Origin: Spirochaetales bacterium
GTDB lineage: Bacteria; Spirochaetota; Spirochaetia; UBA9216
Direction of reading: 5' to 3'
Assembly: GCA_016839055.1 (NCBI GenBank)
Contig: JAEKNX010000001.1
Location: forward strand, 303,693 to 367,692
Length of the DNA: 64,000 bases
Shown: positions 1 to 64,000 of the stretch, piece by piece
How positions within the stretch are numbered: position 1 is the first letter of the stretch
How the letters are laid out: the number at the start of each line of letters is the position of its first letter
Made by a program: the position numbers and the translations under genes
Notes under the pieces: model-generated
Databases searched by the model: none
What the model was told of the DNA's origin: nothing
What the model saw: only the letters and a program-made list of their open reading frames with translations

Positions 1-151
1 TCTGCTGCGAAGACGCAGATGGAAGCTGATTTTCTATCACATACTGTGAGATTATATAGAGTTTATATATAAGAAAAAACTAGATGTTATAGTTGACTCC
101 TGTCTTATATGTTCGTAACTTTATGTAATACTAATAAGATCTGGAGTTATT

Positions 152-1312
152 GTGAATTCATTTAATTATTTTATACCTACAAAGGTTTTATTCGGACCTG
201 GAAAACTGAATGAACTGGCTAAAGAACCTCTTCCCGGAAGCAGGGCTTTAATCGTTGTAAGCGGCGGAACATCCATGAAGAAATACGGATATCTTGAGAG
301 GGTGCAGGGACTCCTGAAGCAGCAGGGCGTCGATTCTGTTGTCTTTGACAAAATACTTCCTAATCCAATTCTTGCTCATGTCACCGAAGGAGCACAACTT
401 GCGAAGGCTGAAAAATGCGACTTCATTATCGGTCTCGGAGGCGGAAGCAGTATCGACTCTGCCAAGAGTATTGCTGTCATGGCAAAGAACTCCGGTAATT
501 ACTGGGATTACGTTCACGGCGGCAGCGGCAAAGGTCAGCCAATAAAAAACGGAGTTCTTCCGATTGTAGCAATAACTACTACTGCAGGAACCGGAACAGA
601 AGCGGACCCGTGGACTGTGATAACTCATGAAGAGCGAAATGAAAAAATTGGATTCGGTACAGAGGCAACTTTTCCGACTCTCTCGATTGTCGATCCTGAG
701 CTTATGGTTTCAGTTCCTCCACATCTTACCGCATATCAGGGATTCGATGCTCTCTTTCATGCTGTTGAGGGTTATATAGCTAATATAGCAAGCCCGGTAA
801 GTGATGGGTTTGCTCTCTCTAGTATCGAGCTTATCGCAAAATCGCTTGCGGCTGCTGTAAAAGACGGGAGTAATATCCAGGCGCGAACAGATATAGCGCT
901 TGCGAATACTCTTTCGGGCTTTGTTGAATCAACATCTTCATGTACTTCAGAGCACTCTATGGAACACGCAATGAGCGCCTTCTATCCTGCTCTTCCTCAT
1001 GGCGCGGGGCTTATTATGCTCTCTGAGGCTTACTTCAGTTTCTTTGAAGATAAAATTCCCGAAAAATTTGCCCGAATGGCATCGGCCATGGGAATGGAAG
1101 CCGAACCCGGGAATTTTGTAAAAGCCCTCATGAAGCTTCAGAAGGACTGCGGCGTTGATCAGCTTAAGATGTCTGATTATGGGATAAGTAAGGAAGAAAT
1201 CGGAAAGCTTGCCGAAAACGCGAAGTTCTCGATGGGCGGATTATTCGACATGGACAGCTATTCTCTGAGCATGGCAGAAACTGTCTCCATAATGGAAGCG
1301 GCATATAAGTAG
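152..1312 (+). CDS. Iron-containing (group III) alcohol dehydrogenase
   Basis: 386 aa with the Fe-ADH family hallmark GLGGGSSIDSAK and a C-terminal His-rich metal site (HAVEGY..., HSMEHAMS, LPHG). GTG start at 152 is preceded by a GGAG RBS. Confidence 0.85.
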   Translation: MNSFNYFIPTKVLFGPGKLNELAKEPLPGSRALIVVSGGTSMKKYGYLERVQGLLKQQGVDSVVFDKILPNPILAHVTEGAQLAKAEKCDFIIGLGGGSSIDSAKSIAVMAKNSGNYWDYVHGGSGKGQPIKNGVLPIVAITTTAGTGTEADPWTVITHEERNEKIGFGTEATFPTLSIVDPELMVSVPPHLTAYQGFDALFHAVEGYIANIASPVSDGFALSSIELIAKSLAAAVKDGSNIQARTDIALANTLSGFVESTSSCTSEHSMEHAMSAFYPALPHGAGLIMLSEAYFSFFEDKIPEKFARMASAMGMEAEPGNFVKALMKLQKDCGVDQLKMSDYGISKEEIGKLAENAKFSMGGLFDMDSYSLSMAETVSIMEAAYK

Positions 1313-1334
1313 AACCGAACATATCAAGAAAAAA

Positions 1335-1367
1335 GGGGCTTTCCGATATTCGGAGCCCCTTTTTTTA
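1335..1367. terminator. Rho-independent terminator after the ADH gene
   Basis: GC-rich hairpin GGGGCT..AGCCCC followed by TTTTTTT, immediately 3' of the ADH stop. A convergent minus-strand small ORF stops inside the T-tract. Confidence 0.6.
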
Positions 1368-1701
1368 GTCTTCGAAACTGTCGGTATCAATTTTTATGAC
1401 CTCGATAACCGGCTTGTCTGTTATATCAGTTTTTTTCTGCTCGACCGAGCAGCTGCCTTTTGGGCTCATTCATGTATGAACGCCAAAACGAGGCAGTATC
1501 CATCTTTGCAGAACAATGATTCCCACAAAAACAAGAATCATAGCAATATTTTCATTCATATATGCACCTCTATAAAGAGAATATAAAGTAAAATATATAT
1601 AGTCAAGTTGGCAATGATAAATTCTCAATATATAAATCTGATAAATACTTTGCCCATTGCCAAAAGATGTTTTATGTTAAGTATATAAACTTGGAGGAAT
1701 T

Positions 1702-2199
1702 ATGAGTAAAAAAAATATGATTGAGGCTGTAGCGGAAGGTATAAAAGGGGAACTCGACGGTATATCAATATATGAAGCGGCAGCCGAAAGAAGTCTGGGA
1801 GAAATTAAAGAATTTTTTCTGGATCGGGCAGCTGAGGAAAAGATGCATTATAACTGGCTTGCGAGCTATTATCGGAAATTGATGAAAGCTGAAGATGCAG
1901 ATGTAGATCTTCTTCCAGGTGTTCTACCCGATAAACCAAGCCCGATAATAAGCGTTGAATTTCTTGAACGAATAGGCTCAGATAGTTTCCTTAGTGCCGC
2001 TATTTCCTCTTCGATTCTGCTTGAGTTAAATGCTATTGATCATTATAGAAAAAGCGCTGAAATTTCAGATGATCTCGATGTGAAAATGCTTTTTACGGAG
2101 CTTGCTGACTGGGAGAAAGATCATTATGAAATGCTGCTGAAGATCCAGGAAGATTCCCGACAGAGCTGGTACAATGCTCAGAGTTTTGAACCTTTTTAA
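1702..2199 (+). CDS. Rubrerythrin/ferritin-like diiron four-helix-bundle protein (no rubredoxin domain)
   Basis: 165 aa with two ExxH motifs (AEEKMHY, WEKDHYE) and the N-terminal EGIKGELDGISIYEAAAE region typical of rubrerythrin-like proteins. A good RBS GGAGG lies upstream. Confidence 0.6.
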   Translation: MSKKNMIEAVAEGIKGELDGISIYEAAAERSLGEIKEFFLDRAAEEKMHYNWLASYYRKLMKAEDADVDLLPGVLPDKPSPIISVEFLERIGSDSFLSAAISSSILLELNAIDHYRKSAEISDDLDVKMLFTELADWEKDHYEMLLKIQEDSRQSWYNAQSFEPF

Positions 2200-2432
2200 G
2201 TTTTTCTGCAGCGCTTTACATGAATGCAATTAAGTATTTACATCCATAAGCAGCTCTTTCAAGAAGTAGGAAATTGCCAAACCATGTTTCTTGAAAGAGT
2301 CGTTGCTGTATAAATCAATTCATAAATCCTAAACACTGCTTGCTTTTTCAATATTGCCGGTTATTGTAGCATACTATTTTTGTAATATATAAACATACCT
2401 ATGCAAAAAGATAAAATAATATCTAATATTCA

Positions 2433-2462
2433 TTGACAGATCTCAAAGAAGCAAGTTATGGT
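2433..2462 (+). promoter_or_regulatory. Candidate sigma70-like promoter of the AOR operon
   Basis: TTGACA, an 18-nt spacer, then TATGGT (TATATA follows), about 110 nt upstream of the GTG start at 2576. Confidence 0.3.
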
Positions 2463-2575
2463 TATATAGGATTAAAGCTTTGGTGGAAGCTGTTATATTG
2501 AAAATAAAGAGACATCTCTAACTAGTCATAGGAAAGTTCTATGCAAGATTAGGGATCTCTAAAACGGAAGGACCA

Positions 2576-3238
2576 GTGATTGAAGAAAAGGAAACAATTT
2601 TAGATCAAAAGGTTACTCGTCGGGATTTTCTCAAGATATCAGGTATGTCTGTATTGGGAATATCGGCGGTATCATGGCTATTTCCCGGATGCAGCAATGC
2701 TGTAAATGACGAAGTGATGTTATTTGAGAATGCGTCGGGAGTGATCGTTCACATCTCCAATAGATGTACAGGCTGTCTGTTATGTGAATCTACATGTTCG
2801 GTAGTTAATGACGGAAAAGCAAGTCAGACCACAGCAAGAGTGAAGATCAGCAGGAACTTTGCATATGGCCCTGAGGGAGTCACGGGGGCTTGGTGGAATA
2901 ATCCCGGCGATATGGGTAATTTTAAACTGGTGGCGGAAACCTGCCGGCAGTGTGAAGTTCCCGCATGTGCTCTTGCCTGTCCGGAACAGGCTATTTATCA
3001 GGATAAAAAGACGGGTGCGAAAATTGTTGATGCCGAGAAATGTATTGGCTGTGGTACCTGTACCGCCGCTTGCCCTTGGAATATTCCTACTGTTGATCCT
3101 GATTTAAAGGTTTCAACCAAGTGTGTTTTATGTCATGGCTACCCCGGCTGTGTTTCAACATGTCCGACAGGAGCTCTTAATTTTGTGACCTGGGAAGATG
3201 CTATACAGAAGTATAAAGAGCATTTCAAGGTAAGCTGA
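2576..3238 (+). CDS. Tat-signal 4Fe-4S poly-ferredoxin electron-transfer subunit (YdhX/AorA-like)
   Basis: 220 aa. N-terminal twin-arginine signal TRRDFLKISGMSVLGISA. Several CxxCxxCxxxCP ferredoxin motifs (CTGCLLCESTC, CRQCEVPACALACP, CIGCGTCTAACP). Sits directly upstream of the AOR gene. GTG start with a GGAAGGA RBS. Confidence 0.75.
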   Translation: MIEEKETILDQKVTRRDFLKISGMSVLGISAVSWLFPGCSNAVNDEVMLFENASGVIVHISNRCTGCLLCESTCSVVNDGKASQTTARVKISRNFAYGPEGVTGAWWNNPGDMGNFKLVAETCRQCEVPACALACPEQAIYQDKKTGAKIVDAEKCIGCGTCTAACPWNIPTVDPDLKVSTKCVLCHGYPGCVSTCPTGALNFVTWEDAIQKYKEHFKVS

Positions 3239-3278
3239 AGAGCATCGACTGAACAATAAAAACACATAGGAGAAAGAC

Positions 3279-5396
3279 ATGGCAATTAATGGCGGATGGG
3301 CAGGAAAAACTCTTAGAGTAAATCTGTCTACAGGCAATATAACTACAATAAATACAGAAAATTTCAAGAGATATATCGGTGGAATGGGCATTGGCTACAA
3401 GGTTCTATGGGATGAAGTTCCTGCCGGAACAAAGGCTTTTGATGAAGCAAACAAAATCGTATTCGGTGTAGGTCCTTTGACAGGAACCGGAGCAATTTGT
3501 TCAGGAAGAACAAATATTACAAGTCTTCTTCCCTCAAACCCTTACAATGCAGTAAGTGACAGCCACATGGGTGGACATTTCGGAGTTGAACTCAAGTATG
3601 CCGGATGGGATGCTATCATTGTTGAAGGAAAATCATCCAGACCCGTATGGCTCAAGATTGTTAATGATAAGGTAACAATAGAAGACGCAGGACTGTTTTG
3701 GGGGAAGGGAACCTTCGATACCATAGCCGGAATTACGGCAATGATGGGACAGGAAAGCCAGGTAGCGGCTATCGGTCAGGCCGGTGAGAATCTTGTAAAT
3801 CTCAGCGTTATCAGAACCGGTCCTAGCCACTCAGCCGGAGGTCATGGAGGAGTTCTTGGCTCCAAGATGCTGAAAGCCATCGGTATTATGGGAAGCGGCG
3901 CTGTTAAAATTGCCGGCGACAAGATGAAATGGCATGAGCTGAATCAGTATACTCTCAGCATAGTCGGCGCAAATAATCAGCATGTTGTTCCGCGGACACC
4001 ACAGCCCTGGGCGGAATACAATCATCCCGGAAGCCGATGGACGGCTAAAGAAGGATTATATTGGGAAAAAGCAGATCCTCCTATTGAGACAGGAATCTGT
4101 ACACCGGAAGAAAACCATAAGATCGGCTTCCGGACAATGAAATCAATGCTTGATATTGGTAAAAATGGGCCTAAGTATACGGTGAGAATGGGCGGCTGCG
4201 CATCCTGTCCGATTCGATGTAAATCACATCTCGAAGTTCCTCAACTAGAGAGGTATGGTGTTCCTACTCATGTGGCTAACACCTGTATGGGATTCTATAC
4301 TCCATGGGGCGTTATTGCTCCATTTTCCGGTAATAAAGCCAATGTCCCGGGTGAGTCTGAAGATGATTCACTGGTAATCGCCAAGGCGCTCGGCACATAT
4401 ATAGCGGATGATTATGGTGTCTGGGGAAACTACGGCCAGATAGGACGCGACTTTCACTGGACTTATAAGAATGATGTCCTGAAAAGAGTTCTTCCCGCAG
4501 CTGAGTACAACAGCATAAACTGGGAACAGCTCAAGGCTGGAGATCCTGAGTTTTTCAAGGATTTTTATCGTCGCATAACTTTTAAGGAAGGAGAACTCAG
4601 CCATTTAGGTGACGGAGCTTTCCAGATTTCAGAGAGATGGAACCTCGGTGAAGACTATTGGACATACAAGGGAAATAAACTCTGGACCAAAATGGGATAT
4701 CCAGTTCATCATAGTAATGAATCTGACGGTCAGGTCGGCGCTGTTATCAGTGTTCTGTTCAACCGGGATGCTCAATGTCATACGCACCAGAATTTTATTG
4801 GAAGCGGACTCCCGACTGATCTGCAGAAGGAAATAGCCGCCGAGATGTGGGGCGGGCCGGAAGCCATTGATGCTCCTGCTGATTATAAACCCATGACCAG
4901 AGCAAAGGCTAAATTCGCTAAGTGGAGTGTTGTCAGGAATCTTCTCCATGATAGTCTCACCGTATGTAACTGGATGTGGCCCTTCATAACCTCACCGCTT
5001 AAGGATAGAAACTATCGTGGTAATACTGCTCTTGAATCACTCTATTATACAGAGGCCACAGGAGAGACTATTACTGAAGATGAGCTAGACCTCCAGGCGG
5101 AAAGACTCTTTACCCTTCACAGGGCTCTTACTGTCAAGCAGATGGGTACCGTCGATATGAGAAACAAGCATGATCAGCTTACCGGCTGGCAGTTTGATAT
5201 GGATCCCGACAAGAAGGCCTTCACCCCTGGGACTATCAAGCTTGACAGGGACGATTTTGAAACAACACTTACGATGTTTTATGAAGAGATGGGCTGGGAT
5301 GCTAAGACAGGTTCTCCTACAAGGGCTACACTAGACAAGCTCGGACTCGGATATGTAGCTGACGAGCTGGAAGTTTTGAAGCTTCTTCCTGTCTAG
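3279..5396 (+). CDS. Aldehyde:ferredoxin oxidoreductase (AOR) family tungsto/molybdo-pterin enzyme, YdhV-like long form
   Basis: 705 aa. The N-terminal MAINGGWAGKTLRVNLSTGNIT domain 1 and the overall pattern match the AOR family (AFOR_N plus AFOR_C). Its length (~700 aa rather than ~605) and the adjacent Tat ferredoxin mirror the E. coli ydhX-ydhV arrangement. Confidence 0.85.
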   Translation: MAINGGWAGKTLRVNLSTGNITTINTENFKRYIGGMGIGYKVLWDEVPAGTKAFDEANKIVFGVGPLTGTGAICSGRTNITSLLPSNPYNAVSDSHMGGHFGVELKYAGWDAIIVEGKSSRPVWLKIVNDKVTIEDAGLFWGKGTFDTIAGITAMMGQESQVAAIGQAGENLVNLSVIRTGPSHSAGGHGGVLGSKMLKAIGIMGSGAVKIAGDKMKWHELNQYTLSIVGANNQHVVPRTPQPWAEYNHPGSRWTAKEGLYWEKADPPIETGICTPEENHKIGFRTMKSMLDIGKNGPKYTVRMGGCASCPIRCKSHLEVPQLERYGVPTHVANTCMGFYTPWGVIAPFSGNKANVPGESEDDSLVIAKALGTYIADDYGVWGNYGQIGRDFHWTYKNDVLKRVLPAAEYNSINWEQLKAGDPEFFKDFYRRITFKEGELSHLGDGAFQISERWNLGEDYWTYKGNKLWTKMGYPVHHSNESDGQVGAVISVLFNRDAQCHTHQNFIGSGLPTDLQKEIAAEMWGGPEAIDAPADYKPMTRAKAKFAKWSVVRNLLHDSLTVCNWMWPFITSPLKDRNYRGNTALESLYYTEATGETITEDELDLQAERLFTLHRALTVKQMGTVDMRNKHDQLTGWQFDMDPDKKAFTPGTIKLDRDDFETTLTMFYEEMGWDAKTGSPTRATLDKLGLGYVADELEVLKLLPV

Positions 5397-5411
5397 GTTT
5401 TAAGGATTAAA

Positions 5412-5969
5412 ATGTCTGAAGTAAAAGCGGATGAGACCGAACGTCTCATCCGTGACAAAATAGTAAGTCTTATCAGAGATAATTCAGCTAAGGGGGTAGT
5501 TTCTTCATTGAAGAAACTACAGACCAGCGCTTCCGATTGTGGAGATCTTTCCGGTTTTTACGGAAAGATCTCTCAACATACTGATTGTTCCGATATAAAG
5601 GAGATCTCAGGAGGCGACGGGCTCTACTATTACAGCAGTGGACGGATGTCAGATAGTTATGCAAAGTTAGCGGTGATGCTCGAGGAAAAGGATCTGCTTA
5701 ATTTAATAGTTTCTACTATTAGAGATGAAAGCAGGATCTATCCGAGGACAACTGCGGCCGAGGTATTTATTGAGGCTCCGTATTCAATACCTCAGGAAGA
5801 TATGAATGAATTCCTTAAAATAATTGAAACAGATGAGCGGTTTCCAGATATTGATAGTTGTCGGACGTCTATTGATTCAGTATATCTTTACTCAACGGAT
5901 TACATTCCTAAAGCTCAGGCGGAATATCTCAGTGAATGGGATGCAGTAGGTCAATATGAAAGTCAGTAA
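5412..5969 (+). CDS. Hypothetical protein, possible AOR-operon accessory/chaperone
   Basis: 185 aa, no recognised motif. Translationally coupled between the AOR gene and the FdhD-like gene. Confidence 0.4.
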   Translation: MSEVKADETERLIRDKIVSLIRDNSAKGVVSSLKKLQTSASDCGDLSGFYGKISQHTDCSDIKEISGGDGLYYYSSGRMSDSYAKLAVMLEEKDLLNLIVSTIRDESRIYPRTTAAEVFIEAPYSIPQEDMNEFLKIIETDERFPDIDSCRTSIDSVYLYSTDYIPKAQAEYLSEWDAVGQYESQ

Positions 5970-6612
5970 GTCTGTAAAACCAGAGCATCTTCCACTTGTT
6001 GCGGAAGTAAAATTCCAGATGTTTATAAATGGGATTTATTATTCGGATTTTTTATGTACGCCAGATTCTATAACTGAGCTGGTTACGGGTAATCTTTATG
6101 TAAACAGTAATATTACAGCGATTGAGGATATTGAAAAAATATGTATAAACGGTTATAAGATTGATGTAATCGTGGCCGACACCGAAGGCCGAACGGAACG
6201 GGCGAAGACTTCAGGTGAATTTTCGCCGCCCGGGCTTGAAAAGCTGATAGAGTTTGCAAAGTTAATGTTTGATAGAGCAGCGATTTACAAAGAGTATGGC
6301 GGAATACACTGTAGTGCTCTGTCTGATGGAATAAATCTTATTGCTTTTAATGAAGATATTGGCAGGCACAATGCTTTTGACAAGGTTGTCGGAACAGCCC
6401 TGATGAAAGATTTCGAGCTAGATAAACTTATTTATATTACATCGGGCAGAGTTAATCTTGAAGTTATGAATAAAGCTGTGGCTTGCGGGATTCCATTAAT
6501 AGTGTCCCGTAGTATAATGTCGAGCGCCGCTTTTGATCAGGCTGAAAAAAACGGGACTATGGTTATTGGTAGAATATTAACTGCCGAACCGTTTGTCTAT
6601 GAAGGGAAATGA
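5956..6612 (+). CDS. FdhD/NarQ-family (sulfurtransferase-like) cofactor-maturation protein, short form
   Basis: 218 aa. N-terminal VNG..TP.SI.EL..G-like region and a C-terminal GIHCSAL...DIGRHNAFDKVVG...SGRVNLEVMNKAVACGIPLIVSRS block characteristic of FdhD. The catalytic Cys-pair loop is not evident. Confidence 0.65.
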   Translation: MKVSKSVKPEHLPLVAEVKFQMFINGIYYSDFLCTPDSITELVTGNLYVNSNITAIEDIEKICINGYKIDVIVADTEGRTERAKTSGEFSPPGLEKLIEFAKLMFDRAAIYKEYGGIHCSALSDGINLIAFNEDIGRHNAFDKVVGTALMKDFELDKLIYITSGRVNLEVMNKAVACGIPLIVSRSIMSSAAFDQAEKNGTMVIGRILTAEPFVYEGK

Positions 6613-7376
6613 TACTTATGTCGGAAAAGACTATTGATATAAATTCTACAATGGCATTTAAGGCGCACTTTAAAGTTCTTAAAAGAACTCTTATGGTATC
6701 TCTAATAAGCCTTACCTGTGGCAGCATTGTCTGTTTTATATTCTTTGAACCTATAGTTGAGTTTCTTTACACCCCTTTCCTGGGGATTGAAGGCAATGGG
6801 ACAAATGATACCCTGTTTATAAACAATATCTTTGAGGGTTTCTTAACAAAACTTAAAATTTCGATTTTATCCGGATTTACACTGAGTTTCCCGATAATCT
6901 TGTTTAAAATTCTGCAGTTCATTTTTCCTGCCTTGGGGAAAAAAGAAAAAAAGGTTATACTTTATACTCTTTTAGTGAGTGCTGTATTAGTATTGGTGGG
7001 TTTTTATTATAGTTACTATATGATCCTGCCGCTGACAATAGAATTCTTCACCAGTGTAGGGTTTCTGCCAGATAATGTCGGCATCCTGCTTAACTACCAG
7101 AACAACATAATATATATTTTTAAGTTCATTTTTATGATTATGGTCACCTTCCAGTTTCCCGTTTTAATGGAGATGCTGATGGTTACAAACATTATTGAGA
7201 GGAGCACTCTGATTGGGTTAAGCCGTTTTATAATTGTAGGTGTTTTTCTGCTGTCGGCATTGATAACGCCTCCGGATTTTATTTCCCAATGCATGATAGC
7301 CTTTCCAATGGTTTTTTTGTACTTTCTTGCTATTTTTATTGCAAAAGTTTTTAGATTCGGTGAGAAGAGGGAATAG
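6609..7376 (+). CDS. tatC: Twin-arginine translocase subunit TatC
   Basis: 255 aa polytopic membrane protein. The N-terminal H(F)KVLKRTL resembles the TatC HLxELRxRL motif, and the C-terminal LITPPDFISQ matches the TatC TPPDxxSQ motif. Overlaps the upstream gene (ATGA). Confidence 0.8.
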   Translation: MILMSEKTIDINSTMAFKAHFKVLKRTLMVSLISLTCGSIVCFIFFEPIVEFLYTPFLGIEGNGTNDTLFINNIFEGFLTKLKISILSGFTLSFPIILFKILQFIFPALGKKEKKVILYTLLVSAVLVLVGFYYSYYMILPLTIEFFTSVGFLPDNVGILLNYQNNIIYIFKFIFMIMVTFQFPVLMEMLMVTNIIERSTLIGLSRFIIVGVFLLSALITPPDFISQCMIAFPMVFLYFLAIFIAKVFRFGEKRE

Positions 7377-7381
7377 TAATA

Positions 7382-7726
7382 ATGAACGGCAATGGACTTG
7401 GAATAAGCGAATTATTAGTTCTCCTGGTTGTAATACTTGTTTTTATAAAACCGGCTGACATGCCTAAAGCGGTTCGATTAATCGGGAAAGTATGGGCAAA
7501 ATTTTATCTTTACTTCTCAATGTTTAAGAGGGAATTTAGAAGGCTAGAAAATGAGATTGGTATTGAAGACGAGATGAAGGAAATACGGGCGATAAATGCA
7601 CAGTTGAAAGGTGAAGTTGTATCACTTAGAAATAGTGTTAATATAATTGAAAAAAAAGAAATTGATGAGATGAAAAGTAATGCTGATAAAAGCATAGATC
7701 AGGATAACAAATCTAAGGAGAAATAG
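7382..7726 (+). CDS. tatB: TatA/TatB-family protein (TatB-like, extended charged C-terminus)
   Basis: 114 aa. N-terminal GISELLVLLVVILVFIKPADMPKAVRLIGK is the TatA/B transmembrane-plus-amphipathic-helix signature, followed by a long charged tail as in TatB. Confidence 0.7.
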   Translation: MNGNGLGISELLVLLVVILVFIKPADMPKAVRLIGKVWAKFYLYFSMFKREFRRLENEIGIEDEMKEIRAINAQLKGEVVSLRNSVNIIEKKEIDEMKSNADKSIDQDNKSKEK

Positions 7727-7727
7727 A

Positions 7728-7892
7728 ATGCTTGGATCTACAGAGATTATTGTAATTGGTGGTGTGATTGTCTTATTATTTGGGGCAAGTGCTATTCCCA
7801 AATTTGCTAAATCATTAGGCCGTGCCAAGAAAGAATTTAAAGACGGCGTGAATGAGGGACTGGAAGAGCAGGATAAAGAAGAAAAGAAATAA
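7728..7892 (+). CDS. tatA: Twin-arginine translocase subunit TatA
   Basis: 54-aa ORF, too short for the ORF track. MLGSTEIIVIGGVIVLLFGASAIPKFAKSLGRAKKEFKDGV... is a canonical TatA. It starts 1 nt after the tatB stop, with an AAGGAG RBS inside the tatB 3' end. Confidence 0.7.
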   Translation: MLGSTEIIVIGGVIVLLFGASAIPKFAKSLGRAKKEFKDGVNEGLEEQDKEEKK

Positions 7893-7979
7893 TATTATTA
7901 CAGATTATCTAATTTTTTACTTGTTATGATATAGTCTTACTAGTTAAATATGATATTTCACGATATTGAGAGGTTTTAT

Positions 7980-10181
7980 ATGGAAAATAAAAGAATAGTT
8001 ATCCTCGGCGGAGGATATGCCGGGATTGAAGCGGCGAAAAAATTAAATAAAAGATATAAGAAGAATGATAAGGTAGAGATTACCCTCATAGATAAAAATA
8101 CATATCATACTCTCATGACTGAACTTCATGAGGTGGCCGGCTCCAGGGTTGAGCCTGATTCAGTGATGGTAAGTTATGAGAGAATTTTTTCCGGCACCAA
8201 GGTAAATGTTGTTACCGATTTCATCACCGGCATTGATTTTGAGACACAGAAACTCAAATCAGATAAGACTGCCTATGATTATGATTATCTGATTCTTGGA
8301 ACAGGCGGTGCTCCGGAATTTTTTGATATTGACGGAGTTCAGGAAAACTCTTTTTCACTCTGGTCTCTTGAAGATGCAATGCGTATACGAGAGCATTTTG
8401 AAGAACGATTCAGACTGGCTGCAAAAGAACCTAATCCGGAAATCAAAGCGAGAATGCTTACCTTTGTTGTAGCCGGCGCCGGATTTACAGGTATTGAGCT
8501 TATAGGTGAATTTCTTGAACGTCGTGATGTTCTATGCGTAAAATATCATATTCCTGTTTCAGAAGTGAAAATGATAGTCGTGGAAGCTCTCGATACTGTG
8601 CTTCCGATTATAGAAGAGAAACTCCGCAATAAAGCAGTTAAATACCTGGAAAAGAAGGGAACGCAGATTATTCTTGGCGCGCGCATAACGGGTGCTGCCG
8701 AAGGCAAGGTTCTATTAGCCGACGGTTCGGAAATCGCTACAGATACCTTCATCTGGACCTGTGGTATTCATGGTTCCGAGTTTACCTCCAGGATTGATCT
8801 TACAAAGGGACACACCGCAAGAGGCGAGTGCAGCAAAGCATCAGCTGATGGTATTCACGGGATGAGCGGTTGTCGTTTTGAGGATGACGAGCGCTACATT
8901 GTCGGAATACGGGGAAGAATTCTTGTAAATGAATATATGCAGACAGTGGATTATAAAAATGTCTTCGCAGTTGGAGATAACCTCTGGTTTGTCGAGCATG
9001 AGAAAGTTCTTCCTCAGATTGTAGAGACGGCCCTCCAGACTGGAGAGACCGCTGCACTAAATATCATCGCAGATATAGAAGATGCTGAAAAGCATGCGTT
9101 CAAATCTAACTTCCATGGTTTCATGGTTTCCATAGGCGGCAAGTATGCCGTGTCTAACGCCGGCGGAATGAAGACCTCCGGGTTCATGGCTATGGTAATG
9201 AAGCATTTTGTGAATCTGCATTACCTTTTCGGGATTGCCGGTGTAAATTCTGCCTGGGGATATCTGAAACATGAGTTTTTCGAGATGAAAGATAGAAGAA
9301 CTTTTATCGGTGAACATCTTTCATGGAAGATCCAGGGATGGTGGACAGCCCCGCTTAGGGTTTGGCTTGGTGTTATGTGGCTGACCGAAGGACTTAATAA
9401 GATAGGAGAAGGCTGGCTTAACTTTTCTGCTGGAACAAAATCAAGCTGGATGTTCAGCCAGGGAATTATACAAAGGGGTGTTAAAGCTGCCGCAGATGGA
9501 GTCAGCGCAGCGTCCGGGGCTGTAGAATCCGCCGGTGTTTCCCATGGCGACATGACGGCTGTTTTTGACGCTGCCGCAAAGAACGCATATTCCTTAACAG
9601 ATACCGTAGCCGCAGCCTCCGGCGCGGCTGAAGAAGTTGTCGCCGACACCATCAGTGCCGCCTCTGGCGCAGCCGAGACAGTGGTCAGCGCGGCAGCTGA
9701 TGCGGTGAGCGCCGCGTCGGGCGCTGTTGCGGATACAGCCTCACAAAGCCTGGAAGCAGTCGGTCATGTGTTCGGAAAACTCTGGGATACTGCCAATAAC
9801 ATCATTCCCTATGATTCTGCCTTTGTAACATGGTTCAGGGAGACATTTATGGACAGCCTGATGGCTTACATCCATTTCCCCGTTTTTCAGCTTATGATAG
9901 TCGTCATGGAACTCGGTATCGGACTCGCGCTTATAGGCGGACTCTTCACATGGGTTGCTGCAGCGGCTTCAATTGTAATGTGCGCGGTCTTCACCTTCTC
10001 GGGTATGTTCAGCTGGAATCAGGCTTGGTTTGTTTTTGCCGCCTTTCTTATGCTTGGCGGAGCAGGACGAAGTCTCGGTCTTGACCACTGGGTAATGCCT
10101 GCAATCAAGAAGTGGTGGAACGGTACTAAATTCGCCCGACGTACACACCTTTACCTCGGCGAACCAAGACTCAAGAAATAA
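7980..10181 (+). CDS. Type II NADH dehydrogenase-like flavoprotein (NDH-2) fused to a DoxX-family membrane domain
   Basis: N-terminal RIVILGGGYAGIEAAKKL dinucleotide motif and a second GAGFTGIELIGEF motif (two Rossmann folds, pyridine-nucleotide disulfide oxidoreductase class). An Ala/Ser-rich SAASGA repeat linker, then a C-terminal 4-TM DoxX-like domain (FPVFQLMIVVMELGIGLALIGG...). The start is more likely Met-11 (7980, GAGAGG RBS) than 7950. Confidence 0.7.
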   Translation: MENKRIVILGGGYAGIEAAKKLNKRYKKNDKVEITLIDKNTYHTLMTELHEVAGSRVEPDSVMVSYERIFSGTKVNVVTDFITGIDFETQKLKSDKTAYDYDYLILGTGGAPEFFDIDGVQENSFSLWSLEDAMRIREHFEERFRLAAKEPNPEIKARMLTFVVAGAGFTGIELIGEFLERRDVLCVKYHIPVSEVKMIVVEALDTVLPIIEEKLRNKAVKYLEKKGTQIILGARITGAAEGKVLLADGSEIATDTFIWTCGIHGSEFTSRIDLTKGHTARGECSKASADGIHGMSGCRFEDDERYIVGIRGRILVNEYMQTVDYKNVFAVGDNLWFVEHEKVLPQIVETALQTGETAALNIIADIEDAEKHAFKSNFHGFMVSIGGKYAVSNAGGMKTSGFMAMVMKHFVNLHYLFGIAGVNSAWGYLKHEFFEMKDRRTFIGEHLSWKIQGWWTAPLRVWLGVMWLTEGLNKIGEGWLNFSAGTKSSWMFSQGIIQRGVKAAADGVSAASGAVESAGVSHGDMTAVFDAAAKNAYSLTDTVAAASGAAEEVVADTISAASGAAETVVSAAADAVSAASGAVADTASQSLEAVGHVFGKLWDTANNIIPYDSAFVTWFRETFMDSLMAYIHFPVFQLMIVVMELGIGLALIGGLFTWVAAAASIVMCAVFTFSGMFSWNQAWFVFAAFLMLGGAGRSLGLDHWVMPAIKKWWNGTKFARRTHLYLGEPRLKK

Positions 10182-10249
10182 ATAATTGCGGCATCATTTC
10201 GGCGGCCTTTATCCAGGCTGCCGGAGTCGCCTTTCTTCAAAGGAATATT

Positions 10250-11224
10250 ATGCAAACGGTTTCAAGTTCAATTACTAATATACAGATGACTGAAGATCTG
10301 AAGCAGGTAAGGACGGTAATTGACGATCTCATAAAAGATACACCTGATATGATTCATGATATGATTTCCAATCTGCTCTCATGCAGTGGAAAGATGCTCC
10401 GTCCTATGATGGTAGTCCTTGCCGGTCGTTACGGCGATTTTGAGGCAGAAAAGATCTATTCTCTGGCAGCGGCAGTTGAGCTTCTTCATAATGCAACCCT
10501 TGTTCATGATGATATTATAGATGATGCTGCGCTCAGACGCGGTTTACCTGCAATTCATACAATACATGGTTCAAAGCTTGCAATTCTCGTTGGAGATTAT
10601 CTATTTTCAACATGCTTCGTGCTGGCGGCCAAAAACTCGAAGATTCAACATTATGACAGCCTCGCGCAGGCTGTTGCCCGAATATGCGAAGGGGAAATCC
10701 TTCAGGATACAGGGAAATTTGTCTTCGACCCCAGTGTTCGTAATTATAAACGAAGAATTGCCAGCAAGACAGCGGTTCTCTTTTCCCTGAGCCTCTATCT
10801 CGGCGCGAAGGAATCTGGTTGCAGTGAGACTGTGTGCTCTGTTTTTATACGAATCGGATACAATGTCGGAATGGCGTTTCAGATAATTGATGATATCCTG
10901 GATTTTACAGGTGATCCGAAGAAAATAGGAAAACCCGCATTTGGTCATGACCTGTCAGAGGGTATTTACACCCTGCCTCTGATTCTGGCTCTCAAGGACG
11001 GGGACGCGCAGCTTGAAAAGATGATGCGGAGACAGAGTCTCTCAAGGCGAAGAAGAAAAAAAATCGTCGGGATAGTAAGCATTTCGAGGGGGATGGAGGA
11101 CGCAAGAGGGGCCGCGGCTCTTTATTCCGAAAGGGCACTCAGGGAAATCGGACGGCTTGATGACGGATATACAAAAGATCAGCTGCTCAGCCTGACCTCG
11201 AGGCTGGTGTCGCGGGAATACTGA
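10250..11224 (+). CDS. Long-chain polyprenyl diphosphate synthase (IspB/HepT-like trans-isoprenyl diphosphate synthase)
   Basis: 324 aa with the first DDxxD motif (LVHDDIIDDAALRRG) and the second (FQIIDDILDF). Confidence 0.85.
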   Translation: MQTVSSSITNIQMTEDLKQVRTVIDDLIKDTPDMIHDMISNLLSCSGKMLRPMMVVLAGRYGDFEAEKIYSLAAAVELLHNATLVHDDIIDDAALRRGLPAIHTIHGSKLAILVGDYLFSTCFVLAAKNSKIQHYDSLAQAVARICEGEILQDTGKFVFDPSVRNYKRRIASKTAVLFSLSLYLGAKESGCSETVCSVFIRIGYNVGMAFQIIDDILDFTGDPKKIGKPAFGHDLSEGIYTLPLILALKDGDAQLEKMMRRQSLSRRRRKKIVGIVSISRGMEDARGAAALYSERALREIGRLDDGYTKDQLLSLTSRLVSREY

Positions 11225-11246
11225 GCAGAGAGCAGGTTTAAAGCAT

Positions 11247-11474
11247 CTACTCGAGGAAGGTTTTAATCCTTGGATGATCAGGATTACTGAAGAGCTTTTC
11301 TGTGGAAGCTCTTTCTCTTATTTCTCCCTCGTCTATGAATACGACCCAATCCGACACTTTTCGAGTGAAGGTCATCTCATGGGTAACTATTATCATTGTC
11401 ATATTGTCCTCTGCAAGGTTCTTGATGACCGAGAGAACCTCACCTGTTAATTCCGGGTCCAAGGCGCTTGTTGG
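11247..11474 (-). pseudogene. Remnant of an amino-acid ABC transporter ATP-binding protein (C-terminal ~75 codons only)
   Basis: The frame encodes ..PTSALDPELTGEVLSVIKNLAEDNMTMIIVTHEMTFTRKVSDWVVFIDEGEI.., which is the D-loop/H-loop/C-terminus of GlnQ/HisP-type ATPases. It begins immediately after an in-frame TAG. There are no Walker A/B motifs and no permease gene, and it lies directly downstream of the substrate-binding-protein gene. Confidence 0.6.
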
Positions 11475-11494
11475 CTAATCAAAGAGCATTACCT

Positions 11495-12304
11495 CTACCT
11501 TGCGAGGAGGATGTCCTCAGCAAACCATTTCTTTGAGATCTCGGCCGCAGTTCCGTCGGCGGCCATCTCGTCAATGACGTGATCAACGGCATGAATGAAG
11601 GCCAGTTCATCCTTTCGAAATCCAATTGCGTATTCCTCGGCGGCAAAGAAATCTTCTGCTATCTTATATATACCGGGTTTCCCGGAGAGGTAGTACCGGC
11701 CGAAAATCTCATCTACGACGACGGCATCAATCCTTCCGACTTCAAGATCCATCAGCGCCTGAACATTGTCCTGATATTTGACCAGTTCGGTAAAGCTTTC
11801 CATTACAGGGGTGTAACTCTTGACGGCATCTTCCGCGGTGCTTCCTAGCTGTATGCCGATCTTTTTGGCTGCGAGATCCGATTTCATACTGATTCCGGAT
11901 CCTGGCTGAACAATGATTATCTGCTTGTTTGCAATATAGGGCTTGGAGAACTCAATCTTCTCCTTGCGCTCATCAGAGATAGACAGTCTGTTCCAGATTA
12001 TATCGATGTTTCGGTTGTTAAGATCGAGTATCTTGGCATCCCAGTCTATAGGCTGAAGTTTCAGTTCAACTCCGAGTCTTTTGCAGACTTCCTTTGCCAA
12101 ATCAATATCGAATCCCGCTATTTCTCCGTTTGTATCCCTGAACCCCATCGGCGGGAAGCTGTCGTTTAGACCGATGATGATTTCACCCTTTTCCATAATA
12201 TACTTGAGAGATTTATCTCCGTTTGATGCTGATTCCTGAGTTCCTGCGGCAAATAGCATAGTTGTCAGCAGAAGTACAGCGAGGATAGAAGCGCTTCTTT
12301 TCAT
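11495..12304 (-). CDS. Amino-acid ABC transporter substrate-binding protein (family 3 SBP)
   Basis: 269 aa. Signal peptide MKRSASILAVLLLTTMLFAAG. Polar amino-acid SBP fold motifs (IIIGLNDSFPPMGF, IDIIWNRLSISDERKEKIEFSKPY). Confidence 0.85.
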   Translation of the reverse strand: MKRSASILAVLLLTTMLFAAGTQESASNGDKSLKYIMEKGEIIIGLNDSFPPMGFRDTNGEIAGFDIDLAKEVCKRLGVELKLQPIDWDAKILDLNNRNIDIIWNRLSISDERKEKIEFSKPYIANKQIIIVQPGSGISMKSDLAAKKIGIQLGSTAEDAVKSYTPVMESFTELVKYQDNVQALMDLEVGRIDAVVVDEIFGRYYLSGKPGIYKIAEDFFAAEEYAIGFRKDELAFIHAVDHVIDEMAADGTAAEISKKWFAEDILLAR

Positions 12305-12484
12305 AGTAACTCCACATGTAAAAATTCAAGGCAAGTATAGGGAGGCACGAGCTTAATGTAAATATCAGAGGGGATTATTATTGGTGATTCTCAGATAACG
12401 AGGCAGGCGTGCAGGAATGTATAGCGTATTTAATTACTTGCTATTAAAAAAAACTCATGCATAATTGAGACAAGGAGCATAATA

Positions 12485-12877
12485 ATGAAAACTTTAATAG
12501 TTGAGGACGATTTTGCCAGCAGACTGCTGCTTCAGGAACTTCTTAAACCCTATGGAGACTCACATGTCGCTGTAAACGGGGTGGAAGCGGTAAGTGTATG
12601 TACTGATACAATAAAGAACCATAAATATTATGATCTGATATGTCTTGATATTATGATGCCTGAGATGGACGGACAGACCGCCCTTAAAAAGATACGGGCC
12701 CTCGAGGACGCGGCTGGACTTGGTTCCTTCACCAGGGCGAGAATAATCATGACAACCGCCCTCGGAGATGTGAAGACTGTTATGGGTTCGTATTACGAGC
12801 TCTGCGACGGCTACCTGGTTAAACCATTTTCTCGAGATCAGCTTGAAAAGCAGCTCAGGAAGCTGAACCTGGGCTGA
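12485..12877 (+). CDS. Single-domain CheY-like response regulator (receiver only)
   Basis: 130 aa with the acidic pocket (EDD), the phospho-acceptor Asp in LICLDIMMP, and the conserved T and K (YLVKPF). Confidence 0.85.
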   Translation: MKTLIVEDDFASRLLLQELLKPYGDSHVAVNGVEAVSVCTDTIKNHKYYDLICLDIMMPEMDGQTALKKIRALEDAAGLGSFTRARIIMTTALGDVKTVMGSYYELCDGYLVKPFSRDQLEKQLRKLNLG

Positions 12878-12913
12878 TATAGAGAAGGTGAGGGACAGGG
12901 AGGCAGAGTAGTC

Positions 12914-13441
12914 TCAGGTCTCTTCCGGAAAAAGTTCTGTTTTCATACTGGAATTCTCAATCATTTTTCCCAGCAGCTCGGAGCTGATGATGATGAGAGG
13001 CAGTGAGACGGCAAAGCGGATCAGGGTAAACTTCAGCCCCAGGAAGCTCGCCTCGAATATTGCCATAGGAATTCGGAAGATAGCGGCGGCGGTAAGATAG
13101 GCGATAACTATTGAAGTCCTGGCGCCCTTCTTGTAGAGCGAGGCTGAGACCGGGAAGGCCACATACATTCCGCCGACTGTTGTTCCTGCCAGCAGCAGAA
13201 TCCAGAAATAAGCCTTTAGGCTCGACTTCTCGCCGAGGTGCCTCTGAATAATCTCTTTTTTTACCCAGACTTCAAACAGGCCTATAAGGATGAAGGACGC
13301 CGGCAGTATCTTCAGCATTGAAAGTGCAAAGGTGAGGAAATTGCTGCCTATTTCCCTTCCAGGCTCAAAACCCGTGAACAGTGATATTAAAATAAAAAGA
13401 GCGTATACAACGGTGATACCCGGCTGGATAAAACGCTTCAT
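12914..13441 (-). CDS. Membrane permease half-protein (two-component permease, DUF318-like), subunit 2
   Basis: 175 aa, about 5 TM helices. Start overlaps the upstream paralogous half (ATGA). The pair resembles split putative two-component membrane permease subunits. Confidence 0.45.
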   Translation of the reverse strand: MKRFIQPGITVVYALFILISLFTGFEPGREIGSNFLTFALSMLKILPASFILIGLFEVWVKKEIIQRHLGEKSSLKAYFWILLLAGTTVGGMYVAFPVSASLYKKGARTSIVIAYLTAAAIFRIPMAIFEASFLGLKFTLIRFAVSLPLIIISSELLGKMIENSSMKTELFPEET

Positions 13442-13923
13442 GATGTAAAATCTCCATAAAAGAATCCGATTATAAGCGAGATGGTCAGGGCCATTACAAG
13501 GCAGACAGCATTTCGTAAAAGACCGGCTTTCATGCCAAGGTACTTCTGTTCAATAGGAAATGAGATAACCCCGACGAGCATCAGCGTCGTTGAAAAGGAA
13601 GCAATCACCGAGTATGGAACGCCCTTTCCGGCGAGGATGCCGCAGAGCGGAAAGGCCACGAAGCCGGGCATCATCGTGATTGAGCCGAAGAAGGCCGCAA
13701 TTCCGATGCCGCGGGCAGAGTTTGCGTCTCCCAGGTATTTAATTATCATCTCGTCGGTCACGATATGGAGGAAGACAGACACGAGAATCAGCATGATTGA
13801 GAACGCCGGGGCAATTTTTATGAATTTCTTAAATGCAACTTTGAGCGCCTTAAGGGTCTTCTTCCTGTCGGCTATTAGTGAGGCTATAAGGGCAGCCCCG
13901 CAGATGGTGTAGAGTATTATCAT
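13438..13923 (-). CDS. Membrane permease half-protein (two-component permease, DUF318-like), subunit 1
   Basis: 161 aa, hydrophobic throughout. Translationally coupled to the next half. Confidence 0.45.
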   Translation of the reverse strand: MIILYTICGAALIASLIADRKKTLKALKVAFKKFIKIAPAFSIMLILVSVFLHIVTDEMIIKYLGDANSARGIGIAAFFGSITMMPGFVAFPLCGILAGKGVPYSVIASFSTTLMLVGVISFPIEQKYLGMKAGLLRNAVCLVMALTISLIIGFFYGDFTS

Positions 13924-14796
13924 CTATCTTCCAGTTTTAATGGATTTCATCGCCTCATCCGCGAGATAGGAGCTTCGTACAAGGGGTGCGCTCGAGGCGT
14001 GGAGAAAACCCATTTCCATCGCGATTTTTCCATACTTGTCGAATTGATCAGGATGAACCCATTCCACGACGGGGTGGTGTTTTTGAGAAGGTGACAAGTA
14101 CTGTCCGACGGTTAGGAAATTACAGCCGACATTCCGGAGGTCGCGGAAGAGGTCAATGACTTCGTCCTCTTTTTCACCTAGGCCCAGCATTATCCCGGAT
14201 TTTGTATAAATACTCTTAGATTGATCCTTCACGCGCCGGAGAAGCTCGAGTGACTGCCTGTAGTCTGCCTGGGGCCGTACGCCCGGATAGAGCGCGGGGA
14301 TGGTCTCGACGTTATGATTTATTATGTGCGGCCCGGCAGCTATAACGCGGCCGAGGGCCGCCTCATCTCCCTGAAAGTCGGGGATGAGCACCTCGATTAT
14401 CGTGTCGCCATCGTCAGCCCTGATTGCGCTTATTACATCGGCAAAATGTGCTGAGCCGCCGTCTGTCATATCATCCCGAGTTACCGAGGTTATGACCACA
14501 TGTCGGAGGCCCAGTTCTCTGACGGCCTTGGCAATATTTGCAGGTTCGTTCGGATTGATAGCTTCAGGACTGCCGTCGGCGACGTTGCAGAAGGTACAGC
14601 TTCTGGTACAGACTCGGCCGAGAATCATGAAGGTGGCGGTTTTTCGGTTGAAGCATTCTCCCTTGTTCGGGCAGGCGGCTTCTTCGCAGACTGTATTAAG
14701 GTGAAGTTCTTCGAGAAGGTTTTCGACCTTCGTGAAATCATAGCCGGCCTTGTATCTTACCTTTAGCCAGTCGGGACGTTTAGTTCTGTCCATCAT
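13924..14796 (-). CDS. lipA: Lipoyl synthase
   Basis: Radical-SAM [10 protein letters not shown] motif plus the N-terminal [12 protein letters not shown] auxiliary-cluster motif. The start is placed at the internal Met ([13 protein letters not shown]) to avoid the 119-nt overlap with lipB. Confidence 0.9.
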
Positions 14797-15475
14797 ATAC
14801 CTCTTGGAGTTTTCTTTGTATAAGCTCGGCGCCGAATACCTGCGAGAAATACTTTGCCGTAAGGCCTTTAAGCTGTTCAAAGTCAACTTCATGTCCAAGC
14901 TCTTTTTCGACTGATGTCACGCTGCGATCGGCAAGGCCGCAGGGAATAATCCAGTCAAAGTGTCTGAGGTTTGTTTTTACGTTAAATGCAAAGCCGTGGA
15001 AGCTTATCCATTTTCTAACCGCTATACCTATCGCAGTTATTTTTCGTGAATCGATGTAGACGCCGGTATATTTGCCTTTGTCGGACTTTGTCTCGATTCC
15101 GTATTCATTCTTCAGAAGACGTGAAAAGATTTCTTCGATGTTGGAAACATACTGGTGAAGGTCTCTGCCGAACTCTTCAAGCCTGAGGATGGGGTACCCG
15201 ACTATCTGTCCGGGGCCATGATAGGTCACATCTCCTCCGCGCTCGACATTAAATAATTCCACACCTTCACGGGCAAGGATTTCGTCAGAAACAAGAATGT
15301 TCTGTCTCTCGGCTCTTCGTCCCATGGTAAGAACTGGAGGATGCTCGACGAAGAAGAGGGTGTTATCCAGACGTCCGTCCTTAACCTTCAAAACGGTTTC
15401 TTTTTGAACCTTGAGTGCTTCCGAATATGCCATAAGTCCTAAATCAACAAAGTTTATCTTCATAAATTTCAACAT
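14780..15475 (-). CDS. lipB: Octanoyl-[ACP]:protein N-octanoyltransferase
   Basis: 231 aa. [19 protein letters not shown] and the Cys in [13 protein letters not shown] are diagnostic of LipB. It sits upstream of lipA. Confidence 0.85.
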
Positions 15476-15562
15476 AACATTTTTACTAAAAAATGAAAAT
15501 TACCCTTATGCTGTTTGCTTATAAGTGATTGGTTATTGTATAATAAACTGAAGGAGTAGCCT

Positions 15563-16846
15563 ATGGATAAGGTAATAAACATCATTCTTGGAGGGGGGAA
15601 GGGTTCCAGACTTTATCCTCTGACAAAACAGAGGGCAAAACCCGCTGTGCCATTCGGTGGTAAATCCCGGCTTATAGACATTGCTATCTCAAACAGCATT
15701 AATTCGGGGTTTAGGAAAATATACATCCTGACACAGTATGAATCGGCTTCACTTAACTTCCATATCAATAGATCCTATCAGTTCGACAACTTCTCAAAAG
15801 GTTTTGTTGAGATACTGGCGGCAAGTCAGAATGATTATGACAACGGCTGGTATGAGGGGACTGCCGATGCCGTTCGGAAGAATATGAGTAATTTCAGGAA
15901 TCATAATCCTGATTACTATATGATTTTATCAGGCGACCAGTTGTACAGCATGGATCTGAAGGCATTTTTAAAGCAGCATAAGGAAAGCGGAGCCGAAATA
16001 ACAATAGCAGCCACTCCGGTTAATAGGGATGATGCGAATGAACTAGGTATCTTGAAAATAGACGATGAGAAGAAGATTATCTCCTTTCTCGAGAAACCGG
16101 GACCAGACAAGGATATTTCCGAACTTATTATTCCCGATGATATATTATCTGATTCCGGAATTGACCGCAGATCAGGGAAAAGTTTTCTTGCATCGATGGG
16201 TATTTATATTTTTAACGCAGATGTAATGGAAGAATGTCTGGATTCCAAATATACAGATTTCGGAAAGGAAATAATTCCTGAGAGTATAAAAACCCGAAAG
16301 GTTATGTCTTATGTTTATAATGGGTATTGGGAAGATATTGGAACTATTAAGAATTTCCATGAGGCGAATCTGAATCTGGGTTCCCCTCAGCCGAATTTCA
16401 ATCTCTATGATGAAGAAAAACCTGTTTATACTCATAGACGAAACCTTCCGCCGTCAAAAATCAATTCCTGCGTTTTTAAGCAGTCTCTGGCTGCCGAAGG
16501 ATCAATTATTACTGATGCTTATATAAATTATTCTATAGTAGGAGTAAGAACCATTATTCATGAAGGTGCATCTCTTGATTCAGTCTACTGTATGGGAAGC
16601 GATTTTTATGAGTCGCCCAAACAAGTTGCAAAGAATCGTACACAGGGAATACCGGATATTGGAATAGGCAGATCTGCGGTAATCAGAAAAGCAATAATTG
16701 ATAAAAATGCCCGTATCGGTGCTAACTGTAGAATAGGAATTGATAATATGGACAGGAAAGACGGTGACTACGGATTTTATCATATTGTTGACGATATAAT
16801 AATCATTCATAAGAATGCAGTAATTAAAGACGGCACCGTTATTTAG
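15563..16846 (+). CDS. glgC: Glucose-1-phosphate adenylyltransferase
   Basis: 427 aa. N-terminal IILGGGKGSRLYPLTKQRAKPAVPFGGKSRLIDIAISNSINSG is the ADP-glucose pyrophosphorylase signature, followed by a C-terminal left-handed beta-helix. Confidence 0.9.
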   Translation: MDKVINIILGGGKGSRLYPLTKQRAKPAVPFGGKSRLIDIAISNSINSGFRKIYILTQYESASLNFHINRSYQFDNFSKGFVEILAASQNDYDNGWYEGTADAVRKNMSNFRNHNPDYYMILSGDQLYSMDLKAFLKQHKESGAEITIAATPVNRDDANELGILKIDDEKKIISFLEKPGPDKDISELIIPDDILSDSGIDRRSGKSFLASMGIYIFNADVMEECLDSKYTDFGKEIIPESIKTRKVMSYVYNGYWEDIGTIKNFHEANLNLGSPQPNFNLYDEEKPVYTHRRNLPPSKINSCVFKQSLAAEGSIITDAYINYSIVGVRTIIHEGASLDSVYCMGSDFYESPKQVAKNRTQGIPDIGIGRSAVIRKAIIDKNARIGANCRIGIDNMDRKDGDYGFYHIVDDIIIIHKNAVIKDGTVI

Positions 16847-16855
16847 CGGGATAAT

Positions 16856-18838
16856 ATGGAAATACCCGGAATAATAAAAAATGATCCCTACCTGCAGCCG
16901 TATACGGAAAAGATAAACTATCGAATCAGACGGTTTACAGACATCAGATCAGAACTATATGAAAAGTCAGAAGGAAGCGGCAGGGCGTATGAGTATTACG
17001 GTGAACACCGCCTGGGAAACTCTATTGTTATCAGAGAATGGGCGCCCAACGCATCGGCAATTTTTCTGATCTGTGATCATAACAACTGGCGGAAGTCGGA
17101 GGAGCTTGCTTTCCGAAGACTCGGAAGCTATGGAGACTGGGAGATTATTGTTCCTGAGGCAATTCTTAAGCATGGGAGTCTTTACCGTTTGCTTGTAGAA
17201 TGGTCCGGTGGACAGGGAGAGAGAATTCCCGCCTATGCAAGGAGGGTCGTCCAGGATCCGCAGACCTATATTTTCAGTACTCAGGTGTGGTTTCCTAAAG
17301 AAGAATACCGCTTCAAGTATAAATCTGAAGACGCCGCCGGGGGCAGGCTGTTCATATATGAGGCTCATATCGGGATGGCTGTTGAAGAAGGGGGAGTCGG
17401 AACTTTTAGCGGATTCAGGGAGCATGTCCTTCCGCGGATAATAAGTTCGGGGTTCAACACAATTCAGCTGATGGCCCTGATGGAGCATCCGTTTTACGGC
17501 TCATTCGGCTATCAGGTTTCAAGTTTCTTCGCCTTATCTTCAAGATATGGAACCCCTGAGGAATTCAAACAGTTAGTTGACGAATGTCATAAAAACAATA
17601 TCAGGGTGATTATGGATCTTGTTCACAGTCACGCGGTTAAAAACGAGGTTGAAGGCATAAGCAAGCAGGACGGCAGTGATTTTCTATACTTTCATGAAGG
17701 CGGACGGGGCGACCATCCGGCCTGGGATTCTCGATGTTTCAATTACGGTAAACCTGGGGTTCGAAATTTCCTTCTCTCAAACTGTGCCTGGTGGATTGAA
17801 GAATATAACATCGATGGTTACCGTTTTGACGGTGTAACGAGCATGCTCTATAATGACCACGGACTGGGAGTGTCGTTTGACCACTACGACAAGTATTTCG
17901 ACGAAAATGTTGATGAGGACGCCGTCCTCTACCTTGCTCTGGCCAATGATCTGATTCACAGAATTAAACCGGAGGCGATCACAATAGCCGAAGATATGAG
18001 CGGACTGCCGGGCATAGCCGCCCCGCTAAAAGACGGCGGATGCGGCTTCGACTACCGACTTACAATGGGAATACCGGATTACTGGATAAAGCTTCTTAAA
18101 GAGGTGAGTGATGAAAACTGGAACGTCTCTGAAATCTGGAATGTTATGAATAACCGTAGATTCTCTGAAAAGCATATAGCCTACTGCGAGAGTCATGATC
18201 AGGCCCTTGTTGGAGACAAGACCTTGATTTTCAGACTTATTGACGCCGATATGTACAGCGGCATGAGCATCGGTTCCGGGTCGGTCAGGGTTGAGCGCGG
18301 TATTGCCCTGATTAAAATTATAAATTTGCTTACTATGTCCGCCGCCGGTGACGGTTATCTGAACTTCATGGGAAATGAGTTCGGGCATCCGGAATGGATT
18401 GATTTTCCAAGAGAGGGAAACGGCTGGAGCTATCATTATGCAAGGCGGCAGTGGTCGCTCGCCGATAATAAGGAGCTGCGGTATTCGAGGCTGCTTCGAT
18501 TTTCATCTGATATGCTTAAATACTGCGCCGGCTCACTCAATGCTCAGTATTCAAGACTTATAATGAGCAATAACAGCGATCAGATCCTTGCATGGGAACG
18601 CGGCGGGCTGATCTTCGTAATAAATCTGAACTCCAAGAGGTCGTTTACCGATTACGGAATTGAAGCCCCTGCCGGTAAATGGGTTCTGGTGCTTAACAGT
18701 GATTCGGAGATATATGACGGACACGGCAGGATTCCGGACGGACTTGAAATTTCTTCAGTAACGGATGAAAAAGGAGTCAGCAGGATAACACCCTATATTC
18801 CATCAAGGACCGCTCAGGTTTTTAAGAAAGCAGATTGA
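16856..18838 (+). CDS. glgB: 1,4-alpha-glucan branching enzyme, eukaryote-like GH13_8 type
   Basis: 660 aa. HPFYGSFGYQVSSFFALSSRYGTPEEFKQLVDECHKNNIRVIMDLVHSHA and the GYRFDGVTSM, EDMSG, CESHDQALVGDKT catalytic regions fit the GH13 branching-enzyme pattern. The VVHSHA form and length suggest the GH13_8 (eukaryote/Bacteroidetes-type) subfamily rather than E. coli-type GH13_9. Confidence 0.8.
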   Translation: MEIPGIIKNDPYLQPYTEKINYRIRRFTDIRSELYEKSEGSGRAYEYYGEHRLGNSIVIREWAPNASAIFLICDHNNWRKSEELAFRRLGSYGDWEIIVPEAILKHGSLYRLLVEWSGGQGERIPAYARRVVQDPQTYIFSTQVWFPKEEYRFKYKSEDAAGGRLFIYEAHIGMAVEEGGVGTFSGFREHVLPRIISSGFNTIQLMALMEHPFYGSFGYQVSSFFALSSRYGTPEEFKQLVDECHKNNIRVIMDLVHSHAVKNEVEGISKQDGSDFLYFHEGGRGDHPAWDSRCFNYGKPGVRNFLLSNCAWWIEEYNIDGYRFDGVTSMLYNDHGLGVSFDHYDKYFDENVDEDAVLYLALANDLIHRIKPEAITIAEDMSGLPGIAAPLKDGGCGFDYRLTMGIPDYWIKLLKEVSDENWNVSEIWNVMNNRRFSEKHIAYCESHDQALVGDKTLIFRLIDADMYSGMSIGSGSVRVERGIALIKIINLLTMSAAGDGYLNFMGNEFGHPEWIDFPREGNGWSYHYARRQWSLADNKELRYSRLLRFSSDMLKYCAGSLNAQYSRLIMSNNSDQILAWERGGLIFVINLNSKRSFTDYGIEAPAGKWVLVLNSDSEIYDGHGRIPDGLEISSVTDEKGVSRITPYIPSRTAQVFKKAD

Positions 18839-18846
18839 GGTTTGTA

Positions 18847-20814
18847 ATGAATAATATTAATGGTCCATTTGAGTTAGATAACGACCTTGAATGGCTGGAG
18901 ACAAATCAGGCGGGTGCGTTCTGCTGTTCTACAGTTCTTGACTGTCCGTCAAGAAAGTACCATGGCCTGCTTGTGACTCCCATCGAGGGGGCTGAAGGAA
19001 GATATCACATTCTTTCATCTGTCGACGCGGCGGTGAGCGGTAAGCCGGATTACACCCTCGGCACAAGCCGGTATCCAATGGCTGTTCACCCCGAATCATA
19101 TAAAAACCTAGACATGGTGGAATTGCTTCCATGGCCTGCCTGGCGTTACCGGAGAGACGGACTTGTAATCAGGAAAGAAGTGTTCATGTGTCCCGCACAG
19201 AAGGCTGTCTACCTAGTCTTCCTGCTCGAAGAAGGGGCCGCCCGGATTTGTCTTGATCTGAAGTTTCTGTTTACCTTCAGAAACAGCCATAATCTCACTC
19301 GAAAAAATAATGATATTAATCCGGAAATAAGAAAGGGTGACCGTCTCAGACTGAAACCTTATGAGGGGATGCCCGAAGTTGAAATTACATTTTCCGGGGA
19401 GTGGAGCCAGGAAGGCGATATATACTGGGATTATAACATCGAATATCCTGAAGAACTGGAGAGGGGGTTGGAATATTCTGAAGACAGATTCGTTCCTGGA
19501 CAGGCCTCGATATCACTCAATAAAGGCACTGCCTTTGTCATAAGGGTGGCTGTCGAACAGGACTCCGGGTTTGATCCTGGGCTTCTCCCCGGGATGAGGG
19601 ATGAGCAGTTGAAGATGAGGCAGAAAGATGTTGCCCTAATTGACCGCCCTGAAGCGCTTCTGAGGTATAATGCCAGGCATTTTATGCTCGTTAATCCTTC
19701 GGGTAAGAAGTCGGTGAATGCCGGATATCCATGGTTCGGTGAATGGGGCCGCGATACGATGATAGCTCTGCCAGGGCTTACCTGTTATAACGGCCATACA
19801 GATTCCTGTGTCGATGTTCTTTGTGACTACATCTCGATGATTAAAGACGGACTTCTTCCCAATACCCTTGGAGAGACTCAGGGGTATACTTCATATAATT
19901 CAATTGACGCGGGCCTGCTTTTCTGCAGAGCCGTAATTAATCTGATGAAAACAGGTTACGGCGTATCTGAGGCGGAGAAGAAAGTCCTGCATAAAAGATT
20001 TCTGCCCGCTGTTGAAGGACTTGTTGATGCCTTCATCCAGGGACGGGTTCCTGGAACAAGGCTCAATTCTGACGGACTAATTTCCTCGGGCAACAGGAAT
20101 ACGCAGCTGACATGGATGGATGCTACGGCCTGGGGCCATCCGGTGACGCCCAGGTGCGGTTTTGCTGTCGATATAAACGCCCTATGGTTTGACGCTCTTT
20201 GTCTTTGTCGAAGTTTAAGTGAAGCTGGCGGAAAAAGAGTGGCCCCGGCGGTTATTGTTCTGCTTGAGAGTATCCCTGAGAGTTTCCGGAAGATGTTCTG
20301 GATTGACGACGGTGAGTACCTGACTGATACTGTCTACGATGGAAAGCCGGACTATAAGATACGGCCCAACATGCTTTTCGCCTCATCCGCCACGGAAGGG
20401 CTTCTGGATGACAGGCAAAAAAAAGCGGTTGTCGCTGCGGCGCAAAGGCATCTGCTGACTCCGCTGGGGCTGCGGACCCTGTCTCCTGAAGATGAGGAAT
20501 TTTGCCCTTATTATACAGGTGGTCCTGATGAGAGGGATTCACGCTATCATCAAGGAACTGTATGGCCCTGGTTGCTTGGCATAATGATAGAGTCATCGAT
20601 AAATTGCTCAAATGAGCCTGTAAAAATTGCTGAATCATGGGCAGGGTATCTTGATAATTTACTGAAGATTCATCTTAATAATCAGGGATGGGGATTTATT
20701 TCCGAAATATTCGACGGAAGGACACCCGGGAAAGGCAAGGGCTGTTTTGCCCAGGCTTGGAGCAGCGGGGAGATTATAAGGGCATATTCCATCATTCAAG
20801 AAGTACTGAAATAA
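18847..20814 (+). CDS. Amylo-alpha-1,6-glucosidase / glycogen-debranching-enzyme C-terminal (GDE_C, (alpha/alpha)6-barrel) family protein
   Basis: About 655 aa. GYPWFGEWGRDTMIALPGL and the downstream acidic barrel motifs match the GDE_C family. The ATG at 18847 has a GAGG RBS; the ORF track started at an upstream TTG. Confidence 0.7.
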   Translation: MNNINGPFELDNDLEWLETNQAGAFCCSTVLDCPSRKYHGLLVTPIEGAEGRYHILSSVDAAVSGKPDYTLGTSRYPMAVHPESYKNLDMVELLPWPAWRYRRDGLVIRKEVFMCPAQKAVYLVFLLEEGAARICLDLKFLFTFRNSHNLTRKNNDINPEIRKGDRLRLKPYEGMPEVEITFSGEWSQEGDIYWDYNIEYPEELERGLEYSEDRFVPGQASISLNKGTAFVIRVAVEQDSGFDPGLLPGMRDEQLKMRQKDVALIDRPEALLRYNARHFMLVNPSGKKSVNAGYPWFGEWGRDTMIALPGLTCYNGHTDSCVDVLCDYISMIKDGLLPNTLGETQGYTSYNSIDAGLLFCRAVINLMKTGYGVSEAEKKVLHKRFLPAVEGLVDAFIQGRVPGTRLNSDGLISSGNRNTQLTWMDATAWGHPVTPRCGFAVDINALWFDALCLCRSLSEAGGKRVAPAVIVLLESIPESFRKMFWIDDGEYLTDTVYDGKPDYKIRPNMLFASSATEGLLDDRQKKAVVAAAQRHLLTPLGLRTLSPEDEEFCPYYTGGPDERDSRYHQGTVWPWLLGIMIESSINCSNEPVKIAESWAGYLDNLLKIHLNNQGWGFISEIFDGRTPGKGKGCFAQAWSSGEIIRAYSIIQEVLK

Positions 20815-20832
20815 ACATACAGAGGCAATAGT

Positions 20833-23265
20833 ATGAAAGAAATTAAAAGAAAAGGAAATTCCGAAACTGAACTCATGGAAGGCTTCCTTGAACATTTAAA
20901 ATACAGTCTCGCAGTTAGTCTTGAAAACAGCCACAGCACAGATAAATATATAGCTCTTGCATACACCGTTCGCGACAGGATAATCGAACGGTGGTTTGAC
21001 ACAAAGCGGACGCATGAGGAGAAGAAGGCAAAGTCGGTAAACTATTTTTCATTCGAATTTCTCATGGGCCGGGCCATGAGTAACAACATGATCAATCTCG
21101 GCATCAAGACTGAGGTTGATAAGATGCTGATTGAACTAGGAATCAACTGGGAAGAAATATCCTCAGCTATGGTTGATTCGGGCCTCGGGAACGGCGGACT
21201 CGGACGTCTTGCGGCCTGCTTTCTTGACTCACTTGCTACTCTTGAGATTCCGGCCTACGGCTACGGCCTGCGGTATAAATACGGTTTTTTCAAACAGATA
21301 ATAATAAACGGATATCAGATCGAAGAAGCCGATGACTGGCTGAAAGGAAAAAATCCCTGGGAGATCAGGCGGAATGATATTCCCGTAAAGGTGCAGTTCA
21401 GGGGGCGGGTAGCCAGAAATAAAAAAGGCAGGTGCTTCTGGGTCGATACATCCGATATAATCGGAATACCATATGATACGCCCATTGTCGGTTATGGCGG
21501 GAATACAGTAAATACGCTCAGGCTTTGGGATTCAAAGAGTTCGGAGCAGTTTGACTATCAGGCCTTTAATCAGGGAGATTATTTTAATTCTCTCGATGAA
21601 GAGGTTCTTGCCGAGACCCTTACGCAGGTACTCTATCCGAATGATTCAATATATTCCGGCAAGGAACTCAGATTCAAGCAGCAGTTTTTCTTTGTGAGCG
21701 CATCTCTACAGGATATTTTTCGGCGGTTTAGTAAACTGGATCTGTCGATTGAACATTTTCCTGAAAAAATGGCCATCCAGCTCAATGACACTCATCCTGC
21801 CATAGCTGTAGCCGAGCTGATGAGACTGCTGGTTGATATCGAACAGCTTGACTGGGACGCCGCCTGGGATATAACGAACAGGACTCTCGGATATACAAAC
21901 CATACCCTGATGCCGGAAGCCCTGGAATCCTGGCCTGTTGAGATGTTTGAGAAGTATCTTCCGCGGCATCTCGAGATTATTTATCAGATAAACCACTTTT
22001 TCCTTCAGACTGTTGCCGGGCTCTATCCGGGAGACCAGGGCAAACTTCAGCGGCTGTCCCTGATTGGCGAAGAAGGCGATAAGAAGATAAGGATGGCCCC
22101 CCTTGCAATTCTTGGTTCCCACTCGGTGAACGGTGTTGCCGAGCTTCATTCAAAGCTGGTGAAAGAAAAGCTTGTGCCCGATTTTTATCAGATATTTCCA
22201 GAGAGATTCAATAACAAGACAAACGGAATAACTCAGAGGCGATGGCTGCTGAAGGCAAACCCGGAGCTGTCTGCTTTGATAACAGAGTCGATAGGTGACG
22301 GCTGGATAACCGATCTCAGAGGTTTGAAGAAACTCAATATGTACTCCGATGATTCGGCATTTCTGGGACGTCTGGACAAGATTAAACGCGGCGGAAAGCA
22401 GGAGCTCTCTGATTTTTGTTTCAAGAATTACGGCTACAGACTTAACCCTGACTCAATGTTTGATGTCCAGGTTAAGAGGATACATGAATACAAAAGGCAG
22501 CTGCTCAATGTTCTTCACATAGTAGCCCTCTATAATAGGGTGAGATCCGGTAAAATCATCCATCCCCGTACATTCATCTTCAGTGGAAAGGCCGCGCCGG
22601 GTTACGAGGCTGCAAAACTTATAATAAAGCTGATAAATAACATCAGCAGGGTCATAAACGGTGATAAATCGATGAAGGGAATGCTGGAGGTTCACTTCCT
22701 GCCCAACTACAATGTTTCTCTTGCCGAAAAAATATTTCCGGCGGCTGAATTGTCCGAACAGATCTCTACTGCCGGAACAGAAGCCTCGGGTACCGGAAAC
22801 ATGAAGTTCATGCTTAACGGTGCTTTGACAATAGGAACCCTCGACGGAGCAAACATCGAGATCCTCGAGGAAGTCGGGGCGGAAAACATGTTTATTTTCG
22901 GCCTGAAAACCGAGGAAATTGAAACTCTGCGCCACAACTACAGCCCCGAAGACTATCTTGGAGACGAGGAAATAAATGAGGTAATCAAACTGATAGCAAG
23001 CGGATATTTTAATATAAGTGAAGCGGATATTTTTGAGCCGCTAATACGTAATCTTACGACCTATGATCATTATATGCATATGGCGGATTTCGGTTCTTAC
23101 ATTAAAGCTCAGAATACGGCAGGTGAAAAATATCTTGACAGGCCGGCATGGCTTCGTTCGTCCCTTTTAAACATAGCTAATTCGGGGAAATTTTCATCAG
23201 ATAGAACCATAGCCGAATATGCCTCCGATATCTGGGACGTCAAGGCCTGCCATGTCCCTAAATAA
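20833..23265 (+). CDS. glgP: Glycogen/maltodextrin phosphorylase
   Basis: 810 aa with the GT35 pyridoxal-phosphate motif EASGTGNMKFMLNGALTIGTLDGANIEI. Confidence 0.9.
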   Translation: MKEIKRKGNSETELMEGFLEHLKYSLAVSLENSHSTDKYIALAYTVRDRIIERWFDTKRTHEEKKAKSVNYFSFEFLMGRAMSNNMINLGIKTEVDKMLIELGINWEEISSAMVDSGLGNGGLGRLAACFLDSLATLEIPAYGYGLRYKYGFFKQIIINGYQIEEADDWLKGKNPWEIRRNDIPVKVQFRGRVARNKKGRCFWVDTSDIIGIPYDTPIVGYGGNTVNTLRLWDSKSSEQFDYQAFNQGDYFNSLDEEVLAETLTQVLYPNDSIYSGKELRFKQQFFFVSASLQDIFRRFSKLDLSIEHFPEKMAIQLNDTHPAIAVAELMRLLVDIEQLDWDAAWDITNRTLGYTNHTLMPEALESWPVEMFEKYLPRHLEIIYQINHFFLQTVAGLYPGDQGKLQRLSLIGEEGDKKIRMAPLAILGSHSVNGVAELHSKLVKEKLVPDFYQIFPERFNNKTNGITQRRWLLKANPELSALITESIGDGWITDLRGLKKLNMYSDDSAFLGRLDKIKRGGKQELSDFCFKNYGYRLNPDSMFDVQVKRIHEYKRQLLNVLHIVALYNRVRSGKIIHPRTFIFSGKAAPGYEAAKLIIKLINNISRVINGDKSMKGMLEVHFLPNYNVSLAEKIFPAAELSEQISTAGTEASGTGNMKFMLNGALTIGTLDGANIEILEEVGAENMFIFGLKTEEIETLRHNYSPEDYLGDEEINEVIKLIASGYFNISEADIFEPLIRNLTTYDHYMHMADFGSYIKAQNTAGEKYLDRPAWLRSSLLNIANSGKFSSDRTIAEYASDIWDVKACHVPK

Positions 23266-24871
23266 CAGACTTATTTCTCCGGAGAGCAGCCGGCTGAGTG
23301 TTTTTATAAATGACAAGCCGGTTCCCGATAAAGTCCGTCTTCTGAGGCTCTACGCCGGTGATTATTTGACATTGAAGGTGGAGATAACATCAAAAAAAAG
23401 CTGGGATGAATTTCTACTGCATACCGACCTGGGAGGCAGCTGGTCATATCTCAGTTTTAATAAAGATGAGACTGATGAGTCCTGCTATACTCTTGAACTT
23501 AAGATAGCCGGAGCAGGAGAGTTTTGTTTTCGTTATGCCGCATCCGATGAGAATAGTCTGTACTGGGAGCCGGCACCCTATCACCGGCTTCTTGCCGACC
23601 CGGCAGTTATGGATGGGCTCACAATGTACACACTCATTCCTAATGTCAGCGGACCTGTAAGTGCGTGGAGCAGAAAGCTGCCGGAAATTGCCGCAATGGG
23701 ATTTAACACCATACATTTGCTGCCGGTAACCATGATGGGCTCATCCGAGAGCCCTTACTCCGCCGCGGATCTCTTTAGTCTTGATCCGGCATGGGGAAAG
23801 GACATCGGCGACTTTAAGACCTTCGCAAAGGAGGCCTCCGCAGCCGGGATTATGCTCTGTCTTGATATGGTTCTCAATCACATCAGTATTGATAACCCGG
23901 TATGCACCAAGCATGCTGATTGGCTGATACCCGATGACCAGAGGCCTGACGGACTGAAGCGTGCCGGCTGCTGGCATCACCGGGACTGGATAAGCTGGGA
24001 GGATCTCGTTCTCATCAATTATGATCATCCGGTCAATACCGTTAGAGCCGAAATTTATGACTACATGAGGTCATATATCGATTATTGGATAGAAGCCTCC
24101 GGCGGGAAAGACATAATGATAAGGCTTGATAATCTCCATTCATCAAATCAGCCCTTCATCGGCTGGCTTCTTCCTGAAATAAGATTAAAGTGGCCGGACG
24201 TGATTATCCTATCGGAATACTTCGGAGCCGAAGATCACTTAAATGAGGCTGTACAAACTTTCGGTCTGAACCTGCTTATGGCTAATTCATGGGAGTATCC
24301 CTTTGCTCCGGTTCTTCAGAATTATCTCTCCGGTCTGCATTCGCCGGAAACTTCAGCTAAATATCTTATCGAACCATCCTCACATGATACGGGCAGTATT
24401 CCCGAACTCTTCGGTTCCGTTAGTTCCTCGATTCCGCGTTATCTCTGCTGTGCGTTAATGGGTACAGGGCAGACCGGAATAATACAGGGTTTTGAATACG
24501 GCGCGGCAGAAAAAATAAACTTTATCGGGCGGATACCTGAAAAAAGACCCGAAGCAGAATGGAATTTTACCGGTATGATATCTGCGGTAAACAACATACT
24601 ACATGAATATCCCTGCTTCAGGAAAAAAGGTAATATCGTTTTCCTGGAAACAGGCTGTGACAGTCTGATTGCCTGCAGGCGGACCGGCGAGGGGGCAGAG
24701 TTTATCATAGCGGTAAATCTGGATACCGGGGCGCAGCATGATTTATATATAAATTCCGGAAACCGTTTTCAGTTTATCCTGTCCGAGAATGTTGAGCGGG
24801 AATCGACTGATAATAAAATAGTATTGAAAGCCTGCGGGGTTTGTGTTCTGAAGAATATTATCACCGTATAG
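23252..24871 (+). CDS. GH13 alpha-amylase-family enzyme with an N-terminal beta-sandwich domain (possible glucanotransferase partner of the GDE-type glucosidase)
   Basis: GH13 regions I-IV are recognisable: DMVLNHIS, IRLDNLHS (nucleophile Asp), SEYFG (acid/base Glu), SSHDT. The N-terminal ~150 aa look like a carbohydrate-binding or linker domain. The start is placed at the internal Met (MSLNNR), overlapping the glgP stop by 14 nt. Confidence 0.65.
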   Translation: MSLNNRLISPESSRLSVFINDKPVPDKVRLLRLYAGDYLTLKVEITSKKSWDEFLLHTDLGGSWSYLSFNKDETDESCYTLELKIAGAGEFCFRYAASDENSLYWEPAPYHRLLADPAVMDGLTMYTLIPNVSGPVSAWSRKLPEIAAMGFNTIHLLPVTMMGSSESPYSAADLFSLDPAWGKDIGDFKTFAKEASAAGIMLCLDMVLNHISIDNPVCTKHADWLIPDDQRPDGLKRAGCWHHRDWISWEDLVLINYDHPVNTVRAEIYDYMRSYIDYWIEASGGKDIMIRLDNLHSSNQPFIGWLLPEIRLKWPDVIILSEYFGAEDHLNEAVQTFGLNLLMANSWEYPFAPVLQNYLSGLHSPETSAKYLIEPSSHDTGSIPELFGSVSSSIPRYLCCALMGTGQTGIIQGFEYGAAEKINFIGRIPEKRPEAEWNFTGMISAVNNILHEYPCFRKKGNIVFLETGCDSLIACRRTGEGAEFIIAVNLDTGAQHDLYINSGNRFQFILSENVERESTDNKIVLKACGVCVLKNIITV

Positions 24872-24881
24872 GAGTTGATAG

Positions 24882-26348
24882 ATGAAAAAGATATTGATGC
24901 TGACAAGTGAAACGGTTCCTTATGCCAAAACAGGCGGGCTGGCCGATGTTGTGACGGCTCTAGCTATCGAACTTAAACGGCTTGGCCATGATGTGAGGGT
25001 ACTCATGCCCAGATACTACCATATAGACAGAAGCAGTCTGAAAAGACACGACAGCGCGCTGGGAATATGGCTTGGAAGTGGAGAAGAATGGACTGCTGTA
25101 TATGAAGGACATCTTCCGGGTACTGAAGTGCCGGTATATTTTCTCGATCATGAGCGTTTTTTCGGACGCGACGGGATATACGGAGCCCGGCCTGATGATG
25201 GGTTTGAGGACAACGCAGCGAGATACTCGCTGCTCGCGCGCGGGGCCTTCCAGCTGTGTAGAATGCTGCACTGGTTTCCGGATATAATTCATGCACATGA
25301 CTGGCCGGCGGCTCCGGCCTGCTATCTGCTTAAGAAAGAAGAGGGGCACCGGGAATTCTCGAAGACCAGGAGCGTGCTGACAATCCACAATCTTGGATAT
25401 CAGGGAATCTTTGCCCTGAATGACGCTGTTTATCTGCAGCCTGAACTAGACGTATTAAATCTTTCAACAATAGAGTACTCGGGTGCTTTTAATTTTCTGA
25501 AGGCAGGGATAATGACAGCTGATAAGATTACAACTGTCTCTCCAACCTATGCTGAGGAAATAAAGAGGCCGGAGTATGGTTTTGGGATGGACGGCCTGCT
25601 AAGATACCGCGAACGCGATCTGAGAGGGATTATAAACGGTATCGACTATTCAATCTGGAATCCTGAAACAGATGAATATATCAGCCCCAATAATTTTTCA
25701 GCCGACAATATCAGGAATAAAAAATTAGTTAAAAAAGATCTGCAGAAGAAAGCCGGACTCAAAGCCGCCGCCAATGTTCCGCTTGTCGGAATAGTAACCC
25801 GGCTTGTTGATCAGAAGGGAATTAAGGAATTATGTGCTCCAGGCAGTGGCGCACTATTTTCCATCTGTAGTGATTTTAATATACAATTCGTAATTCTCGG
25901 CTCGGGAGACTCATGGTGTGAAAAGGAACTGAACAGTTTGTCTTCCAAGCTTCCGAACCTGTCGGTGAAAATCGGTTATGACAATCATTTCGCTCACCTG
26001 ATAGAAGCCGGCTCTGATTTCTTTCTCATGCCCAGCCGGTATGAACCCTGCGGTCTCAACCAGCTGTATTCGCTTTCTTACGGGACCCTTCCTATAGTGC
26101 GGAGGACAGGAGGGCTTGCTGATACTGTTGAAAACTATGACATGGAAACCGGCGGCGGAACAGGCTTTCTCTTCGACGACCTGCGTCCGGATGTTCTCTA
26201 TGATGTCCTGAAATGGGTAGTAGAAACATGGGAACAGAGGATGCCGGACATCCTTGCGATGAGAAAGAGGGCAATGGAAAAGCGGTTTGCCTGGGAGAGT
26301 TCGGCCCAGGAGTATCTGGAAGTCTACTCTCAGGCGTTAAAACACTGA
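24882..26348 (+). CDS. glgA: Glycogen synthase (ADP-glucose type, GT5)
   Basis: 488 aa with N-terminal SETVPYAKTGGLADVV, the KTGGL motif of bacterial GlgA. Confidence 0.9.
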   Translation: MKKILMLTSETVPYAKTGGLADVVTALAIELKRLGHDVRVLMPRYYHIDRSSLKRHDSALGIWLGSGEEWTAVYEGHLPGTEVPVYFLDHERFFGRDGIYGARPDDGFEDNAARYSLLARGAFQLCRMLHWFPDIIHAHDWPAAPACYLLKKEEGHREFSKTRSVLTIHNLGYQGIFALNDAVYLQPELDVLNLSTIEYSGAFNFLKAGIMTADKITTVSPTYAEEIKRPEYGFGMDGLLRYRERDLRGIINGIDYSIWNPETDEYISPNNFSADNIRNKKLVKKDLQKKAGLKAAANVPLVGIVTRLVDQKGIKELCAPGSGALFSICSDFNIQFVILGSGDSWCEKELNSLSSKLPNLSVKIGYDNHFAHLIEAGSDFFLMPSRYEPCGLNQLYSLSYGTLPIVRRTGGLADTVENYDMETGGGTGFLFDDLRPDVLYDVLKWVVETWEQRMPDILAMRKRAMEKRFAWESSAQEYLEVYSQALKH

Positions 26349-26351
26349 TAA

Positions 26352-27308
26352 TCAGGTTTCGATGGTCATCAGGTCGTCATCATCAAGGTAGAGTTGGGGT
26401 TGATCCGGGAAAATATCGCTTATCAGCTTCTCTGTAAGAGTTGAGAGTTCCTTAGGAAAGGGTGAACCTGGATTTGTTAGAATAACAGGACTTCGCCTGA
26501 AAATTGAGGCCTGAACCTCTTTATCTTCCGGGAGATGTCCGAGGAAATTGAGCTCAATACCAATATTCTTCCAGGTTATGTCACGGAGTTTCATGCCCAG
26601 GTTTATGCTCTCCTGATTCTCGACCCTGTTTATCAAAACCATAGGTCTGAATTCTTTTATTTTTAATTCGGCAATTTCTCCGGAATCCTTCGAATACGCA
26701 TAGAGTTCATTTAGCAGATCATGGCTGAATGAGCGGCCGGAACCCTCCAATTTGCTGTTTACAAAATTATAGATTATATCACGCTCCATGCTTTTGGCCT
26801 TAAAACTCCGGAAGAGCAGCCTGAAAACTGATGTCTTTATGAAAGAATATGCATTCAGGACAGAGGTAGTCTCGGGAGTTGTGAAAATTATTCCGTTAGA
26901 GGAAATAAGAAAGAAATCGACAGTATTAAAGGTCGATCCGGCTGCCAGATCAAGGATGACGAAATCGGCCTCGAGATTATTAATCTGCTTGATAAGTTTC
27001 TGTTTTGTGAAGAACTGAAGATTTCCGGTTCCGGGATTAAGTGTGTCGCCAGGTACGAAGAATAGGTTTTCAATCTCAGTATTTACCATGATCTCTTCGA
27101 GAGAATCTTCCTGTTTGTTAATAACGGAACTGACACCCGAATGCCTGTTTTTTATTCCGAGACAGGTATGAAGGTTGCTTCCGCCTAGATCAAGGTCGAT
27201 GAGTACTGTTTTTTTTCCCAGCTGGGCCAGCTTTATGCCTAAATTAGAGGTGAAGATGGTTTTCCCCACACCTCCTTTTCCGCTTCCAATAGGTATTACA
27301 ATTGCCAT
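26352..27308 (-). CDS. ParA/MinD-family P-loop ATPase (orphan)
   Basis: 318 aa with the deviant Walker A IGSGKGGVGKT at the N-terminus and a Walker B VILDLAAG. No CxxC (not Mrp) and no partner parB/minE nearby. Confidence 0.7.
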   Translation of the reverse strand: MAIVIPIGSGKGGVGKTIFTSNLGIKLAQLGKKTVLIDLDLGGSNLHTCLGIKNRHSGVSSVINKQEDSLEEIMVNTEIENLFFVPGDTLNPGTGNLQFFTKQKLIKQINNLEADFVILDLAAGSTFNTVDFFLISSNGIIFTTPETTSVLNAYSFIKTSVFRLLFRSFKAKSMERDIIYNFVNSKLEGSGRSFSHDLLNELYAYSKDSGEIAELKIKEFRPMVLINRVENQESINLGMKLRDITWKNIGIELNFLGHLPEDKEVQASIFRRSPVILTNPGSPFPKELSTLTEKLISDIFPDQPQLYLDDDDLMTIET

Positions 27309-27386
27309 ATAATCAGGATAGTGAAGTTTTCTCCATTTTGCAATTAAAAAATTGAATAAATTACTTCTTTGATTTAATATATTTCC

Positions 27387-28052
27387 ATGATAATTACTGC
27401 TTTTGACGGAAGTCCGAGAAAGAATGGAAACAGCAGGATGCTGTTAAACGCGTTTATTGCCGGCGCGAAAGAGAAAAATTCGGATATAAAAATATATAAA
27501 ACTGATGAAATGGATATTAAGCCATGCAGAGGCTGCCTTATGTGTAATACATTGAAGCTTTGTGCAATCCGCAAAGACAACTGGCAGGATATTGCGGACA
27601 GAATTGCGGGCTCGGATATTCTGGTTTTTTCGAGTCCTATATATTTTCATCACACCACAGCATCGATGAAGCGGCTGCTCGACAGGCTGCGAAGTTTCAT
27701 CCATGTGCAGATAACCGTAAGCGGTCTTATTCATACCCCTCATGAGAAATGGAACAAAAAGATTTGTCTGCTCACGGCACATGGATCCTCAGCCGTCGAT
27801 GACGCGCTGCCCCTAGTCGATCTATTTAAGTTTTTATCTGAGGTCATGGGGCCGGATAACGAGTTTTATCATCTCAATGCTGTCCGTCTGGCAGCATCGG
27901 GGCAGATATCATTTGATGAAGAACGGCTGAGAGGACTCTATAAAAAGCTTGGAATACCTGTTGAGCTTGCCGTAGAAGATGCCGAACGTAACGCCGGATA
28001 TCTGAAGGAAGCCGAAAATCTCGGATGCAGCTTAATTGGACGGAAAATATAA
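27387..28052 (+). CDS. Iron-sulfur flavoprotein (Isf)-like NADPH-dependent FMN reductase family protein
   Basis: 221 aa flavodoxin-like fold (MIITAFDGSPRKNGNS) with the compact CX2CX2CX5C motif (CRGCLMCNTLKLC) typical of Isf. Confidence 0.6.
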   Translation: MIITAFDGSPRKNGNSRMLLNAFIAGAKEKNSDIKIYKTDEMDIKPCRGCLMCNTLKLCAIRKDNWQDIADRIAGSDILVFSSPIYFHHTTASMKRLLDRLRSFIHVQITVSGLIHTPHEKWNKKICLLTAHGSSAVDDALPLVDLFKFLSEVMGPDNEFYHLNAVRLAASGQISFDEERLRGLYKKLGIPVELAVEDAERNAGYLKEAENLGCSLIGRKI

Positions 28053-28107
28053 TGAACATCGGCTGTTCAACATCCTTCAGGCAGGTTAAAATAGCCTAGG
28101 AGGATAT

Positions 28108-30315
28108 ATGTACAACATTGAAGAATCCCTTAGTGACCAAATCCTGTCATTTAAAAGTTCGCGGCCGACCGTTATATTTACCGAAGCATTAGACCCCCGG
28201 CTTCTTGAAGCCGTTTGTTATTTAACCCGATTTCTGCGGCCCGTTCTTCTCGCGCCTGAAAAAGATGTCAGGAAGGTATTCAGCAGCGAGCTGAGTCACC
28301 TGGAAAAAAGTCGGATAGAATTTACAATTTCTGAATCTAGTTTCGTCGAAATAAGTAAAAACAAAGAACTTGTTGAAGAATTCGCGGCCGAATATCAGAA
28401 GACTCTCGAGGCCGAGGGTGAGAAGATCTCTCATGCTGATGCCGCTGGGAAAATGCTCGACCCCTGTTTGTTTGGAATCTTTGCCGTAAGGCTCGGTCAC
28501 GCCGACATGGTTGTCGGCGGAAGTACACATGAACCGGTCACGTATTTTCGCCATGTGCTGAAATTTCTGAAGAAGAAGCCGGTACAGTCGGAAACCGGGA
28601 TATTTGTTCTTCCTGATGATCATCCTGAAAACATTTATTCAAATAATATAATTGTCTTCGGAGATGTTGGTGTAAACGGTACAATGACTCCCGAAGTTCT
28701 GGCGAGAATAGCCGTAGATACCTGCTCAATCGCCAGGAATCTTTTTCCTGATAATGTTCTGCCGAGGATACATGGCGCCATTGTCTCGTACTCAAATCAC
28801 GGTTCGGATGAAGGTCCGTCACCGGACCTTGTAAAGAAGGCAACAAAGCTCGTTCCGGATCTCCTCAAGGAGTATGCTCAGGAGGATCCGAGGTACAGCA
28901 CCATATCAATCGAAGGTGAAATCAAGGCTAATGTAGCCCTCTCTGAGCGTTCGGCTATGTATTACAACAAGGAAAATGAGGATGGATGGAAGGGCCCTAC
29001 TAATGTAATCATCTGTCCTAACCTCGATATGGGAAATCTACTTTATCATCTTTACGCAACAAGATTCCCCGATGCGAAGAAATTTACAATCATTTCCGGG
29101 GTAGGATTCTCGGCGGTTGATCTGGCCAAAGACTGTTCCTCAGAGGATATTCGGCTTGGAGTCAAGGCGCCTATTCTAAATCTTCTTCAGAAAGAGGGAT
29201 GGACAAAGACCCGTCGTGATACCTTCTTCAGACGCTATAAGGTTCTGGCAATTAATCCTGGATCTACATCGACGAAAGTCAGCGTATATGAAGGTGATTA
29301 TGAGCTTTTCACCGAAGAGCTGCAGCATACGGCAGAAGATCTCGCGCCCTATGAGGGCAAGGCTGTTGCCGAGCAGTTTCAGTATCGAAAAGATATGATA
29401 ATGGAGTTCCTGTCTGAAAACGGATTGTCAATAGATGATCTCGACGCAGTCGCCGGACGCGGAGGCCTTGTTCGGCCGATAAAACACGGGACTTACCGGG
29501 TTAATCAGCGGATGCTTGATGACCTTAGGGCCGGCATAGGCGGCGAACATGCCTCAAACCTCGGAGCGCTTATTGCAAATGAGATGGTTGACGGCACTGA
29601 TCTCCCCGCCTTCATAATTGACCCCATCGTTGTCGATGAGGTGGAAGAGAAGGTCAAGATAACGGGCCTTAGTGAACTGAGGCGGTACATAATCAGCCAT
29701 TCCCTGAACCAGATAGCATCGGCAAAGCGGTATGCTGAGGAGCACGAAACCTTTTACGAGAATCTCAACATCATTGTCGCTCATATGGGAGGCGGAATAT
29801 CCGTCGGTGCTCATTATAAGGGCCGATATGTCGATGTCAACAATGCTCTAAACGGGGAAGGCCCCTTCTCACCACAGCGTTCGGGTTCACTGCCTATAGG
29901 GCCGCTCATAGATCTCTGTTTTTCCGGTAAGTACAGCCATGATGAGATGAAAAAGCTCAATAAGGGCAGGGGAGGCCTTATTAACCTTCTAGGTACAAAC
30001 GATCTGCGTGATGTTGAAAAGATGATAGACGAGGGAAATGAGTTTGCCGCCCTTGTTTTTGATGCTCTCGTATATCAGATGTCAAAGGAGATAAGTTCGC
30101 TTATACCCGCCTTCAATGGAGAGGCTCTGGATCAGGTTATTCTTACCGGTGGAATGGCGCGCTCTGAAAAACTGGTTGAAGGAATTACCGCTTCAATCAA
30201 ACTGCTTGGATGCGGAGTTACCGTTTATCCTGGGGAAAATGAGATGTATGCGCTGGCGAAAGGAACTGTCAGGGTTCTGCAGGGCAAGGAAGAGGCCAGG
30301 GAATACAATCCCTGA
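28108..30315 (+). CDS. Fused phosphate butyryl/acetyl-transferase (PTA_PTB) and butyrate/acyl kinase (Ptb-Buk fusion)
   Basis: 735 aa. The N-terminal ~330 aa are a PTA/PTB-family domain (..IVFGDVGVN..). The C-terminal ~360 aa start with the butyrate-kinase N-motif INPGSTSTKVSVYEG and carry ASKHP-family acetate/butyrate kinase motifs (IVAHMGGGISV). Confidence 0.8.
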   Translation: MYNIEESLSDQILSFKSSRPTVIFTEALDPRLLEAVCYLTRFLRPVLLAPEKDVRKVFSSELSHLEKSRIEFTISESSFVEISKNKELVEEFAAEYQKTLEAEGEKISHADAAGKMLDPCLFGIFAVRLGHADMVVGGSTHEPVTYFRHVLKFLKKKPVQSETGIFVLPDDHPENIYSNNIIVFGDVGVNGTMTPEVLARIAVDTCSIARNLFPDNVLPRIHGAIVSYSNHGSDEGPSPDLVKKATKLVPDLLKEYAQEDPRYSTISIEGEIKANVALSERSAMYYNKENEDGWKGPTNVIICPNLDMGNLLYHLYATRFPDAKKFTIISGVGFSAVDLAKDCSSEDIRLGVKAPILNLLQKEGWTKTRRDTFFRRYKVLAINPGSTSTKVSVYEGDYELFTEELQHTAEDLAPYEGKAVAEQFQYRKDMIMEFLSENGLSIDDLDAVAGRGGLVRPIKHGTYRVNQRMLDDLRAGIGGEHASNLGALIANEMVDGTDLPAFIIDPIVVDEVEEKVKITGLSELRRYIISHSLNQIASAKRYAEEHETFYENLNIIVAHMGGGISVGAHYKGRYVDVNNALNGEGPFSPQRSGSLPIGPLIDLCFSGKYSHDEMKKLNKGRGGLINLLGTNDLRDVEKMIDEGNEFAALVFDALVYQMSKEISSLIPAFNGEALDQVILTGGMARSEKLVEGITASIKLLGCGVTVYPGENEMYALAKGTVRVLQGKEEAREYNP

Positions 30316-30319
30316 GCCG

Positions 30320-31171
30320 TCAGTTTTCTTTATTGAGAAGCTGATCCAGTGAATCATGAGTGCGGTTGAGTGTCGAGGATATAGAGTTGGCATCCTGAAG
30401 TAGACGGAAAACATCTTCAAGTGACTTGAGCCCGTCAGTAATGGCTATCGTCTGTTCCGACACTCCTCCCTTTATCTCTGCCAGCATATAGCCGGAATTC
30501 TCGAGACTTTTTCTGCTCTTATCGAAGTCACGGCTTGTCTCAAGCATGTCCTTCTGGAAATTCTCCAGGAGGACAATAAGATCGTTGAAGCTGCCTCGTA
30601 CCTGCTTGAGCCCGGAGTTGAACTCGTTGATGGATCCGCTTATTGTATTCGCGAAATCCTGAGTCTGTACCGAAAGGCTCCTTATTTCCTTTGCAATGAT
30701 ATTAAATCCCTTGCCCGAGCTTCCTGCGCGTGCTGCCTCAATGGATGCGTTAATAGCAAGGATGTTTGTCTGCTGGGCAACATCATCAATTTCACGTGTC
30801 ATTTCACGCACCTGCGAGGATTTATCCTCGAGTGAAGAAAAAAGGCCGTGGAGCTTCTGTGATTCCTCAGTTGCGTGAGTTATTTCTTCGACATTCTTCT
30901 GAATAGCGGAATTAACAGAAGAGGTCGTCTGGATAATTTCACTCATGCTGCTGTAAATATTTTCGGTGTTTGTGCTTGTACTCTCTGAGGTTGCCCTTAT
31001 TTCTTCAAAACTCGCGACGATCGTCTCTAACGAATTATGAATATTTTGTATCTTTCTCTCTATTATGTTCATGGCACTCTGGGTCACTTTTGAGAGGATT
31101 ATCCCCTTATTATAGCCAATGGTAAGAAGAGACATCGTTTTTTTGAAGAAATTTGATTGTTTATCACTCAT
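30320..31171 (-). CDS. Soluble methyl-accepting chemotaxis protein (signalling domain only)
   Basis: 283 aa, no TM segment. Highly conserved MCP tip ILAINASIEAARAGSSGKGFNIIAKEIRSLS. Confidence 0.8.
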   Translation of the reverse strand: MSDKQSNFFKKTMSLLTIGYNKGIILSKVTQSAMNIIERKIQNIHNSLETIVASFEEIRATSESTSTNTENIYSSMSEIIQTTSSVNSAIQKNVEEITHATEESQKLHGLFSSLEDKSSQVREMTREIDDVAQQTNILAINASIEAARAGSSGKGFNIIAKEIRSLSVQTQDFANTISGSINEFNSGLKQVRGSFNDLIVLLENFQKDMLETSRDFDKSRKSLENSGYMLAEIKGGVSEQTIAITDGLKSLEDVFRLLQDANSISSTLNRTHDSLDQLLNKEN

Positions 31172-31176
31172 ATCCG

Positions 31177-31950
31177 TTACTCGTAAATCTCGTCGATTAT
31201 ATCAATTCCGCATTGAAGGCCTGCGAACCAGTCAAGAAATTTCTTTACATTTTCATCTTTGAATATTGCACCATGTTGGGGCGCAAGATACTTAATATTA
31301 AGACCGTCAAGTTTTGATATCCATTTCTTTGCAGCCTTGTTGGAGGACATGTATCTGCGGTGGAAGCCTTCCATGATCTTTCGATGCTCATCAAAGTCTT
31401 CAACAAAAATATACTGATTTCCCGTAGGAAAGACTGCAGCGCCTATGTCGCTAGTAAATAAAACACAGGAAACCGGATCAAAAAAACTATAGCAGCCTGC
31501 TGAATGCAGAAAATGAGCCGGAATCAGTTTCAAGTCAGTTGATCCGGCAAGTTTTAGACTTCCCCCGAGTCCTTCTATTCCGACTATTCTGTCTTGATTA
31601 ACTATTCCAAAGTGGGGAATGAATCTAAGCCAGAGCTCAGATATGTAGACCTTTGCCTTGGTGACCCCCAGCCAGAGAGCTATTCCGCTTGATACATCCG
31701 GATCCTGGTGGGAAAAAAAGATATTGTCGATCTTATCGAGATCAATATATCTGCTTACAAGGGCTATTACACGTGCAAAAAGATGTATTCCGCCAGGATC
31801 TACCAGGGTCCCGCGGCCGTTGCTTATAATCAGGTATTGATTAGTCTGGACGACGCCTTGTTCTTCGACTTCATCCGCGCCGAGCCAGATGAACTGATGC
31901 CCTCCATCCTGAAAGAGAATTTTACCGTTTATATCATTTGAGTTTATCAA
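31177..31950 (-). CDS. Metallo-beta-lactamase-fold diiron-type protein resembling the flavodiiron N-domain / ODP (oxygen-binding diiron protein) family
   Basis: 257 aa MBL fold. Metal-ligand pattern H-x-D-x-D (SHQDPDV) plus downstream H, D, H (PAHFLHS, TSDIG, APQHG), like FprA/ROO N-domains but without a flavodoxin domain. It is co-oriented 5 nt upstream of the soluble MCP, the arrangement described for ODP-MCP pairs. Confidence 0.55.
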   Translation of the reverse strand: MINSNDINGKILFQDGGHQFIWLGADEVEEQGVVQTNQYLIISNGRGTLVDPGGIHLFARVIALVSRYIDLDKIDNIFFSHQDPDVSSGIALWLGVTKAKVYISELWLRFIPHFGIVNQDRIVGIEGLGGSLKLAGSTDLKLIPAHFLHSAGCYSFFDPVSCVLFTSDIGAAVFPTGNQYIFVEDFDEHRKIMEGFHRRYMSSNKAAKKWISKLDGLNIKYLAPQHGAIFKDENVKKFLDWFAGLQCGIDIIDEIYE

Positions 31951-32073
31951 TGATTCCTCCTGAGTCTGCTATTCTTAATTAATAGTATATTTAGGGCTTT
32001 AGATCAAATGCATCCAAAAAAGCCGCGGGAATGTTGACTCCCGCGGCAGTGATATTTAAGAAATTACCGACAA

Positions 32074-33882
32074 TCAGATAATACTCTCAGCTGTGATTTC
32101 CTCCCAGATCTCCTTAATAGAGTGCTTAACCTTCCGTTTACGATCGGTATAGCTTGTATGAAGAAGTCTGTGAGATTTATGCGACAGAGGTTCTCCGAGA
32201 AAATCCTCGTAGATCTTTTTAATCATCGGATTATTATGGGACTGCCTGACAGGCGCATTGGCGTCTATTGTATATAAGCCCTGCTGTCTTGCTTCCTTGT
32301 TATACTGGTACTCACCCTTGATCCTCGGCTGTCCGCCGCCTGATATGCATCCTCCGGGACAGGCCATGACCTCGATGAAGAGGTATTTGTCTGCCTCTCC
32401 GGTTTTAATTTTTTCAAGGACATTACGGGCGGCCTTAAGACCTGTTGCCATGCCTACTTTTACCTTGCCGTAGTCTCCGCCGAGATCAATTTCAGCTTCT
32501 CTGAAATTCTCAAGCCCGCGGACGGCCTTGATGTCTATCTTATCAAGTTCCTTTCCGTTGACAACAGCATAAAGGGTTCTGAGAGCGGCTTCCATTACAC
32601 CGCCGGTAGCTCCGAAAATGACCGCGGCGCCGGTGTAGTCGCCCATCCATGGGTTGTCATACACTGAATCGGGAAGGTCGGCCAGCCAGACACCCTCACG
32701 CTTAAGCAGCCTTGAGAACTCACGCGTGGTAAGAACAACATCAACATCCGGTTTCCCGTTCTGAGTCATCTCCGGACGTTTTGCCTCTTCCTTTTTTGCG
32801 GTGCAGGGCATTATTGAAACAACCCTCATATTACGGGGATTAATGCCCATTTTCTCGGCAAGGAAGCTTTTTGCTATAGCTCCGAACATCTGCTGGGGCG
32901 ACTTTGCCGAAGACAGATGCGGAATGAGCTCGGGATAATTTTTTTCTACGAAATTGATCCAGCCGGGAGAGCAGGAGGTCATCATCGGCAGAGTTCCGCC
33001 GTTTTTGATCCTGTCTAGCAGCTCGGTACCTTCCTCCATTATTGTCAGGTCGGCCGAGAAGTTCGTATCGAGGATTACATCACCTCCGATTTTGCGGATG
33101 GCTGAAATTATTTTTGCTTCTACAGATTCCCCCGAGAGCATGTGAAACTCTTCTCCCAGGGCAACCCTGACTGCCGGCGCTACCTGGAATACAGTCACAA
33201 TTTCCGGATCATAGAGATAATCAACAACTTCCTCGGTATCGTCCCGGGCGGCAAGGGCTCCTACCGGGCAGACCAGCGTACACTGTCCGCAGCTTACGCA
33301 GTTTGAACTACCGAGAGCCAGGCTGTCTTTTATGCCAATTTCGGTAGTAAGCCCCTTGTCGGTGAAGACGAGGACGTCGGTCTTCTGCACTTCACGGCAG
33401 ACCTCCACACAGCGAAGGCATCTGATGCATTTGCTCATGTCGCGGATTATAGCCGGAGACGAGATTTCCTTCGTTCTACCCCTGTAGAAATGGGGATAAT
33501 TATAATGTGTCTGCTCCAGGCCTACAAACTGGGCTACATCCTGAAGCTCACAGTCGCCGTGTCTGATGCAGGACGCGCAGTCCTGATTGTGGTCGGCAAG
33601 CAGAAGCTCAACCTGCAGCCTTTGACGCTCTCTTACCAGCCTTGTTCGGGTAAGCACCTCCATGCCTTCGGCCATCGGGGTGTCACAGCTGGTCACAATC
33701 TGATGTTCGGGGCCTCCCTTTTTTTTAGTATCAACAAGGCAGACCCTGCAGGTACCGGGAGTATGATTAAGGCATGTAAGAGCACAGAGGGTCGGAATGA
33801 AATGTCCGTGGGCCCTTGCGGTCTGCAGGATAGTATCATTTTCGTTAAATTCGACTTCTTTTCCGTTTATATATCCTTTCAT
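32074..33882 (-). CDS. hydA: [FeFe]-hydrogenase catalytic subunit (HydA), M3-type
   Basis: N-terminal 2Fe-2S and two 4Fe-4S ferredoxin motifs, then H-cluster motifs TSCSPGW, MPCTAKKEE and EVMACPGGCISGGGQP. The start is set at the internal Met (MKGYINGKEV) to remove the overlap with the upstream gene. Confidence 0.9.
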   Translation of the reverse strand: MKGYINGKEVEFNENDTILQTARAHGHFIPTLCALTCLNHTPGTCRVCLVDTKKKGGPEHQIVTSCDTPMAEGMEVLTRTRLVRERQRLQVELLLADHNQDCASCIRHGDCELQDVAQFVGLEQTHYNYPHFYRGRTKEISSPAIIRDMSKCIRCLRCVEVCREVQKTDVLVFTDKGLTTEIGIKDSLALGSSNCVSCGQCTLVCPVGALAARDDTEEVVDYLYDPEIVTVFQVAPAVRVALGEEFHMLSGESVEAKIISAIRKIGGDVILDTNFSADLTIMEEGTELLDRIKNGGTLPMMTSCSPGWINFVEKNYPELIPHLSSAKSPQQMFGAIAKSFLAEKMGINPRNMRVVSIMPCTAKKEEAKRPEMTQNGKPDVDVVLTTREFSRLLKREGVWLADLPDSVYDNPWMGDYTGAAVIFGATGGVMEAALRTLYAVVNGKELDKIDIKAVRGLENFREAEIDLGGDYGKVKVGMATGLKAARNVLEKIKTGEADKYLFIEVMACPGGCISGGGQPRIKGEYQYNKEARQQGLYTIDANAPVRQSHNNPMIKKIYEDFLGEPLSHKSHRLLHTSYTDRKRKVKHSIKEIWEEITAESII

Positions 33883-33892
33883 GGTTGTGCTC

Positions 33893-35875
33893 CTATTTCT
33901 CAGTAATCGCGAGAGAGACTCTGTAGCACCTGAGACAGCGGCTTGCTTCCTCATATGCCTGTTCTACAGTGATATTCTTCTCGACTTCTTCGAAGATCTT
34001 TTTCCGGACCTCCGGATCAATTTCATCGGCAATTATCCGTTTTGTCGCCCTTACAGGAACTGCGAGATAGTCAGTGTCATCCTTCTCAATATCCTTGATG
34101 AGCTCACTCATTCTCTCTGAAGGATCAAAGAGAACCCTCCCGTGGGTGAGGTAGTCATCTATAGACTTCGCAGCCTTCATTCCGAGGGCCATAGCCTCGA
34201 TAAGGGTCTTGGGTCCGGTTGTACAGTCTCCACCGGCAAAAACACCCTTCTGGGTAGTCTCGAGGGTGTGAGGCTCGGCGTCGATGAGTCCCCATTTATT
34301 CAGTTCAATTCCGTCGTTCGGAGACAGGAAGGAATGGTCAACTCTCTGGCCGATTGCAGGAATTATAAAGTCACAATCCATAGTATATTCGGAGCCGTCA
34401 ACAGGTTTTGCGCTTCTTCTTCCGCCGGCATCAGGTTCTCCAAGTTCCATTTTTATAAGCTTAAGACCGGTTACCTGGTTGTCTTTTGAGACAATCTGTA
34501 CCGGATGTGTGAGAAAATGAAAGATTACTCCTTCTTTCTCGGCCGCCTCTATTTCTTCATGGTCCGCGGGCATTTCATCTTTTGACCGCCTATAAACCAG
34601 ATGAACTTCTTCGGAGCCCATTCTGAGAGCTGACCTGGCACAGTCCATAGCTACATTACCGCCTCCGACAATTACCATCTTATTTCCAAGATCAACATCG
34701 AGGCCGATATTCAGGTAGTAATGGTTTATATAGAGCAGAAAGTTTATTCCTGATTTATATCCCTTCATCGAGCGTTGTTCACCCGGAATTCCAATCATTT
34801 TTCCGGTGCCGGCTCCTATTCCGAGGAAGAAGGCCTTATAACCCCGTTTCTTCAGATCAGTGAGAGTGAAATCCTTTCCCATCCGCTGATTGTAATATAT
34901 TTTTCCGCCTAGGGTTTCGACTATTCCGATTTCCTTATGAAGGACATCGGATGGAAGCCGATAGTTAGGAATCCCAACCGAGGCCATACCGCCTGGTTCC
35001 GAATGAGCTTCAAAGATATCTACTGAATACCCTTTGAGAAGGAGGTGATAGGCGGCGTTGATGCCGGCCGGGCCGGTACCGATAATCGCGACTTTCAGAT
35101 CATCCGGTTTTTTATCGGCGATTAGATCCTGGTCAAACCAGTTATCGGAGATGTATTTTTCCCGTTCAGCGACAAAGCGCTTGAGCAGTTTGATGCCGAC
35201 AGGTTCGTCAACGAGGTTTCTTCTGCATGCAAATTCACAGAAACGTACGCAGACCCGTCCGCAGGTCTCGGCCATCGGATACTTCTGTAGTATTACACTT
35301 ACAGAATGGGTGAGCTTGCCGTCCTGGATGTAGTCGATGTAGCGCGGGACTTCTACTTTGGCTGGACATGCTTCAATACAGGGAGCCGTGACATAGGAGT
35401 AGGCTTCCTGTCGCTTGTAATTTGCTATGTCTCTTATCTCGGCTTCAAGCTCCTGACGGAAGTAAGTGAGCATCTTCTGAAGGGCAACGGTGGCTGTCTG
35501 CCCCAGCCCGCAGAGGCTTGTGGTTCTTACATGTTCGGCAAGCAGTTCAAGTTCGTCCAGAGACTCAACTCCCGCTACACCATTTATGATGTCAGCAAGT
35601 TTCTGCTTGATTATATTGGTTCCAACCCTGCAGGGAGTACATGCCCCGCATGATTCTTTAGCGGCTCTGGTTATATACAACATGGCCGCATCTAAAAGAT
35701 TAACACCTCCATCGAAGATGAAGAATCCCTTCCAGCCAAAAAAAGCTTTTATTGGATTGCCAGGGTTAAATTCAACAAAGTTGTCGAAACGGGGACTGTC
35801 TTCTATCTCAAACATCCTTTTGTCCCTGTTGTCAATGACTTCACCATCCCAGACACCAAAAATTACTTTACTCAT
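33893..35875 (-). CDS. Hydrogenase-associated flavoprotein: NuoF C-terminal (4Fe-4S, SLCGLGQTA) domain fused to a glutamate-synthase small-subunit (GltD)-like FAD/NAD(P) oxidoreductase
   Basis: N-terminus has ESCGACTPCRVGT...SLCGLGQTA (NuoF/HoxF iron-sulfur region) but lacks the FMN/NADH-binding part. The remainder has ferredoxin-like Cys clusters and AIIGTGPAGINAAYHL / VIVGGGNVAMDCA dinucleotide folds, as in GltD/NfnB. The start is taken at MSKVIF (AGGAG RBS). Confidence 0.75.
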   Translation of the reverse strand: MSKVIFGVWDGEVIDNRDKRMFEIEDSPRFDNFVEFNPGNPIKAFFGWKGFFIFDGGVNLLDAAMLYITRAAKESCGACTPCRVGTNIIKQKLADIINGVAGVESLDELELLAEHVRTTSLCGLGQTATVALQKMLTYFRQELEAEIRDIANYKRQEAYSYVTAPCIEACPAKVEVPRYIDYIQDGKLTHSVSVILQKYPMAETCGRVCVRFCEFACRRNLVDEPVGIKLLKRFVAEREKYISDNWFDQDLIADKKPDDLKVAIIGTGPAGINAAYHLLLKGYSVDIFEAHSEPGGMASVGIPNYRLPSDVLHKEIGIVETLGGKIYYNQRMGKDFTLTDLKKRGYKAFFLGIGAGTGKMIGIPGEQRSMKGYKSGINFLLYINHYYLNIGLDVDLGNKMVIVGGGNVAMDCARSALRMGSEEVHLVYRRSKDEMPADHEEIEAAEKEGVIFHFLTHPVQIVSKDNQVTGLKLIKMELGEPDAGGRRSAKPVDGSEYTMDCDFIIPAIGQRVDHSFLSPNDGIELNKWGLIDAEPHTLETTQKGVFAGGDCTTGPKTLIEAMALGMKAAKSIDDYLTHGRVLFDPSERMSELIKDIEKDDTDYLAVPVRATKRIIADEIDPEVRKKIFEEVEKNITVEQAYEEASRCLRCYRVSLAITEK

Positions 35876-35883
35876 AATTTCTC

Positions 35884-36330
35884 CTAAAAATTGACGATTT
35901 CGGGTGATTTCCCGGATTCCCGTAAACATTTTACGAATTCAGTAAAAACCGTATTTTTATCAATCCCGTTAACAGGATTAAAGGCCCTTCCATGATAGAT
36001 TTTAATTCTATCATGCCTCATGATTTCATTTTTCAGTAGTTTTACCGCATCATTAGCGGTGTATTCACTAAAAAAAATCTCATTAAGTTTTTTGATTGTT
36101 AAAGTACCTTCTGCAACAATAATATTACCGAGAAAACCATAGGGATGCATTCCGCATCCTGATGTTTTCAAATCGATTCTTGTTTTATCTTTCAACCGTC
36201 GCTCGAAAATTAAGCTGGTTGTCCCTCCGAGAATGATTTTCCCGCCGTCCTCTTTGATGAAGCTGCTGACTGCTTCATCATCGTCTGAGCGGTTCTCCGG
36301 AGGTCCGAAAAATATTACAAGACCGGACAT
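35884..36330 (-). CDS. Hypothetical protein in the hydrogenase operon
   Basis: 148 aa, no secure motif. Translationally coupled between the 2Fe-2S ferredoxin gene and the GltD-like gene. Confidence 0.4.
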   Translation of the reverse strand: MSGLVIFFGPPENRSDDDEAVSSFIKEDGGKIILGGTTSLIFERRLKDKTRIDLKTSGCGMHPYGFLGNIIVAEGTLTIKKLNEIFFSEYTANDAVKLLKNEIMRHDRIKIYHGRAFNPVNGIDKNTVFTEFVKCLRESGKSPEIVNF

Positions 36331-36578
36331 TATCCTGCCGTGTTGAGCACTTCTTTAAGAAAAAAACCTTCCGCTTCTTCTGGGCTCGTTTCAAAGACGT
36401 TTGAATTAACGCTTACCCGAACTTTCTTGCCGGAACATTGCCCCATGCAGAATGCACCCTTAAGACTGATGTTTTTTTCAAGCTTGTTTGATGTGATAAG
36501 ATGCTGAAATGTCTTTATCACCTTTGTCGCCCCTCTGAGATGGCATGAAGTACCAATACAGACTGTAAGCTCGACCAT
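36330..36578 (-). CDS. Thioredoxin-like [2Fe-2S] ferredoxin (NuoE/HydC-like minimal form)
   Basis: 82 aa with four Cys in a CIGTSCHLRG...CMGQCS arrangement, typical of thioredoxin-like 2Fe-2S ferredoxins found in hydrogenase operons. Confidence 0.6.
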   Translation of the reverse strand: MVELTVCIGTSCHLRGATKVIKTFQHLITSNKLEKNISLKGAFCMGQCSGKKVRVSVNSNVFETSPEEAEGFFLKEVLNTAG

Positions 36579-36779
36579 GAGAACCTCCTCGTTAGAGATG
36601 AATAATTATCAAAATACCGGCTTATTATACACGAGTATTTGTGCACCGCAAGAGACAATTGCCTGATTTGTCAGTGTTAGAGCGCTAACACGAAGTTCAT
36701 CTAAGGACGTAAAAACATATAAAAACGACTGGAAAAAAAATGAGATAAGAATTATCATTTTTATATAAGATATTGAGGA

Positions 36780-37304
36780 GTGAATATGAAAAAAGGGCTA
36801 TCAGTAGTTTTCCTGTTATCAATTCTGTTATCCGGAGTTTTTGCCCAGGAAGAAAGAAGTATTACTATTAAAAATGAAACAGGATACAACATCATCTATC
36901 TGTATTTTTCCCCTTCCGATTATGATGACTGGGGTGATGATTTCCTCGAAGGTCTTCAGCTAGCCGACGGTGAATCGATTGACGTGAAATTGAGCCGTGA
37001 TTATGACGTGTCGCAGAACATTTATGATCTGCAGGCCGTAGATGAGGATGATGACTATTACACTATTTATGAGACGGATATATCTAATAATCCGCTCGTG
37101 ACGATTACGATGGATAATTATGACGGCGGAAGTGAAGATGATGATTATGATTATGATGATGAATATTCGGGTTATGATGACGGCTATAGTGACGGCTACA
37201 CCGAAGGCTACAAACTTGGATATACTGAGGCCTTTCGTGATGCTTACCTGGAAGGTTTCAGAGCCGCGCAGGAAATAGAAGTGCCTGCCGACAGCTGGAG
37301 ATAG
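36780..37304 (+). CDS. Secreted highly acidic Asp/Tyr/Gly-rich protein of unknown function
   Basis: 174 aa. Signal peptide MNMKKGLSVVFLLSILLSGVFAQ. C-terminal low-complexity region DDDYDYDDEYSGYDDGYSDGYTEGYKLGYTEAF. Confidence 0.5.
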   Translation: MNMKKGLSVVFLLSILLSGVFAQEERSITIKNETGYNIIYLYFSPSDYDDWGDDFLEGLQLADGESIDVKLSRDYDVSQNIYDLQAVDEDDDYYTIYETDISNNPLVTITMDNYDGGSEDDDYDYDDEYSGYDDGYSDGYTEGYKLGYTEAFRDAYLEGFRAAQEIEVPADSWR

Positions 37305-37381
37305 GAAGGTTCATTAGAAAACAGACGTAGAAAAACTCAGATGTTAAACTACTTTTTATGCTGTAAAGGAAATGTCAAAAA

Positions 37382-37407
37382 AGCCGGAATTGTTTCCGGC
37401 TTTTTTG
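37382..37407. terminator. Rho-independent terminator
   Basis: AGCCGGAA-ttgt-TTCCGGCT hairpin followed by TTTTTT, 3' of the acidic-protein gene. Confidence 0.6.
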
Positions 37408-37632
37408 GTTTACCCTGCATAAGTAATGATTAGGCGGCATTTAATATTTAAAGACGCCGTTTCCAACACTAATATAGGCACCGTTACCGATTACCTGGAA
37501 TTGAAATGACTCTATATGTGAACGATCTAATGTTGTTAAGCACATGAGCGCCTTTGTTATCATTCAAGGGGCCGGACTAACCGGTTATGATTCCGAGAGT
37601 TACTTCATTGACTCAAGAAATGCTCACTTTTT

Positions 37633-38616
37633 TCAGTAGAATCGGGGGATCGGAAGATCAAGAATAGTGTGCAGCCCCGGAGCCGCCTTTAAGACTCCCG
37701 GAATGCTATGGAGCACCATCGCGGCGGTACCCTTATCTCCCTGAATGCCCGGCTTTATTACCTGTAGAATTTCCGGTTCTCCATCTATGGTTATCCTGTC
37801 TTCTTCGTCAGAATCTTCAGAGGCTGTGAAATTCAGTTTAATTCTCTTTCCTTCTGTCGTGATACCGGTTATCCCCTGGGTTATCCCGATAACTCTATCG
37901 GTGCTGCCGAGCCTTTTCATCGGAGTCTGGATTATTTCCGCCAGAGACCAGCCCATTCCACCGGCAAGAATACGAAGAGATACTTCCAATCCGATGTGGC
38001 CGCCGATGATGCCTGCTCTTCGACCATTTTCGAATTCTTCTGCGGTGAGGTCTTTGCCCATCTTCTGCTGGAAAGAGGTTCTTCGTCGGCGTATATCCAG
38101 GCTTCTATTAATAGTGATGGCCTCTATCCGGGTACATGGCGCGGTAAGAAGCAGGGGTAGGAGATCCATTAGAAAGCCGGGATTGATACCTGTGCCGGCC
38201 GCGGAGGTTCCGTAACGTACTGCCAGGTTATCAATCCTGTTCCAGATATCTTCGTTGGAGGGAAGGGGGTAGCTCATCTCTTCGCAGGTGGAAACTACCG
38301 AAATATCGTGAGAGAAGAGTGTTTCCAGAACAGGTTCTATATCAGCAAGCCGGGATGATGTGGCCGCTACAGCCATAGCGGCACATTCGGATAGGGCGAG
38401 CCTCTGTCTGCTGCTGCTCAGCCACTCTTTGAGACTAGGAGTAATATTAATGGCCGGAGCATCAGGGCGGGACAGCAGTTCTCTCAGAGAGAGTTTAGAG
38501 AACTTCGGATCCGGATCTACCAATCCGATTATCTCCAGCCAGGGTTTTGACAGCGCCGCTTCGGCTATTTCTCTGCCCATAGAACCGAAACCGATAAGAA
38601 TGAGAGGAATTCTCAT
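37633..38616 (-). CDS. DapB-like NAD(P)-binding oxidoreductase family protein (dihydrodipicolinate reductase / 2,4-diaminopentanoate dehydrogenase-like)
   Basis: N-terminal Rossmann motif MRIPLILIGFGSMGREIAEAAL with the DapB_N-type layout. The start is taken at this Met rather than the 39-codon upstream extension. Confidence 0.5.
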   Translation of the reverse strand: MRIPLILIGFGSMGREIAEAALSKPWLEIIGLVDPDPKFSKLSLRELLSRPDAPAINITPSLKEWLSSSRQRLALSECAAMAVAATSSRLADIEPVLETLFSHDISVVSTCEEMSYPLPSNEDIWNRIDNLAVRYGTSAAGTGINPGFLMDLLPLLLTAPCTRIEAITINRSLDIRRRRTSFQQKMGKDLTAEEFENGRRAGIIGGHIGLEVSLRILAGGMGWSLAEIIQTPMKRLGSTDRVIGITQGITGITTEGKRIKLNFTASEDSDEEDRITIDGEPEILQVIKPGIQGDKGTAAMVLHSIPGVLKAAPGLHTILDLPIPRFY

Positions 38617-38876
38617 ATTATTCGCCTCCATGGAGAATTCTGTACTATAGCGGTGGAGATTGCAAGTGTGAATTATAAGAATTACCCGGGTCTGATCTTT
38701 TAGAAGAGCCTTAGAGGCGCACTTTATGCACAAATGTCATAATTGAATCAGCATCAATCCCCTATTAACACTATTGCTATATGTATAAAGGTAATATATA
38801 TTGCTTTTAATCTGATGGAAATTTTCCCTTTCCAGTACAATAATCGCAGAAGATAATAATTATTAGGAATTGAAAA

Positions 38877-39920
38877 ATGTTTGATAATATTAATGGTCAC
38901 ATCGAAAAAAATCAACTCATCCTCTTTCTGCATTCTATAGATGAGGGGTTTCTTTTGCTTGATGCCTCCTGGACGGTTGTCGATATGAATCTCGGCTCAT
39001 GGCAGAAGATGGGTTTTCAGCTAGGACAACAGAGTATAGGAGCGAAATTTCTGGAGGTCTTCCCTTCAGTTAGAAATACCGATAGATTTGACACTTATAA
39101 AGAGGTTATGCGTACAGGAGTTCCGGCCTCAATTGACCAGGTGTTTATAAAAAACGAGCTTGGTAAAAGTTTTTTTTATTTTCATATCTATAAGGTCGGA
39201 GACGGGCTTGGAATCATAGTCCGTGATATTACGGAAGAAAAGCAGCAGGAATTAGAGCTTATAAAGAGGAACAAGCAGCTCAGCGATTTGAGCGCGCATC
39301 TTCAGACCGCCAGAGACCAGGAGAGGGCGGCGATTGCCCGCGAGATCCATGACGAACTGGGCCAGGATCTAACAGCCTTGAAATTTGAACTTCATTGGTT
39401 GGAACAGAAGATGCTCCCCGATCAGTCTTTGCTAAGAGAGAAGAGCCGTGAGCTTATTAAAACAGCAGATAATATGATACAGGTTGTCAGGAAAATAACC
39501 TCCAAGCTCAGGCTGGAATACCTTGAAACACATTCTCTTCCGGAAGCTCTCAAACTGAAATTAAAGGAATTTAATAAAATGACCGGAATCGACACCTCTA
39601 TTTCGGTTGAATCCGGAGAAATTGAAATATTCCAGGAGGCCGCAATTGTTTTATACAGGATTCTTCAGGAAGCCCTTACAAATATTGCCCGACATGCGGG
39701 TGCGTCAAAGGCGGAAGTTACCTACTTTTGTGATGGTGATTCTGCATTCCTGAGTATAATGGACGATGGCAGAGGCATAGGGAAAGAGGAGCTCAATGCA
39801 CCCGGAGCCTACGGCTTAATCGGCATGAGAGAAAGGTGCAGCAACTTAAAGGGAAAACTTAAGATTACAGGTAGTCTAGGTCAGGGGACGCTTGTTGAGG
39901 TTGTGCTTCCTCTTTTGTAG
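38877..39920 (+). CDS. Cytoplasmic sensor histidine kinase, NarL/LuxR-partner type (PAS-like plus HisKA_3 plus HATPase)
   Basis: 347 aa, no TM. H-box ERAAIAREIHDELGQDLTALK (HisKA_3) and a C-terminal HATPase_c (DDGRGI, GYGLIGMRER). Confidence 0.8.
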   Translation: MFDNINGHIEKNQLILFLHSIDEGFLLLDASWTVVDMNLGSWQKMGFQLGQQSIGAKFLEVFPSVRNTDRFDTYKEVMRTGVPASIDQVFIKNELGKSFFYFHIYKVGDGLGIIVRDITEEKQQELELIKRNKQLSDLSAHLQTARDQERAAIAREIHDELGQDLTALKFELHWLEQKMLPDQSLLREKSRELIKTADNMIQVVRKITSKLRLEYLETHSLPEALKLKLKEFNKMTGIDTSISVESGEIEIFQEAAIVLYRILQEALTNIARHAGASKAEVTYFCDGDSAFLSIMDDGRGIGKEELNAPGAYGLIGMRERCSNLKGKLKITGSLGQGTLVEVVLPLL

Positions 39921-40007
39921 GAATAATCCCTACAGGAAAATCAGAACTTGTCCTATTATTTGTATCAGTGCTATATATTAAGGTGTCTATGAAACGGAGA
40001 AAGAAAG

Positions 40008-40640
40008 ATGATAAATGTACTTATAGCCGATGACCACGCGATAATAAGAAGGGGATTAAAGCAGATTCTCTCAGAAGATCCGGGAATTGCTGTAAAAGAC
40101 GAAGTTGCAAACGGACACCAGGTTTTAGAAAAATTAAGGCAGAACCGATATGATATACTTATTATGGACATATCCATGCCTAAGCTGAGCGGTCTTGATG
40201 TTCTTCTGCAGGTTAAAGTGGAATTTCCGGAGCTGCCTGTGCTCATCCTGAGTATTTATCCCGAAGATCAATACGCTATACGAGTATTAAAGGACGGGGC
40301 ATCAGGCTATATGAATAAAGAAGTGGCCCCTGATGAACTCATTAAGGCTGTTAAAAAAATAATTAAAGGGAAAAAGTACATCAGCGAGAACATAGCCGAG
40401 CATCTTGTCGCCATGATTGGAGATGGCGATGGTGAAAAACTACAGGAAAAACTTTCAGACAGGGAGTTTACCGTTTTCCGTCTTATAGCAGAAGGGAAGG
40501 TCAATAAGGAGATAGCAGCTGAACTGAATCTCAGCGCTAAAACCATCAGTACCTATAGAACCAGGATTCTCGAAAAAATGAACTTGAAGAATAATGCTCA
40601 ATTGATAAGTTATGCAGTAAGAGAGAAACTAGTTGATTAG
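40008..40640 (+). CDS. NarL/FixJ-family response regulator (receiver plus LuxR-type HTH)
   Basis: 210 aa. Receiver with DD..D (ILIMDISMP) ..KPF-like motifs. C-terminal LSDREFTVFRLIAEGKVNKEIAAELNLSAKTISTYRTRILEKM LuxR HTH. Confidence 0.9.
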   Translation: MINVLIADDHAIIRRGLKQILSEDPGIAVKDEVANGHQVLEKLRQNRYDILIMDISMPKLSGLDVLLQVKVEFPELPVLILSIYPEDQYAIRVLKDGASGYMNKEVAPDELIKAVKKIIKGKKYISENIAEHLVAMIGDGDGEKLQEKLSDREFTVFRLIAEGKVNKEIAAELNLSAKTISTYRTRILEKMNLKNNAQLISYAVREKLVD

Positions 40641-40651
40641 GCGGCAATACT

Positions 40652-42130
40652 ATGTTAGAAAACCTTCTTAATGACCTGTCGAAAAGCGATATTCTCGAAA
40701 GTATCTACGAATGTCATAGTGATGCAATCTTCATTATCAGCAGTAGTCCCGAGCGGAACATTGTTGACTGTAATGATGCCGCTGCCAGGTTGTTTGGATT
40801 CGACCGTGAAGAATTAATTGGAAAGTCGATAGATATTGTTCACACCGATGATGCCGCATCTGGCGAGGTTGAAGAAATTTTTTTTCCGAAAACTGTAAAA
40901 AAGGGATTTTTTCATCTTGATAAATTTAAAATGAAGAGAAAAGACAGCAGTATCTTCTTTTCAGAACTAAGCGTTATGCCTCTTTTTAGCGCTACCGGGG
41001 AACATCAAGGCTGGGTTAGTATGGTCAGAGATATTTCTGAAAAATGTAAGGTTGAAGAAGATCTTTCAATTGAGAGAACAAGACTCTCTGCTCATCTCAA
41101 TGCGGCGTCTATAACCCTTATCACTCTGGATAAAGACGGACGAATTGATTTTGTTAATAGTTACGGTCGGGCTCTGCTGGATCTTGATGATAGTGATGTG
41201 AGAGACAGAAACTGGTTTGATGAATTCGTTCCAGCGGGAAAAGAAGAAGAGACTATTTCGCTTTTTTATAAATTGCTGTTGGATCGTGACAGAAACGGTA
41301 AATATTTTGTCCATATTATTGATACACCCAAAGGCAGACAAAAAACGATAGGATGGTATGCGGCAGTTTATTATGATGAATCAGATGCTTTCAGCGGTTT
41401 CATCCTGAGGGGCGTGGAGATTACCAAAAATGAAGAGTTTGCGGTCAGGATGATAAAATCCAATGAAAGCTTGAGGAAGCTCAACTCGCGCCTTCATAAG
41501 AGACGAGAGGACAAGATGGCCGGTCTGACCCGAAAGATAATGGATGATATGGGGCAGGTGGCAACCGGGCTCAGTTTTGATGTTTCGATGCTTGAGAAGA
41601 TGCTCTGGAAGGATGACTTTAATTCGAAGAGAATAGAGATGTCCAATAAACTAAAAGAAGCAGGTGAGACTCTGAATTACCTGATTCAGTTCGGACGGGA
41701 TCTCTCATCCGGTATCCGGCCGACATCTCTCGATGACATCGGCCTGCCGGCGACCCTTAAATGGTTTGCAGGCGATTTTCAGAAAAAAACAGGCATCATC
41801 TGTTCAGCGCAGCATATCTCGAGTTCGGTATTAGTAGAAAAAGATTCATCAATTATTCTCTTCCGTGTCTGCGAAGAGATTTTTGAAAATATAAAAAACC
41901 ATTCCCGGGCGAATCGGGTTGATATTCTTCTTGAAGAAAAAGACGGCCGTCTGAACTTGAGTATCAAGGACAATGGCGTCGGTATCTCCAGGGGGGACAT
42001 TTCAAACCCTGCTTCTTTGGGCCTTCTTCGAATTAAAGAAAATGTAAGAGATATAAGTGGAACAGTCGTGATAAACGGTGAAAAAAGTACTGGTACTACA
42101 ATTACTATCAGCATTCCTATAAAAAAATAA
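40652..42130 (+). CDS. PAS-PAS histidine-kinase-like protein in which the phospho-acceptor His appears replaced by Met
   Basis: 492 aa. Two PAS-like regions, a HisKA_3-like H-box region reading LTRKIMDDMGQVATGL (compare REIHDELGQDLTAL in the neighbouring kinase), and a C-terminal HATPase_c (DNGVGI...GLGLLRIKE). Confidence 0.65.
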   Translation: MLENLLNDLSKSDILESIYECHSDAIFIISSSPERNIVDCNDAAARLFGFDREELIGKSIDIVHTDDAASGEVEEIFFPKTVKKGFFHLDKFKMKRKDSSIFFSELSVMPLFSATGEHQGWVSMVRDISEKCKVEEDLSIERTRLSAHLNAASITLITLDKDGRIDFVNSYGRALLDLDDSDVRDRNWFDEFVPAGKEEETISLFYKLLLDRDRNGKYFVHIIDTPKGRQKTIGWYAAVYYDESDAFSGFILRGVEITKNEEFAVRMIKSNESLRKLNSRLHKRREDKMAGLTRKIMDDMGQVATGLSFDVSMLEKMLWKDDFNSKRIEMSNKLKEAGETLNYLIQFGRDLSSGIRPTSLDDIGLPATLKWFAGDFQKKTGIICSAQHISSSVLVEKDSSIILFRVCEEIFENIKNHSRANRVDILLEEKDGRLNLSIKDNGVGISRGDISNPASLGLLRIKENVRDISGTVVINGEKSTGTTITISIPIKK

Positions 42131-42280
42131 CCAATAGTGTAGTCCTTTTCCTACAATCCCCTGAGTAAGGCCTTACAACATCTACCTTATATTCCTACCT
42201 GCAAATCAGAAATCTGCCGATATTACGTATTTCAATCAGCTGTTATGTTTAATAATATCTTATAGCTACAGAGGAATATT

Positions 42281-44308
42281 ATGAAACTGCAGAACAAATT
42301 TTTAATCCCGATCCTGTCACTGATTATTGCCGGCATGGCGGCTCTGACCCTTGTCAGTTATATAACAGAAAAAGGAGAAATAGAGCATGCCGTCGAAGGT
42401 GAAATAGCTCAGGTTGCTGACGCGCTGCATAGGAATGTTGGAAATTATCTTAGTGAAGCTGATAATAATATTATTATTTTCGGTAATAGAAATCTATACA
42501 GGGCTTTATTTGAAAACGAAGGAGCATATGATGCTGCTGCCCTTTTAGCTGTCAATCAAACACTCTTTGATGTTCAAAAGGATAACCTCAAGTATGAGTT
42601 TTTTGCTGTAGCTGATAAAACCGGTATAGTTATTGCTTGCAGTGATGAGACCCAGGTAGGCAAGATGAATGTATCCGACAGGGAGTATTTTCAGACCTCG
42701 ATTGCCGGAAGGGGAGCTTCTTCGGATGTTCTTGAAAGCAAGATGACAGGGAAGCCTGTTATAGTTGTGTCAACTCCGATTATAGTAAACGGCAGTGTGA
42801 AAGGAATTTTCCTGGGATCTCTTGACCTGACTTCATTTAGTGAGATCTATGTTCTTCCTGTTAGGGTCGGCAATGGCGGTTATGCATATCTGCTAGATAG
42901 AAATTCAAATGTAATCGCTCATCCGGATTCAAGTCTTGTTCTTAAAGAAAATTTCAGTAATGAAGATTTTGGAAAGGCGATAATGAGGCAGGAAGATGGA
43001 TTTTTGCGTTATACCCACAATGGTATAGAAAAAATTGCGGCTTTCAGGACTGAAAAAATGAAGGGGTGGACTGCCGTAATAACCGCTAATGAAGATGATG
43101 TCTATGCCGGCGTAAATAAAATGAAGATGATGTCCATTATTCTGATTTTAGTATGCGTAGTCATTATCGGAATTATTGTATTTTTTATAGTACGCTCTAT
43201 TGTAATTCCTATTAAAAGGGCTGTTGGCTTTGCTCATCATGTTGCAAAGGGTGATCTGACAGTAACTGCAGATGATGCTTTTCTTAAGAGAAAGGATGAG
43301 ATCGGGGAACTGGCGAATTCACTGAATAATATGAAGAATAAGCTTCTCTTGGTAGTAAGTGATATTACAGCAGCTACAGATAATGTTGCATCAGGCAGTC
43401 AGCAGATGAGCGCGACGGCCCAACAGTTATCACAAGGAGCCACCGAACAGGCCGCATCCGCTGAAGAGGTCTCAGCATCAATGGAGCAAATGGGGGCCAA
43501 TATACAGCAGAATGCTGATAACGCCATGCAGACTGAGAAGATTGCTCAGCAGGCTGCGGAAGACGCAAACGATGGTGGAAAAGTTGTTCTTGAAACAGTA
43601 GACGCGATGAACGAGATTGCTTCAAAAATCGGAATAATTGAAGATATAGCTCGTAACACGAATCTGCTCGCCTTAAATGCAGCCATAGAAGCGGCAAGAG
43701 CCGGTGAGCATGGAAAAGGATTTGCAGTGGTTGCGGCCGAGGTACGGAAACTTGCAGAAAGAAGCCAGGAAGCAGCTAAAGAGATAAGTCAGCTTAGTGC
43801 TAAGAGTGTGGGTGTAGCCGATACTGCCGGGGCGAAACTGCAGAAAATTGTTCCTGATATCAGAAAGACAGCCGAGTTGGTCCAGGAGATAAGTGCGGCA
43901 AGTAATGAACAAAGAACTGGTGTCCAGCAGATAAACCAGGCGATTATGCAGCTTGACCAGGTTGTACAGCAGAATTCCGCTGCATCCGAAGAAATGGCCG
44001 CCATGGCTGAGGAATTATCCGGACAGGCTGAACAATTAAGAGCAACGATTAACTTTTTCAAGGTAAACTCATCTAATTCTTCAAAAAAGAATATAGAAAC
44101 CCCAAATACAAAGCAGCTTCCTGGTAATTTTGAACTATTACGCGGACGATTTGAAGTAAAAGATGAATCTTCAGAATCTACCAGGGGGAAAACAAGTAGA
44201 AAAACAGGTCTTGCTCCTGAAAACAGAATACCTCAAATGGCAATTGCTGCTTTCGGTGGAAACAATAGTGGCTCGAATGCTGTAGACACTGATTTTGAAG
44301 AATTTTAG
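42281..44308 (+). CDS. Transmembrane methyl-accepting chemotaxis protein with a periplasmic dCache_1-type sensor domain
   Basis: 675 aa. N-terminal TM, a ~280-aa periplasmic domain with double-Cache features, a second TM, HAMP, then the MCP signalling domain ([34 protein letters not shown]). Confidence 0.85.
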
Positions 44309-44324
44309 GAACAAGGATGAAGCT

Positions 44325-44828
44325 ATGAGTAATAGAATAATGACTCAGATAAATCAGTATTTAACTTTTTCCCTTGATGATGAGTAGTATGCAATCAATG
44401 TTACCAAGATTCGTGAGGTTCTTGAGTTTTCATCGGTAACTAAAGTTCCGCGAATGCCTGAATTCCTTCGGGGAATAATTAATCTCCGGGGAAGTGTTGT
44501 TCCTGTTGCCGATCTTAAAGTTAAATTTAAAATGTCTGATGTTAAGGCTGATATTAATACAAGAATTATTGTTACTGAGGTGAGTCTCAACGCCGGAGCT
44601 GTGATTGTGGGTATTCTCGTTGATTCAGTTCAGGAGGTTATAGATATACCTGCTGAACATATTGAGCCGACACCGAAATTCGGAACCGGTTTAAACACCG
44701 ATTTTATTGAGGGAATAGGAAAAAAGAATGATGATTTCATTATTATCCTGAATATTGATGCGGTTTTCAGCCTTGAAGAGATAAATACCTTCGGTGAAGA
44801 TTTAGTTGTCGAAGAAACATTAGTATAG
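44325..44828 (+). pseudogene. cheW: cheW (chemotaxis coupling protein) interrupted by an in-frame TAG at codon 21
   Basis: Reading from ATG 44325 gives MSNRIMTQINQYLTFSLDDE*YAINVTKIREVLEF...VPRMPEFLRGIINLRGSVVPV..., a canonical CheW. The TAG at 44385-44387 falls where CheW has the conserved E of the LxxEEYxI motif. The ORF track only reports the part after the stop (44454-44828). Confidence 0.65.
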
Positions 44829-44881
44829 GGTAATTCCCGTTTCTGATTGATTAGGGTCAGGAATGCAATAGAGGTGGATTT

Positions 44882-46990
44882 ATGACAAGTTACGATATTA
44901 AAAAAAAAGGAGAAAAATTTGTTTCCGTTGCATCTATGACAAAATATATGCTGAATAAGGAAATGAAGGATAAGTCCTTTATTGAGAATATTCCGCATGC
45001 TATATATATTGTAGATATAGATGGGGAAATTATTTTTGCCAATAAACATTTTTGCAGCTTACTCGGATGTGAAAATAGTTTCCTGATTAATAAATCACTC
45101 TTTAATCTTGAAGATGAATCGGTGGAAGTCAGAATGTCATCTCATTTTGATAGTGCCATACAGAGTGGTTTCAGGTTTATTTCACACACCACTACTGTCT
45201 GTAATTATTGTGGAGAATTATTAAATGTTATCAATAACACCATCGTAGTAAAGAACAATGAAAAGGTGACGGCATTCCTTGGTGTTCTTATAGACATAAC
45301 CGAGAAAACTGAGATTGAAAAATCCGTAAGTGAAAATCAAAATAAATTAAGCAAAATACTTAAGCATATCTCTGAAGTAATTGCCATTGTCGACAGAAAG
45401 GGAATTATAAAATTCGAATCTGAATCAATTGAGTATCTGCATGGGTATAAACTTGATGAGACGGTAGGGTCGAGCTTTCTTGAAAGAGTTCACCCTGGTG
45501 ATAGAGAACTCCTGACTCAGAAGTTATTGGATTGTTCTCTCGCAAATGGTAATAGTGCATCTTCCGAGTACCGGTTTATACATAAAGATGGGAGCTTGCG
45601 TCATATGGAAGTCTTTTTGCAGAATATGTATGATGTGCCGTCTATTCAGGGGATTCTTGTCTATTTTAAGGACTTAACCGAGTTCGATTCAATAAAAAAC
45701 AGGGCTTACTATTTAGAGTTTAATGATCCACTAACAGGTTTACCTAATAAAGAGATGTTTACCGCGCGTCTGCGAAGGGAATTGAAACGTGCAGAAAGAA
45801 CTAAAAAAATATTTGCGGTAATGTCCATTAATCTGAATAAATTCAAATATATAAATGATCTGTATGGAACCCCTGCGGGTGATGAAGTTCTAATAAAGGT
45901 AGGAGCGAAATTAAAGTCGATATTTCGGGATGATGATCTTGTTTCCAGGTTTGAAGGTGATAAATTCCTTGTCCTTTTATCAGATATTGACGGTTCTCAG
46001 AGCGCGGAGATTATCTTTAAAAAGACAGCGGATGTTTTTTCCGAACCTTTGAGTGTAGGGTCTCATATGATAAGAATAACCGCAGGGATGGGAATTTGCT
46101 TCTATCCTGATGATGGAAATGATTCTGACCTTTTGATCAAGAACAGTGAAACTGCCATGTGTAATGCTAAAAACCGGCGCCTTACTTCATATTCACTTTT
46201 CGATGAAAAACGGAACAATGAGATGCTCTCCAGGATCAAGATTGAAAAAGAACTGCAGGACGCCATCGATTTAAAAGAATTCTGTGTTTACTATCAGCCC
46301 AAGGTTGATGTTTCTGGGACAATTATCGGGATGGAAGCCCTTCTTAGATGGCAGTCTCCGGTTCGGGGACTTGTCCCTCCAGGGCTTTTTATTCCAATTG
46401 CAGAAAAAAACGGGATGATTCTTCAGCTTGGAGAGCATGTATTGTATGAATCCTGTGTCCAGAACAGGAAATGGCAGGAAAAAGGACATAAGCCCATTCA
46501 GGTAGCGGTGAATATCTCTCCTTTTGAATTCAGCAGAGCAGATATAGTCAGTAATATTAAGGCTGTTTTAAAGGATACCGGGATTAATCCGCAATGGCTT
46601 GAGGTGGAGATTACCGAGAGTGGAATTATGGAAAATGAACAGGATTCTATTGAGAAGCTGGCTGAGATTCACAACATGAATGTCTCAATCGCTATAGACG
46701 ACTTTGGTACCGGTTATTCTTCACTCAGCAAGTTGAAGGATTATCCTGTTGATAAGCTGAAAATAGATAAATCATTTGTTGACAATCTTCCTGAGAATAT
46801 AAAGTCGGTAATTCTTGTGAAAAGCATGATCGGCTTGGCTCACAATCTTGGGTTTAAGGTCGTAACAGAGGGGGTTGAGACAAGAGCGCAATTTGATTAT
46901 TTACTTGAAAACGGTAGTGACCAGTTTCAGGGGTATTATTTCAGTAAGCCGGTAAATGCCGAAACTTTTGGAAATTTAATAGATAATTAG
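44882..46990 (+). CDS. PAS-PAS-GGDEF(degenerate)-EAL c-di-GMP phosphodiesterase-type signalling protein
   Basis: 702 aa. Two PAS domains. The GGDEF domain has the active-site motif reading SRFEGDKF instead of RxGGDEF. The EAL domain has QPKVDV...EALLRW, DDFGTGYSS and KIDKSFV motifs intact. Confidence 0.85.
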   Translation: MTSYDIKKKGEKFVSVASMTKYMLNKEMKDKSFIENIPHAIYIVDIDGEIIFANKHFCSLLGCENSFLINKSLFNLEDESVEVRMSSHFDSAIQSGFRFISHTTTVCNYCGELLNVINNTIVVKNNEKVTAFLGVLIDITEKTEIEKSVSENQNKLSKILKHISEVIAIVDRKGIIKFESESIEYLHGYKLDETVGSSFLERVHPGDRELLTQKLLDCSLANGNSASSEYRFIHKDGSLRHMEVFLQNMYDVPSIQGILVYFKDLTEFDSIKNRAYYLEFNDPLTGLPNKEMFTARLRRELKRAERTKKIFAVMSINLNKFKYINDLYGTPAGDEVLIKVGAKLKSIFRDDDLVSRFEGDKFLVLLSDIDGSQSAEIIFKKTADVFSEPLSVGSHMIRITAGMGICFYPDDGNDSDLLIKNSETAMCNAKNRRLTSYSLFDEKRNNEMLSRIKIEKELQDAIDLKEFCVYYQPKVDVSGTIIGMEALLRWQSPVRGLVPPGLFIPIAEKNGMILQLGEHVLYESCVQNRKWQEKGHKPIQVAVNISPFEFSRADIVSNIKAVLKDTGINPQWLEVEITESGIMENEQDSIEKLAEIHNMNVSIAIDDFGTGYSSLSKLKDYPVDKLKIDKSFVDNLPENIKSVILVKSMIGLAHNLGFKVVTEGVETRAQFDYLLENGSDQFQGYYFSKPVNAETFGNLIDN

Positions 46991-47034
46991 GAATAGTAAA
47001 TATTCCATTGTAATACCCTAAAACGCGGAAAAAA

Positions 47035-47397
47035 TCAGGCAAACGTGCTGACGACTGCTTCTTTAAAAGTCTCAATCTCGATGAAGAGCATTTTTTCCAT
47101 CTGGGCGCAGGAGAAGAAGTCGGCAATGGACGCGTACTTCTCATAATCGGCGAGAAGCGCTGCCGCCCTAGTACCTCCGGTTTCAATAATAAAATCTTTG
47201 AGCCGGCAAGCCTCGCTTGAGACGAGGAAGGCTTTTGTGCTTGTATGGGCATTATTGAAAACTGCATCTTTGAAACTATTATATCTGAGGTAGAAGTTTC
47301 CGAGAAAGGTGTCAACGAGGATGGAGTTCCCGCCGCGGTTCATGGCTAGTATCTTTTTAAAGCAGCTGTAATCCAGCACCGTTGTGTTTAGTTCCAT
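47035..47397 (-). CDS. Hypothetical small protein downstream of the gcv operon
   Basis: 120 aa, no recognisable motif. Co-directional, 63 nt after gcvPB. Confidence 0.35.
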   Translation of the reverse strand: MELNTTVLDYSCFKKILAMNRGGNSILVDTFLGNFYLRYNSFKDAVFNNAHTSTKAFLVSSEACRLKDFIIETGGTRAAALLADYEKYASIADFFSCAQMEKMLFIEIETFKEAVVSTFA

Positions 47398-47460
47398 ATT
47401 CTCTTTAAGGATAGGTTATGGCTTCCTCCAAATCAAGCTTTTTCAGCCAATTTGTTTAAT

Positions 47461-48927
47461 CTATAGCTGACTTTGAGATCCTACCCGGTATCTTAAATCG
47501 GGATTCTTTACGGCCGCCACCTCATCGGGCCTGCACACAGGTGTTGTAGCCGGAAAATTATGGAAAATTTTCGGTGAACTTTCCGCGAGATCAGCTAATT
47601 TTATCATCTCCTCAATGAAGTTATCGAGGGTTTCCTTTGATTCTGTCTCGGTAGGTTCGACCATGATAGCCTCCCTTACGTTAAGGGGAAAGTAGACTGT
47701 GGGCGGGTGTATGCCGCGGTCTATCAGCGCTTTGGCAAAATCCAGGGCTCTAACGCCTCCGTCGGCGAAGTTTTTTGCCGAGATGACGAACTCATGCAGG
47801 GTTCCGTCGGGAAAGGGAATGTTAAACCGCTCTCTGAGGCGGCTCTTTAGATAATTTGCGTTGAGTACCGCATTCTCACTCGCCTCTATGAGGCCGTCGC
47901 GTCCCATGTAGAGGATGTAGGCATAGGCGCGGAGCAGGATGCCGAAGTTGCCGTAGAAGGGCGATATGTAGCCTATGGAGGACGGTTTTTGGTATTCCAG
48001 GGCGTAGGTTCCGTCATCCCGCATTATTATTCTCGAGGTCGGGAGGAATTCGGCGAGTTCTTTAGTAACACCGACGGGGCCGGCGCCTGGGCCTCCTCCG
48101 CCGTGGGGTGTCGAGAAGGTCTTATGAAGGTTCAGGTGGACAATGTCGAAGCCGAGGTCTCCCGGCCTGGCCTTTCCGAGGATGGCATTCAGGTTTGCCC
48201 CGTCGTAATACATCAGAGCGCCAGATGAGTGCGCGAGCTCTGTTATCTCCTTTATATGAGGATTGAAGATGCCGAGGGTGTTCGGACAGGTAAGCATTAT
48301 GCCGGCGGTCTTCCCGTCGAGGGCCTTACGGTATTCCTCCATGTCCATGACGCCGTTTTTATCGGATTTTATAGTCTTAACCTTGTAGCCGGCAATGGCG
48401 GCACTCGCAGGGTTGGTTCCATGGCCTGAGTCCGGGATGATGATATACTCGCGTTTGTCGCCGCGGGACTTGTGCCAGGCGGCTATGAGCATTACGCCGG
48501 TGAGTTCTCCGTGAGCGCCTGCCATAGGCTGAGTAGTGAATGAATGCATCCCGGTAATCTCAGAGAGCTGTCTCTCGAGGTCGTAGATTACCTGCAGGGC
48601 TCCCTGCGTGAGTATTCCGCCTTTGACCAGCTGCGGCTGAAGAGGGTGTATAGATGCAAAGCTGTCGATGCAGGCTATCTTTTCGGTAAAGCGTGGATTG
48701 TACTTCATCGTGCAGGAACCGAGGGGGTAGAAGTTTGTGTCAATGCAGAAGTTAGTCCTGGACAGACAGGTGTAATGCCTTACAACCTCGGGTTCGGAGA
48801 TGTTCGGCAATCCAGTTGTTCCGGTTCTTAGGTATTGTTTCTCGAGAGCCGCGGCCTGTGGTACATCGCTGTGCGGCAGTTTTATTCCCCGTTTGTCTTC
48901 GCTGGATTTTTCAAATATCAGCTCCAT
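47461..48927 (-). CDS. gcvPB: Glycine dehydrogenase (decarboxylating) subunit 2
   Basis: 488 aa. PLP-binding region ...DIVHLNLHKTFSTPHGGGGPGAGPVG... typical of P-protein subunit 2. Overlaps the gcvPA stop by 10 nt. Confidence 0.9.
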   Translation of the reverse strand: MELIFEKSSEDKRGIKLPHSDVPQAAALEKQYLRTGTTGLPNISEPEVVRHYTCLSRTNFCIDTNFYPLGSCTMKYNPRFTEKIACIDSFASIHPLQPQLVKGGILTQGALQVIYDLERQLSEITGMHSFTTQPMAGAHGELTGVMLIAAWHKSRGDKREYIIIPDSGHGTNPASAAIAGYKVKTIKSDKNGVMDMEEYRKALDGKTAGIMLTCPNTLGIFNPHIKEITELAHSSGALMYYDGANLNAILGKARPGDLGFDIVHLNLHKTFSTPHGGGGPGAGPVGVTKELAEFLPTSRIIMRDDGTYALEYQKPSSIGYISPFYGNFGILLRAYAYILYMGRDGLIEASENAVLNANYLKSRLRERFNIPFPDGTLHEFVISAKNFADGGVRALDFAKALIDRGIHPPTVYFPLNVREAIMVEPTETESKETLDNFIEEMIKLADLAESSPKIFHNFPATTPVCRPDEVAAVKNPDLRYRVGSQSQL

Positions 48928-50258
48928 AATACATCCTCCAGCGCGTCGGTAAAACGTACAATCTCATGCTTGGTTCTTTTTTCGGTAACCGCTATTAGCA
49001 GGTAATTTTCCATGTTTTCGTAATACCTTCCAAGCGGAAAACCTGCTGCTATTCCGCGTTCTATCATCTTTCCGATAACTTCATTTGCGTTAACCGGCAG
49101 CTGTATTGTGAATTCATTGAAGGTCGGCGAGCTTCGCAGAACCTTAACCCCTTTAATCGCCGACAGGGAGTCTTTTGCGAACTCGGCCTTGTCGCGGCAG
49201 AGACTGGCAAGCTCTTTGAGCCCCTTGTCTCCGAGGAGGCTCATATAGAGCAGTGATCGGAGCGCGCAAAGCGACTGGTTAGAGCAGATGTTCGAGGTTG
49301 CCTTCTCTCGCCTTATATGCTGTTCCCTGGTCTGGAAGGTGAGAACATAGGCACGCCTGCCGTTCTTGTCGGTAGTGGCGCCGCAGATTCTGCCGGGCAT
49401 GTTCCTGAGAAACTCCTGTTTAGTGGCCATGAAGCCCAGGTAGGGACCGCCGAATGACAGGGGGATTCCCAGGCTCTGGCCTTCACCTGTTACGATATCG
49501 ACACCTATTTCTCCCGGCGGCTTCAGCATTCCGAGAGATATGGGATAGACACTGGAAATAACGAGGACCCCATTTTCATGGGCTTTTTTAACTATGTCTG
49601 AGTGATCATCCACTGTTCCGAAGAAGTTGGGATTCTGGAGAATTACCGCGGCGGTATCCTTGCCTAGGTGTTTGAAGAGCTCCCCTCGGTCACTCTGGCC
49701 GTGGCAGACAGGAACTTCGGTAAAATCAATGTCGAGATTATGAGTATAACTTCTAACCATCTTGCGGTAGATGGGGCTTACTCCGCCGTCCATCACTATG
49801 CGGTTCCGCTTTGTAATCCTGATGGCCATCATTGCAGCCTCATAGAGGGCCGTTCCGCCGTCATAGAGCGACGCGTTGGACGCGTCCATTCCGGTCAGGC
49901 TGCAGATGCAGCTCTGATATTCATAGATTGCCTGCAGGGTCCCCTGTGAAGCCTCGGGTTGATAGGGAGTGTAGGCGGTGAAAAACTCACCGCGGGAAGA
50001 GAGGCTGTCCACCGCTGCCGGAATATAGTGGTCGTAGAATCCGCCGCCTATAAAATAGGTCAGATTATTGACATTTTTGGCCCCCAGATTCCGAATTGCC
50101 TGCTCAACCTCAAACTCCGATTTCCCCTCAGGAAGATCGAAGGACTTAGCCCTCAGTTCCGGCGGGATTGAACTGAAAAGTTCATCAATCCTGCCGGAGC
50201 ATCCGACAGCCTTGAGCATTTCGTCTCTAGTATCATTTCCATTTGGAACATAACTCAT
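48918..50258 (-). CDS. gcvPA: Glycine dehydrogenase (decarboxylating) subunit 1
   Basis: About 446 aa from the internal Met (MSYVPNGNDTRDEMLKAVG), with P-protein subunit 1 motifs (FTAYTPYQPEASQG). Confidence 0.9.
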   Translation of the reverse strand: MSYVPNGNDTRDEMLKAVGCSGRIDELFSSIPPELRAKSFDLPEGKSEFEVEQAIRNLGAKNVNNLTYFIGGGFYDHYIPAAVDSLSSRGEFFTAYTPYQPEASQGTLQAIYEYQSCICSLTGMDASNASLYDGGTALYEAAMMAIRITKRNRIVMDGGVSPIYRKMVRSYTHNLDIDFTEVPVCHGQSDRGELFKHLGKDTAAVILQNPNFFGTVDDHSDIVKKAHENGVLVISSVYPISLGMLKPPGEIGVDIVTGEGQSLGIPLSFGGPYLGFMATKQEFLRNMPGRICGATTDKNGRRAYVLTFQTREQHIRREKATSNICSNQSLCALRSLLYMSLLGDKGLKELASLCRDKAEFAKDSLSAIKGVKVLRSSPTFNEFTIQLPVNANEVIGKMIERGIAAGFPLGRYYENMENYLLIAVTEKRTKHEIVRFTDALEDVLWS

Positions 50259-50344
50259 GAGTAAACCTCCGATTTCGAAAAAGAGCAACTCTGGATGTGA
50301 ATGCATTTTGTTCCAATAATTATTGCATTCATACAAAAATATCC

Positions 50345-50728
50345 TTAATCGAGACTGTCTATAAACTCCTGATATTCACCCGGGCTGAGAAGCGGTGTAA
50401 TCATTGCTCCGGTAATGCGAATCTTGAAGATCCAGCCGTCGGTGTAGGGCGATTCATTAATCAGTTCCGGTTCATCATCAAGGCGGGAATTTACTTCTAT
50501 TATTTCTCCTGCCGCCGGCGAATAGACTGAACTAACAGCCTTTACAGATTCAAGTGTTACCGGGCTGTCGCCGCCTGAGATGACCTGTCCGACTTCCGGC
50601 AGTTCCACAAAGGTGATATCGCCGAGTTCTTCCTGAGCATAGTCAGTTATTCCTATGATAACCATATTTTCGTCACTTACTTTTAACCATTCATGTTCCC
50701 TGGTATAGGATAATTCTTTCGGCAGCAT
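50345..50728 (-). CDS. gcvH: Glycine cleavage system H protein
   Basis: About 127 aa from the internal Met (MLPKELSYTREHEWLKV). Lipoyl-lysine motif LESVKAVSSVYSP. AAGGAG RBS in the 19-nt gap after gcvT. Confidence 0.9.
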   Translation of the reverse strand: MLPKELSYTREHEWLKVSDENMVIIGITDYAQEELGDITFVELPEVGQVISGGDSPVTLESVKAVSSVYSPAAGEIIEVNSRLDDEPELINESPYTDGWIFKIRITGAMITPLLSPGEYQEFIDSLD

Positions 50729-50747
50729 TTCACTCTCCTTTAGTCGT

Positions 50748-51833
50748 CTACCGTATAAAAGGCAGATCAATTATTACAGCATTTATTTTTGTATCATCTT
50801 TTCTGCATTCGATTATGGTACCGACGGCAGATATTGATTGATCAATCATGGCCAGTCCTATTCCCTTATTCAACATTGGTGAGAATACACCGCTGGTGAC
50901 GACTCCGGCAGGTTTATTATCTTTGTATATTGTAAAGCCTTCACGGGCCGTGCTCCGTCCCGCACAGAGGAAAGGAGTAAGAATCCGGGCGGGCTTATTT
51001 CTAATCTGTCTGATGAGGGCATCTTTTCCGATAAAATCTTTATTGAAATTAACAAAACGCTCGAGATTGGCCTCGATTGGGGTTATTTTATCAGTTATGT
51101 CATAACCGTAAAGTGGCAGCCCTTTCTCAAGTCTCAGTGAGTTCCGGGAACTAAGGCCGGCGGGCTTTACACTATCAACTTCAAGCAGAAGCTCCCAGAT
51201 TGTTACGGCCGATTCAGGCGGCATGAAAAACTCAAATCCCAATTCACCAGTGTAGCCCGTGGTACTTGCTGTCAACTTTATGCCCTCATATTCGAACTCA
51301 ATGAAGGCAAAGCGGTTCATCACAACGAACTCTATATCAGGGAAAACCGACGAAGCTGTTTTAAATGACAGGGGCCCCTGCAAATCGATCTTCGCCGTTT
51401 TATCGGAAATATTAGTAAATGAGGTTGAAGTGGAAAGATGGCTACAGATCCATTCAGCGTCATTAGTAATTCGTGAAGAGTTGACGACAATCATAAACCG
51501 GGTGCAGCTGTATTTAAAGATAATTAAATCATCTATAAAGAAGCCCTCGTCATTTAAAAGAAAACCGTACCGGCATCTTCCAGAACCAAGAGAGGCGAGT
51601 CCGCAGGAGAGAAGGTTTTCAAGATCTTTTTCAGCCTTTTTTCCTTCTATTATGAACTCACCCATGTGACAGATATCAAATATTGAGTTAGCAGATCTTG
51701 TGTGCAAGTGTTCTTTAAGGATGTTGCCGTACATTTCAGGCATTTCCCAGCCGGCGAAGGGCGCCAGCTTGGCATCTATTTTTTTATGGTTTTTATAAAG
51801 CGGAGTTCTATCGAGTTTTTTATTTACAGACAT
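50748..51833 (-). CDS. gcvT: Glycine cleavage system aminomethyltransferase (T protein)
   Basis: 361 aa. N-terminal LYKNHKKIDAKLAPFAGWEMPEMYG and the folate-binding fold motifs of GcvT. First gene of the gcvT-H-PA-PB operon. Confidence 0.9.
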   Translation of the reverse strand: MSVNKKLDRTPLYKNHKKIDAKLAPFAGWEMPEMYGNILKEHLHTRSANSIFDICHMGEFIIEGKKAEKDLENLLSCGLASLGSGRCRYGFLLNDEGFFIDDLIIFKYSCTRFMIVVNSSRITNDAEWICSHLSTSTSFTNISDKTAKIDLQGPLSFKTASSVFPDIEFVVMNRFAFIEFEYEGIKLTASTTGYTGELGFEFFMPPESAVTIWELLLEVDSVKPAGLSSRNSLRLEKGLPLYGYDITDKITPIEANLERFVNFNKDFIGKDALIRQIRNKPARILTPFLCAGRSTAREGFTIYKDNKPAGVVTSGVFSPMLNKGIGLAMIDQSISAVGTIIECRKDDTKINAVIIDLPFIR

Positions 51834-51874
51834 TCAGTACACCTTTTTTTTATAGTAAGATGAAAGCCTGGTTT

Positions 51875-51903
51875 ATTATATAATCAGATTCGTTAATTTA
51901 CAA
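51875..51903 (-). promoter_or_regulatory. Candidate sigma70-like promoter of the gcv operon
   Basis: On the minus strand: TTGTAA, a 17-nt spacer, then TATAAT, about 40 nt upstream of the gcvT ATG (AAGGTG RBS). Confidence 0.4.
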
Positions 51904-52044
51904 ACAGGAAATTATGAATTCAGCAATTCTCTATTTAACCTTCGGAAGCGGTTGGATAATTTTTAAAATGCCGGAATATTTTAAAAATCACCTCTCTATC
52001 TAGTAATTAGTAAACCCCAAACCCGCTTCCAGAATGTCAGTAGG

Positions 52045-52182
52045 TCTGAATTTGGCTGCATTTGTGTGCCGCCGCTGCGGGACCCAGTGCAGTGGTAAAT
52101 CGTCTCAGTCTTCTGAGCAGATTTATTGCTGTGCAGGGTGCAGCAAGGGCCTAACAGTTAATGAATTGCAGCCAAATTCAGA
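52045..52182. repeat. 138-bp element bounded by a perfect 16-bp inverted repeat (candidate MITE-like element or structured sRNA)
   Basis: TCTGAATTTGGCTGCA at 52045-52060 and its exact reverse complement TGCAGCCAAATTCAGA at 52167-52182 enclose 106 bp with internal hairpins (CTCAGtcttCTGAG, TTGCTG..CAGCAA). It lies in the divergent intergenic region between gcvT and tRNA-Asn and encodes no protein. Confidence 0.5.
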
Positions 52183-52390
52183 ATTGCTGTTTCTTTGAAT
52201 ATCTTGCTTATATAGGCATAGCCTTCCTTCCTTGCCCGTTTTACTCATTTACGTCTCTTGTTTTTTAATAAATATCCTGCTCTAATATTGTGAAAATTAA
52301 AAAAAGAGATAAGTGTATATTATGAGTTAATTGTTTATTCAGTAAGTGTTTAATAGGTGATGAAAAGATAAAAATCTTTTATAAAAACCG

Positions 52391-52419
52391 TTGACATAAA
52401 ACCTGATTTTGTTTATCTT
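52391..52419 (+). promoter_or_regulatory. Sigma70-like promoter of tRNA-Asn
   Basis: TTGACA (52391-52396), a 17-nt spacer, then TATCTT (52414-52419). The tRNA begins about 18 nt downstream. Confidence 0.45.
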
Positions 52420-52436
52420 AACCAAGCATTACGCAT

Positions 52437-52509
52437 TCCCCTGTAGCTCAGCTGGTAGAGCGGGTGACTGTTAATCACTAGGTCGGCAGTTCGAGTCTGT
52501 CCGGGGGAG
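52437..52509 (+). tRNA. tRNA-Asn (anticodon GUU)
   Basis: 73 nt. Acceptor stem UCCCCUG/CGGGGGA, D-arm GCUC-AGCUGGUA-GAGC, anticodon loop CU-GUU-AA, T-arm GGCAG-UUCGAGU-CUGUC, discriminator G. CCA is not encoded. Confidence 0.85.
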
Positions 52510-52514
52510 AATAG

Positions 52515-52552
52515 ATGGATTATCCGAAATGTCGGATAATCCATTTTTTTTG
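52515..52552 (+). terminator. Rho-independent terminator after tRNA-Asn
   Basis: Perfect 13-bp stem ATGGATTATCCGA / TCGGATAATCCAT with an AATG loop, followed by TTTTTTTT. Confidence 0.75.
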
Positions 52553-52855
52553 CGCCCATCGTTTTCATCTCGTAATTTGAATCATAGACTATGCAACTCC
52601 TCTGTTGATAATAACGCCTTCATGTGTATCGTTAAAGCCTTATTTATTAACCATGCAAACATCATAAGAGTTTTTGTCAGACCAATGTTTGTTTATTCTT
52701 GCGTCTATTCCGAGATATGAGCGGTCAGTATGTGTTGGTTCCTTTGAGAAGATTCTATGGCCTTTATTTGAAATAGTCTGAAATATTATTTTTGTTTTTC
52801 ATTCTGAATGATGATATCATGTGTATTCTGAATAAATATCAGACAAGGATAAAAA

Positions 52856-53983
52856 ATGAAACTAAAGGCTGCTTTGATTCTTGTATTTTTCTGCTTTGGA
52901 TTTTCCGTTTACTCCGACGATAATCATTATGATGTTTTTAACATAATTGAAAAATACAGCCCGCTTTTAAAGGAAGATAGCAACAACTGGACGACAGTCC
53001 ATTGCGTTGCTGCCGAAGGCTCGGCAGGCGAAATGGAAATATTACTGGAATCTGCTGACCTGATAGATGAGGTGGATGCTTTTGGAAACTCCCCGGTTAT
53101 GATTTCAGCCCTTTACGGCAATATTGGGGCCTTCCGTGTCCTTATTGAGAATGGCTGTAGGCTGGACATCCTGAACAGGCGCGGCGGAAGCTGCGCATCA
53201 TACCTTGGTTATTTTAATGATGAGGATATTGATGAAGCCCTCGCGTTGATTGACGAGTATTCTGATATCGACATCCCGACCTCAGGTGAGATGTCCTTGC
53301 TTCATTATGCTGTTCACGGGGGCAACTATGGGCTAACTGCAAAAATTCTCGGATATGGGGTTGATGTCAACCGGGAGGATAGTCGCGGCAGTATGCGGCC
53401 TGTTGATATGGCCCGGTTTATTTCATTTCAATATACCGATGTTGTTGATATTTCCGATGGTGATATAGAGCTGGAAAATATGCTCGTAGATCTTCTCCTT
53501 GATAATGGGTCTAGGAACAAATCTTTTATTCCGATGTCAATTGGTGCCTTCGGCAATTTCTTTTTTAATATTTATATAGCGATTGATTCTCTTCTCGATG
53601 ACGGTCCATCCATGGATGAAGTAAATAGGGGTGAATATTACACTTATAAAGAAGTGAATGGCTCGTTAAATCCTGTAATAGGAATAGAAGCTGTCGGTAA
53701 AATGTTTGAAGACGCCGGATTAAATGTGGAGCTGAAACTGCATAAGCAGAATTTCAAACAGATAATTGATGAATGCAATGATTCAGAAGATCTTTATCTG
53801 ATAATGGCCAACATGTCAGGACATCCATATATTAAAAATCACTGGGTCCTCATTACAACGAGATATCAAACCGGAAGTTACCAGGATTTCCTGAAAGTCT
53901 ATGAATCTTCATCTCTTTTTGCCCCGCTTTTTTACCGGGTAGATGATATCGGTATGATGATAAGCATCAAAGTAAACAATTGA
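52856..53983 (+). CDS. Secreted ankyrin-repeat protein
   Basis: 375 aa. Signal peptide MKLKAALILVFFCFGFSVYS. At least three ANK-like repeats (TTVHCVAAEGSAGEMEILLE..., GNSPVMISALYGNIGAFRVLIENGCRLD, MSLLHYAVHGGNYGLTAKILGYGVDVN). Confidence 0.7.
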   Translation: MKLKAALILVFFCFGFSVYSDDNHYDVFNIIEKYSPLLKEDSNNWTTVHCVAAEGSAGEMEILLESADLIDEVDAFGNSPVMISALYGNIGAFRVLIENGCRLDILNRRGGSCASYLGYFNDEDIDEALALIDEYSDIDIPTSGEMSLLHYAVHGGNYGLTAKILGYGVDVNREDSRGSMRPVDMARFISFQYTDVVDISDGDIELENMLVDLLLDNGSRNKSFIPMSIGAFGNFFFNIYIAIDSLLDDGPSMDEVNRGEYYTYKEVNGSLNPVIGIEAVGKMFEDAGLNVELKLHKQNFKQIIDECNDSEDLYLIMANMSGHPYIKNHWVLITTRYQTGSYQDFLKVYESSSLFAPLFYRVDDIGMMISIKVNN

Positions 53984-53993
53984 GGCGGCTATT

Positions 53994-55025
53994 TTGAAAA
54001 AGACAATAATAACGCTTTTTCTTTTAATATTAGTTTGCCCTCTGTTCAGCGATCCTTTCAGCCTGTTAAACAGCGGTGAATATGCAGCCTATCATGATAC
54101 AAGGGGTGAGCAGGATTTCTTCAGGGCTTACTGGGGCCATAATATAATTGATGTCGGAGCGGCATTTTTTATTAAAAATATTGATAACAAGACGGGCGAG
54201 AGTATAAACTACATGGTACAGCTGCGCAGGACAGAAGATAGAGGTCTTGAGATTGAACAGATTAAGGGGCTTAGCGAAGATGATCCTCCTTTGTTCAAAC
54301 AGTCAATTGTAGACCTCTTGAACTTTATAGACGTTTCGAGTTCCTACAGGACTGACGACGGCGAGAGGGATTTAAACCGGGAAACCTCGAAATATATTGA
54401 AATATATCATTTCGACTCTCATCTTCCTCTGTTCGGTTTCAACAGCATCAGGCTGAGCGGCAGAGCTGAAGAATATAAGCTGACTTCGGCCGGGATGTTT
54501 GACTTAAATGATATAAGTCCTTTTTTTGAATTAAGGCCTGAAGATGAACTTGACATTCCTGCAAGGAGGGGGCTTGGTATTCCTCAAAAGGAGAAGGTCG
54601 AGGCGTTCCTTTTCGATTACAGGCTTGATATAGATTCCAACTGGAGTGAGAATAATGAATCAGGTTATCCGGGATACTGGCTTTCATTATATAGTTTTCG
54701 TGATTCCCAGATTATGCTGGAAAAGGAAAAATGGAGCGATATAGAATCCGCCGGACTCTATAGCATCGACGACTTTATCAGGCAGACCGTCTATTTAACC
54801 GGAGACCGTATTTTTATGGATTCTATGATTTTGGATATAAATAATGGAATATATACGCTTTCTTATTACCTGAATGATTCTAATAACAGCAATAATTATG
54901 TTGAAAGAAAGATCTGGCTCGAGGATGACTATCTCTATATCCTTAATTTTTCGAGTTTTGCCGATATCTACAGGCAGAATCCAGACTACTTTGATGAGAT
55001 TAAAGCATCCTTCAGGAGGAAATAG
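53994..55025 (+). CDS. Secreted hypothetical protein
   Basis: 343 aa. Signal peptide MKKTIITLFLLILVCPLFS. No recognisable domain. Confidence 0.5.
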   Translation: MKKTIITLFLLILVCPLFSDPFSLLNSGEYAAYHDTRGEQDFFRAYWGHNIIDVGAAFFIKNIDNKTGESINYMVQLRRTEDRGLEIEQIKGLSEDDPPLFKQSIVDLLNFIDVSSSYRTDDGERDLNRETSKYIEIYHFDSHLPLFGFNSIRLSGRAEEYKLTSAGMFDLNDISPFFELRPEDELDIPARRGLGIPQKEKVEAFLFDYRLDIDSNWSENNESGYPGYWLSLYSFRDSQIMLEKEKWSDIESAGLYSIDDFIRQTVYLTGDRIFMDSMILDINNGIYTLSYYLNDSNNSNNYVERKIWLEDDYLYILNFSSFADIYRQNPDYFDEIKASFRRK

Positions 55026-55174
55026 ATGGCGAAGAAGCTGAATGTGAATTTCAATACTTTAAAATTACCGCAGCTTCTGATAGAAAGCTATCTGCTTTTC
55101 TATGTCGGTGCTGTATCAACGTCTGTACGGCAGAGGCTGTACAGATGAGATTCAAAATACGGGGATGAAAACTA

Positions 55175-56308
55175 ATGAATAAAAAGCTGATTATAGTAAT
55201 CTTGATGACTGTGTTCTTTGAATCAATACTTTTTGCCGATTACACGGTAGGAGAAGGCGGTGATTTTGGAACAATTGCCGAGGCGCTCAGCAATGCATCG
55301 ATCGATGAAAAACTTGTTCTGAATCTTATTGATCCTGTTTATACTGAATCGGGGCTGATTATAGAATCGGATGTTGAAATCAACGGGGCATCAGTAGATG
55401 GTACCGTCATTCAGGCTGCCGCACTTCCTGGCATTGCGGAGGACAGAGTCTTTCGAGTTACAGCCGGAGGGCAGGCTGTTTTCAGGGATTTAACAATAAG
55501 AAATGGAAAACCAACCGCAATTCCTCATCGGGGCGGAGGCATCGATAACGAGGGCTTTGTGAGGCTTGAGCGGTGTAACCTCTCAGGGAATGAAGCAGTC
55601 TACGGCGGCGGGATATTTACCCGTGGAAGGGTGGAGCTTGTGGATAGCAGCCTGAGTGGTAACTATACTACTGAGCTGCCCAATGAGCTGATTAATTCCG
55701 GTATCGGATGCAGGGGCAGCGGGGGAGCTATAAAGACTGAGAAGGGCGGAGAACTGATAATTGACGGATGTTCCATCTGGGATAATTACGCTTTCGGTAG
55801 GGGCGGCGGAGTCTTTGTCGCCTGTGAAAGTGCTGCATATATTACTAATACTACAATTGCATCGAATGACTGCAGGCGCAGGGGAGGCGGAATTTACAAT
55901 AATGGCGACCTCTTCCTGAATCATGTGACTATTGCAAATAACTCATCGGTGAAGCGCGGAAGCGGTCTCTGTTCAAGGGGAAGAGCCTCTATGAAGGGGA
56001 CTTTGATAGCAGGAAGCAGTTTTCAGGATTTTTATATTGCCAAAGGGGGCGGTATTTACGGAGAAGGTTTTCTTGAAGTGAACGAGGGCAATTTTGTAGC
56101 CGACGGCAGCCTCGATGGCGCGGCATCAGGAGATCCGAAACTCAAAGCCCTGAAAACTGTAGGCGGCAATCCGCCCTTCATGCCTATCGGAATCTTCAGC
56201 CCGGCAAGGGACGGGCTAATGGCGGAGGACACCCCAGAGAAGGATCAGAGGGGCCGCCTCCGTGGCAGACAGCCTGATATTGGAGCTTACGAGTACGGTT
56301 TGTTTTGA
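55175..56308 (+). CDS. Secreted right-handed parallel beta-helix protein with Pmp-like (polymorphic membrane protein) GGGI/FxxN repeats
   Basis: 377 aa. Signal peptide MNKKLIIVILMTVFFESILFA. Repeated GGGI(D/F/Y)N.G / RGGGVFV / GGAIKT motifs spaced about 20-25 aa apart and many Asn, typical of Pmp/pectate-lyase-like beta-helices. Confidence 0.6.
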   Translation: MNKKLIIVILMTVFFESILFADYTVGEGGDFGTIAEALSNASIDEKLVLNLIDPVYTESGLIIESDVEINGASVDGTVIQAAALPGIAEDRVFRVTAGGQAVFRDLTIRNGKPTAIPHRGGGIDNEGFVRLERCNLSGNEAVYGGGIFTRGRVELVDSSLSGNYTTELPNELINSGIGCRGSGGAIKTEKGGELIIDGCSIWDNYAFGRGGGVFVACESAAYITNTTIASNDCRRRGGGIYNNGDLFLNHVTIANNSSVKRGSGLCSRGRASMKGTLIAGSSFQDFYIAKGGGIYGEGFLEVNEGNFVADGSLDGAASGDPKLKALKTVGGNPPFMPIGIFSPARDGLMAEDTPEKDQRGRLRGRQPDIGAYEYGLF

Positions 56309-56328
56309 TAATAAACGGGGTGGTATAG

Positions 56329-56892
56329 ATGTTTTATTTTGATGACGAGAAAAATGTCAGTGAATATACAGCAATGGCCGAAGGCTTTGATGGAAAGGAT
56401 CTTATTTTAAAACTAGAGAAATATCTTACTCCTGGAGCCTCGGTTCTTGAACTTGGAATGGGGCCGGGAACAGATCTCGATATTCTTCAGGAAAAATACA
56501 AGGCTACCGGCTCTGATCTTTCAGAAGTATTTCTGAAGAATTATAACAGAATTAAACCGGACATTCCGCTGTTAAAACTTGATGCCGTAACTATAGATAC
56601 AGAATTGCGCTTCGACTGTATCTATTCCAACAAGGTTCTCCATCATCTTTTCAGAGAGCAGCTCGAATTATCATTGAAACGGCAGTTTGATGTTGTTCAT
56701 TCAGGAGGATTTATTCTCCATTCTTTCTGGCTTGGAGAGGGAAGTGAGGATTTCGACGGCCTGTTCTTCCAGTATTATTCACTCAACGAACTCAAGGAAG
56801 TCGCCGGTAAATATTTTAAGGTAATTGATTCATGGATCTATGCTGAAATGGAACCGCAGGACTCGGCGGCCTTAATTTTAAAGCGAGTGTGA
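56329..56892 (+). CDS. Class I SAM-dependent methyltransferase
   Basis: 187 aa. Motif I VLELGMGPGTDL and the post-I acidic residue. Small-molecule MTase fold. Confidence 0.7.
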   Translation: MFYFDDEKNVSEYTAMAEGFDGKDLILKLEKYLTPGASVLELGMGPGTDLDILQEKYKATGSDLSEVFLKNYNRIKPDIPLLKLDAVTIDTELRFDCIYSNKVLHHLFREQLELSLKRQFDVVHSGGFILHSFWLGEGSEDFDGLFFQYYSLNELKEVAGKYFKVIDSWIYAEMEPQDSAALILKRV

Positions 56893-56943
56893 TGCCCTCT
56901 GAAAGTTATTGTCCCTATTAGAGTATAGTGATATTCTCACCTC

Positions 56944-58161
56944 ATGAAAAACAAACTAGCGGAAATATATGACAGCAGCAGGATAAAAAGTTTTCTTTTT
57001 TCCATGATGCTCTTTGGAATAGTGATAGGACTTTATAACGGAGTTTTTAATAACTATCTTCATGAAATACTCGGACTAACGAAGGCGGAGCGGGGCTGGC
57101 TTGAACTGCCCAGGGAACTTCCGGGACTTCTCATCTTCGCAATCCTTGCTCTTCTTACGAAATTTACCGAAATAAGGCTTATTAAACTTGCGTTTCTCAT
57201 AACTTCTATAGGACTTGCCGGACTCTTTTTTTTCGGAGAGTCAAAGGCGATAGCCATTATTCTTCTTGCAGTGTACAGCACAGGAGAACATATGATGATG
57301 CCTGTCAGGCAGTCTGTTGGCCTTCATATGGCAAAAAGCGGGAAAGAGGGTGCCGCTATGGGGCTTCTCCGCAGTTTCGGCAATGCCGGGCAGGCAATCG
57401 GCTTTTATGTAGGTCCGCTTTTGCTTTTATTAGCAGCCTCTGCCGGCGGCAATTCTTTTTTCAGGTACAGGATAGTCTTTCTCGCCGCCTTTATAATTCT
57501 TGTGACAGCACTCATTGTTTCCTCCTTTTTGAAAAAAGGCAGTGAAAAAGTAAACCGGAAAAAAATTCATATTGATAAAAAATATACACGCTACTACCTT
57601 CTCGAAGTATTTTTCGGAGCCCGCAAGCAAGTCTTTTTAACATTTGCTCCTTACGTACTTATTACCGTCTATGACGCTGGTCCGGGACTTATTTCGATGC
57701 TGTACGGGTTGTGGTCTGTGATTAATATTTTTATCGGCCCGGCTGTAGGCAGGATGATTGACCGCTTCGGTTATAAGAGGGTTCTAATTTTCGACGCGGT
57801 TGTGCTTATATTAATATGTCTTGTCTACGGATTTGCTCATCGGATATTTGCATTCGAAACGGCGTTCATTCTCATCTGCGTAGTTTTTGTGCTTGATGCG
57901 GTAATGTTTGCATTCGGAATGGCCAGGGACATGTATGCAAGAAGCCTTGCTGTTACGAAGGATGAGCTGACATCAACCCTTGCAACAGGACTGTCGGTTA
58001 ATCATCTTGTAAGCATAGTTATTGCAATCTTTGGAGGCTTGCTGTGGGAGAGAATGGGAATGGAGTACCTGTTTACTTTTGCCGCTGTCCTAGGGATGGG
58101 CTCATTGATATTTTCGGCAAAACTACAGAAGCCAGAAAAGACCCTTGAGATGTTACAGTAG
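56944..58161 (+). CDS. Major facilitator superfamily transporter
   Basis: 405 aa, about 12 predicted TM helices. MFS-like loop motifs (GRMIDRFGYKR). Confidence 0.75.
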   Translation: MKNKLAEIYDSSRIKSFLFSMMLFGIVIGLYNGVFNNYLHEILGLTKAERGWLELPRELPGLLIFAILALLTKFTEIRLIKLAFLITSIGLAGLFFFGESKAIAIILLAVYSTGEHMMMPVRQSVGLHMAKSGKEGAAMGLLRSFGNAGQAIGFYVGPLLLLLAASAGGNSFFRYRIVFLAAFIILVTALIVSSFLKKGSEKVNRKKIHIDKKYTRYYLLEVFFGARKQVFLTFAPYVLITVYDAGPGLISMLYGLWSVINIFIGPAVGRMIDRFGYKRVLIFDAVVLILICLVYGFAHRIFAFETAFILICVVFVLDAVMFAFGMARDMYARSLAVTKDELTSTLATGLSVNHLVSIVIAIFGGLLWERMGMEYLFTFAAVLGMGSLIFSAKLQKPEKTLEMLQ

Positions 58162-58977
58162 CAGCCTTTGCGCGTATTCAGGCTGCTCAAGAGTAAGACG
58201 AATAACAGAGAGTTCATCTCCATCGTGTGAACCGTTTATACAGACCGTAGATCCGATTTTCTCAAGCCAGGAGCCTGTCATTCTTGCTGATTCATGGATG
58301 TGTCCATGTAAGGTGAGAAGCGGCTGGCGCTCTTCAATAAAACGTTTTATTGCGATACTGCCGAGGTGTTCATCAAGCAGGACATGATCAATTTTTTGCC
58401 CCTTGAGATCGCCTTTGTCCAGCAGGGTCTTATAGGGCGGGGAATGAAAGAGAAAAATAGAACTGCCTGGAGCCATTTCCAGTGCAAGTGAGTCAAGATC
58501 GTCCTTGATCGTCGTCCATTTACGATCGTTCTCGGATGTCGGGAATGATCTTCTTCCTTCCTCAGGGCTTATACAGCCTAAGTCGGTAAATCTTGAAACA
58601 TCATATCGTTCCCAATCTTTTAAGTAAAAGGGAGTTGGCGGAACAAAGCTGTATCCGAATAAATCATATTTATTCCAATTTAATTTTCTTTGATGAAGAT
58701 ATACCCATAGATTATTCCCTGCACTTATTAAAGATGATTCAAAATATCTCGGATCATCATTTCCCATTATCATAACAACTTTTGGATAGTCATCACCAAG
58801 ATCCTTATGAAGGGACAAGAAATTTGCCATTAAATAATTATGAATAAAATCAGTATCGCCATGATGAAGGCTATCGGAGCCGGGCATGAAGGGCGGAAGG
58901 AGATCTCCTCCGATAAACAGTATTTCGGGCGGCCTCTCACGCAGGTATTTAAATAACGAAAGATACCGCGGCATTTT
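58153..58977 (-). CDS. Calcineurin-like metallophosphoesterase
   Basis: Motifs D-x-H (VTDLHG), GDL (FIGGDLLPPF), GNDD (IMGNDDP), H (LFHSPP) and GH-x-H (LHGHIHESA). The start is taken at the internal Met (GKMPRY) so it does not overlap the upstream gene. Last gene of the three-gene operon with the PPDK_N-like proteins. Confidence 0.75.
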   Translation of the reverse strand, partial: KMPRYLSLFKYLRERPPEILFIGGDLLPPFMPGSDSLHHGDTDFIHNYLMANFLSLHKDLGDDYPKVVMIMGNDDPRYFESSLISAGNNLWVYLHQRKLNWNKYDLFGYSFVPPTPFYLKDWERYDVSRFTDLGCISPEEGRRSFPTSENDRKWTTIKDDLDSLALEMAPGSSIFLFHSPPYKTLLDKGDLKGQKIDHVLLDEHLGSIAIKRFIEERQPLLTLHGHIHESARMTGSWLEKIGSTVCINGSHDGDELSVIRLTLEQPEYAQRLLL

Positions 58978-59005
58978 TCCGTGGAGATCAGTAACAAATA
59001 CTGCC

Positions 59006-62000
59006 TCAGTCACTTTTGTGCCTGAGGGGTAATTCTCTTGCTGAGTCGGTAACAGCATCTATCTTTACAGCAAAACTTGTTCTTTTTTCTATGTCCGAAT
59101 CGGTAATAAGATGTACATCAAGAAGATTATCTGTTTTGTACCCGGTTCTAAGATAATTAATCCGTCCCAGGCAAAGGCTCCAGCCGTCAAGCCATAATAA
59201 AAGTGACTTTTTCTTCTCACAGGAGTCGTCAACATGAATTAGAAGATCAATATCGCTCATAGGACCGGCGTTTGCATTTTTCGTGCTTCCAAAAAGATAA
59301 AAAGCCTTCACTCCAAATTTCTCAACATCAATCGAATCTGCTATTTTCTCAGCCATGGCAAAACGCCAGCTCCAGTAATCTTCCTGTTTATCGGTATGAT
59401 GAGAATATATATCAACGGATGCAGAACTCTCCTGTGATGAAGGCGTAGCAAAATAAGCCAGAGCTTCATTAATATCTTCATTCATAAGAATCCTGAGGAT
59501 TTTTCCTTCTCTTTCTTTCATTACATCGGCTACATAGATTACATCTGATAAATCAGAATATTCAGGGATTAATTCTGACAAAATATTTCCTGAACCGGAA
59601 AGAAAGGTTTTGTTAAAAATGATATCGCTGTCATCCGGGTACAATGGGAGATATTTTATTGAAGATTCAACTAGGTCCTGAAAAAAATGTGTTCCAAATG
59701 AGAGTTCAGGAAGATAATCACCCTTTTTCTGTGCAATTTCAATAAGCATTGCCGTATTGTTAATGTCGGAATAGTTTACCTTGACACCGAGCTTAATATC
59801 CCCCCGGCTTCCCCATCTTCCAGGTCCCATTAAAATGAATCTGCGCTTGGGCAGAAGAGAGTTGATTCGGCTGATTGCCCTTCCTACTCTTTCGAGTTTT
59901 TCAAGAGTATTTAGCGAACTATATGCATCTGGATTAACATAGACAATATTAGTGATGTTATCTATGATTCCGTTGCTTACATGTTTTTTAGCATTGAAAA
60001 GTATACTATTTTCAGAAATATCTTTTGGAATGGGCTGAGGAATGCTGTCTAAAGAACCGGCCTGAGGTCTGCATTGAAGGAGGTAGATCTCTCCCCTGCA
60101 GTATGCAAATTCAATATCTACTTCAGTATGCATTTTGTCTTTGAGTTCATGAAGCATCTGTTTAATCCTGAAAATGAAATCCGTATTTTGAATCAGTGGT
60201 TCAAGTGAAAAAATTAGATCATCATTTTCGAAATCAAGTTGATAGATGTTTTTTGTAAACAGACAATTGTCGGAGAATACAGAAATAAGATTCACTATAT
60301 CAGGATATTGTGAACCATAGGTTCTCAAGATGTTTATCAGGTCGACAGATTCAAATGTATTTGTTTCAAGATTAATAACATCCATCATTTTAGGAGAGTA
60401 TCTAGCTGCTTCTAGAGGATCCGGATTTACCTTGATATCAGGGTTTCCTGGACACAATAAAACAGGATAGTCGTTACTGAGTCTGTCGACAGCCCGCGTG
60501 CCTAGTCCTGGTACTATTCGCAGAAGTCCGTCTTCTTTGTTGATTCTAGGTGACCAGCGATATTCATTTTGACTGAAGCCTACACCCGCGAACGAAGGAA
60601 AGAAATACTTGCCGACCTTTTCTCCTACAACTTCCTGAATAATTATTGCCATCTCCTCATGGAACTCCAGAAGACCATGCTCTTTACGGTACTCAATGGG
60701 GTCTGGTCCTATTGTCGACGCATAGACTTCCGCTACTGCATCCAGGACGGCTTTAAGCCGTTCTTCTTTCGTCCCTTGATTAGCGAGAAACAAACTTTTG
60801 TATTTGCCAGAGAATGCAGTACCGTACCTGTCTTCCAGAAGACTGGAACTTCTAATGATGATTGGCTTGTCCCCCAAATTATCTACAACCATCGACAGTC
60901 CATTGAGTAAATCAATAGGAAAGTTTGAGTTTTTAAAGACCTGAATAAAATTGGGATAATCCGCGCGTACTTCTTCAATGTCCTTGAACTTCTGTTCAAG
61001 CGCCTCTTCAAGATTATTGTAATAAATAAACTTAAGCATGAAATCGGATGAAATATACCATGTCGACGGTGTCATAACCTCTATTCCTGCATTTTTAAGA
61101 AACTGCTCCGCAATGAAGAGCCCGGCGCTTTTCCCGCCTAATTTCCCATGGCTGTTATTGGGATAAACCGAATGCTGTAAGATTGAATAAAAGTCGTCAA
61201 TATCAAGATAATCACGAGAAAATTTTATAAATTCTATCTGATCTGTAAAAAGCCTCTGTATGAAGAGCGAATTTATATTACATCTGGAATAAGAAGATAT
61301 TTCAAAATGGGAATTATTCAGATGATGATACTTTGATACAGCAGCAGAAATTTCTGACAGGGGAGTATCGGTATTTTCAAGAACCTGAACAAGAAATCCT
61401 ATTTTGTCTTCTTTGATCCATTTATTAAGATAGGCCAAAAGTTCGTCATCGCCAAGATTTCGGGAAGCAATTTTAAAGATATGCTGATAGAATTTATCAT
61501 GAATTGAAAAATCTATTTTAAGACTAGGAATATTTACATCTTGAGGAATCATAATATTATCACAACTTTTTTTCATTCCAAGACAACCCAGAATACTCTG
61601 GGCTTCTGCAATACCGAGAAAACATAGACGATTAAGCATCCTTCTGCAGATTCTGTTGAAAAGATTGCTGTCCATTTTTTCAACAAGCTCAAGGATAACC
61701 ATCCAGTCCGCTTTAACATTGCTGTTTATATCCTTGCGGGCTTGTTCCCACTGATCTAAGGAAATCTGAATATCACGCTGGAAGAGGTAATTTTCAATAC
61801 GTTCGGCTATTGAATTTAGAAGCTGTTGTTCTTCAGCAAGAAAAGGGGTGTGAAGGTGGTTATCCCTGTCAATGAAAAAAACTTCAAGACTGCCTACCAA
61901 TTCACCTTTAAGTTTCAATTCAGCTTTTTGAACCCATTTTGATTCAGTAAAATTATCAGATGCAAAAACATCATTTTGATATATTATTCTCACACAGCAG

Positions 62001-62176
62001 TTTTCCGGATACTGCCAGCCCATTGGTATTATTTCAATAAGTTTGGGTAAAACTTCCTTTATTTTCTGTTGGTCCTTATTTACAATTTCCTTGACTTTGT
62101 ATAAACATTGCAGCTCTTTAGCTCTTTCGTTGAGACTCTGCAGAAGATCCTGATTATCATTTCCTTGCTTTTTCAT
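59006..62176 (-). CDS. Large multidomain protein: unknown N-terminal region, PEP-synthase/PPDK N-terminal-like ATP-grasp nucleotide-binding domain, degenerate swivel-like block, and C-terminal Pol-beta-type nucleotidyltransferase domain
   Basis: 1056 aa. PPDK_N-like motifs GKLGGKSAGLFIAEQF, IIRSSSLLEDRYGTAFSGKYKS, PSFAGVGFSQNEY, EVDIEFAYCRGEIYLLQCRPQ. Then ILMGPGRWGS...FGTHFF, shared with the upstream paralogue and lacking the phospho-His. The C-terminal LFGSTKNANAGPMSDIDLLIHVDD is a GS-x10-DxD minimal NTase motif. Confidence 0.7.
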   Translation of the reverse strand: MKKQGNDNQDLLQSLNERAKELQCLYKVKEIVNKDQQKIKEVLPKLIEIIPMGWQYPENCCVRIIYQNDVFASDNFTESKWVQKAELKLKGELVGSLEVFFIDRDNHLHTPFLAEEQQLLNSIAERIENYLFQRDIQISLDQWEQARKDINSNVKADWMVILELVEKMDSNLFNRICRRMLNRLCFLGIAEAQSILGCLGMKKSCDNIMIPQDVNIPSLKIDFSIHDKFYQHIFKIASRNLGDDELLAYLNKWIKEDKIGFLVQVLENTDTPLSEISAAVSKYHHLNNSHFEISSYSRCNINSLFIQRLFTDQIEFIKFSRDYLDIDDFYSILQHSVYPNNSHGKLGGKSAGLFIAEQFLKNAGIEVMTPSTWYISSDFMLKFIYYNNLEEALEQKFKDIEEVRADYPNFIQVFKNSNFPIDLLNGLSMVVDNLGDKPIIIRSSSLLEDRYGTAFSGKYKSLFLANQGTKEERLKAVLDAVAEVYASTIGPDPIEYRKEHGLLEFHEEMAIIIQEVVGEKVGKYFFPSFAGVGFSQNEYRWSPRINKEDGLLRIVPGLGTRAVDRLSNDYPVLLCPGNPDIKVNPDPLEAARYSPKMMDVINLETNTFESVDLINILRTYGSQYPDIVNLISVFSDNCLFTKNIYQLDFENDDLIFSLEPLIQNTDFIFRIKQMLHELKDKMHTEVDIEFAYCRGEIYLLQCRPQAGSLDSIPQPIPKDISENSILFNAKKHVSNGIIDNITNIVYVNPDAYSSLNTLEKLERVGRAISRINSLLPKRRFILMGPGRWGSRGDIKLGVKVNYSDINNTAMLIEIAQKKGDYLPELSFGTHFFQDLVESSIKYLPLYPDDSDIIFNKTFLSGSGNILSELIPEYSDLSDVIYVADVMKEREGKILRILMNEDINEALAYFATPSSQESSASVDIYSHHTDKQEDYWSWRFAMAEKIADSIDVEKFGVKAFYLFGSTKNANAGPMSDIDLLIHVDDSCEKKKSLLLWLDGWSLCLGRINYLRTGYKTDNLLDVHLITDSDIEKRTSFAVKIDAVTDSARELPLRHKSD

Positions 62177-63879
62177 AGGACAATTATTCCTTTATGTTTC
62201 CTTCCATCTACTAATATTTTAATACTTTTGGGGGATCTTATGTGATTAAAAAACCGGCCGGAATGTATTACTTCCTGTTTTGAAATCCAGTCATAGTTCA
62301 GAAATCCCTTATCATTTGGATTCTGCTCATCTATGGATAAATATGGGAGTCCCGTATTGAGTATATTATGAAAAAAATGTGACCCCTGACTGAGTGCAGG
62401 ATTCATGTCCTCTTTTGTTGATTCAATAATGACACCGGCAGCTGAAATTTGGCTCCAGTTTACAGGAATCCCAAGTGCGGGGTCGGAGCTGCCCCAGCGT
62501 CCAAAGCCCGCTAAAATGTATTTACGTCCATTTTCAATAAAACATCTGTTTATTTTTTCAAGCTCAAGCGGAAATTCCGCGGTTCTCATGGGATCGAATT
62601 TCGAAGGCTCTATATATACAATATCATTTATATCTTCTATTACAGCATTGCCTAAGGCATTTTCTGAATAAACAATAATATCTTCTCTATCGAGATTGAA
62701 TATGGAAGAATCAAGGTTTACGAAGGAGGATTTCATCGGTCTAATCTGAAGAAATGCAAAATTTGCTTTTATATCGTTTGCTTGGTCAATATTAACCGCA
62801 AATTCAATTTCAATGTCGGAGCCGGATTTTTTTTTGAATTGATCAAGGATCTCTATAATCAATTCATTGAATTCAATAATTCGGCCTTTTAGCACCGGTG
62901 AAAAATCTATAAGCCTGAATCCGCTGGGTCGCAGTCCCATTTCAAGCCGGTCTGAAGAAATAGAGTATGTAGAACATAAATTACATAAACTATTGTCTCG
63001 CTCAAGTATTTTCAGGGGGAGCTTGACCATGTATTCCGTCTCAGAGAAAGGATTCTTTTTTTCCGGGGGATATAGATCTATGGCCCAGAATTCAGTCTGA
63101 CCGGCATCAAGAAGGTTTTTCATAGATGCCGGAGGAGGCACTTCCGGTTCGGCCGGATTGTAAAACCATTTTTTCCCACCGTCGACAATCGATTTACCAA
63201 GACCTGCTGCAAGTTCCACAACACCGTCCTCGGCTTTTCCATTACTGAAAGGGTAATAGTTAAACGATCTGCCGACGCCTGCGAAATCCGGATAAAAATA
63301 GTTATTTCTTTTCATGCCATGAACAGATTGGATAATTACTGCCATTTTTTCAATATTGATATCTATCCCCGCCGCATTGAAGCAATCAACAGAAGACTTA
63401 AACCATGTAGAGGCATATACGAATTTCACGGCATTAATTAAGTCTAAGAATCTGACATTCGGATCAGGGTTATTATTAGGAATCATTTTAGTCGCGAAAA
63501 CACCGGCGAAAGGTTTATTAAGAGAATCTTCAGTAAGACTGGAAGAGCGAATAGCTATGGGCCCCTTAAGGGAATTCGATAAAAGGCGAATTGCGCCAAT
63601 CAAGGTAACCGGAAACGAAGATTTCTGAAAAATGAGTGATAGCTGACTATCGGATTTATCCAGAAAAAGTTCCGGGCTTAGCTTGTTTTCTTTTATAAAT
63701 AGATCAAAAACATCAGAAAGCAGTATTGTCATAGGCGGAACACCTATTCTGATTCCTTTATAGATATATTCAGGAAAAATATCTTGAAGACAGGAGTTTA
63801 TTCTGATTAATCCGGAGCCTTTGCCTCCAGGAGAGCCGCTTCCTATAAATGATATTGGAGAAAAGTAATGGTTTTCCAA
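62173..63879 (-). CDS. PEP-synthase/PPDK N-terminal-like ATP-grasp protein (paralogue of the downstream gene, no NTase domain)
   Basis: 568 aa. SGSPGGKGSGLIRIN, IAIRSSSLTEDSLNKPFAGVFATK, PDFAGVGRSFNYY, DIEIEFAVN...FAFLQIRP are PPDK_N-like. The C-terminal ILAGFGRWGSSDPALGIPVNW...QGSHFF block matches the paralogue. TTG start with an AGGAG RBS. Its stop overlaps the start of the 1056-aa gene. Confidence 0.7.
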   Translation of the reverse strand: MENHYFSPISFIGSGSPGGKGSGLIRINSCLQDIFPEYIYKGIRIGVPPMTILLSDVFDLFIKENKLSPELFLDKSDSQLSLIFQKSSFPVTLIGAIRLLSNSLKGPIAIRSSSLTEDSLNKPFAGVFATKMIPNNNPDPNVRFLDLINAVKFVYASTWFKSSVDCFNAAGIDINIEKMAVIIQSVHGMKRNNYFYPDFAGVGRSFNYYPFSNGKAEDGVVELAAGLGKSIVDGGKKWFYNPAEPEVPPPASMKNLLDAGQTEFWAIDLYPPEKKNPFSETEYMVKLPLKILERDNSLCNLCSTYSISSDRLEMGLRPSGFRLIDFSPVLKGRIIEFNELIIEILDQFKKKSGSDIEIEFAVNIDQANDIKANFAFLQIRPMKSSFVNLDSSIFNLDREDIIVYSENALGNAVIEDINDIVYIEPSKFDPMRTAEFPLELEKINRCFIENGRKYILAGFGRWGSSDPALGIPVNWSQISAAGVIIESTKEDMNPALSQGSHFFHNILNTGLPYLSIDEQNPNDKGFLNYDWISKQEVIHSGRFFNHIRSPKSIKILVDGRKHKGIIVL

Positions 63880-64000
63880 TGTTCGCTCCTGAAAATGCCG
63901 GATTTATAACAATCCGGCTATATTTTAATTATACCCAACCCCGCTGCTTGCAAGCTTCCGCCACACGGGTTATTGAAATAATATAGGCGGAATCCCGCAT

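Follow-up and report, generated by a model that had tools for sequence, protein, structure and literature searches.

A spirochaete operon that very probably encodes an extracytoplasmic YdhV-type oxidoreductase with its maturation and Tat export factors

Introduction

How an oxidoreductase that carries no signal peptide could reach the outside of the cytoplasmic membrane, and what kind of substrate it would meet there, is the question raised by a gene cluster of a Spirochaetales bacterium, a marine spirochaete (GCA_016839055.1, JAEKNX010000001.1). The whole stretch of DNA that was analyzed, here called the window, covers 64 kb. At positions 2576-7892, a sequence-only reading had placed a signal-less YdhV-like enzyme, a ferredoxin with a Tat signal and translocase genes, a core claim that is supported here and agrees with the description of Class V WORs (PMC13328260). 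Such enzymes consist of WorL, a Tat-signal-bearing WorS and another subunit, and tatAE, tatC and fdhD adjoin the genes for WOR41 of Cetobacterium somerae (PMC13328260, 2026). Judged by its sequence, the region 2576-7892 very probably forms a self-contained operon that encodes a Class V WOR of the YdhV clade (clade 41), extracytoplasmic and equipped with a W/Mo-bis-pyranopterin cofactor, along with the factors for its maturation and export. The operon is thus a clear further example of the kind of cluster described in 2026 and not a new kind of system; the published clade-41 genome set already includes the spirochaete genus Sediminispirochaeta (PMC13328260).

Results

Operon layout

All seven genes assigned to 2576-7892 were found as open reading frames at the given coordinates on the + strand. 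In the ORF listing of the window they are tightly packed, with successive intergenic spacings of 40, 15, -14, -4, 5 and 1 nt, and this packing is operon-like. The features of the region are:

2433..2462, +: sigma-70-like promoter, best match TTGACA-18-TATGGT (10/12 matches), in the 376 nt that precede the operon; weakly supported
2576..3238, +: YdhY/WorS-type small subunit, 220 aa, GTG start (NF007382, RR motif, 41% identity to E. coli YdhY)
3279..5396, +: YdhV/WorL-type catalytic subunit, 705 aa, without signal peptide (NF007354, 53% identity to E. coli YdhV)
5412..5969, +: YdhW-family protein, 185 aa, acidic, without signal peptide (homology, predicted tandem winged-helix)
5956..6612, +: FdhD-like protein, 218 aa, without the Cys-x-x-Cys sulfur-relay loop (PF02634)
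6609..7376, +: TatC, 255 aa, six predicted TM segments (TIGR00945)
7382..7726, +: TatB-like protein of the TatA/B family, 114 aa (best match TIGR01410, below cutoff)
7728..7892, +: TatA, 54 aa (PF02416, TIGR01411)
7950..10181, +: NDH-2 fused to a DoxX-like membrane domain, 743 aa; possibly co-transcribed, system membership uncertain
10196-10227: terminator-like hairpin 3' of the NDH-2-DoxX gene

In the region upstream of the operon, promoter-like sites were in total no more frequent than in shuffled sequences, and a TTGA-N6-TCAA palindrome overlapping the promoter match is not conserved (4/84 loci). No terminator-like site was found between tatA and the NDH-2-DoxX gene, which is possibly co-transcribed with the operon. 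Its product matches the NDH-2 structure 4nwz with 229 bits. The gene occupies the same position in one related locus (L011), an NDH-like gene lies near the cluster in two others (L016 and L022), and fused relatives of 600-740 aa recur. A polyprenyl synthase gene was also seen directly downstream of the cluster. The cluster itself encodes no membrane quinol-dehydrogenase subunit of the YdhU, NrfD or PsrC type.

Catalytic subunit

The 705-aa protein contains the Pfam domains AFOR_N and AFOR_C and matches the NCBIfam YdhV equivalog NF007354 with 1103.5 bits (cutoff 868), residues 3-704 aligning to positions 4-702 of 703. By sequence it is a full-length YdhV orthologue, which bears out the proposed long YdhV-like AOR. 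Because the alignment to NF007354 is full-length, the extra length is a trait of the family, and a frameshift as its source is ruled out. Translation starts at the conserved N-terminus of the family with no extension, and the claimed absence of a signal peptide holds as well.

C307, C310, C314 and C563 as well as C336 are invariant in YdhV homologues (sets of n=13 and n=35). In the alignments that the sequence-only reading had called for, C307/310/314 fall on C288/291/295 of Pyrococcus furiosus AOR, and Cys336 is found as in E. coli YdhV. C307/310/314 also align with C299/302/306 of BamB. From this we infer that C307/C310/C314/C563 bind the [4Fe-4S] cluster and that Cys336 is a ligand of Mo or W. 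In E. coli YdhV, Cys336 is an extra metal ligand common to BamB and absent from aldehyde-oxidising AORs and WORs (PMC12096430). BamB is also the best PDB match (4z3w; Foldseek E 1.9e-33, TMq 0.72) of an AF2 model of the window protein (pLDDT 90.2), and of the solved WORs it yielded the longest profile alignment (positions 8-332), in which HMMER left BamB C322 without direct pairing to C336. In contrast to the enzyme predicted here, BamB resides in the cytoplasm as a component of the BamBCDEFGHI complex; identity is only ~23%, and nothing in the window points to an aromatic-CoA substrate. P. furiosus AOR (1aor) has the same three-domain fold (TMq 0.68), with the N-terminal domain and the CxxCxxxC motif conserved, but is ~100 residues shorter, cytoplasmic, devoid of a protein ligand to W and without a Tat-signal partner.

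Small subunit and its export signal

The 220-aa protein is a four-cluster ferredoxin by family assignment, with 16 cysteines in four [4Fe-4S] motifs (C64/67/70/74, C123/126/131/135, C156/159/162/166 and C183/186/192/196), all conserved in 82/82 orthologues except for one position in 81/82. It had been likened to YdhX; its orthologue is YdhY instead, with 41% identity over the full length in comparison to 30% for YdhX and an NF007382 score of 193.6 bits (cutoff 213).

The twin-arginine signal attributed to this protein is present as T14-R-R-D-F-L-K20 and is followed by 18 weakly hydrophobic residues (mean hydropathy 1.17), as in Tat signals. No other N-terminal signal of Tat type was found in the six frames of the 64-kb window, and [ST]RR[DE]FLK occurs in 80/81 YdhY orthologues. 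A lipobox-like sequence, L35-F-P-G-C39, suggests that the window YdhY is a Tat-exported lipoprotein. Cys39 is kept in 56/82 orthologues and an xxGC sequence follows the RR motif in 54/80, AxA-type sites standing there otherwise. As a lipobox, F-P-G-C is atypical, with Pro at -2, and about one third of the orthologues have no Cys39.

YdhW and the FdhD-like protein

The 185-aa protein, previously called unknown, was identified as a homologue of E. coli YdhW (26% identity). Of the three genes that were to be looked for, ydhW is therefore present, but ydhT and ydhU, like ydhX, were not found in the 64-kb window. The prediction for YdhW is an acidic protein with winged-helix domains in tandem, a fold unlike that of any known Tat or Moco chaperone; we propose that YdhW acts as an assembly or escort factor or as a third subunit.

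An FdhD-like gene had likewise been claimed, and the 218-aa protein indeed shows the FdhD/NarQ fold (PF02634, 140 bits), with a TIGR00129 score of 120.5 bits that lies below the cutoff of 140.9. In the window's clade a deletion has removed the Cys-x-x-Cys loop that relays sulfur in E. coli FdhD, while a family-specific GGIHC is kept. The protein is probably a handling or insertion factor for the pterin cofactor of YdhV, for which no Moco chaperone is yet known (PMC9103625).

Tat genes and conservation of the cluster

Of the claimed tatC, TatB-like and tatA genes, the outer two exceed their family cutoffs: TatC, with six hydrophobic segments, scores 143 bits against TIGR00945 (cutoff 132.7), and the 54-aa TatA encoded at 7728-7892 (+) scores 51 bits against PF02416 and 55.2 bits against TIGR01411 (cutoff 53.9). 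The 114-aa protein has tatB (TIGR01410) as its best match, at 44.4 bits (E 1.8e-11) and thus below the cutoff of 56.5. It has one TM helix, a G-I-S-E-L-L start, a K-P-x-x-M-P hinge and a long amphipathic, charged tail, and orthologues occur only in the window's spirochaete clade (6/48 loci). The 64-kb window contains one tat locus.

Synteny was assessed in 48 well-flanked related loci from Spirochaetota, Clostridia, Halanaerobiales and Fusobacteria. There, ydhYV is accompanied by genes for YdhW in 47/48 loci, the FdhD-like protein in 37/48, a TatA-type protein in 43/48 and TatC in 31/48; the remaining recurrent neighbours encode Moco-biosynthesis proteins and transporters of the Tup/Mod type. 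Oceanispirochaeta crateris has a gene order identical to that of the window. A high-scoring YdhY-type ORF ends at most 200 nt upstream of full-length YdhV in 77/81 loci, the exceptions lying mostly at a contig end.

Discussion

Proposed route and alternative readings of export

The invariant residues, together with published data on E. coli YdhV and BamB, suggest that the signal-less YdhV folds in the cytoplasm and there takes up its [4Fe-4S] cluster (C307/310/314/563) and the bis-pterin cofactor, the metal of which would also be bound by Cys336. The conserved synteny suggests that YdhW and the FdhD-like protein, whose persulfide-relay Cys loop is lost, could assist cofactor insertion or assembly. 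By analogy to the L-S complexes of homologous WORs, YdhV would then dock onto the four-cluster YdhY, and the heterodimer would be exported in a folded state via TatC-TatB-TatA, hitchhiking on the TRRDFLK signal of YdhY; this step draws on the signal and on the tat synteny across phyla. Cleavage of YdhY would then probably occur just ahead of Cys39, and a lipid anchor would hold the protein at the outer face of the cytoplasmic membrane, as suggested by the lipobox-like motif in about two thirds of the orthologues.

That the N-terminus of YdhY instead stays uncleaved and unlipidated and, as in Rieske proteins, serves as a Tat-inserted signal anchor whose helix tethers the complex seems unlikely. 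The non-canonical lipobox and the third of orthologues without the cysteine would fit such an anchor, but hydrophobicity in the short h-region is weak and exceeds 1.6 in no stretch of 19 residues, the Cys-less orthologues have an AxA-type site for signal peptidase I at that position, and the G-C pair recurs in Clostridia, Spirochaetota and E. coli YdhY (LLGC). It is improbable that YdhY is exported alone, with YdhV remaining in the cytoplasm with another partner and no hitchhiking taking place. Small subunits of homologous WORs reportedly bind beside the [4Fe-4S] cluster of the large subunit, as in the structures of BamBC, A. aromaticum AOR and WOR5; ydhY adjoins ydhV in essentially every locus, and separate fates would orphan both an exported ferredoxin without catalytic partner and a YdhV without electron partner. 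On the other side, some gut Coriobacteriia are predicted to have a cytoplasmic, partnerless YdhV (PMC4257093), and when both WOR41 subunits were expressed in Eubacterium limosum, the sole biochemical attempt on a relative, the S subunit failed to co-purify with the L subunit (PMC13328260), so that the L-S complex in Class V WORs remains a predicted one.

It is quite possible, though not the reading we favor, that the tat genes represent the general housekeeping Tat system of the organism, adjoining its most prominent substrate, and not a private translocase. This would be compatible with the hitchhiking route and concerns the word "dedicated" alone. In about 95% of Tat-containing species tatC occurs at one locus only (PMC3827258), and the set found here (TatA, TatB-like, TatC) is complete and of ordinary type. 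However, the ydhYVW-tat linkage is kept across four distant lineages, which speaks for a functional link rather than an accidental position; no other ORF with an RR signal is present in the 64-kb window, and the species listed with tatC in a 2013 survey included just 4 from Spirochaetes and 2 from Fusobacteria (PMC3827258).

Substrate class

The label "aldehyde oxidoreductase" given earlier appears unsafe. The Cys336 ligand common to BamB makes a classical aldehyde oxidoreductase unlikely, and an oxidoreductase or reductase of respiratory type with a substrate other than an aldehyde is more likely. The aldehyde-specific second-shell residues of AOR are reported to be absent from the YdhV clade (PMC12096430), E. 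coli YdhV has no known substrate (PMC9103625), and Cetobacterium WOR41L, partially purified and without its S subunit, oxidised 0/46 aldehydes (PMC13328260).

For the same reasons it is very improbable that a periplasmic aldehyde oxidoreductase forms an acid/aldehyde/alcohol redox module with the iron alcohol dehydrogenase (Fe-ADH) encoded at 152-1312, as had been suggested. The AFOR domains and the name "aldehyde ferredoxin oxidoreductase" that sources give to the YdhV protein speak for such a module, as does the position of the Fe-ADH gene 1.26 kb upstream on the same strand, which is shared by the closest relative (L002). Yet linkage of the Fe-ADH and a rubrerythrin-like gene to the cluster was seen, among 80 genome loci and three more, in none but the window and this 83% identical relative; gaps of 390 and 376 nt with terminator-like hairpins separate both genes from the cluster, and the ADH, lacking a signal peptide, would be cytoplasmic whereas the enzyme is predicted to be exported.

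Relation to known systems

The C. somerae cluster (CsWOR41LSW, locus L043) shares with the window a WorS/YdhY with Tat signal, WorL/YdhV (62-63% identity between the large subunits), W/YdhW, and fdhD-like and tat genes immediately downstream. It differs in having the order tatA-tatC instead of tatC-tatB-tatA with a TatB-like gene, in keeping SGCGSG in the Cys loop of the FdhD-like protein that is lost in the window, and in an AxA-type site in place of the lipobox-like FPGC. Unlike in C. somerae, no tupABC, moeA or other Moco genes lie near the window cluster, and an NDH-2-DoxX gene follows it. E. coli ydhYVWXUT, whose YdhV is a bis-Mo-MPT enzyme, contains orthologues of YdhY, YdhV and YdhW in the same order, with Cys336 and the [4Fe-4S] cysteines conserved position for position. 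In contrast to the window, the E. coli operon includes YdhX (a second ferredoxin, with RR signal), YdhU (membrane, cytochrome b-type) and YdhT, has neither fdhD nor tat genes, and its YdhY reads TRLEFLR, with one Arg lost, instead of TRRDFLK.

In [NiFe]-hydrogenases, an Fe-S small subunit with RR signal (HyaA/HybO) carries out a signal-less catalytic subunit. For Class V WORs, both hitchhiking and a dedicated translocase are predictions. Translocase genes are encoded with their substrate in B. subtilis phoD-tatAd-tatCd (PMC3827258). The cargo in these systems belongs to other families, and the window links three Tat components to the substrate, not two.

Gene order and family assignment of the operon

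The window, which derives from a Spirochaetales metagenome-assembled genome, carries seven consecutive ORFs on the same strand, and the ORF list returned the same coordinates for them as the earlier sequence-only reading. The gaps between them (40, 15, -14, -4, 5 and 1 nt, in order) point to operon-like packing.

Genes of the operon and the two genes following it (window coordinates; positions in comparison loci in brackets).
2576-3238, +, ydhY-type ferredoxin, 220 aa
3279-5396, +, ydhV-type protein with AFOR_N and AFOR_C domains, 705 aa
5412-5969, +, YdhW homologue, 185 aa
5956-6612, +, FdhD/NarQ-fold protein, 218 aa
6609-7376, +, TatC, 255 aa, above cutoff
7382-7726, +, TatB-like protein, 114 aa, best match TIGR01410
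7728-7892, +, TatA, 54 aa, above cutoff
7950-10181, NDH-2-DoxX fusion, 743 aa, 229 bits to the NDH-2 structure PDB 4nwz (Ca. Thalassospirochaeta locus L011, 14618-16852)
10250-11224, polyprenyl synthase, next after NDH-2-DoxX (L011, 16865-17845; Anaerosolibacter loci L016, 7678-8646, and L022, 7751-8719)

A 376-nt gap upstream of the operon contains the region's best promoter-like match (2433-2462), which is weak evidence because the scan was no richer in sites than shuffled sequence. The palindrome TTGACAGATCTCAA (TTGA-N6-TCAA, CRP/FNR-type) at 2433-2446 overlaps the best promoter-like -35 upstream of the operon. It was rejected as a conserved FNR/CRP-type regulator site, with a counterpart in 4 of the 84 upstream regions and none in the closest relatives.

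In Class V of the tungsten/molybdenum-pterin oxidoreductases (WORs), a large subunit WorL (YdhV) is joined by a small subunit WorS (YdhY), which bears a Tat signal, a TM domain or both, and by one or more additional subunits; these enzymes are predicted to be periplasmic and membrane-associated (PMC13328260, 2026). By sequence, the window encodes the large subunit with its putative metal-ligand Cys, a four-cluster WorS with a predicted Tat signal, and an extra gene, ydhW. In Cetobacterium somerae, WOR41LSW is followed downstream by an fdhD-like gene, tatAE and tatC (PMC13328260), an order that we confirmed independently at the C. somerae locus L043, and a spirochaete genus, Sediminispirochaeta, is among the clade-41 genomes listed there (PMC13328260). 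The arrangement singled out by the sequence-only reading thus falls within a class already described, and the window operon belongs to the Class V WORs. Compared to this class, the lineage of the window differs by a TatB-like gene and the order tatC-tatB-tatA, by loss of the Cys loop in the FdhD-like protein, by a lipobox-like end of the YdhY signal and by the adjacent NDH-2-DoxX gene. In comparison to ydhYVWXUT of E. coli, the window lacks YdhX, the membrane cytochrome YdhU, and YdhT: a tblastn search of the window with these three proteins matched YdhX to the YdhY orthologue only (30%) and gave no match for YdhU or YdhT. Of the companions that the sequence-only reading had proposed to look for, ydhW was found, and ydhT and ydhU were absent from the window.

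The large subunit is a YdhV-type protein

The 705-aa protein shows AFOR_N and AFOR_C domains in Pfam, shares 53% identity with E. coli K-12 YdhV and reaches 1103.5 bits against the YdhV equivalog NF007354 (cutoff 868), with residues 3-704 placed on positions 4-702 of 703. Since the model is matched over its whole length, the unusual size is a family trait, and with homologues of 693-709 aa a frameshift or mis-call could be ruled out. The start coincides with the conserved family N-terminus without any extension, so the protein has no signal peptide of its own, as had been read from the sequence.

Alignments of 13 and 35 homologues revealed five invariant cysteines, C307, C310, C314, C336 and C563. 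The first three align with the [4Fe-4S] ligands C288/291/295 of the P. furiosus AOR and with C299/302/306 of BamB, a benzoyl-CoA reductase subunit. Cys336 aligns exactly with Cys336 of E. coli YdhV, which has been described as an additional Mo/W ligand shared with no residue but Cys322 of BamB (PMC12096430, 2025 review); by analogy, Cys336 of the window protein may likewise be a metal ligand, the role being taken from this review. The equivalence of C336 and BamB C322 also rests on PMC12096430 because HMMER did not align the two directly; the local alignment ended at profile position 332, with C322 six positions upstream.

The sequence-only reading had described the enzyme as an aldehyde oxidoreductase. 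AORs sensu stricto have no protein ligand to tungsten, carry aldehyde-specific second-shell residues, are cytoplasmic and measure ~605 aa, whereas the window protein has Cys336, 705 residues and a partner with a Tat signal, and the second-shell residues of the aldehyde-oxidising enzymes are reported missing from the YdhV clade (PMC12096430). An AlphaFold2 model of the window protein (pLDDT 90.2) found BamB as its best Foldseek match (E 1.9e-33, TMq 0.72), narrowly above true AORs (TMq 0.68-0.71). Partially purified WOR41L of C. somerae oxidised 0 of 46 aldehydes (PMC13328260) and E. coli YdhV has no known substrate (PMC9103625), negatives that carry limited weight because both preparations were incomplete. 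Taken with the retained Cys336 and the structural match, this speaks against aldehyde chemistry, and public records probably mislead in labelling these genes 'aldehyde ferredoxin oxidoreductase'.

YdhY carries the only Tat-type signal of the window

The partner of YdhV had been likened to YdhX. The 220-aa ferredoxin is instead a YdhY orthologue, with 41% identity to E. coli YdhY over the full length and 193.6 bits against NF007382, in contrast to only 30% identity to YdhX. Its four [4Fe-4S] motifs, comprising 16 Cys, are kept throughout 82 sequences. The proposed twin-arginine signal was borne out: T14-R-R-D-F-L-K20 is a textbook Tat consensus, and the RR motif recurs in 80 of 81 YdhY orthologues (80 genome loci plus the window); one of the comparison loci, L081, looks damaged. 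Across all six frames of the 64-kb window, this is the only N-terminal Tat-type signal.

The motif is followed by an 18-residue stretch of low hydrophobicity (mean 1.17; no 19-residue window >1.6), and the signal region ends in L35-F-P-G-C39. Gly at -1 and Cys at +1 fit the lipobox [LVI][ASTVI][GAS]C; Pro at -2 and Phe at -3 are unusual for it. A Gly-preceded Cys at the end of the h-region is present in 54 of 80 orthologues (56 of 82 by alignment), mostly as L-x-G-C, with LFGC, LLGC, LPGC and LIGC as typical endings. Lineages whose YdhY has no such Cys, Cetobacterium and Halanaerobiales among them, show AxA-type sites in its stead. This pattern suggests that signal peptidase II cleaves the small subunit in most lineages, with signal peptidase I acting elsewhere, so that lipid anchoring is probable for the majority of them. 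The window YdhY would then be a Tat-dependent lipoprotein with an atypical lipobox. Lipoproteins or a lipobox are not mentioned in PMC13328260.

In E. coli K-12 (locus L001), ydhY (9852-10478) starts ...TRLEFLRISGKGLAGLTIAPALLSLLGC, with one Arg of the near-universal pair replaced by Leu. E. coli YdhY keeps a canonical LLGC lipobox despite the lost Arg, and E. coli YdhX has an intact RR.

Accessory proteins YdhW and FdhD-like

The 185-aa protein, previously listed as unknown, is a YdhW homologue (NF007411, 121 bits; 26% identity to E. coli YdhW), and PF27264 (YdhW_C) was found in its orthologues. The predicted structure of this YdhW-family protein (pLDDT 88.8) consists of two winged-helix domains and a C-terminal helix, and the protein is strongly acidic (pI 4.46). 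A literature search yielded no published function for it.

The FdhD/NarQ fold of the 218-aa protein was confirmed (PF02634, 140.4 bits, cutoff 27.2), with a score below the FdhD equivalog cutoff (120.5 < 140.9 bits). The protein lacks the Cys-x-x-Cys sulfur-relay loop. In E. coli FdhD, the loop cysteines carry a persulfide, and work by Thome in 2012 and Arnoux in 2015 is reported to have found the C121/C124 loop essential for persulfide transfer. An alignment of 52 YdhV-linked FdhD-like proteins with E. coli FdhD revealed that the C121-x-x-C124 loop is wholly deleted in the window protein and its spirochaete clade; most other YdhV-linked proteins keep only the first loop Cys, as S-G-C-G-S-G. 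All of them share a G-G-[IVM]-H-C motif where E. coli FdhD has T-H-A. Because the persulfide-carrying cysteines are deleted here, we propose that the protein handles or inserts the bis-pterin cofactor rather than sulfurating it. Such a role would fit the literature, in which YdhV is still without a known Moco chaperone (PMC9103625).

Tat genes and conservation of the linkage

Of the last three ORFs, the first and third were upheld as tatC and tatA, and the one between them is a candidate TatB. TatC scored 156.6 bits against PF00902 and 143 bits against TIGR00945 (cutoff 132.7) and has six hydrophobic segments; TatA scored 51 bits against PF02416 (cutoff 21) and 55.2 bits against TIGR01411 (cutoff 53.9). 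For the 114-aa TatB-like protein, the best NCBIfam match was tatB TIGR01410 (E 1.8e-11), at 44.4 bits below its cutoff of 56.5, and there was no Pfam match; its sequence shows a TatB-like G-I-S-E-L-L start and a Pro hinge. The tatC-tatB-tatA stretch (6001-8000) has 35% G+C, compared to 42-47% in flanking 2-kb bins, which may stem from the composition of membrane proteins or from a separate history.

A survey with one genome per species located more than 573 loci encoding relatives, the best 80 of which were analysed by calling ORFs and searching these with the window and E. coli proteins. A ydhY-type ORF ends ≤200 nt upstream of full-length YdhV in 77 of 81 loci, the exceptions being mostly contig-end cuts. 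Gene counts were taken from the 48 loci that have flanks of ≥3 kb upstream and ≥3.5 kb downstream and that span Spirochaetota, Clostridia, Halanaerobiales and Fusobacteria. YdhW was encoded in 47 of these, a TatA-type protein in 43, an FdhD-like protein in 37 and TatC in 31. Across these four groups, linkage with tat genes, fdhD-like and ydhW is the rule. The complete order Y-V-W-fdhD-tatC-tatB-tatA recurs in Oceanispirochaeta crateris and in its marine Spirochaetaceae relatives (loci L006, L008-L011 and L013), and the TatB-like gene is confined to the marine spirochaete clade of the window (6/48 loci). Tup/Mod-type ABC transporter genes, moeA, moaA, xdhC-like and mogA-type genes also recur near the cluster; no tupABC, modABC, moeA, moaA, xdhC-like or mogA-type gene was detected in the window.

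A survey from 2013 reported tatC in only four Spirochaetes and two Fusobacteria species, and a single tatC locus in ~95% of Tat-positive species (PMC3827258). This would fit a private system as well as a sole general one. No second Tat substrate and no second tat locus were found within the 64-kb window.

Quinone-linked neighbours and the Fe-ADH

Between tatA and the NDH-2-DoxX gene lie 57 nt without a terminator-like site, and a strong 13-bp hairpin follows the latter gene (10196-10227). The NDH-2 part of the fusion is a true type II NADH:quinone oxidoreductase; the DoxX-like membrane domain is split by an Ala/Ser-rich insert, beneath which no DNA tandem repeats were found. Relatives with this fusion, 600-740 aa in length, recur and seem to make up an uncharacterised family. 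The pair of NDH-2-DoxX and polyprenyl synthase also follows the cluster in Ca. Thalassospirochaeta, and related genes adjoin it in Anaerosolibacter. A polyprenyl synthase thus stands beside ydhYVW clusters in two spirochaetes and Anaerosolibacter. In O. crateris (L003, 4717-7664), UbiD/UbiA/UbiX-type genes lie upstream of the cluster. These neighbourhoods hint that the exported enzyme may be tied to the quinone pool. They are noteworthy because the gene content of the window points to a fermentative anaerobe.

The upstream Fe-ADH had been taken to form an acid/aldehyde/alcohol module with the enzyme. Apart from the window, only L002, an 83%-identical close relative, has the Fe-ADH and rubrerythrin-like genes linked to the cluster, and gaps with terminator-like hairpins part them from the cluster; the module is therefore not supported, and both genes were dropped as members of the system. 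The rubrerythrin/ferritin-like protein (1702-2199, 165 aa) gave sub-threshold matches to EncFtn/EncB (encapsulin-associated ferritin) and is kept with the Fe-ADH in L002 only.

A possible route of assembly and export

The core of the sequence-only interpretation, a signal-less YdhV-like enzyme that has a Tat-signal ferredoxin as its partner and lies in one operon with translocase genes, stands; the identity of that partner, the aldehyde chemistry and the ADH module do not. YdhV would gain its cofactors in the cytoplasm, as known for the family, assisted perhaps by the FdhD-like protein and YdhW, as synteny suggests. It would then bind YdhY, by homology to the L-S complexes of other WORs. Signal and conserved tat linkage are consistent with export of the pair through the co-encoded TatCBA on the YdhY signal, after which YdhY may be lipid-anchored at Cys39 of the lipobox-like motif. 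No quinol-interacting membrane subunit is encoded in the cluster.

A more far-reaching reading joins all of these elements: the Tat system would be the only one of the genome and private to one Tat-lipoprotein complex, the loop-less FdhD-fold protein a pure bis-pterin insertion chaperone, the acidic YdhW an escort of signal peptide or subunits, and the enzyme would be wired to menaquinone via a co-transcribed NDH-2-DoxX. We regard this combination as unlikely in its entirety. If true, an otherwise fermentative spirochaete would gain a short respiratory chain to a non-aldehyde acceptor.

Within the WOR family, Class V accounts for >10% of members overall and for 41% in the human gut protein catalogue UHGP (PMC13328260). 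None of these enzymes has a known substrate or physiological role, a situation that the window locus leaves as it is. It offers a clean, minimal example, YVW with FdhD-like and TatCBA and no extra membrane subunits. Heterologous expression of L and S has so far omitted YdhW, the FdhD-like protein and matching Tat genes, which are near-constant companions of the enzyme. To the open biochemical problem of the class, the locus contributes a suggestion of which genes to co-express, and no more.

Further genes of the window

A NuoF/GltD-like flavoprotein is encoded beside the large subunit of an [FeFe]-hydrogenase, which carries Fe-S domains at its N-terminus (32074-35929, -). Together with the glycogen, glycine-cleavage and chemotaxis genes that the window also contains, this pair indicates a fermentative anaerobe. 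Beside the polyprenyl synthase gene, a 71-aa ORF (11247-11462, -) resembles the C-terminal tail of an amino-acid-type ABC ATPase and has no Pfam match; it follows immediately on a solute-binding protein gene (11495-12304) that has neither a permease nor a complete ATPase beside it, so the ORF may be what is left of a gene where a rearrangement took place. Elsewhere in the window, one 735-aa ORF (28108-30315) encodes both a phosphate acetyl/butyryl-transferase domain (residues 16-348) and part of an acetate-kinase-family domain (538-702), an unusual fusion of the two acetate-forming steps.

Follow-up and report, generated by a model that had tools for sequence, protein, structure and literature searches.

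The question raised by this locus is what kind of enzyme is encoded by a single, unbroken open reading frame (ORF; positions 7950-10181, forward strand, according to the ORF list), and what role the Ala/Ser-rich repeats in its product may play. Here, the window denotes the whole 64,000-nucleotide stretch of Spirochaetales DNA that was analysed. The coding sequence (7980-10181, Table 1) encodes a protein with a 100% match in NCBI, annotated as 'FAD-dependent oxidoreductase' of the MAG Spirochaetales bacterium and encoded on a 552-kb contig. The ATG at 7980 is the likely start, based on the Shine-Dalgarno-like sequence preceding it and on agreement with the N-termini of homologues, which read M-x-x-K-R-I-V at the equivalent position. 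The initial annotation, made without database searches, had described the product as an NDH-2-type flavoprotein fused to a DoxX membrane domain in one covalent polypeptide, and full-length homologues in at least 80 spirochaete species genomes bear this out. More specifically, each of the 80 best species-level genome loci carries such a homologue, including the complete chromosomes of Marispirochaeta, Salinispira and Breznakiella. Since the ORF is kept across Spirochaetota, it is real and does not result from an assembly join. The only pointer towards a frameshift or a chimeric assembly of two genes is a rise in G+C content (to 0.60) across the repeat region; the identical NCBI protein, the homologues in all 80 loci and the same architecture in Bacillota stand against it, and with this degree of conservation an artefact is already refuted and next to impossible.

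Table 1. Positions in the window of the gene, the parts of its product and the neighbouring gene.
Feature	Position	Strand	Evidence or remark
Shine-Dalgarno-like GAGAGG, 6 nt 5' of ATG 7980	7968..7973	+	read from sequence
CDS, 733 aa + stop	7980..10181	+	ORF list; FLEET-type Ndh2 homologue, NDH-2 + DoxX/DoxD-like membrane domain
NDH-2 flavoprotein module, aa 1-434, including C-terminal amphipathic membrane-anchoring helices aa 402-434	7980..9281	+	
First dinucleotide-binding motif LGGGYAG, aa 9-15, FAD	8004..8024	+	sequence
Second dinucleotide-binding motif GAGFTG, aa 166-171, NADH	8475..8492	+	sequence
Lineage-specific insert of ~40 aa in NDH-2 module, two conserved Cys (C284, C298)	8790..8912	+	
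TM1 of DoxX-like domain, aa 452-476, contains PLRVWLGVMWL	9333..9407	+	AF2 helix, pLDDT about 92
Conserved proximal loop part, aa 477-504, GEGWLNFSAGTKSSWMFSQG...	9408..9491	+	conservation profile; pLDDT about 86
Variable Ala-rich acidic insert, aa 505-601, ~97 aa, four motif copies	9492..9782	+	pLDDT <50
Motif copy 1 DGVSAAS, aa 506-512	9495..9515	+	predicted FMN acceptor S512
Motif copy 2 DTVAAAS, aa 541-547, relaxed match (Ala at position 4)	9600..9620	+	predicted acceptor S547
Motif copy 3 DTISAAS, aa 556-562	9645..9665	+	predicted acceptor S562
Motif copy 4 DAVSAAS, aa 574-580	9699..9719	+	predicted acceptor S580
Conserved distal loop part, aa 602-632, WDTANNIIPYDSAFVTWFRETFMD...	9783..9875	+	conservation profile; pLDDT 72-92, helix 614-625
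TM2 aa 633-653, TM3 657-673, TM4 679-695 of DoxX-like domain	9876..10064	+	Pfam DoxX, hydropathy, AF2 helices
Basic C-terminal tail, aa 696-733, predicted cytoplasmic	10065..10178	+	8 K/R vs 2 D/E
Polyprenyl diphosphate synthase (DmkB-like)	10250..11224	+	Pfam polyprenyl_synt, E 4.8e-64

Residues 1-434 are a genuine NDH-2. A phmmer comparison with the C. thermarum NDH-2 (4NWZ) gave an E-value of 8.6e-67 over aa 3-423, and Foldseek returned target-normalised TM-scores of 0.92-0.94 to 4NWZ, 5NA1 and YjlD, with sulfide:quinone reductases and FSP1 scoring below the NDH-2 structures; pLDDT in the AF2 model of this module is mostly above 90. The two dinucleotide-binding folds recognised initially are confirmed by Pfam matches to Pyr_redox_2 (aa 5-266, E 6e-37) and Pyr_redox (aa 162-240, E 1e-9) and by the GxGxxG motifs GGGYAG (aa 10-15) and GAGFTG, in which G10, Y13 and G15 and, respectively, G166, G168, F169, T170 and G171 are invariant among 86 homologues. 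The fold, both Rossmann motifs and the C-terminal amphipathic anchor helices are shared with canonical NDH-2 (C. thermarum 4NWZ, S. aureus 5NA1). Unlike these monotopic enzymes, which are devoid of a transmembrane domain, the window protein has one, and it departs from them at two further points. The quinone-site motif AQxAxQ aligns with V348-E349-T-A351-L-Q353 (VExAxQ), where the second Gln is kept and E349 replaces Q317, the quinone clamp of C. thermarum; every sequence of the spirochaete set has this Glu, and the Bacillota-type consensus keeps it. The second point is the Cys-pair insert, a gap in the alignments with both 4NWZ (query 270-310 against target 269-276) and the Lacticaseibacillus Ndh2. 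Within this insert, modelled at pLDDT 58-68, C298 is invariant and C284 at least 90% conserved among 37 spirochaete sequences.

The repeats had been placed in a linker between the NDH-2 part and a four-helix DoxX-like domain; in such a model they would form a flexible cytoplasmic tether between two complete domains. This agrees with the predicted disorder of the repeat region and with a Pfam DoxX match (29.5 bits against a gathering cut-off of 23.6) that starts only past the repeats, at aa 633-674. That match, however, is confined to the second half of the DoxX profile (positions 41-82 of 85), and the first half fits a helix on the 5' side of the repeats: aa 457-494 show a weak match to profile positions 4-37 (14.6 bits, E 0.05). 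This helix, TM1, is of moderate hydrophobicity only, and is nonetheless a confidently predicted 25-residue helix in which W455, R460, G464 and W467 are invariant (86 homologues). In insert-less homologues of 576-581 aa, TM1 is followed directly by TM2, and DoxX positions 5-81 match one of them in one stretch (21.2 bits, just under the cut-off). Given a TM1 upstream of the Ala/Ser stretch and this uninterrupted match, the repeats lie inside the membrane domain, in its first loop, between TM1 and TM2. Accordingly, the four-helix DoxX-like domain stands, with all four AF2 helices in agreement with hydropathy, and its placement wholly after the repeats does not. The linker model is also at odds with the strongly acidic loop and strongly basic tail, and being already contradicted it is very improbable.

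The same charge distribution bears on topology. Net charge over 120 homologues is -10.3 for the loop, +5.5 for the C-terminal tail and +1.3 for the segment preceding TM1, a bias that fits an N-in/C-in arrangement. From this bias, the TM1 helix and the need of the NDH-2 module for NADH in the cytoplasm, the TM1-TM2 loop is predicted to be extracytoplasmic and to face the periplasm. Precomputed DoxD and DoxX matches exist for many homologues, and MauE matches are found among them too. The four-helix membrane bundle is common to the DoxX/DoxD family (PF07681, PF04173) and the window domain, which is very divergent and split by the long loop insert. Among 1.84 billion proteins, a phmmer search with the C-terminal part retrieved only 173 representatives, and nearly every one was an NDH-2 fusion or a piece of one. 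DoxD belongs to the Acidianus thiosulfate:quinone oxidoreductase (Pfam description); any quinone chemistry of the DoxX-like domain in the window protein would be hypothetical.

The closest described relatives are enzymes of flavin-based extracellular electron transfer (FLEET/EET), a process started by Ndh2 in Listeria monocytogenes, Lactiplantibacillus and Lacticaseibacillus (Light et al., 2018, per PMC9888254 and PMC8238504). BLASTP of the window protein against the Lacticaseibacillus Ndh2 P0410 gave E-values of 1e-97 (aa 1-480) and 6e-21 (aa 637-715), and hhalign of the spirochaete C-terminal profile against P0410 gave 99.7% (E 9e-27). By sequence comparison, then, the window gene is a spirochaete relative of FLEET Ndh2, homologous over its whole length, and the fusion architecture is not new, being shared with FLEET Ndh2 of Bacillota and with Lactococcus NoxB. 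In line with this, the Lactiplantibacillus Ndh2 is listed under 'EET' as Pyr_redox_2 + DoxD (eLife 2021 supplement). Meheust et al. (PMC8238504) recognise the EET system by an NDH-2 that bears a transmembrane helix and is encoded within a cluster of flavinylation genes. The window protein and FLEET Ndh2 have in common the NDH-2 module with a homologous C-terminal DoxX/DoxD-like domain, a motif-bearing TM1-TM2 loop and a dmkB-type polyprenyl diphosphate synthase gene downstream. They differ in the Cys-pair insert, in the loop motif, which in the window protein is multiplied (four copies, and up to seven in relatives) and has Ala for Gly, and in the host: that of the window is diderm, and the loop is thus predicted to face the periplasm, not the cell wall as in FLEET Ndh2. 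The NoxB of Lactococcus lactis (667 aa, encoded by a noxA-noxB pair) has the same fusion architecture, its C-terminal domain is found by phmmer from the window C-terminus, and its loop contains DAAAGAS and DAAAGAT. It is only about 35% identical to the window protein over the C-terminal region and, unlike it, is partnered by a canonical NDH-2 (NoxA) and has no adjoining polyprenyl synthase. In L. lactis, noxAB is needed for ferricyanide EET, and the FLEET genes are reported except pplA (PMC10221545).

The quinone link suggested initially is backed by the gene neighbourhood: a polyprenyl diphosphate synthase gene lies directly downstream in 84 of 87 sequences (86 related loci plus the window), and the synthase of the window is 33% identical (E 7e-59) to that of the Lacticaseibacillus FLEET locus. 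The latter is organised as UbiA-UbiA-ApbE-FMN_bind alongside ndh2-NusG_II-Hpre_diP_synt_I-polyprenyl_synt. Unlike FLEET loci, the window has neither eetA nor eetB between ndh2 and the synthase gene, and no apbE (fmnB), eetA-like gene, eetB, pplA-like gene or dmkA was found anywhere in its 64 kb. As in FLEET loci, apbE, eetA-like (NusG_II) and pplA-like genes do occur in related spirochaete loci. Among the 86 loci we counted apbE in 20 (within 10 kb), eetA-like NusG_II in 15, pplA-like genes in 12 and UbiA in 10, with no clear eetB (the sole match, in locus L031, was marginal at E 3.6e-4). The apbE gene is directly adjacent in about 17 loci, in at least two arrangements, and was confirmed by Pfam in two of the related loci (E 1e-89 and 1e-90). 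The same cluster encodes a PplA-like lipoprotein with DxISGA[ST] in about 12 spirochaete loci, and this protein could alone account for the apbE neighbour. At other loci apbE adjoins ndh2 and no PplA-like gene was detected (Salinispira L003, L049; L024, L080, L084, L061, L040, L076; Clostridium L089). Elsewhere in the window there are genes for an [FeFe]-hydrogenase, an aldehyde:ferredoxin oxidoreductase and glycogen metabolism; a classical respiratory chain was not seen in these 64 kb.

We then turn to the loop itself. The insert is rich in Ala, Ser and Val, and the low-complexity stretch with at least four imperfect repeats reported initially corresponds to four copies of D-x-[VI]-[SA]-AASGA-[AV]-[EA]. 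Matching codon-level repeats had also been claimed for the DNA. These did not materialise: neither Tandem Repeats Finder nor a repeat finder detected a tandem array in 9300-9900, and the window has no tandem repeat at the DNA level. Identity among the four 33-nt units is only 58-73%, and the same codon is used at 0-4 of the 7-9 positions that have an identical amino acid. Judged by their codons, the four window copies are preserved as peptide only, despite synonymous codon divergence. Recent DNA-level repeat expansion is seen in some lineages. The expectation of a variable repeat region holds, as measured between species: across 120 homologues the insert ranges from 0 to 159 aa, with 21-64% Ala (mostly 30-55%) and K/R nearly absent, and the number of motif copies ranges from 0 to 7. 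As insert-less family members exist, the core enzyme does not require the insert.

The repeat core, D-x-[VI]-[SA]-A-A-S, reads as the ApbE flavinylation motif D-x-x-[S/T]-G-A-[S/T] with Ala for Gly, six of the seven positions fitting; copy 2 of the window is also without S/T at position 4. The initial annotation had not remarked on this likeness. The minimal ApbE motif comprises seven residues, Ser works as acceptor, and replacement of Gly by Ala is reported to reduce flavinylation without abolishing it (PMC12052999); in spirochaetes, Ftp/ApbE transfers FMN in the periplasm (PMC4436053). Over-representation of the motif in the loop is about 90-fold, and the remainder of these proteins has almost no copies. 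More specifically, D..[ST][GA]A[ST] occurs 149 times in spirochaete loops against 1.6 expected from composition-preserving shuffles, and not once in the rest of the proteins. It is present in 96 of 99 spirochaete loops and in all 116 Bacillota-type loops, and in the latter [ST]GA[ST] occurs 56 times (3.7 expected) and D..[ST]GA[ST] 17 times (0.2 expected). Ala takes the place of the canonical Gly in 97% of spirochaete copies, and the canonical form is found in some spirochaete members: DAASGAT three times plus DAATGAT at locus L021, and DGGSGAS at L060. At position 2, 79% of copies have Ala, and positions 2-3 (A, then V/I) agree with established ApbE sites, DVVSGAT of PplA being one. Loops with only about 20 variable residues retain one motif copy.

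From this loop-specific conservation we infer that the TM1-TM2 loop is FMN-ylated. The resemblance to known ApbE/Ftp substrates (PplA, the FMN_bind domains of NqrC/RnfG and 'multi-flavinylated proteins'; Meheust et al., 2021, PMC8238504) extends to their extracytoplasmic location, as predicted for the loop, to the seven-residue D-x-x-[S/T]-[G/A]-A-[S/T] site, sometimes in multiple copies, and to apbE nearby, as in related loci of the window gene. In contrast to these substrates, the loop sites have Ala for Gly, are predicted rather than established to be flavinylated, and are situated within an integral membrane enzyme, in a disordered loop with no FMN_bind fold. Neither FMN_bind (PF04205) nor another recognised flavin-binding fold surrounds the motif sites, and AF2 places the motif in a low-confidence, seemingly unstructured segment even in a minimal-loop homologue, with no FMN-binding pocket predicted at the motif in the models of this homologue and of the window protein. 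Our literature search found no report of FMN-ylation of the loop and no experiment showing flavin on any Ndh2; a 2025 review on ApbE names PplA as the only flavinylated EET component.

As the best explanation of the whole, with a probability of roughly 0.6, we propose that the protein is a spirochaetal FLEET-family Ndh2 whose periplasmic loop carries FMN on the motif copies. The cytoplasmic NDH-2 module would oxidise NADH on FAD and reduce a membrane quinone, presumably (demethyl)menaquinone, whose prenyl chain may be provided by the co-located polyprenyl diphosphate synthase. This module would be joined to a DoxX/DoxD-like four-helix bundle with its TM1-TM2 loop directed towards the periplasm, where a flavin transferase would esterify FMN to the last Ser of each copy (Table 1). 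One polypeptide would thus combine sites for NADH in the cytoplasm and for quinone in the membrane with a short periplasmic string of flavins, and the string might pass electrons from quinol to periplasmic acceptors, as a built-in counterpart of the separate flavoprotein PplA. Stated for the family, namely that FLEET-family Ndh2 is itself an ApbE substrate with covalent FMN in its extracytoplasmic loop, in an array of up to seven in Spirochaetota, we hold the proposal to be slightly better than an even bet.

Should the family assignment and topology be right and the loop be unmodified, it would serve as a spacer, a helical stalk or a periplasmic docking surface, electrons would leave only via quinol, and helix packing (small-xxx-small) or partner binding would account for the retained D-A-V-S-A-A-S core. 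Among homologues, the repeat periods group at 11, 15, 18 and 22 residues, each a whole number of alpha-helical turns, and AF2 draws a long helix over aa 558-601, at low confidence. The prevalent Ala for Gly, the lack of a predicted FMN pocket, the absence of apbE from the window and the PplA-like substrates that account for some apbE neighbours also speak for an unmodified loop. A packing motif, however, would hardly be expected to hold Asp (-6) and two S/T residues (-3 and 0) in register across Spirochaetota and Bacillota while the surroundings vary, and the switch of many members to an exact canonical D-x-x-S-G-A-T is not expected from packing. Taken together with the single copy still held by loops of about 20 variable residues and with apbE adjoining the gene where no other substrate was detected, this makes an unmodified loop rather unlikely.

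The conserved terminal S/T in an exposed, disordered loop predicted to face the periplasm could also point to another extracytoplasmic modification, such as O-glycosylation or phosphorylation of the motif Ser/Thr, or to an A-x-A-rich processing site. The Bacteroidota O-glycosylation sequon is D-[S/T]-[aliphatic], and some window copies, which begin D-T-[VI], recall it. This start is not conserved, given the predominance of Ala at position 2; glycosyltransferase and kinase genes, unlike apbE, show no consistent presence nearby, and the seven-residue register is that of the ApbE motif at all positions but one. We regard such modifications as improbable.

If the loop is not flavinylated, the protein would simply belong to a known enzyme family and have a loop of low complexity and variable length. 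If it is, the entry enzyme of flavin-based EET would also be an extracytoplasmic flavoprotein, the accepted electron path would be altered, and a missing redox centre would be added to the scheme Ndh2 -> DMK -> EetA/B -> PplA. The prediction extends equally to the Listeria, Lactiplantibacillus and Lactococcus enzymes, and could explain EET in systems that lack PplA, for example in L. lactis and at the Clostridium and Salinispira loci. Flavinylation of the loop would make the protein a minimal, one-gene transmembrane conduit from NADH to the periplasm, and would extend FLEET-like electron export to fermentative diderm spirochaetes, in which it could serve NAD+ regeneration.

Homology to the Ndh2 of flavin-based extracellular electron transfer (FLEET) identifies the 'NDH-2-DoxX fusion' of the initial annotation as the Ndh2 architecture of this pathway. 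We place the probability of this family assignment, together with the insert anatomy described below, at about 0.9. The gene occupies one open reading frame (ORF listing), which probably starts at the ATG at 7980, with GAGAGG six bases 5' of it; the homologue N-termini (M-x-x-K-R-I-V) align with this ATG and the product has 733 aa. Pfam annotates Pyr_redox_2 (aa 5-266, E 6e-37), Pyr_redox (aa 162-240) and DoxX, the last at 29.5 bits versus a cut-off of 23.6 but limited to profile positions 41-82 of 85 (aa 633-674). NCBIfam yielded no match exceeding its cut-offs for the 733-aa product. An identical protein is found in NCBI in a Spirochaetales MAG on a 552-kb contig, the top 120 matches are full-length homologues throughout, and the best 80 loci in species-representative genomes all belong to Spirochaetota, with genera including Marispirochaeta, Salinispira, Breznakiella, Gracilinema, Alkalispirochaeta, Oceanispirochaeta and Treponema. 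Since full-length homologues extend across Spirochaetota, an assembly artefact is excluded, and the reading as one fused gene with no assembly join holds.

Positions of the features discussed, in the window and in related loci
Sequence	Position (nt)	Strand	Residues (aa)	Feature
Window	2576-7892			Operon 5' of ndh2 (Tat components, AOR-family enzyme)
Window	7950-10181	+		Open reading frame of ndh2
Window	8790-8912		271-311	Cys-pair insert in the NDH-2 module
Window	9021-9041		348-354	Quinone-site motif
Window			505-601	Variable insert; motif copies start at aa 506, 541, 556 and 574
Window	10196-10227			Hairpin between ndh2 and synthase gene
Window	10250-11224			Polyprenyl diphosphate synthase, directly 3' of ndh2
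Window	15563-26345, 28108-30312, 32074-35929			Glycogen synthesis and degradation cluster, Pta/acetate-kinase-like fusion ORF, [FeFe]-hydrogenase
L005	6001-11428			Locus with insert-less ndh2
L013 (Marispirochaeta MAG)	11591-11709			DNA tandem repeat
L064 (Treponema MAG)	1610-1755			DNA tandem array
L077	13942-14844	-		PplA-like lipoprotein
L078	8929-9780	-		PplA-like lipoprotein
L089 (Clostridium swellfunianum)	6576-11849			FLEET-like cluster

Both homology and the neighbouring synthase gene show that the protein belongs to the FLEET-Ndh2 family. When the C-terminal 296 aa were used in an exhaustive phmmer search, only 173 representatives were recovered out of 1.84 billion proteins, including Lactococcus NoxB (667 aa, from a noxA-noxB pair), and every full-length match (552-736 aa) carries the domain at its C-terminus. 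Searching by profile with only the C-terminal domain mainly retrieved gene fragments; the full-length Bacillota relatives were reached only through the exhaustive search and a full-length profile, which recovered hundreds of 600-660-aa proteins from Lacticaseibacillus, Clostridium, Paenibacillus and other Bacillota, for many of which DoxD or DoxX matches are precomputed. One of these relatives, the Lacticaseibacillus Ndh2 P0410, lies in a textbook FLEET locus in which one strand carries UbiA, UbiA, ApbE and FMN_bind and the opposite strand carries ndh2, NusG_II (EetA), Hpre_diP_synt_I (EetB) and polyprenyl_synt (DmkB). BLASTP aligned the window protein to P0410 with E 1e-97 over aa 1-480, TM1 included, and 6e-21 over TM2-TM4 and the tail, and the spirochaete C-terminal profile matched P0410 at 99.7% probability. 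In the supplement of Meheust et al. (2021), the Lactiplantibacillus Ndh2 is entered as 'Pyr_redox_2 + DoxD, 3 TM, EET'. A polyprenyl diphosphate synthase follows ndh2 in 84 of 87 sequences (86 related loci and the window), and the window synthase is 33% identical to that of the FLEET locus. In the window, a hairpin with a 13-bp stem and a weak T-tract lies between the two genes; terminator-like sites around this gap are no more numerous than in shuffled sequence. A literature search for 'NDH-2 + DoxX' fusions returned nothing relevant, and a 2025 survey of NDH-2 evolution mentions neither fusions, a transmembrane domain nor spirochaetes.

The flavoprotein part is a true NDH-2. Its closest solved structure is Caldalkalibacillus thermarum NDH-2 (4NWZ; E 8.6e-67 across aa 3-423), and the AlphaFold2 model (mean pLDDT 81, above 90 across most of aa 1-430) gave target-normalised TM-scores of 0.92-0.94 against 4NWZ, S. 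aureus NDH-2 and B. subtilis YjlD in a Foldseek search of the PDB, a result that bears on the NDH-2 fold alone and not on the membrane domain. Sulfide:quinone reductases and FSP1 scored lower than the NDH-2 structures in this search. The module departs from canonical NDH-2 in an insert of about 40 aa with conserved C284 and C298 (C-x13-C; consensus TARGECSxASxEGIHGMxGCxF), which is missing in C. thermarum NDH-2, Bacillota Ndh2 and Sediminispirochaeta (P0071); modelled with low confidence (pLDDT 58-68), this segment may form a hairpin that is redox-active or binds metal. Likewise, the canonical quinone-site motif AQxAxQ reads VExAxQ here, with E349 at the position where, in C. thermarum, Q317 clamps the quinone head group. 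All 86 spirochaete homologues compared have this Glu, which is also conserved in the consensus of the Bacillota FLEET type (VExAEQ); it may mark this Ndh2 subfamily and its quinone preference.

The repeat region sits inside the membrane domain rather than forming a linker between domains, as had been proposed: the first DoxX helix precedes the repeats, and short homologues join TM1 straight to TM2. In two such proteins of 576-581 aa (P0029, P0037), ...PLRIWLGVMWLL... runs directly into the helix equivalent to aa 633-653, and DoxX positions 5-81 are matched as a single stretch; aa 457-494 of the window protein by themselves weakly match DoxX positions 4-37 (E 0.05). AlphaFold2 models aa 452-476 as a confident 25-residue helix (pLDDT about 92; invariant W455, R460, G464 and W467), followed by conserved aromatic flanks (aa 477-504 and 602-632, pLDDT 72-92) that enclose the variable insert (pLDDT below 50), with three more helices downstream of the distal flank. 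TM1 is only moderately hydrophobic. Net charge over 120 homologues is -10.3 in the TM1-TM2 loop, +5.5 in the C-terminal tail and +1.3 in the segment before TM1. This distribution and the necessarily cytoplasmic NADH-using module fit an N-in/C-in topology, which would place the repeat-bearing loop in the periplasm. Insert-less forms of 573-590 aa, with a TM1-TM2 loop of 3-8 aa and no motif, have a different gene context (L005, L006 and L016): ndh2 and the polyprenyl synthase gene are separated by a GMC-family oxidoreductase gene, a UbiA prenyltransferase gene comes next on the other strand, and no apbE is present.

The insert is acidic and rich in Ala, Ser and Val, and contains four copies of D-x-[VI]-[SA]-A-A-S-G-A-[AV]-[EA]. 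The codon-level repeats reported in the initial annotation did not materialize: neither Tandem Repeats Finder nor a repeat finder detected a tandem array in window 9300-9900, and the four 33-nt units share 58-73% identity, with identical codons at merely 0-4 of 7-9 same-amino-acid positions. It follows that the copies are of old origin and have been preserved as peptide sequence, and we dropped the idea of a slippage-prone linker for the window, which has no DNA-level array in that interval. The suggested variation in repeat number among related genomes was borne out, with 0 to 7 motif copies among family members. In L064 the 11-aa unit is a recent array of 33 bp x 4.4 (92% identity), and L013 carries a true DNA tandem repeat of 54 bp x 2.2 copies (80%); duplication therefore continues to change the copy number in some lineages, in contrast to the window. 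Taken as a whole, the initial observation is confirmed in part, for the fusion and the peptide repeats and not for the position or DNA-level nature of the repeats, and its interpretation is partly supported.

The core of the repeat, D-x-[VI]-[S/A]-A-A-S, agrees at six of seven positions with the site of ApbE, an FMN transferase. This site is D-x-x-[S/T]-G-A-[S/T], seven residues suffice, and FMN is esterified to the last residue, for which Ser is accepted (PMC12052999). In spirochaetes, Ftp/ApbE has been shown experimentally to be a periplasmic FMN transferase (PMC4436053). Motif counts in TM1-TM2 loops were set against composition-preserving shuffles. In 99 spirochaete loops, D..[ST][GA]A[ST] was observed 149 times (expected 1.6; none in the rest of the proteins). 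In 116 Bacillota-type loops, [ST]GA[ST] was observed 56 times (expected 3.7; three in the rest) and D..[ST]GA[ST] 17 times (expected 0.2; none in the rest). Counting the relaxed form or bare core, 96/99 spirochaete and 116/116 Bacillota-type loops carry a motif. Some spirochaetes have the canonical form (DAASGAT three times plus DAATGAT in L021, DGGSGAS in L060, DAGSGAT in L020), and where the variable part of the loop is down to about 20 residues a single copy remains, such as DAASAAT in Alkalispirochaeta. In Lacticaseibacillus, the Ndh2 loop sequences include TTSGAS and DATSAAS. An ApbE-like heptapeptide is strongly conserved in two phyla, and this conservation is restricted to the loop.

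Neighbours were counted within 10 kb at the 86 related loci. We found apbE at 20 loci, directly adjacent at about 17 of them (divergent upstream or just past the synthase), with two assignments confirmed by Pfam (E 1e-89 and 1e-90); EetA-like NusG_II at 15; UbiA at 10; and PplA-like lipoproteins with D-x-I-S-G-A-[ST], which escape a Pfam scan at E <= 1e-4, at about 12. FLEET-like clusters therefore exist in Spirochaetota; the 64-kb window itself has no apbE, EetA-like NusG_II, UbiA or PplA-like gene. PplA is a separate flavinylated lipoprotein; with PplA-like lipoproteins at about 12 such loci, a neighbouring apbE does not by itself mark Ndh2 as the substrate, which weakens adjacency as proof. 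At Salinispira (L003, L049) and at L024, L040, L061, L076, L080 and L084, apbE stands beside ndh2 with no PplA-like gene detected. The Clostridium swellfunianum cluster, arranged apbE followed by ndh2-eetA-eetB-dmkB, has no FMN_bind/PplA gene within 8 kb, its Ndh2 loop contains TSGAS and EATSGAS, and it fits Ndh2 as the local ApbE substrate. Two spirochaete PplA-like lipoproteins have two FMN-site repeats each, with the canonical DAISGA[ST] in L077 and D-x-I-S-G-V-[ST], Val for Ala, in L078, where Pfam FMN_bind gave no match at E <= 1e-4. Where no PplA-like gene is nearby, motif copies tend only weakly to be more numerous: loops average 87-93 aa where apbE, eetA-like or pplA-like genes are clustered and 121-123 aa where they are not, with motif counts of 1.9-2.0 and 2.2-2.3, respectively.

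One product of the operon 5' of ndh2 is a 4Fe-4S protein in which a classical twin-arginine signal (TRRDFLK) precedes a lipobox-like LFPGCS. The operon also encodes an enzyme of the aldehyde:ferredoxin-oxidoreductase family (tungsto/molybdopterin) that lacks a signal of its own, a 185-aa protein that Pfam does not match, FdhD, TatC, a TatB-like protein and TatA. This gene set suggests a Tat-exported periplasmic AOR-type enzyme. Because only the closest relative (L007, Ca. Thalassospirochaeta sargassi) has this neighbourhood, we find no support for a functional link to ndh2 and treat the proximity as coincidental. Further along, the [FeFe]-hydrogenase is accompanied by a NuoF/GltD-like flavoprotein, with Fe-ADH and rubrerythrin upstream, and the ORFs scanned in the window include no cytochrome oxidase, Rnf or Nqr genes. 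The rest of the window looks like that of a fermentative anaerobe.

We consider flavinylation of the loop with FMN somewhat better than an even bet. FMN would be attached to S512, S547, S562 and S580 of the periplasmic loop, and electrons would pass from NADH through FAD and (demethyl)menaquinone to the loop flavins and on to periplasmic acceptors, uniting Ndh2 and PplA-like roles in one gene in the window. The chief alternative is that the loop serves as a helical or acidic spacer and carries no modification. The repeat periods of 11, 15, 18 and 22 residues, all whole numbers of helical turns, agree with this alternative, which leaves unexplained, however, both the register-perfect D/S/A/S-T pattern and the interchange with the canonical Gly form. 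Counted against flavinylation is the replacement of Gly by Ala in 97% of the spirochaete copies, a change that in the ApbE site lowers flavinylation but does not abolish it (PMC12052999). The same holds for the missing apbE in the window, the existence of insert-less members, and the motif region itself, where no flavin pocket is predicted and pLDDT is below 50. The AlphaFold2 model of a minimal-loop homologue likewise has no ordered pocket around the motif (aa 503-530, pLDDT below 50), a result that we regard as neutral evidence. We found no experimental report of Ndh2 flavinylation; a 2025 ApbE review lists PplA as the sole flavinylated EET protein, and the flavinylation papers searched make no mention of Ndh2, DoxX or spirochaetes in this respect.

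The window thus holds, from a fermentative spirochaete of diderm type, an Ndh2 of the FLEET kind in a reduced locus and with a multiplied putative flavinylation site. Should the loop be unmodified, the protein would rank as an ordinary member of its family whose low-complexity loop varies; the motif across the loops of the Ndh2 family is an interesting and testable by-product of the analysis.

Follow-up and report, generated by a model that had tools for sequence, protein, structure and literature searches.

The closest described relatives of the locus studied here belong to group A2 of the [FeFe]-hydrogenases (HydDB/Greening), the 'dimeric NAD(P)H-dependent' D(M3) type of Calusinska, in which, as in Cthe_3003/3004, an M3 HydA stands beside a GltD-like FAD/NADPH flavo-iron-sulfur protein. 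C. thermocellum contains large amounts of both HydA Cthe_3003 and the product of the adjoining GltD-like gene Cthe_3004, and its extracts show 5-10 times as much hydrogenase activity with NADPH as with Fd or NADH (PMC3492117). The function of group A2 is given as unresolved or uncharacterised in the literature, papers from 2019-2026 included (PMC5037454, PMC6776011 and a 2026 bioRxiv preprint), much as an earlier note on this DNA had called the class poorly characterised. Like the operon described here, group A2/D(M3) systems lack an FMN-type HydB and presumably couple H2 to NADP(H). The best-scoring solved HydA relatives come from the HydABC hydrogenases (group A3/Bfu) of A. woodii (7q4v) and T. 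kivui (8a6t; chain 8a6t_A is taken by us to be from this organism). In the NADP-dependent formate dehydrogenase of M. thermoacetica (sfrB2-sfrA2-fdhF3; FDH beta/SfrB type), the beta subunit probably combines a NuoF C-terminal (NuoF-C) domain with a GltD-like part and has a NuoG-like N-terminus as its partner. This enzyme is NADPH-dependent and runs near equilibrium at about -400 mV, because cellular NADPH is at about -370 mV (PMC13040438). NfnAB/NfnSL, StnC and Bfu-type NfnA (4ylf, 5jca, 8oh5, 9bov, 9n5u) share with the 660-aa subunit described below an FAD/NADPH fold that holds two [4Fe-4S] clusters. In NfnAB, bifurcation takes place at the flavin of the GltD fold. In StnC, the homologous GltD module is where NADPH delivers its electrons, and it has been shown not to bifurcate (PMC10482914). 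Finally, a regulatory role has been shown for the hfs genes (PMC5707799) of the Hfs-type H2-sensing cassette (small ferredoxin - HydS - PP2C phosphatase - kinase; hfsABCD of Thermoanaerobacterium).

In the window, that is, the whole stretch of 64,000 nucleotides of Spirochaetales DNA that was analysed, four genes on the minus strand, from 36578 to 32074, constitute one operon, with the shared orientation and the limits given in the earlier note. Its genes and signals are the following, the two promoter elements having been read from the sequence:

36651..36646, minus strand: -35 element TTGCGG, weak, with a 16-nt spacer to the candidate -10 box
36624..36629, minus strand: candidate -10 box TATAAT, ~45 nt before the first start codon
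36330..36578, minus strand: gene of an 82-aa thioredoxin-like [2Fe-2S] ferredoxin
35884..36330, minus strand: gene of a 148-aa protein
33893..35875, minus strand: gene of a 660-aa flavo-iron-sulfur subunit
32074..33882, minus strand: HydA gene, 602 aa
32016..32047, minus strand: intrinsic terminator, 11-bp stem with 8 G-C pairs followed by TTTTTT, 27 nt past the hydA stop

The genes are transcribed in the order 82-aa, 148-aa, 660-aa and HydA with tight spacing, every junction being either a gap of 8-10 nt or a stop/start overlap. The ATG of the 148-aa gene shares one base with the TAA of the 82-aa gene, the 660-aa gene has an AGGAG 8 nt beyond the 148-aa stop, and the ribosome-binding site of hydA is an AGGAG overlapping the 660-aa stop codon. 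The mechanical hydA reading frame begins at 33954; the 602-aa form (start 33882) was taken because homologues of 598-602 aa align from its residue 1. The TATAAT/TTGCGG pair might tentatively be the operon promoter; it was not listed by a consensus promoter scan, since its -35 fits at only 3/6 positions. The strong terminator after hydA closes the operon. Beyond it, the next gene downstream of hydA encodes an ODP di-iron protein.

The description of HydA as M3-type was borne out by its Pfam layout (Fer2_4, NADH-G_4Fe-4S_3, two Fer4, Fe_hyd_lg_C and Fe_hyd_SSU) and by a TIGR02512 score of 515 bits, above the group A cut-off of 406. Ligands are present for a [2Fe-2S] cluster, a His-ligated [4Fe-4S] cluster (H98/C102/C105/C111) and two [4Fe-4S] clusters, followed by the H-domain and an SSU-like C-terminus, so that signatures, model score and N-terminal iron-sulfur domains are all those of a group A catalytic subunit of M3 architecture. 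Motifs L2 (MPCTAKKEE) and L3 (EVMACPGGCISGGGQP) are canonical, exact to the signatures MPCxxKxxE and ExMxCxxGCxxGGGQP. For L1, where the signature used was TSCCPxW, HydA reads:

32959..32979, minus strand: H-cluster motif L1 TSCSPGW, residues 302-308

At the position where the signature has a Cys ligating the [4Fe-4S]H cubane, this HydA has Ser305; the proton-relay Cys304 is retained. The same substitution (Ser301) is found in A. woodii HydA1 (7q4v_A), which is active and has a normal H-cluster IR signature (PMC10021017). Among the best 120 HydA relatives, this position is Ser in 66 and Cys in 53, and the closest 28 all have Ser. The best PDB matches of HydA are the HydABC HydA1 chains 7q4v_A and 8a6t_A (548 and 528 bits).

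The 660-aa protein had been read as the iron-sulfur C-terminal part of NuoF joined to a GltD/NfnB-like oxidoreductase, without an FMN/NADH domain, and this reading stood. Pfam assigns PF10589 (NADH_4Fe-4S) to residues 65-145, PF14691 (Fer4_20) to 163-239 and PF07992 (Pyr_redox_2) to 261-563, and both motifs quoted in the earlier note, ESCGACTPC and SLCGLGQTA, are present. When the protein was mapped against NuoF and GltD, only the last ~105 positions of NuoF were recovered, plus the GltD/NfnB module: TIGR01959 (NuoF) matched at positions 306-410 of 410 only (62.8 bits against a cut-off of 558), and PRK13596 gave a partial NuoF match of 55.5 bits. The following regions were delimited:

35429..35749, minus strand: NuoF/HydB C-terminal four-helix [4Fe-4S] domain, residues 43-149, Cys76/79/82/122
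35159..35389, minus strand: Fer4_20 region, residues 163-239, Cys166/170/205/209/213/217 (PF14691, E 2e-21)
34187..35095, minus strand: FAD- and NAD(P)H-binding Rossmann domains, residues 261-563 (PF07992, E 2.8e-30)
33923..34027, minus strand: C-terminal tail, residues 617-651, Cys647-x2-Cys650 (second HMMER stretch)

The first of these domains matches the HydB chains 7q4v_B (residues 425-530) and 8a6t_B (residues 443-562), and its cluster corresponds to N3 in complex I. The Fer4_20 region, which supplies 6/8 Cys for two [4Fe-4S] clusters, aligns to NfnB (4ylf_B), Csac NfnA (9bov_A) and T. sibiricus NfnA (9n5u_A). In the HMMER alignment, query residues 617-650 correspond to residues 9-42 of 4ylf_B, the N-terminal CxxC segment of NfnB; the tail is also aligned in 9n5u_A and 9bov_A, and the match to 8oh5_C spans query 164-650 in the results table. 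Because the C-terminal tail corresponds to the NfnB N-terminal CxxC, we read the module as circularly permuted, as in StnC and the Bfu-type NfnA chains, which carry the same C-terminal CxxC tail. All 12 iron-sulfur cysteines, including Cys647 and Cys650, are 100% conserved across 118 homologues. The Rossmann domains hold the motifs GTGPAG and GGGNVAMD...VHLVYRRS, and the VYRR(S/T)xxEMPA motif of the protein is also found in the aligned NfnB and Bfu-type NfnA chains. It is this motif, linked by homology to the NADPH-binding StnC module (PMC10482914), that suggests a preference for NADPH over NADH. As judged from its sequence, the subunit consists of a NuoF C-terminal [4Fe-4S] domain and a GltD/NfnB-like FAD/NADPH module with two [4Fe-4S] clusters.

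No PDB chain spans the fusion of NuoF-C and GltD-like parts, and we know of no purified enzyme of exactly this architecture. In the AF2 model (pTM 0.59), pLDDT is mostly 80-95 in the Rossmann domains and 70-90 in the NuoF-C domain, with dips near residues 31-40 and 71-80, and falls below 50 for residues 169-246 and 599-660; with the iron-sulfur regions so poorly modelled, AF2 lends no support to the cluster order proposed below. Among deposited proteins, one from a Spirochaetales MAG has the identical sequence and bears the name 'FAD-dependent oxidoreductase', and JGI labels homologues 'formate dehydrogenase (NADP+) beta subunit'. The catalytic partner, however, is an [FeFe]-hydrogenase rather than a molybdo/tungstopterin formate dehydrogenase: no molybdo/tungstopterin subunit lies next to the 660-aa gene, and HydA does so both here and in 12/12 related loci.

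The HydA matches raise the question of whether the locus could be a standard trimeric HydABC (group A3) with a HydB misread or truncated by a frameshift or assembly error. HydA is named 'NADH-dependent [FeFe] hydrogenase, group A6' by NCBIfam (NF040763, 766.8 bits against a cut-off of 765), and HydABC and this operon have in common a NuoF-type [4Fe-4S] domain in the partner and a NuoE-family [2Fe-2S] protein. However, PF01512, the FMN/NADH domain of NuoF, has no Pfam match in any of the four operon proteins and is encoded in no frame; an in-frame stop lies 18 codons before the start of the 660-aa gene, and the 695 nt ahead of that start are taken up by the 82-aa and 148-aa genes, both conserved in relatives and the latter under purifying selection. 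Moreover, the length and architecture of the 660-aa protein recur in at least 120 independent sequence clusters and in 12 loci, and HydA is 64-69% identical to the HydAs paired with the fusion outside the spirochaetes versus 41% to the true HydABC HydA of locus L019. The HydB FMN/NADH core, the HydB C-terminal ferredoxin domain and the HydC N-terminal half are missing here, and the GltD/NfnB-type FAD/NADPH module replaces them. Absent PF01512, filled upstream DNA, recurring architecture and HydA identities together refute a HydABC with a broken HydB, whose probability we put close to nil.

The fusion had also been called unusual, which was contradicted by its distribution. Its best matches comprise at least 120 database clusters at 60-100% identity, all of ~660 aa and with the same PF10589+PF14691+PF07992 architecture. 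The gene lies directly upstream of a HydA of 598-602 aa in each of the 12 related loci whose sequence extends through hydA, which come from spirochaetes, two Desulfobacterota (Desulfonema and Desulfosalsimonas) and metagenome contigs; in Desulfosalsimonas, the pair adjoins hydE/G/F. The operon is a member of a widespread and already catalogued class and no oddity.

As to this class, the earlier assignment to group A2 was upheld in that a GltD-like neighbour is present and an FMN module is not, and it faltered on gene order. Taken literally, the HydDB rule examines the protein immediately downstream of HydA and requires 'not NuoF'. The A2 domains PRK12771 (426 bits), PRK12814, TIGR01316 and TIGR01318 are all found in the 660-aa protein far below E 1e-3, though under the NCBIfam whole-protein cut-offs. 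In contrast to the rule, the GltD-like gene lies immediately upstream of hydA, likewise in 12/12 related loci, and two extra small genes precede it; in the 2026 bioRxiv preprint, the same domains were sought within 2 genes either side of HydA. PF01512 is absent, yet the C-terminal cluster domain produces partial NuoF matches. Because of this partial match and the upstream position, an automatic HydDB run could return A1 or even A3 for this HydA. The 82-aa protein is not the ~160-aa HydC/NuoE-like subunit with an N-terminal helical domain expected in group A3/Bfu, and the locus has no HydB/BfuB with PF01512. The likeness to Cthe_3004 and the textbook A2 partners is drawn on the GltD-like part; the 660-aa protein carries a NuoF-C domain as well. 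Judged by its genes, namely HydA beside a GltD-like flavoprotein with no NuoF FMN module, the cluster appears to be of the glutamate-synthase-linked group A2 type.

Feeding of glutamate synthase with H2-derived reductant, which is how the name 'glutamate-synthase-linked' was first understood, would make the 660-aa protein a genuine GltD partner of a GltB large subunit. This is among the possible roles given by HydDB, and the protein does match the gltA/gltD models TIGR01316 and TIGR01318. Nevertheless, every GltD-type score is under its curated cut-off (351 vs 472 bits and 290 vs 483 bits, respectively), no GltB-like gene was found in the related loci or among the scanned window ORFs of at least 150 aa (outside 50748 to 63879), and GltD has neither a permuted CxxC tail nor a NuoF-C domain. 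The protein is also nearer to the Nfn/Stn modules (E about 1e-106) than to GltD (E 1e-57), with E-values of about 1e-106 to 2e-106 for T. sibiricus NfnA (9n5u_A), 1e-103 for Csac NfnA (9bov_A), about 1.4e-95 for T. maritima NfnB (4ylf_B), 8.5e-94 for StnC (8oh5_C) and 2.3e-81 for 5jca_L, the top-ranking Foldseek match; structural alignments give 37-40% identity to this group. We regard a glutamate synthase function as highly improbable.

This relationship bears directly on whether the enzyme bifurcates. Comparison with NfnAB, as suggested in the earlier note, recovered one half of that enzyme: the 660-aa protein is an NfnB/L-like subunit (FAD, NADPH, two [4Fe-4S]), but no NfnA/S partner (PyrK-like, FAD + [2Fe-2S], NAD site) is encoded between 26 and 44 kb, a span that takes in the operon and the DNA on either side. 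A bifurcating or confurcating hydrogenase of a new type could use the FAD of the GltD/NfnB-like module as the bifurcating flavin, as NfnAB does, with the two Fer4_20 clusters as one branch and the NuoF-type cluster and/or the 82-aa [2Fe-2S] protein as the other, and would run the reaction NADPH + reduced ferredoxin -> 2 H2 in either direction. Structural alignment shows 40% identity between the module and T. maritima NfnB 4ylf_B, whose FAD bifurcates; in having an Arg close to flavin N5 and four Cys as ligands in the FAD-proximal cluster region, the module resembles NfnB more than StnC; three [4Fe-4S] clusters and an extra [2Fe-2S] protein exceed the needs of a linear wire; and HydA comes nearest to its namesakes in bifurcating HydABC, NF040763 fitting at threshold. 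Since the fold is NfnAB-like and the Arg distinguishing the bifurcating geometry (GIPxYRLP) is present in all 660-aa homologues, the sequence is compatible with bifurcation. On the other hand, a second flavin or nucleotide site for the high-potential electron is lacking, the operon holding neither a PF01512 FMN subunit nor an NfnA/PyrK-like partner, and there is no FMN bifurcating module of the StnAB/NfnBC kind; the C-terminal CxxC tail is of the StnC/Bfu-NfnA type, and the StnC flavin has been shown to be non-bifurcating; and the NADPH-only reaction is thermodynamically feasible. Furthermore, the 82-aa ferredoxin is absent from the Desulfonema, Desulfosalsimonas and L025 loci and is therefore no essential branch. 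Bifurcation seems rather unlikely on balance.

The two small genes have counterparts in the Hfs-type cassette. The 82-aa protein, correctly announced as a thioredoxin-like [2Fe-2S] ferredoxin, belongs to PF01257 (E 2.3e-6), of which it spans just positions 67-131 of 145, with cluster cysteines Cys7, Cys12, Cys44 and Cys48. Over its full length it is 46% identical to the 85-aa protein preceding HydS in L019, and 32% to a HydC/NuoE-like protein, and it is of the small ferredoxin type found ahead of HydS in H2-sensor cassettes. The 148-aa protein has no Pfam match, no SpoIIE match and no FeS motif, and had been called hypothetical; it can, however, be identified by similarity as a stand-alone copy of the C-terminal domain of HydS-associated SpoIIE/PP2C phosphatases (34% identity). 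In the phosphatase this domain, which has no Pfam family, occupies the C-terminal half, about residues 225-385, and the 148-aa protein is predicted to adopt an alpha/beta, Rossmann-like fold. The two genes presumably correspond to hfsA and hfsC, as judged from the domain composition of hfs and the gene orders of L019 and L027.

It is possible that these genes are non-functional remnants of a deleted HydS-PP2C cassette with no part in the enzyme. In L027, a full cassette (Fdx, HydS and a 385-aa SpoIIE protein with the C-terminal domain) lies directly upstream of the orthologous 660-aa/HydA pair, whereas the window holds just the two end pieces, small ferredoxin and phosphatase C-terminal domain, with no HydS, PP2C catalytic domain or kinase gene next to the cluster. 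Among window ORFs of at least 300 aa there is just one TSC.P.W motif, a weak test for HydS, as the L019 HydS lacks it. The 148-aa gene is also missing from L004, L005 and the Desulfobacterota loci. Yet neither ORF is disrupted, translation of both is coupled to that of the operon, and a dN/dS of 0.18 (at dS 0.83) shows purifying selection on the 148-aa gene; 49 columns are invariant among 7 homologues, and stand-alone copies of the domain adjoin HydC/HydB-like genes in unrelated contigs. The ferredoxin is kept upstream of the pair in every spirochaete locus (L001-L006, L023 and L024) and also in L026 and L027. Remnants are an unlikely explanation. The two proteins may form an extra electron-transfer or regulatory adaptor pair outside the catalytic core.

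With a probability of roughly 0.6, we favour a cytoplasmic group A2 [FeFe]-hydrogenase coupling H2/protons reversibly to NADP(H) without bifurcation, the physiological direction likewise being a conditional part of this reading. The FAD of the 660-aa subunit, the pyridine-nucleotide module, would be reduced by NADPH, and electrons would leave it singly via the two [4Fe-4S] clusters of this subunit. Unlike in Nfn/Stn, output would pass to a hydrogenase through the fused NuoF-C domain, whose N3-type [4Fe-4S] cluster would sit in a plug docking on the NuoG-like N-terminus of HydA, a contact like that between NuoF and NuoG in complex I or between HydB and HydA in HydABC. From there, the [2Fe-2S]/[4Fe-4S] chain of HydA would carry electrons to the H-cluster, HydA, with this and four accessory FeS clusters, being the catalyst.

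What had been observed in the earlier note was confirmed and its interpretation partly supported. The group A2-type architecture itself was already catalogued; new here are the match of the 82-aa and 148-aa proteins to parts of the HydS/PP2C cassette and the Ser ligand in L1 of HydA, as in A. woodii HydA1. With cellular NADPH at about -370 mV, the proposed reaction would be near equilibrium with H2, and therefore the enzyme would be a valve between H2 and the NADPH pool.

The genes described in the earlier note are present as four serial ORFs on the minus strand, from 36578 to 32074, and both the feature and its reading proved real and correct. The ORF coordinates, together with the element that follows hydA, are:

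36578..36330, minus strand: 82-aa ORF, first gene of the operon
36330..35884, minus strand: 148-aa ORF, its ATG overlapping the TAA of the 82-aa gene
35875..33893, minus strand: 660-aa ORF, preceded by an 8-nt gap that holds AGGAG
33882..32074, minus strand: HydA, 602 aa, after a 10-nt gap, with AGGAG across the stop of the 660-aa ORF
32047..32016, minus strand: terminator-type hairpin, an 11-bp G+C-rich stem followed by T6, 27 nt past the hydA stop

The mechanical ORF of HydA comprises 626 aa with its start at 33954; in alignments, homologues of 598-602 aa begin at the first residue of the shorter, 602-aa form. Since the genes beyond the terminator carry their own ribosome-binding sites (RBS), the operon consists of exactly these four genes. 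A candidate -10 box, TATAAT, lies about 45 nt 5' of the first ATG, accompanied by a weak -35 box, and an Rfam scan of 30-39 kb matched no regulatory RNA family.

Directly past the hydrogenase terminator (31950..30320, minus strand) are the genes for a 257-aa ODP-family di-iron protein (PF19583, E 6e-71; TTG start, AGGAGG RBS) and a 283-aa soluble MCP consisting of the signalling domain only, with 75% and 70% identity, respectively, to their counterparts in the closest related locus, L001. This gene pair has been described as an O2/iron chemotaxis sensor in Treponema denticola. Their membership in the operon was ruled out by the strong terminator and the separate RBS after hydA, and their adjacency to the hydrogenase is seen only in L001. 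On the other side, a divergent gene (36780..37304, plus strand) codes for a 174-aa protein with a hydrophobic N-terminus, a D/E/Y-rich C-terminus and only a weak Yae1_N match; it holds the same position beside the cluster in the related loci L001, L023 and L024 (57-78% identity).

In the 660-aa protein, residues 43-149 align with no more of NuoF/HydB than its final ~105 positions, which form the four-helix domain of the N3 cluster, with Cys76, 79, 82 and 122 as ligands. A Fer4_20 region (residues 163-239) and the FAD and NAD(P)H Rossmann domains (residues 261-563) follow, and the C-terminal tail ends in Cys647-x2-Cys650. In HMMER alignments this CxxC tail matches the N-terminal CxxC segment of Thermotoga maritima NfnB (4ylf_B, residues 9-42) as well as the equivalent tails of the Bfu-type NfnA chains 9n5u_A and 9bov_A, and the match to StnC (8oh5_C) spans it. 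These alignments indicate that the module is a circularly permuted NfnB, as in Stn and Bfu-NfnA. Each of the 12 iron-sulfur cysteines is invariant in 118 homologues, which implies three [4Fe-4S] clusters in addition to FAD. The nucleotide-site motif VHLVYRRSKDEMPA corresponds to that of the aligned NfnB and NfnA chains, and the homologous module of StnC is an NADPH site (PMC10482914). The absence of an FMN/NADH domain, as claimed for this protein, was confirmed: Pfam finds no PF01512, and the ORF cannot be extended because of an in-frame stop 18 codons 5' of its start. A hidden NuoF FMN domain or a frameshift was thereby ruled out, the upstream genes being moreover conserved and under selection. 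Sequence and Foldseek searches found no PDB chain that unites the NuoF C-terminal and GltD modules (Foldseek coverage TMq <= 0.49). The AF2 model has a pTM of 0.59 and low confidence in the iron-sulfur regions, so that inter-cluster geometry is not derivable from it.

The fusion had been called unusual, a view that its distribution does not bear out. The window derives from a Spirochaetales MAG, and 100% identical proteins are deposited for both the 660-aa product ("FAD-dependent oxidoreductase") and the 148-aa product ("hypothetical protein JEZ04_01615"). Each of the 120 top-ranking clusters found with the 660-aa protein (60-100% identity) has a length of ~660 aa and an identical three-domain architecture; their named sources are Spirochaetes and Desulfobacterota, and many are named "formate dehydrogenase (NADP+) beta subunit" by JGI. 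In every related locus readable through hydA, a 598-602-aa HydA lies directly 3' of the fusion gene. These are L001-L006 and L023 (spirochaete MAGs and one closely related metagenome contig), L016 (Desulfonema ishimotonii), L017 (Desulfosalsimonas propionicica, where the pair adjoins hydE/G/F), L025, L026 and L027. The window HydA is 64-69% identical to the non-spirochaete HydAs of the pair versus 41% to that of a true HydABC cluster (L019). Given this constant pairing, the fusion is a regular HydA partner in a large two-gene family. The Bacillota loci L007-L015, retrieved by a genome scan with the 660-aa protein, were rejected as orthologous clusters, their genes being of the Bfu-type NfnA/StnC-like kind and devoid of an H-cluster domain. 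In L007-L013, from rumen and hindgut MAGs, the gene after a NuoF C-terminus codes for one protein that unites a HydA-like [2Fe-2S] N-terminus with a GltD module and ferredoxin domains; by their domain order they look like Bfu-type NfnABC/Stn clusters, with the same modules wired differently.

The proposed assignment to group A2, the glutamate-synthase-linked hydrogenases, stood in the sense in which current surveys use the term: judged by its domains, the cluster belongs to A2 when the criterion is a GltD-type domain no more than two genes away from a group A HydA. It failed under the literal HydDB rule, which calls for the domain in the downstream protein and no NuoF hit. A real link to glutamate synthase, as the group's name would suggest, is unlikely, because the GltD models score under their cut-offs and no GltB was seen nearby, either among window ORFs of at least 150 aa up to position 50748 or in the related loci. 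By homology the partner module belongs with the Stn/Nfn modules and is not a true GltD. Public names for this one gene pair are inconsistent and constitute an annotation trap: relatives of HydA go under the names "NADH-dependent [FeFe] hydrogenase, group A6", "[FeFe] hydrogenase, group A", "HndC", "ferredoxin hydrogenase gamma subunit" or "(2Fe-2S)-binding protein", and the fusion "formate dehydrogenase beta subunit", "FAD-dependent oxidoreductase" or "NAD(P)-binding protein". The window HydA scores right at the threshold of the NCBIfam model "NADH-dependent, group A6".

HydA itself is a complete M3 enzyme, with a [2Fe-2S] cluster, a His-ligated [4Fe-4S] cluster (H98/C102/C105/C111), two further [4Fe-4S] clusters, the H-domain and an SSU-like C-terminus. 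Its L1 motif is TSCSPGW (32959..32979, minus strand), with Ser305 at the usual Cys cubane-ligand site and the proton-relay Cys304 retained; L2 and L3 are intact. The best-scoring solved HydA structure, HydA1 of the Acetobacterium woodii HydABC (7q4v_A, 548 bits), has Ser301 at the matching site, and this enzyme is catalytically active, its H-cluster giving a normal infrared signature (PMC10021017). By this analogy Ser305 should not be a defect, and TSCSPGW was ruled out as the mark of an inactive or sensory HydA, L2 and L3 being intact as well. Serine is present in all six spirochaete orthologues. Among the best 120 HydA relatives (P0278-P0397; 63-92% identity) the site holds Ser in 66 and Cys in 53; none of the 28 closest departs from Ser, and under ~68% identity Ser and Cys sequences are intermingled, which suggests that the exchange has been repeated and is nearly neutral among close relatives.

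The 82-aa protein is a thioredoxin-like [2Fe-2S] ferredoxin (PF01257; Cys7, 12, 44 and 48), while the 148-aa protein has no match in Pfam or NCBIfam. A profile search with the latter among 1.84 billion representatives gave 506 relatives at E<=1e-3; of the best 150, 82 are ~385 aa long and carry a SpoIIE/PP2C phosphatase domain at the N-terminus. Their homology to the 148-aa protein lies in the C-terminal ~160 residues, a region without a Pfam family, and the conserved motifs are GPP, GGTT, EG(T/S)LT and GRAxNP. The domain occurs as the C-terminal half of phosphatases linked to the sensory hydrogenase HydS or stand-alone (L019, L020-L022, L027); stand-alone copies, on unrelated contigs, adjoin genes that are HydC/HydB-like or encode thioredoxin-like [2Fe-2S] (HydC-type) proteins. 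The metagenome scan for relatives returned a single locus. Such a domain, associated with hydrogenase clusters and lacking a Pfam family, is one secondary finding of value.

In L019 the gene order is HydC-HydB-HydA-(85-aa ferredoxin)-HydS-PP2C, and the window 82-aa protein is 46% identical to that ferredoxin versus 32% to a HydC. In L027 (682..7850 of a metagenomic contig), ferredoxin-HydS-PP2C, the phosphatase carrying the 148-aa-type C-terminal domain, lies directly 5' of an orthologous pair (65% and 69% identity to the window fusion and HydA). Therefore, H2-sensing cassettes, known from HydABC clusters, also accompany A2-type pairs. The ferredoxin of the L027 cassette is thioredoxin-like and fused or adjacent to a Rex-like protein. 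From these matches and the L027 order, the window cluster looks like the L027 arrangement from which HydS and the catalytic domain of the phosphatase have been removed. Only the ferredoxin is kept in L004, L005 and L026, and neither small gene in L016, L017 and L025. The 148-aa gene does not appear to be decaying, with a dN/dS of 0.18 at a dS of 0.83 (versus L024) and 49 invariant columns in seven homologues.

While cofactor ligands, domain homologies, operon structure and conservation were observed directly, we infer the steps of the mechanism. Judging from the homologous subunits of complex I and HydABC, the C-terminal domain of NuoF would contact the NuoG-like N-terminus of HydA, and the fragment is best interpreted as a conserved plug that docks the NADPH flavoprotein onto this end of HydA. 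Electrons would pass from NADPH to FAD, through two [4Fe-4S] clusters to the N3-type [4Fe-4S] of the 660-aa subunit, and then along the [2Fe-2S]/[4Fe-4S] chain of HydA to the H-cluster, or likewise in reverse. We favour a simple reversible NADP(H)-linked hydrogenase, with a probability of about 0.6. Known bifurcating modules are absent from the operon (no FMN-type HydB/StnB, no NfnA/S), and the homologous GltD module of StnC is experimentally non-bifurcating (PMC10482914). Such a reversible enzyme is feasible since the potential of cellular NADPH, ~-370 mV (PMC13040438), is near that of the H+/H2 couple at moderate H2 pressure, for which we estimate ~-355 mV at 0.01 atm. In Clostridium thermocellum, both HydA (Cthe_3003) and a GltD-like protein (Cthe_3004) occur in abundance, and the hydrogenase activity of extracts is predominantly NADPH-dependent (PMC3492117), which may serve as an indirect precedent. 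The pair is predicted to function as an NADP(H)-dependent hydrogenase and to have its analogue in the NADP-dependent FDH/SfrAB type; a literature search for the Moorella thermoacetica FDH beta-subunit locus tag Moth_2313 found nothing.

A bifurcating variant that uses the NfnB-type FAD seems rather improbable to us. The Arg of the GIPxYRLP motif, near flavin N5, is present in all aligned 660-aa homologues, and the published difference between bifurcating and non-bifurcating flavins is geometric (PMC10482914), so that a sequence test (Arg near N5, StnC Lys/Cys ligands) is uninformative here. More doubtful still is the combined proposal that the pair, here with the thioredoxin-like [2Fe-2S] protein, would be a minimal flavin-based bifurcating hydrogenase, with the NfnB-type FAD replacing FMN/HydBC and NADPH plus ferredoxin coupled to H2, and that the 148-aa domain would be a previously unrecognised adaptor connecting thioredoxin-like [2Fe-2S] proteins with these complexes or with the PP2C-based regulation of them.

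Elsewhere in the window, on the plus strand, a 735-aa ORF (28108..30315) has a PTA_PTB phosphotransacylase domain (residues 16-348) and a partial acetate-kinase-family match (residues 538-702), and may be a fused or degenerate Pta-Ack-like protein. A cluster at 2576..10181 codes for a 4Fe-4S dicluster protein, a 705-aa aldehyde:ferredoxin oxidoreductase (AFOR_N/AFOR_C), a 185-aa protein without a match, an FdhD-like protein, TatC and a 743-aa Pyr_redox_2 flavoprotein, with rubrerythrin and Fe-ADH upstream; in gene content it resembles multi-subunit tungsten oxidoreductase systems. A long glycogen operon (15563..26348: GlgC, branching enzyme, debranching enzyme (GDE), glycogen phosphorylase, an amylase-like protein and glycogen synthase) is consistent with the hydrogenase belonging to a saccharolytic fermenter.

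Group A2 [FeFe]-hydrogenases are common: they were found in 17% of human-gut bacterial species in one 2026 survey. They are also expressed in low-methane sheep rumen. Because no member has been characterised, models of H2 flux omit them. The cluster is ordinary, a further member of this known and widespread class, and does not define a new one. Its value lies in the docking-plug reading, the Stn/Nfn-type partner, the link to HydS-PP2C with its reduction to two small genes, and the recurrent Ser/Cys switch.
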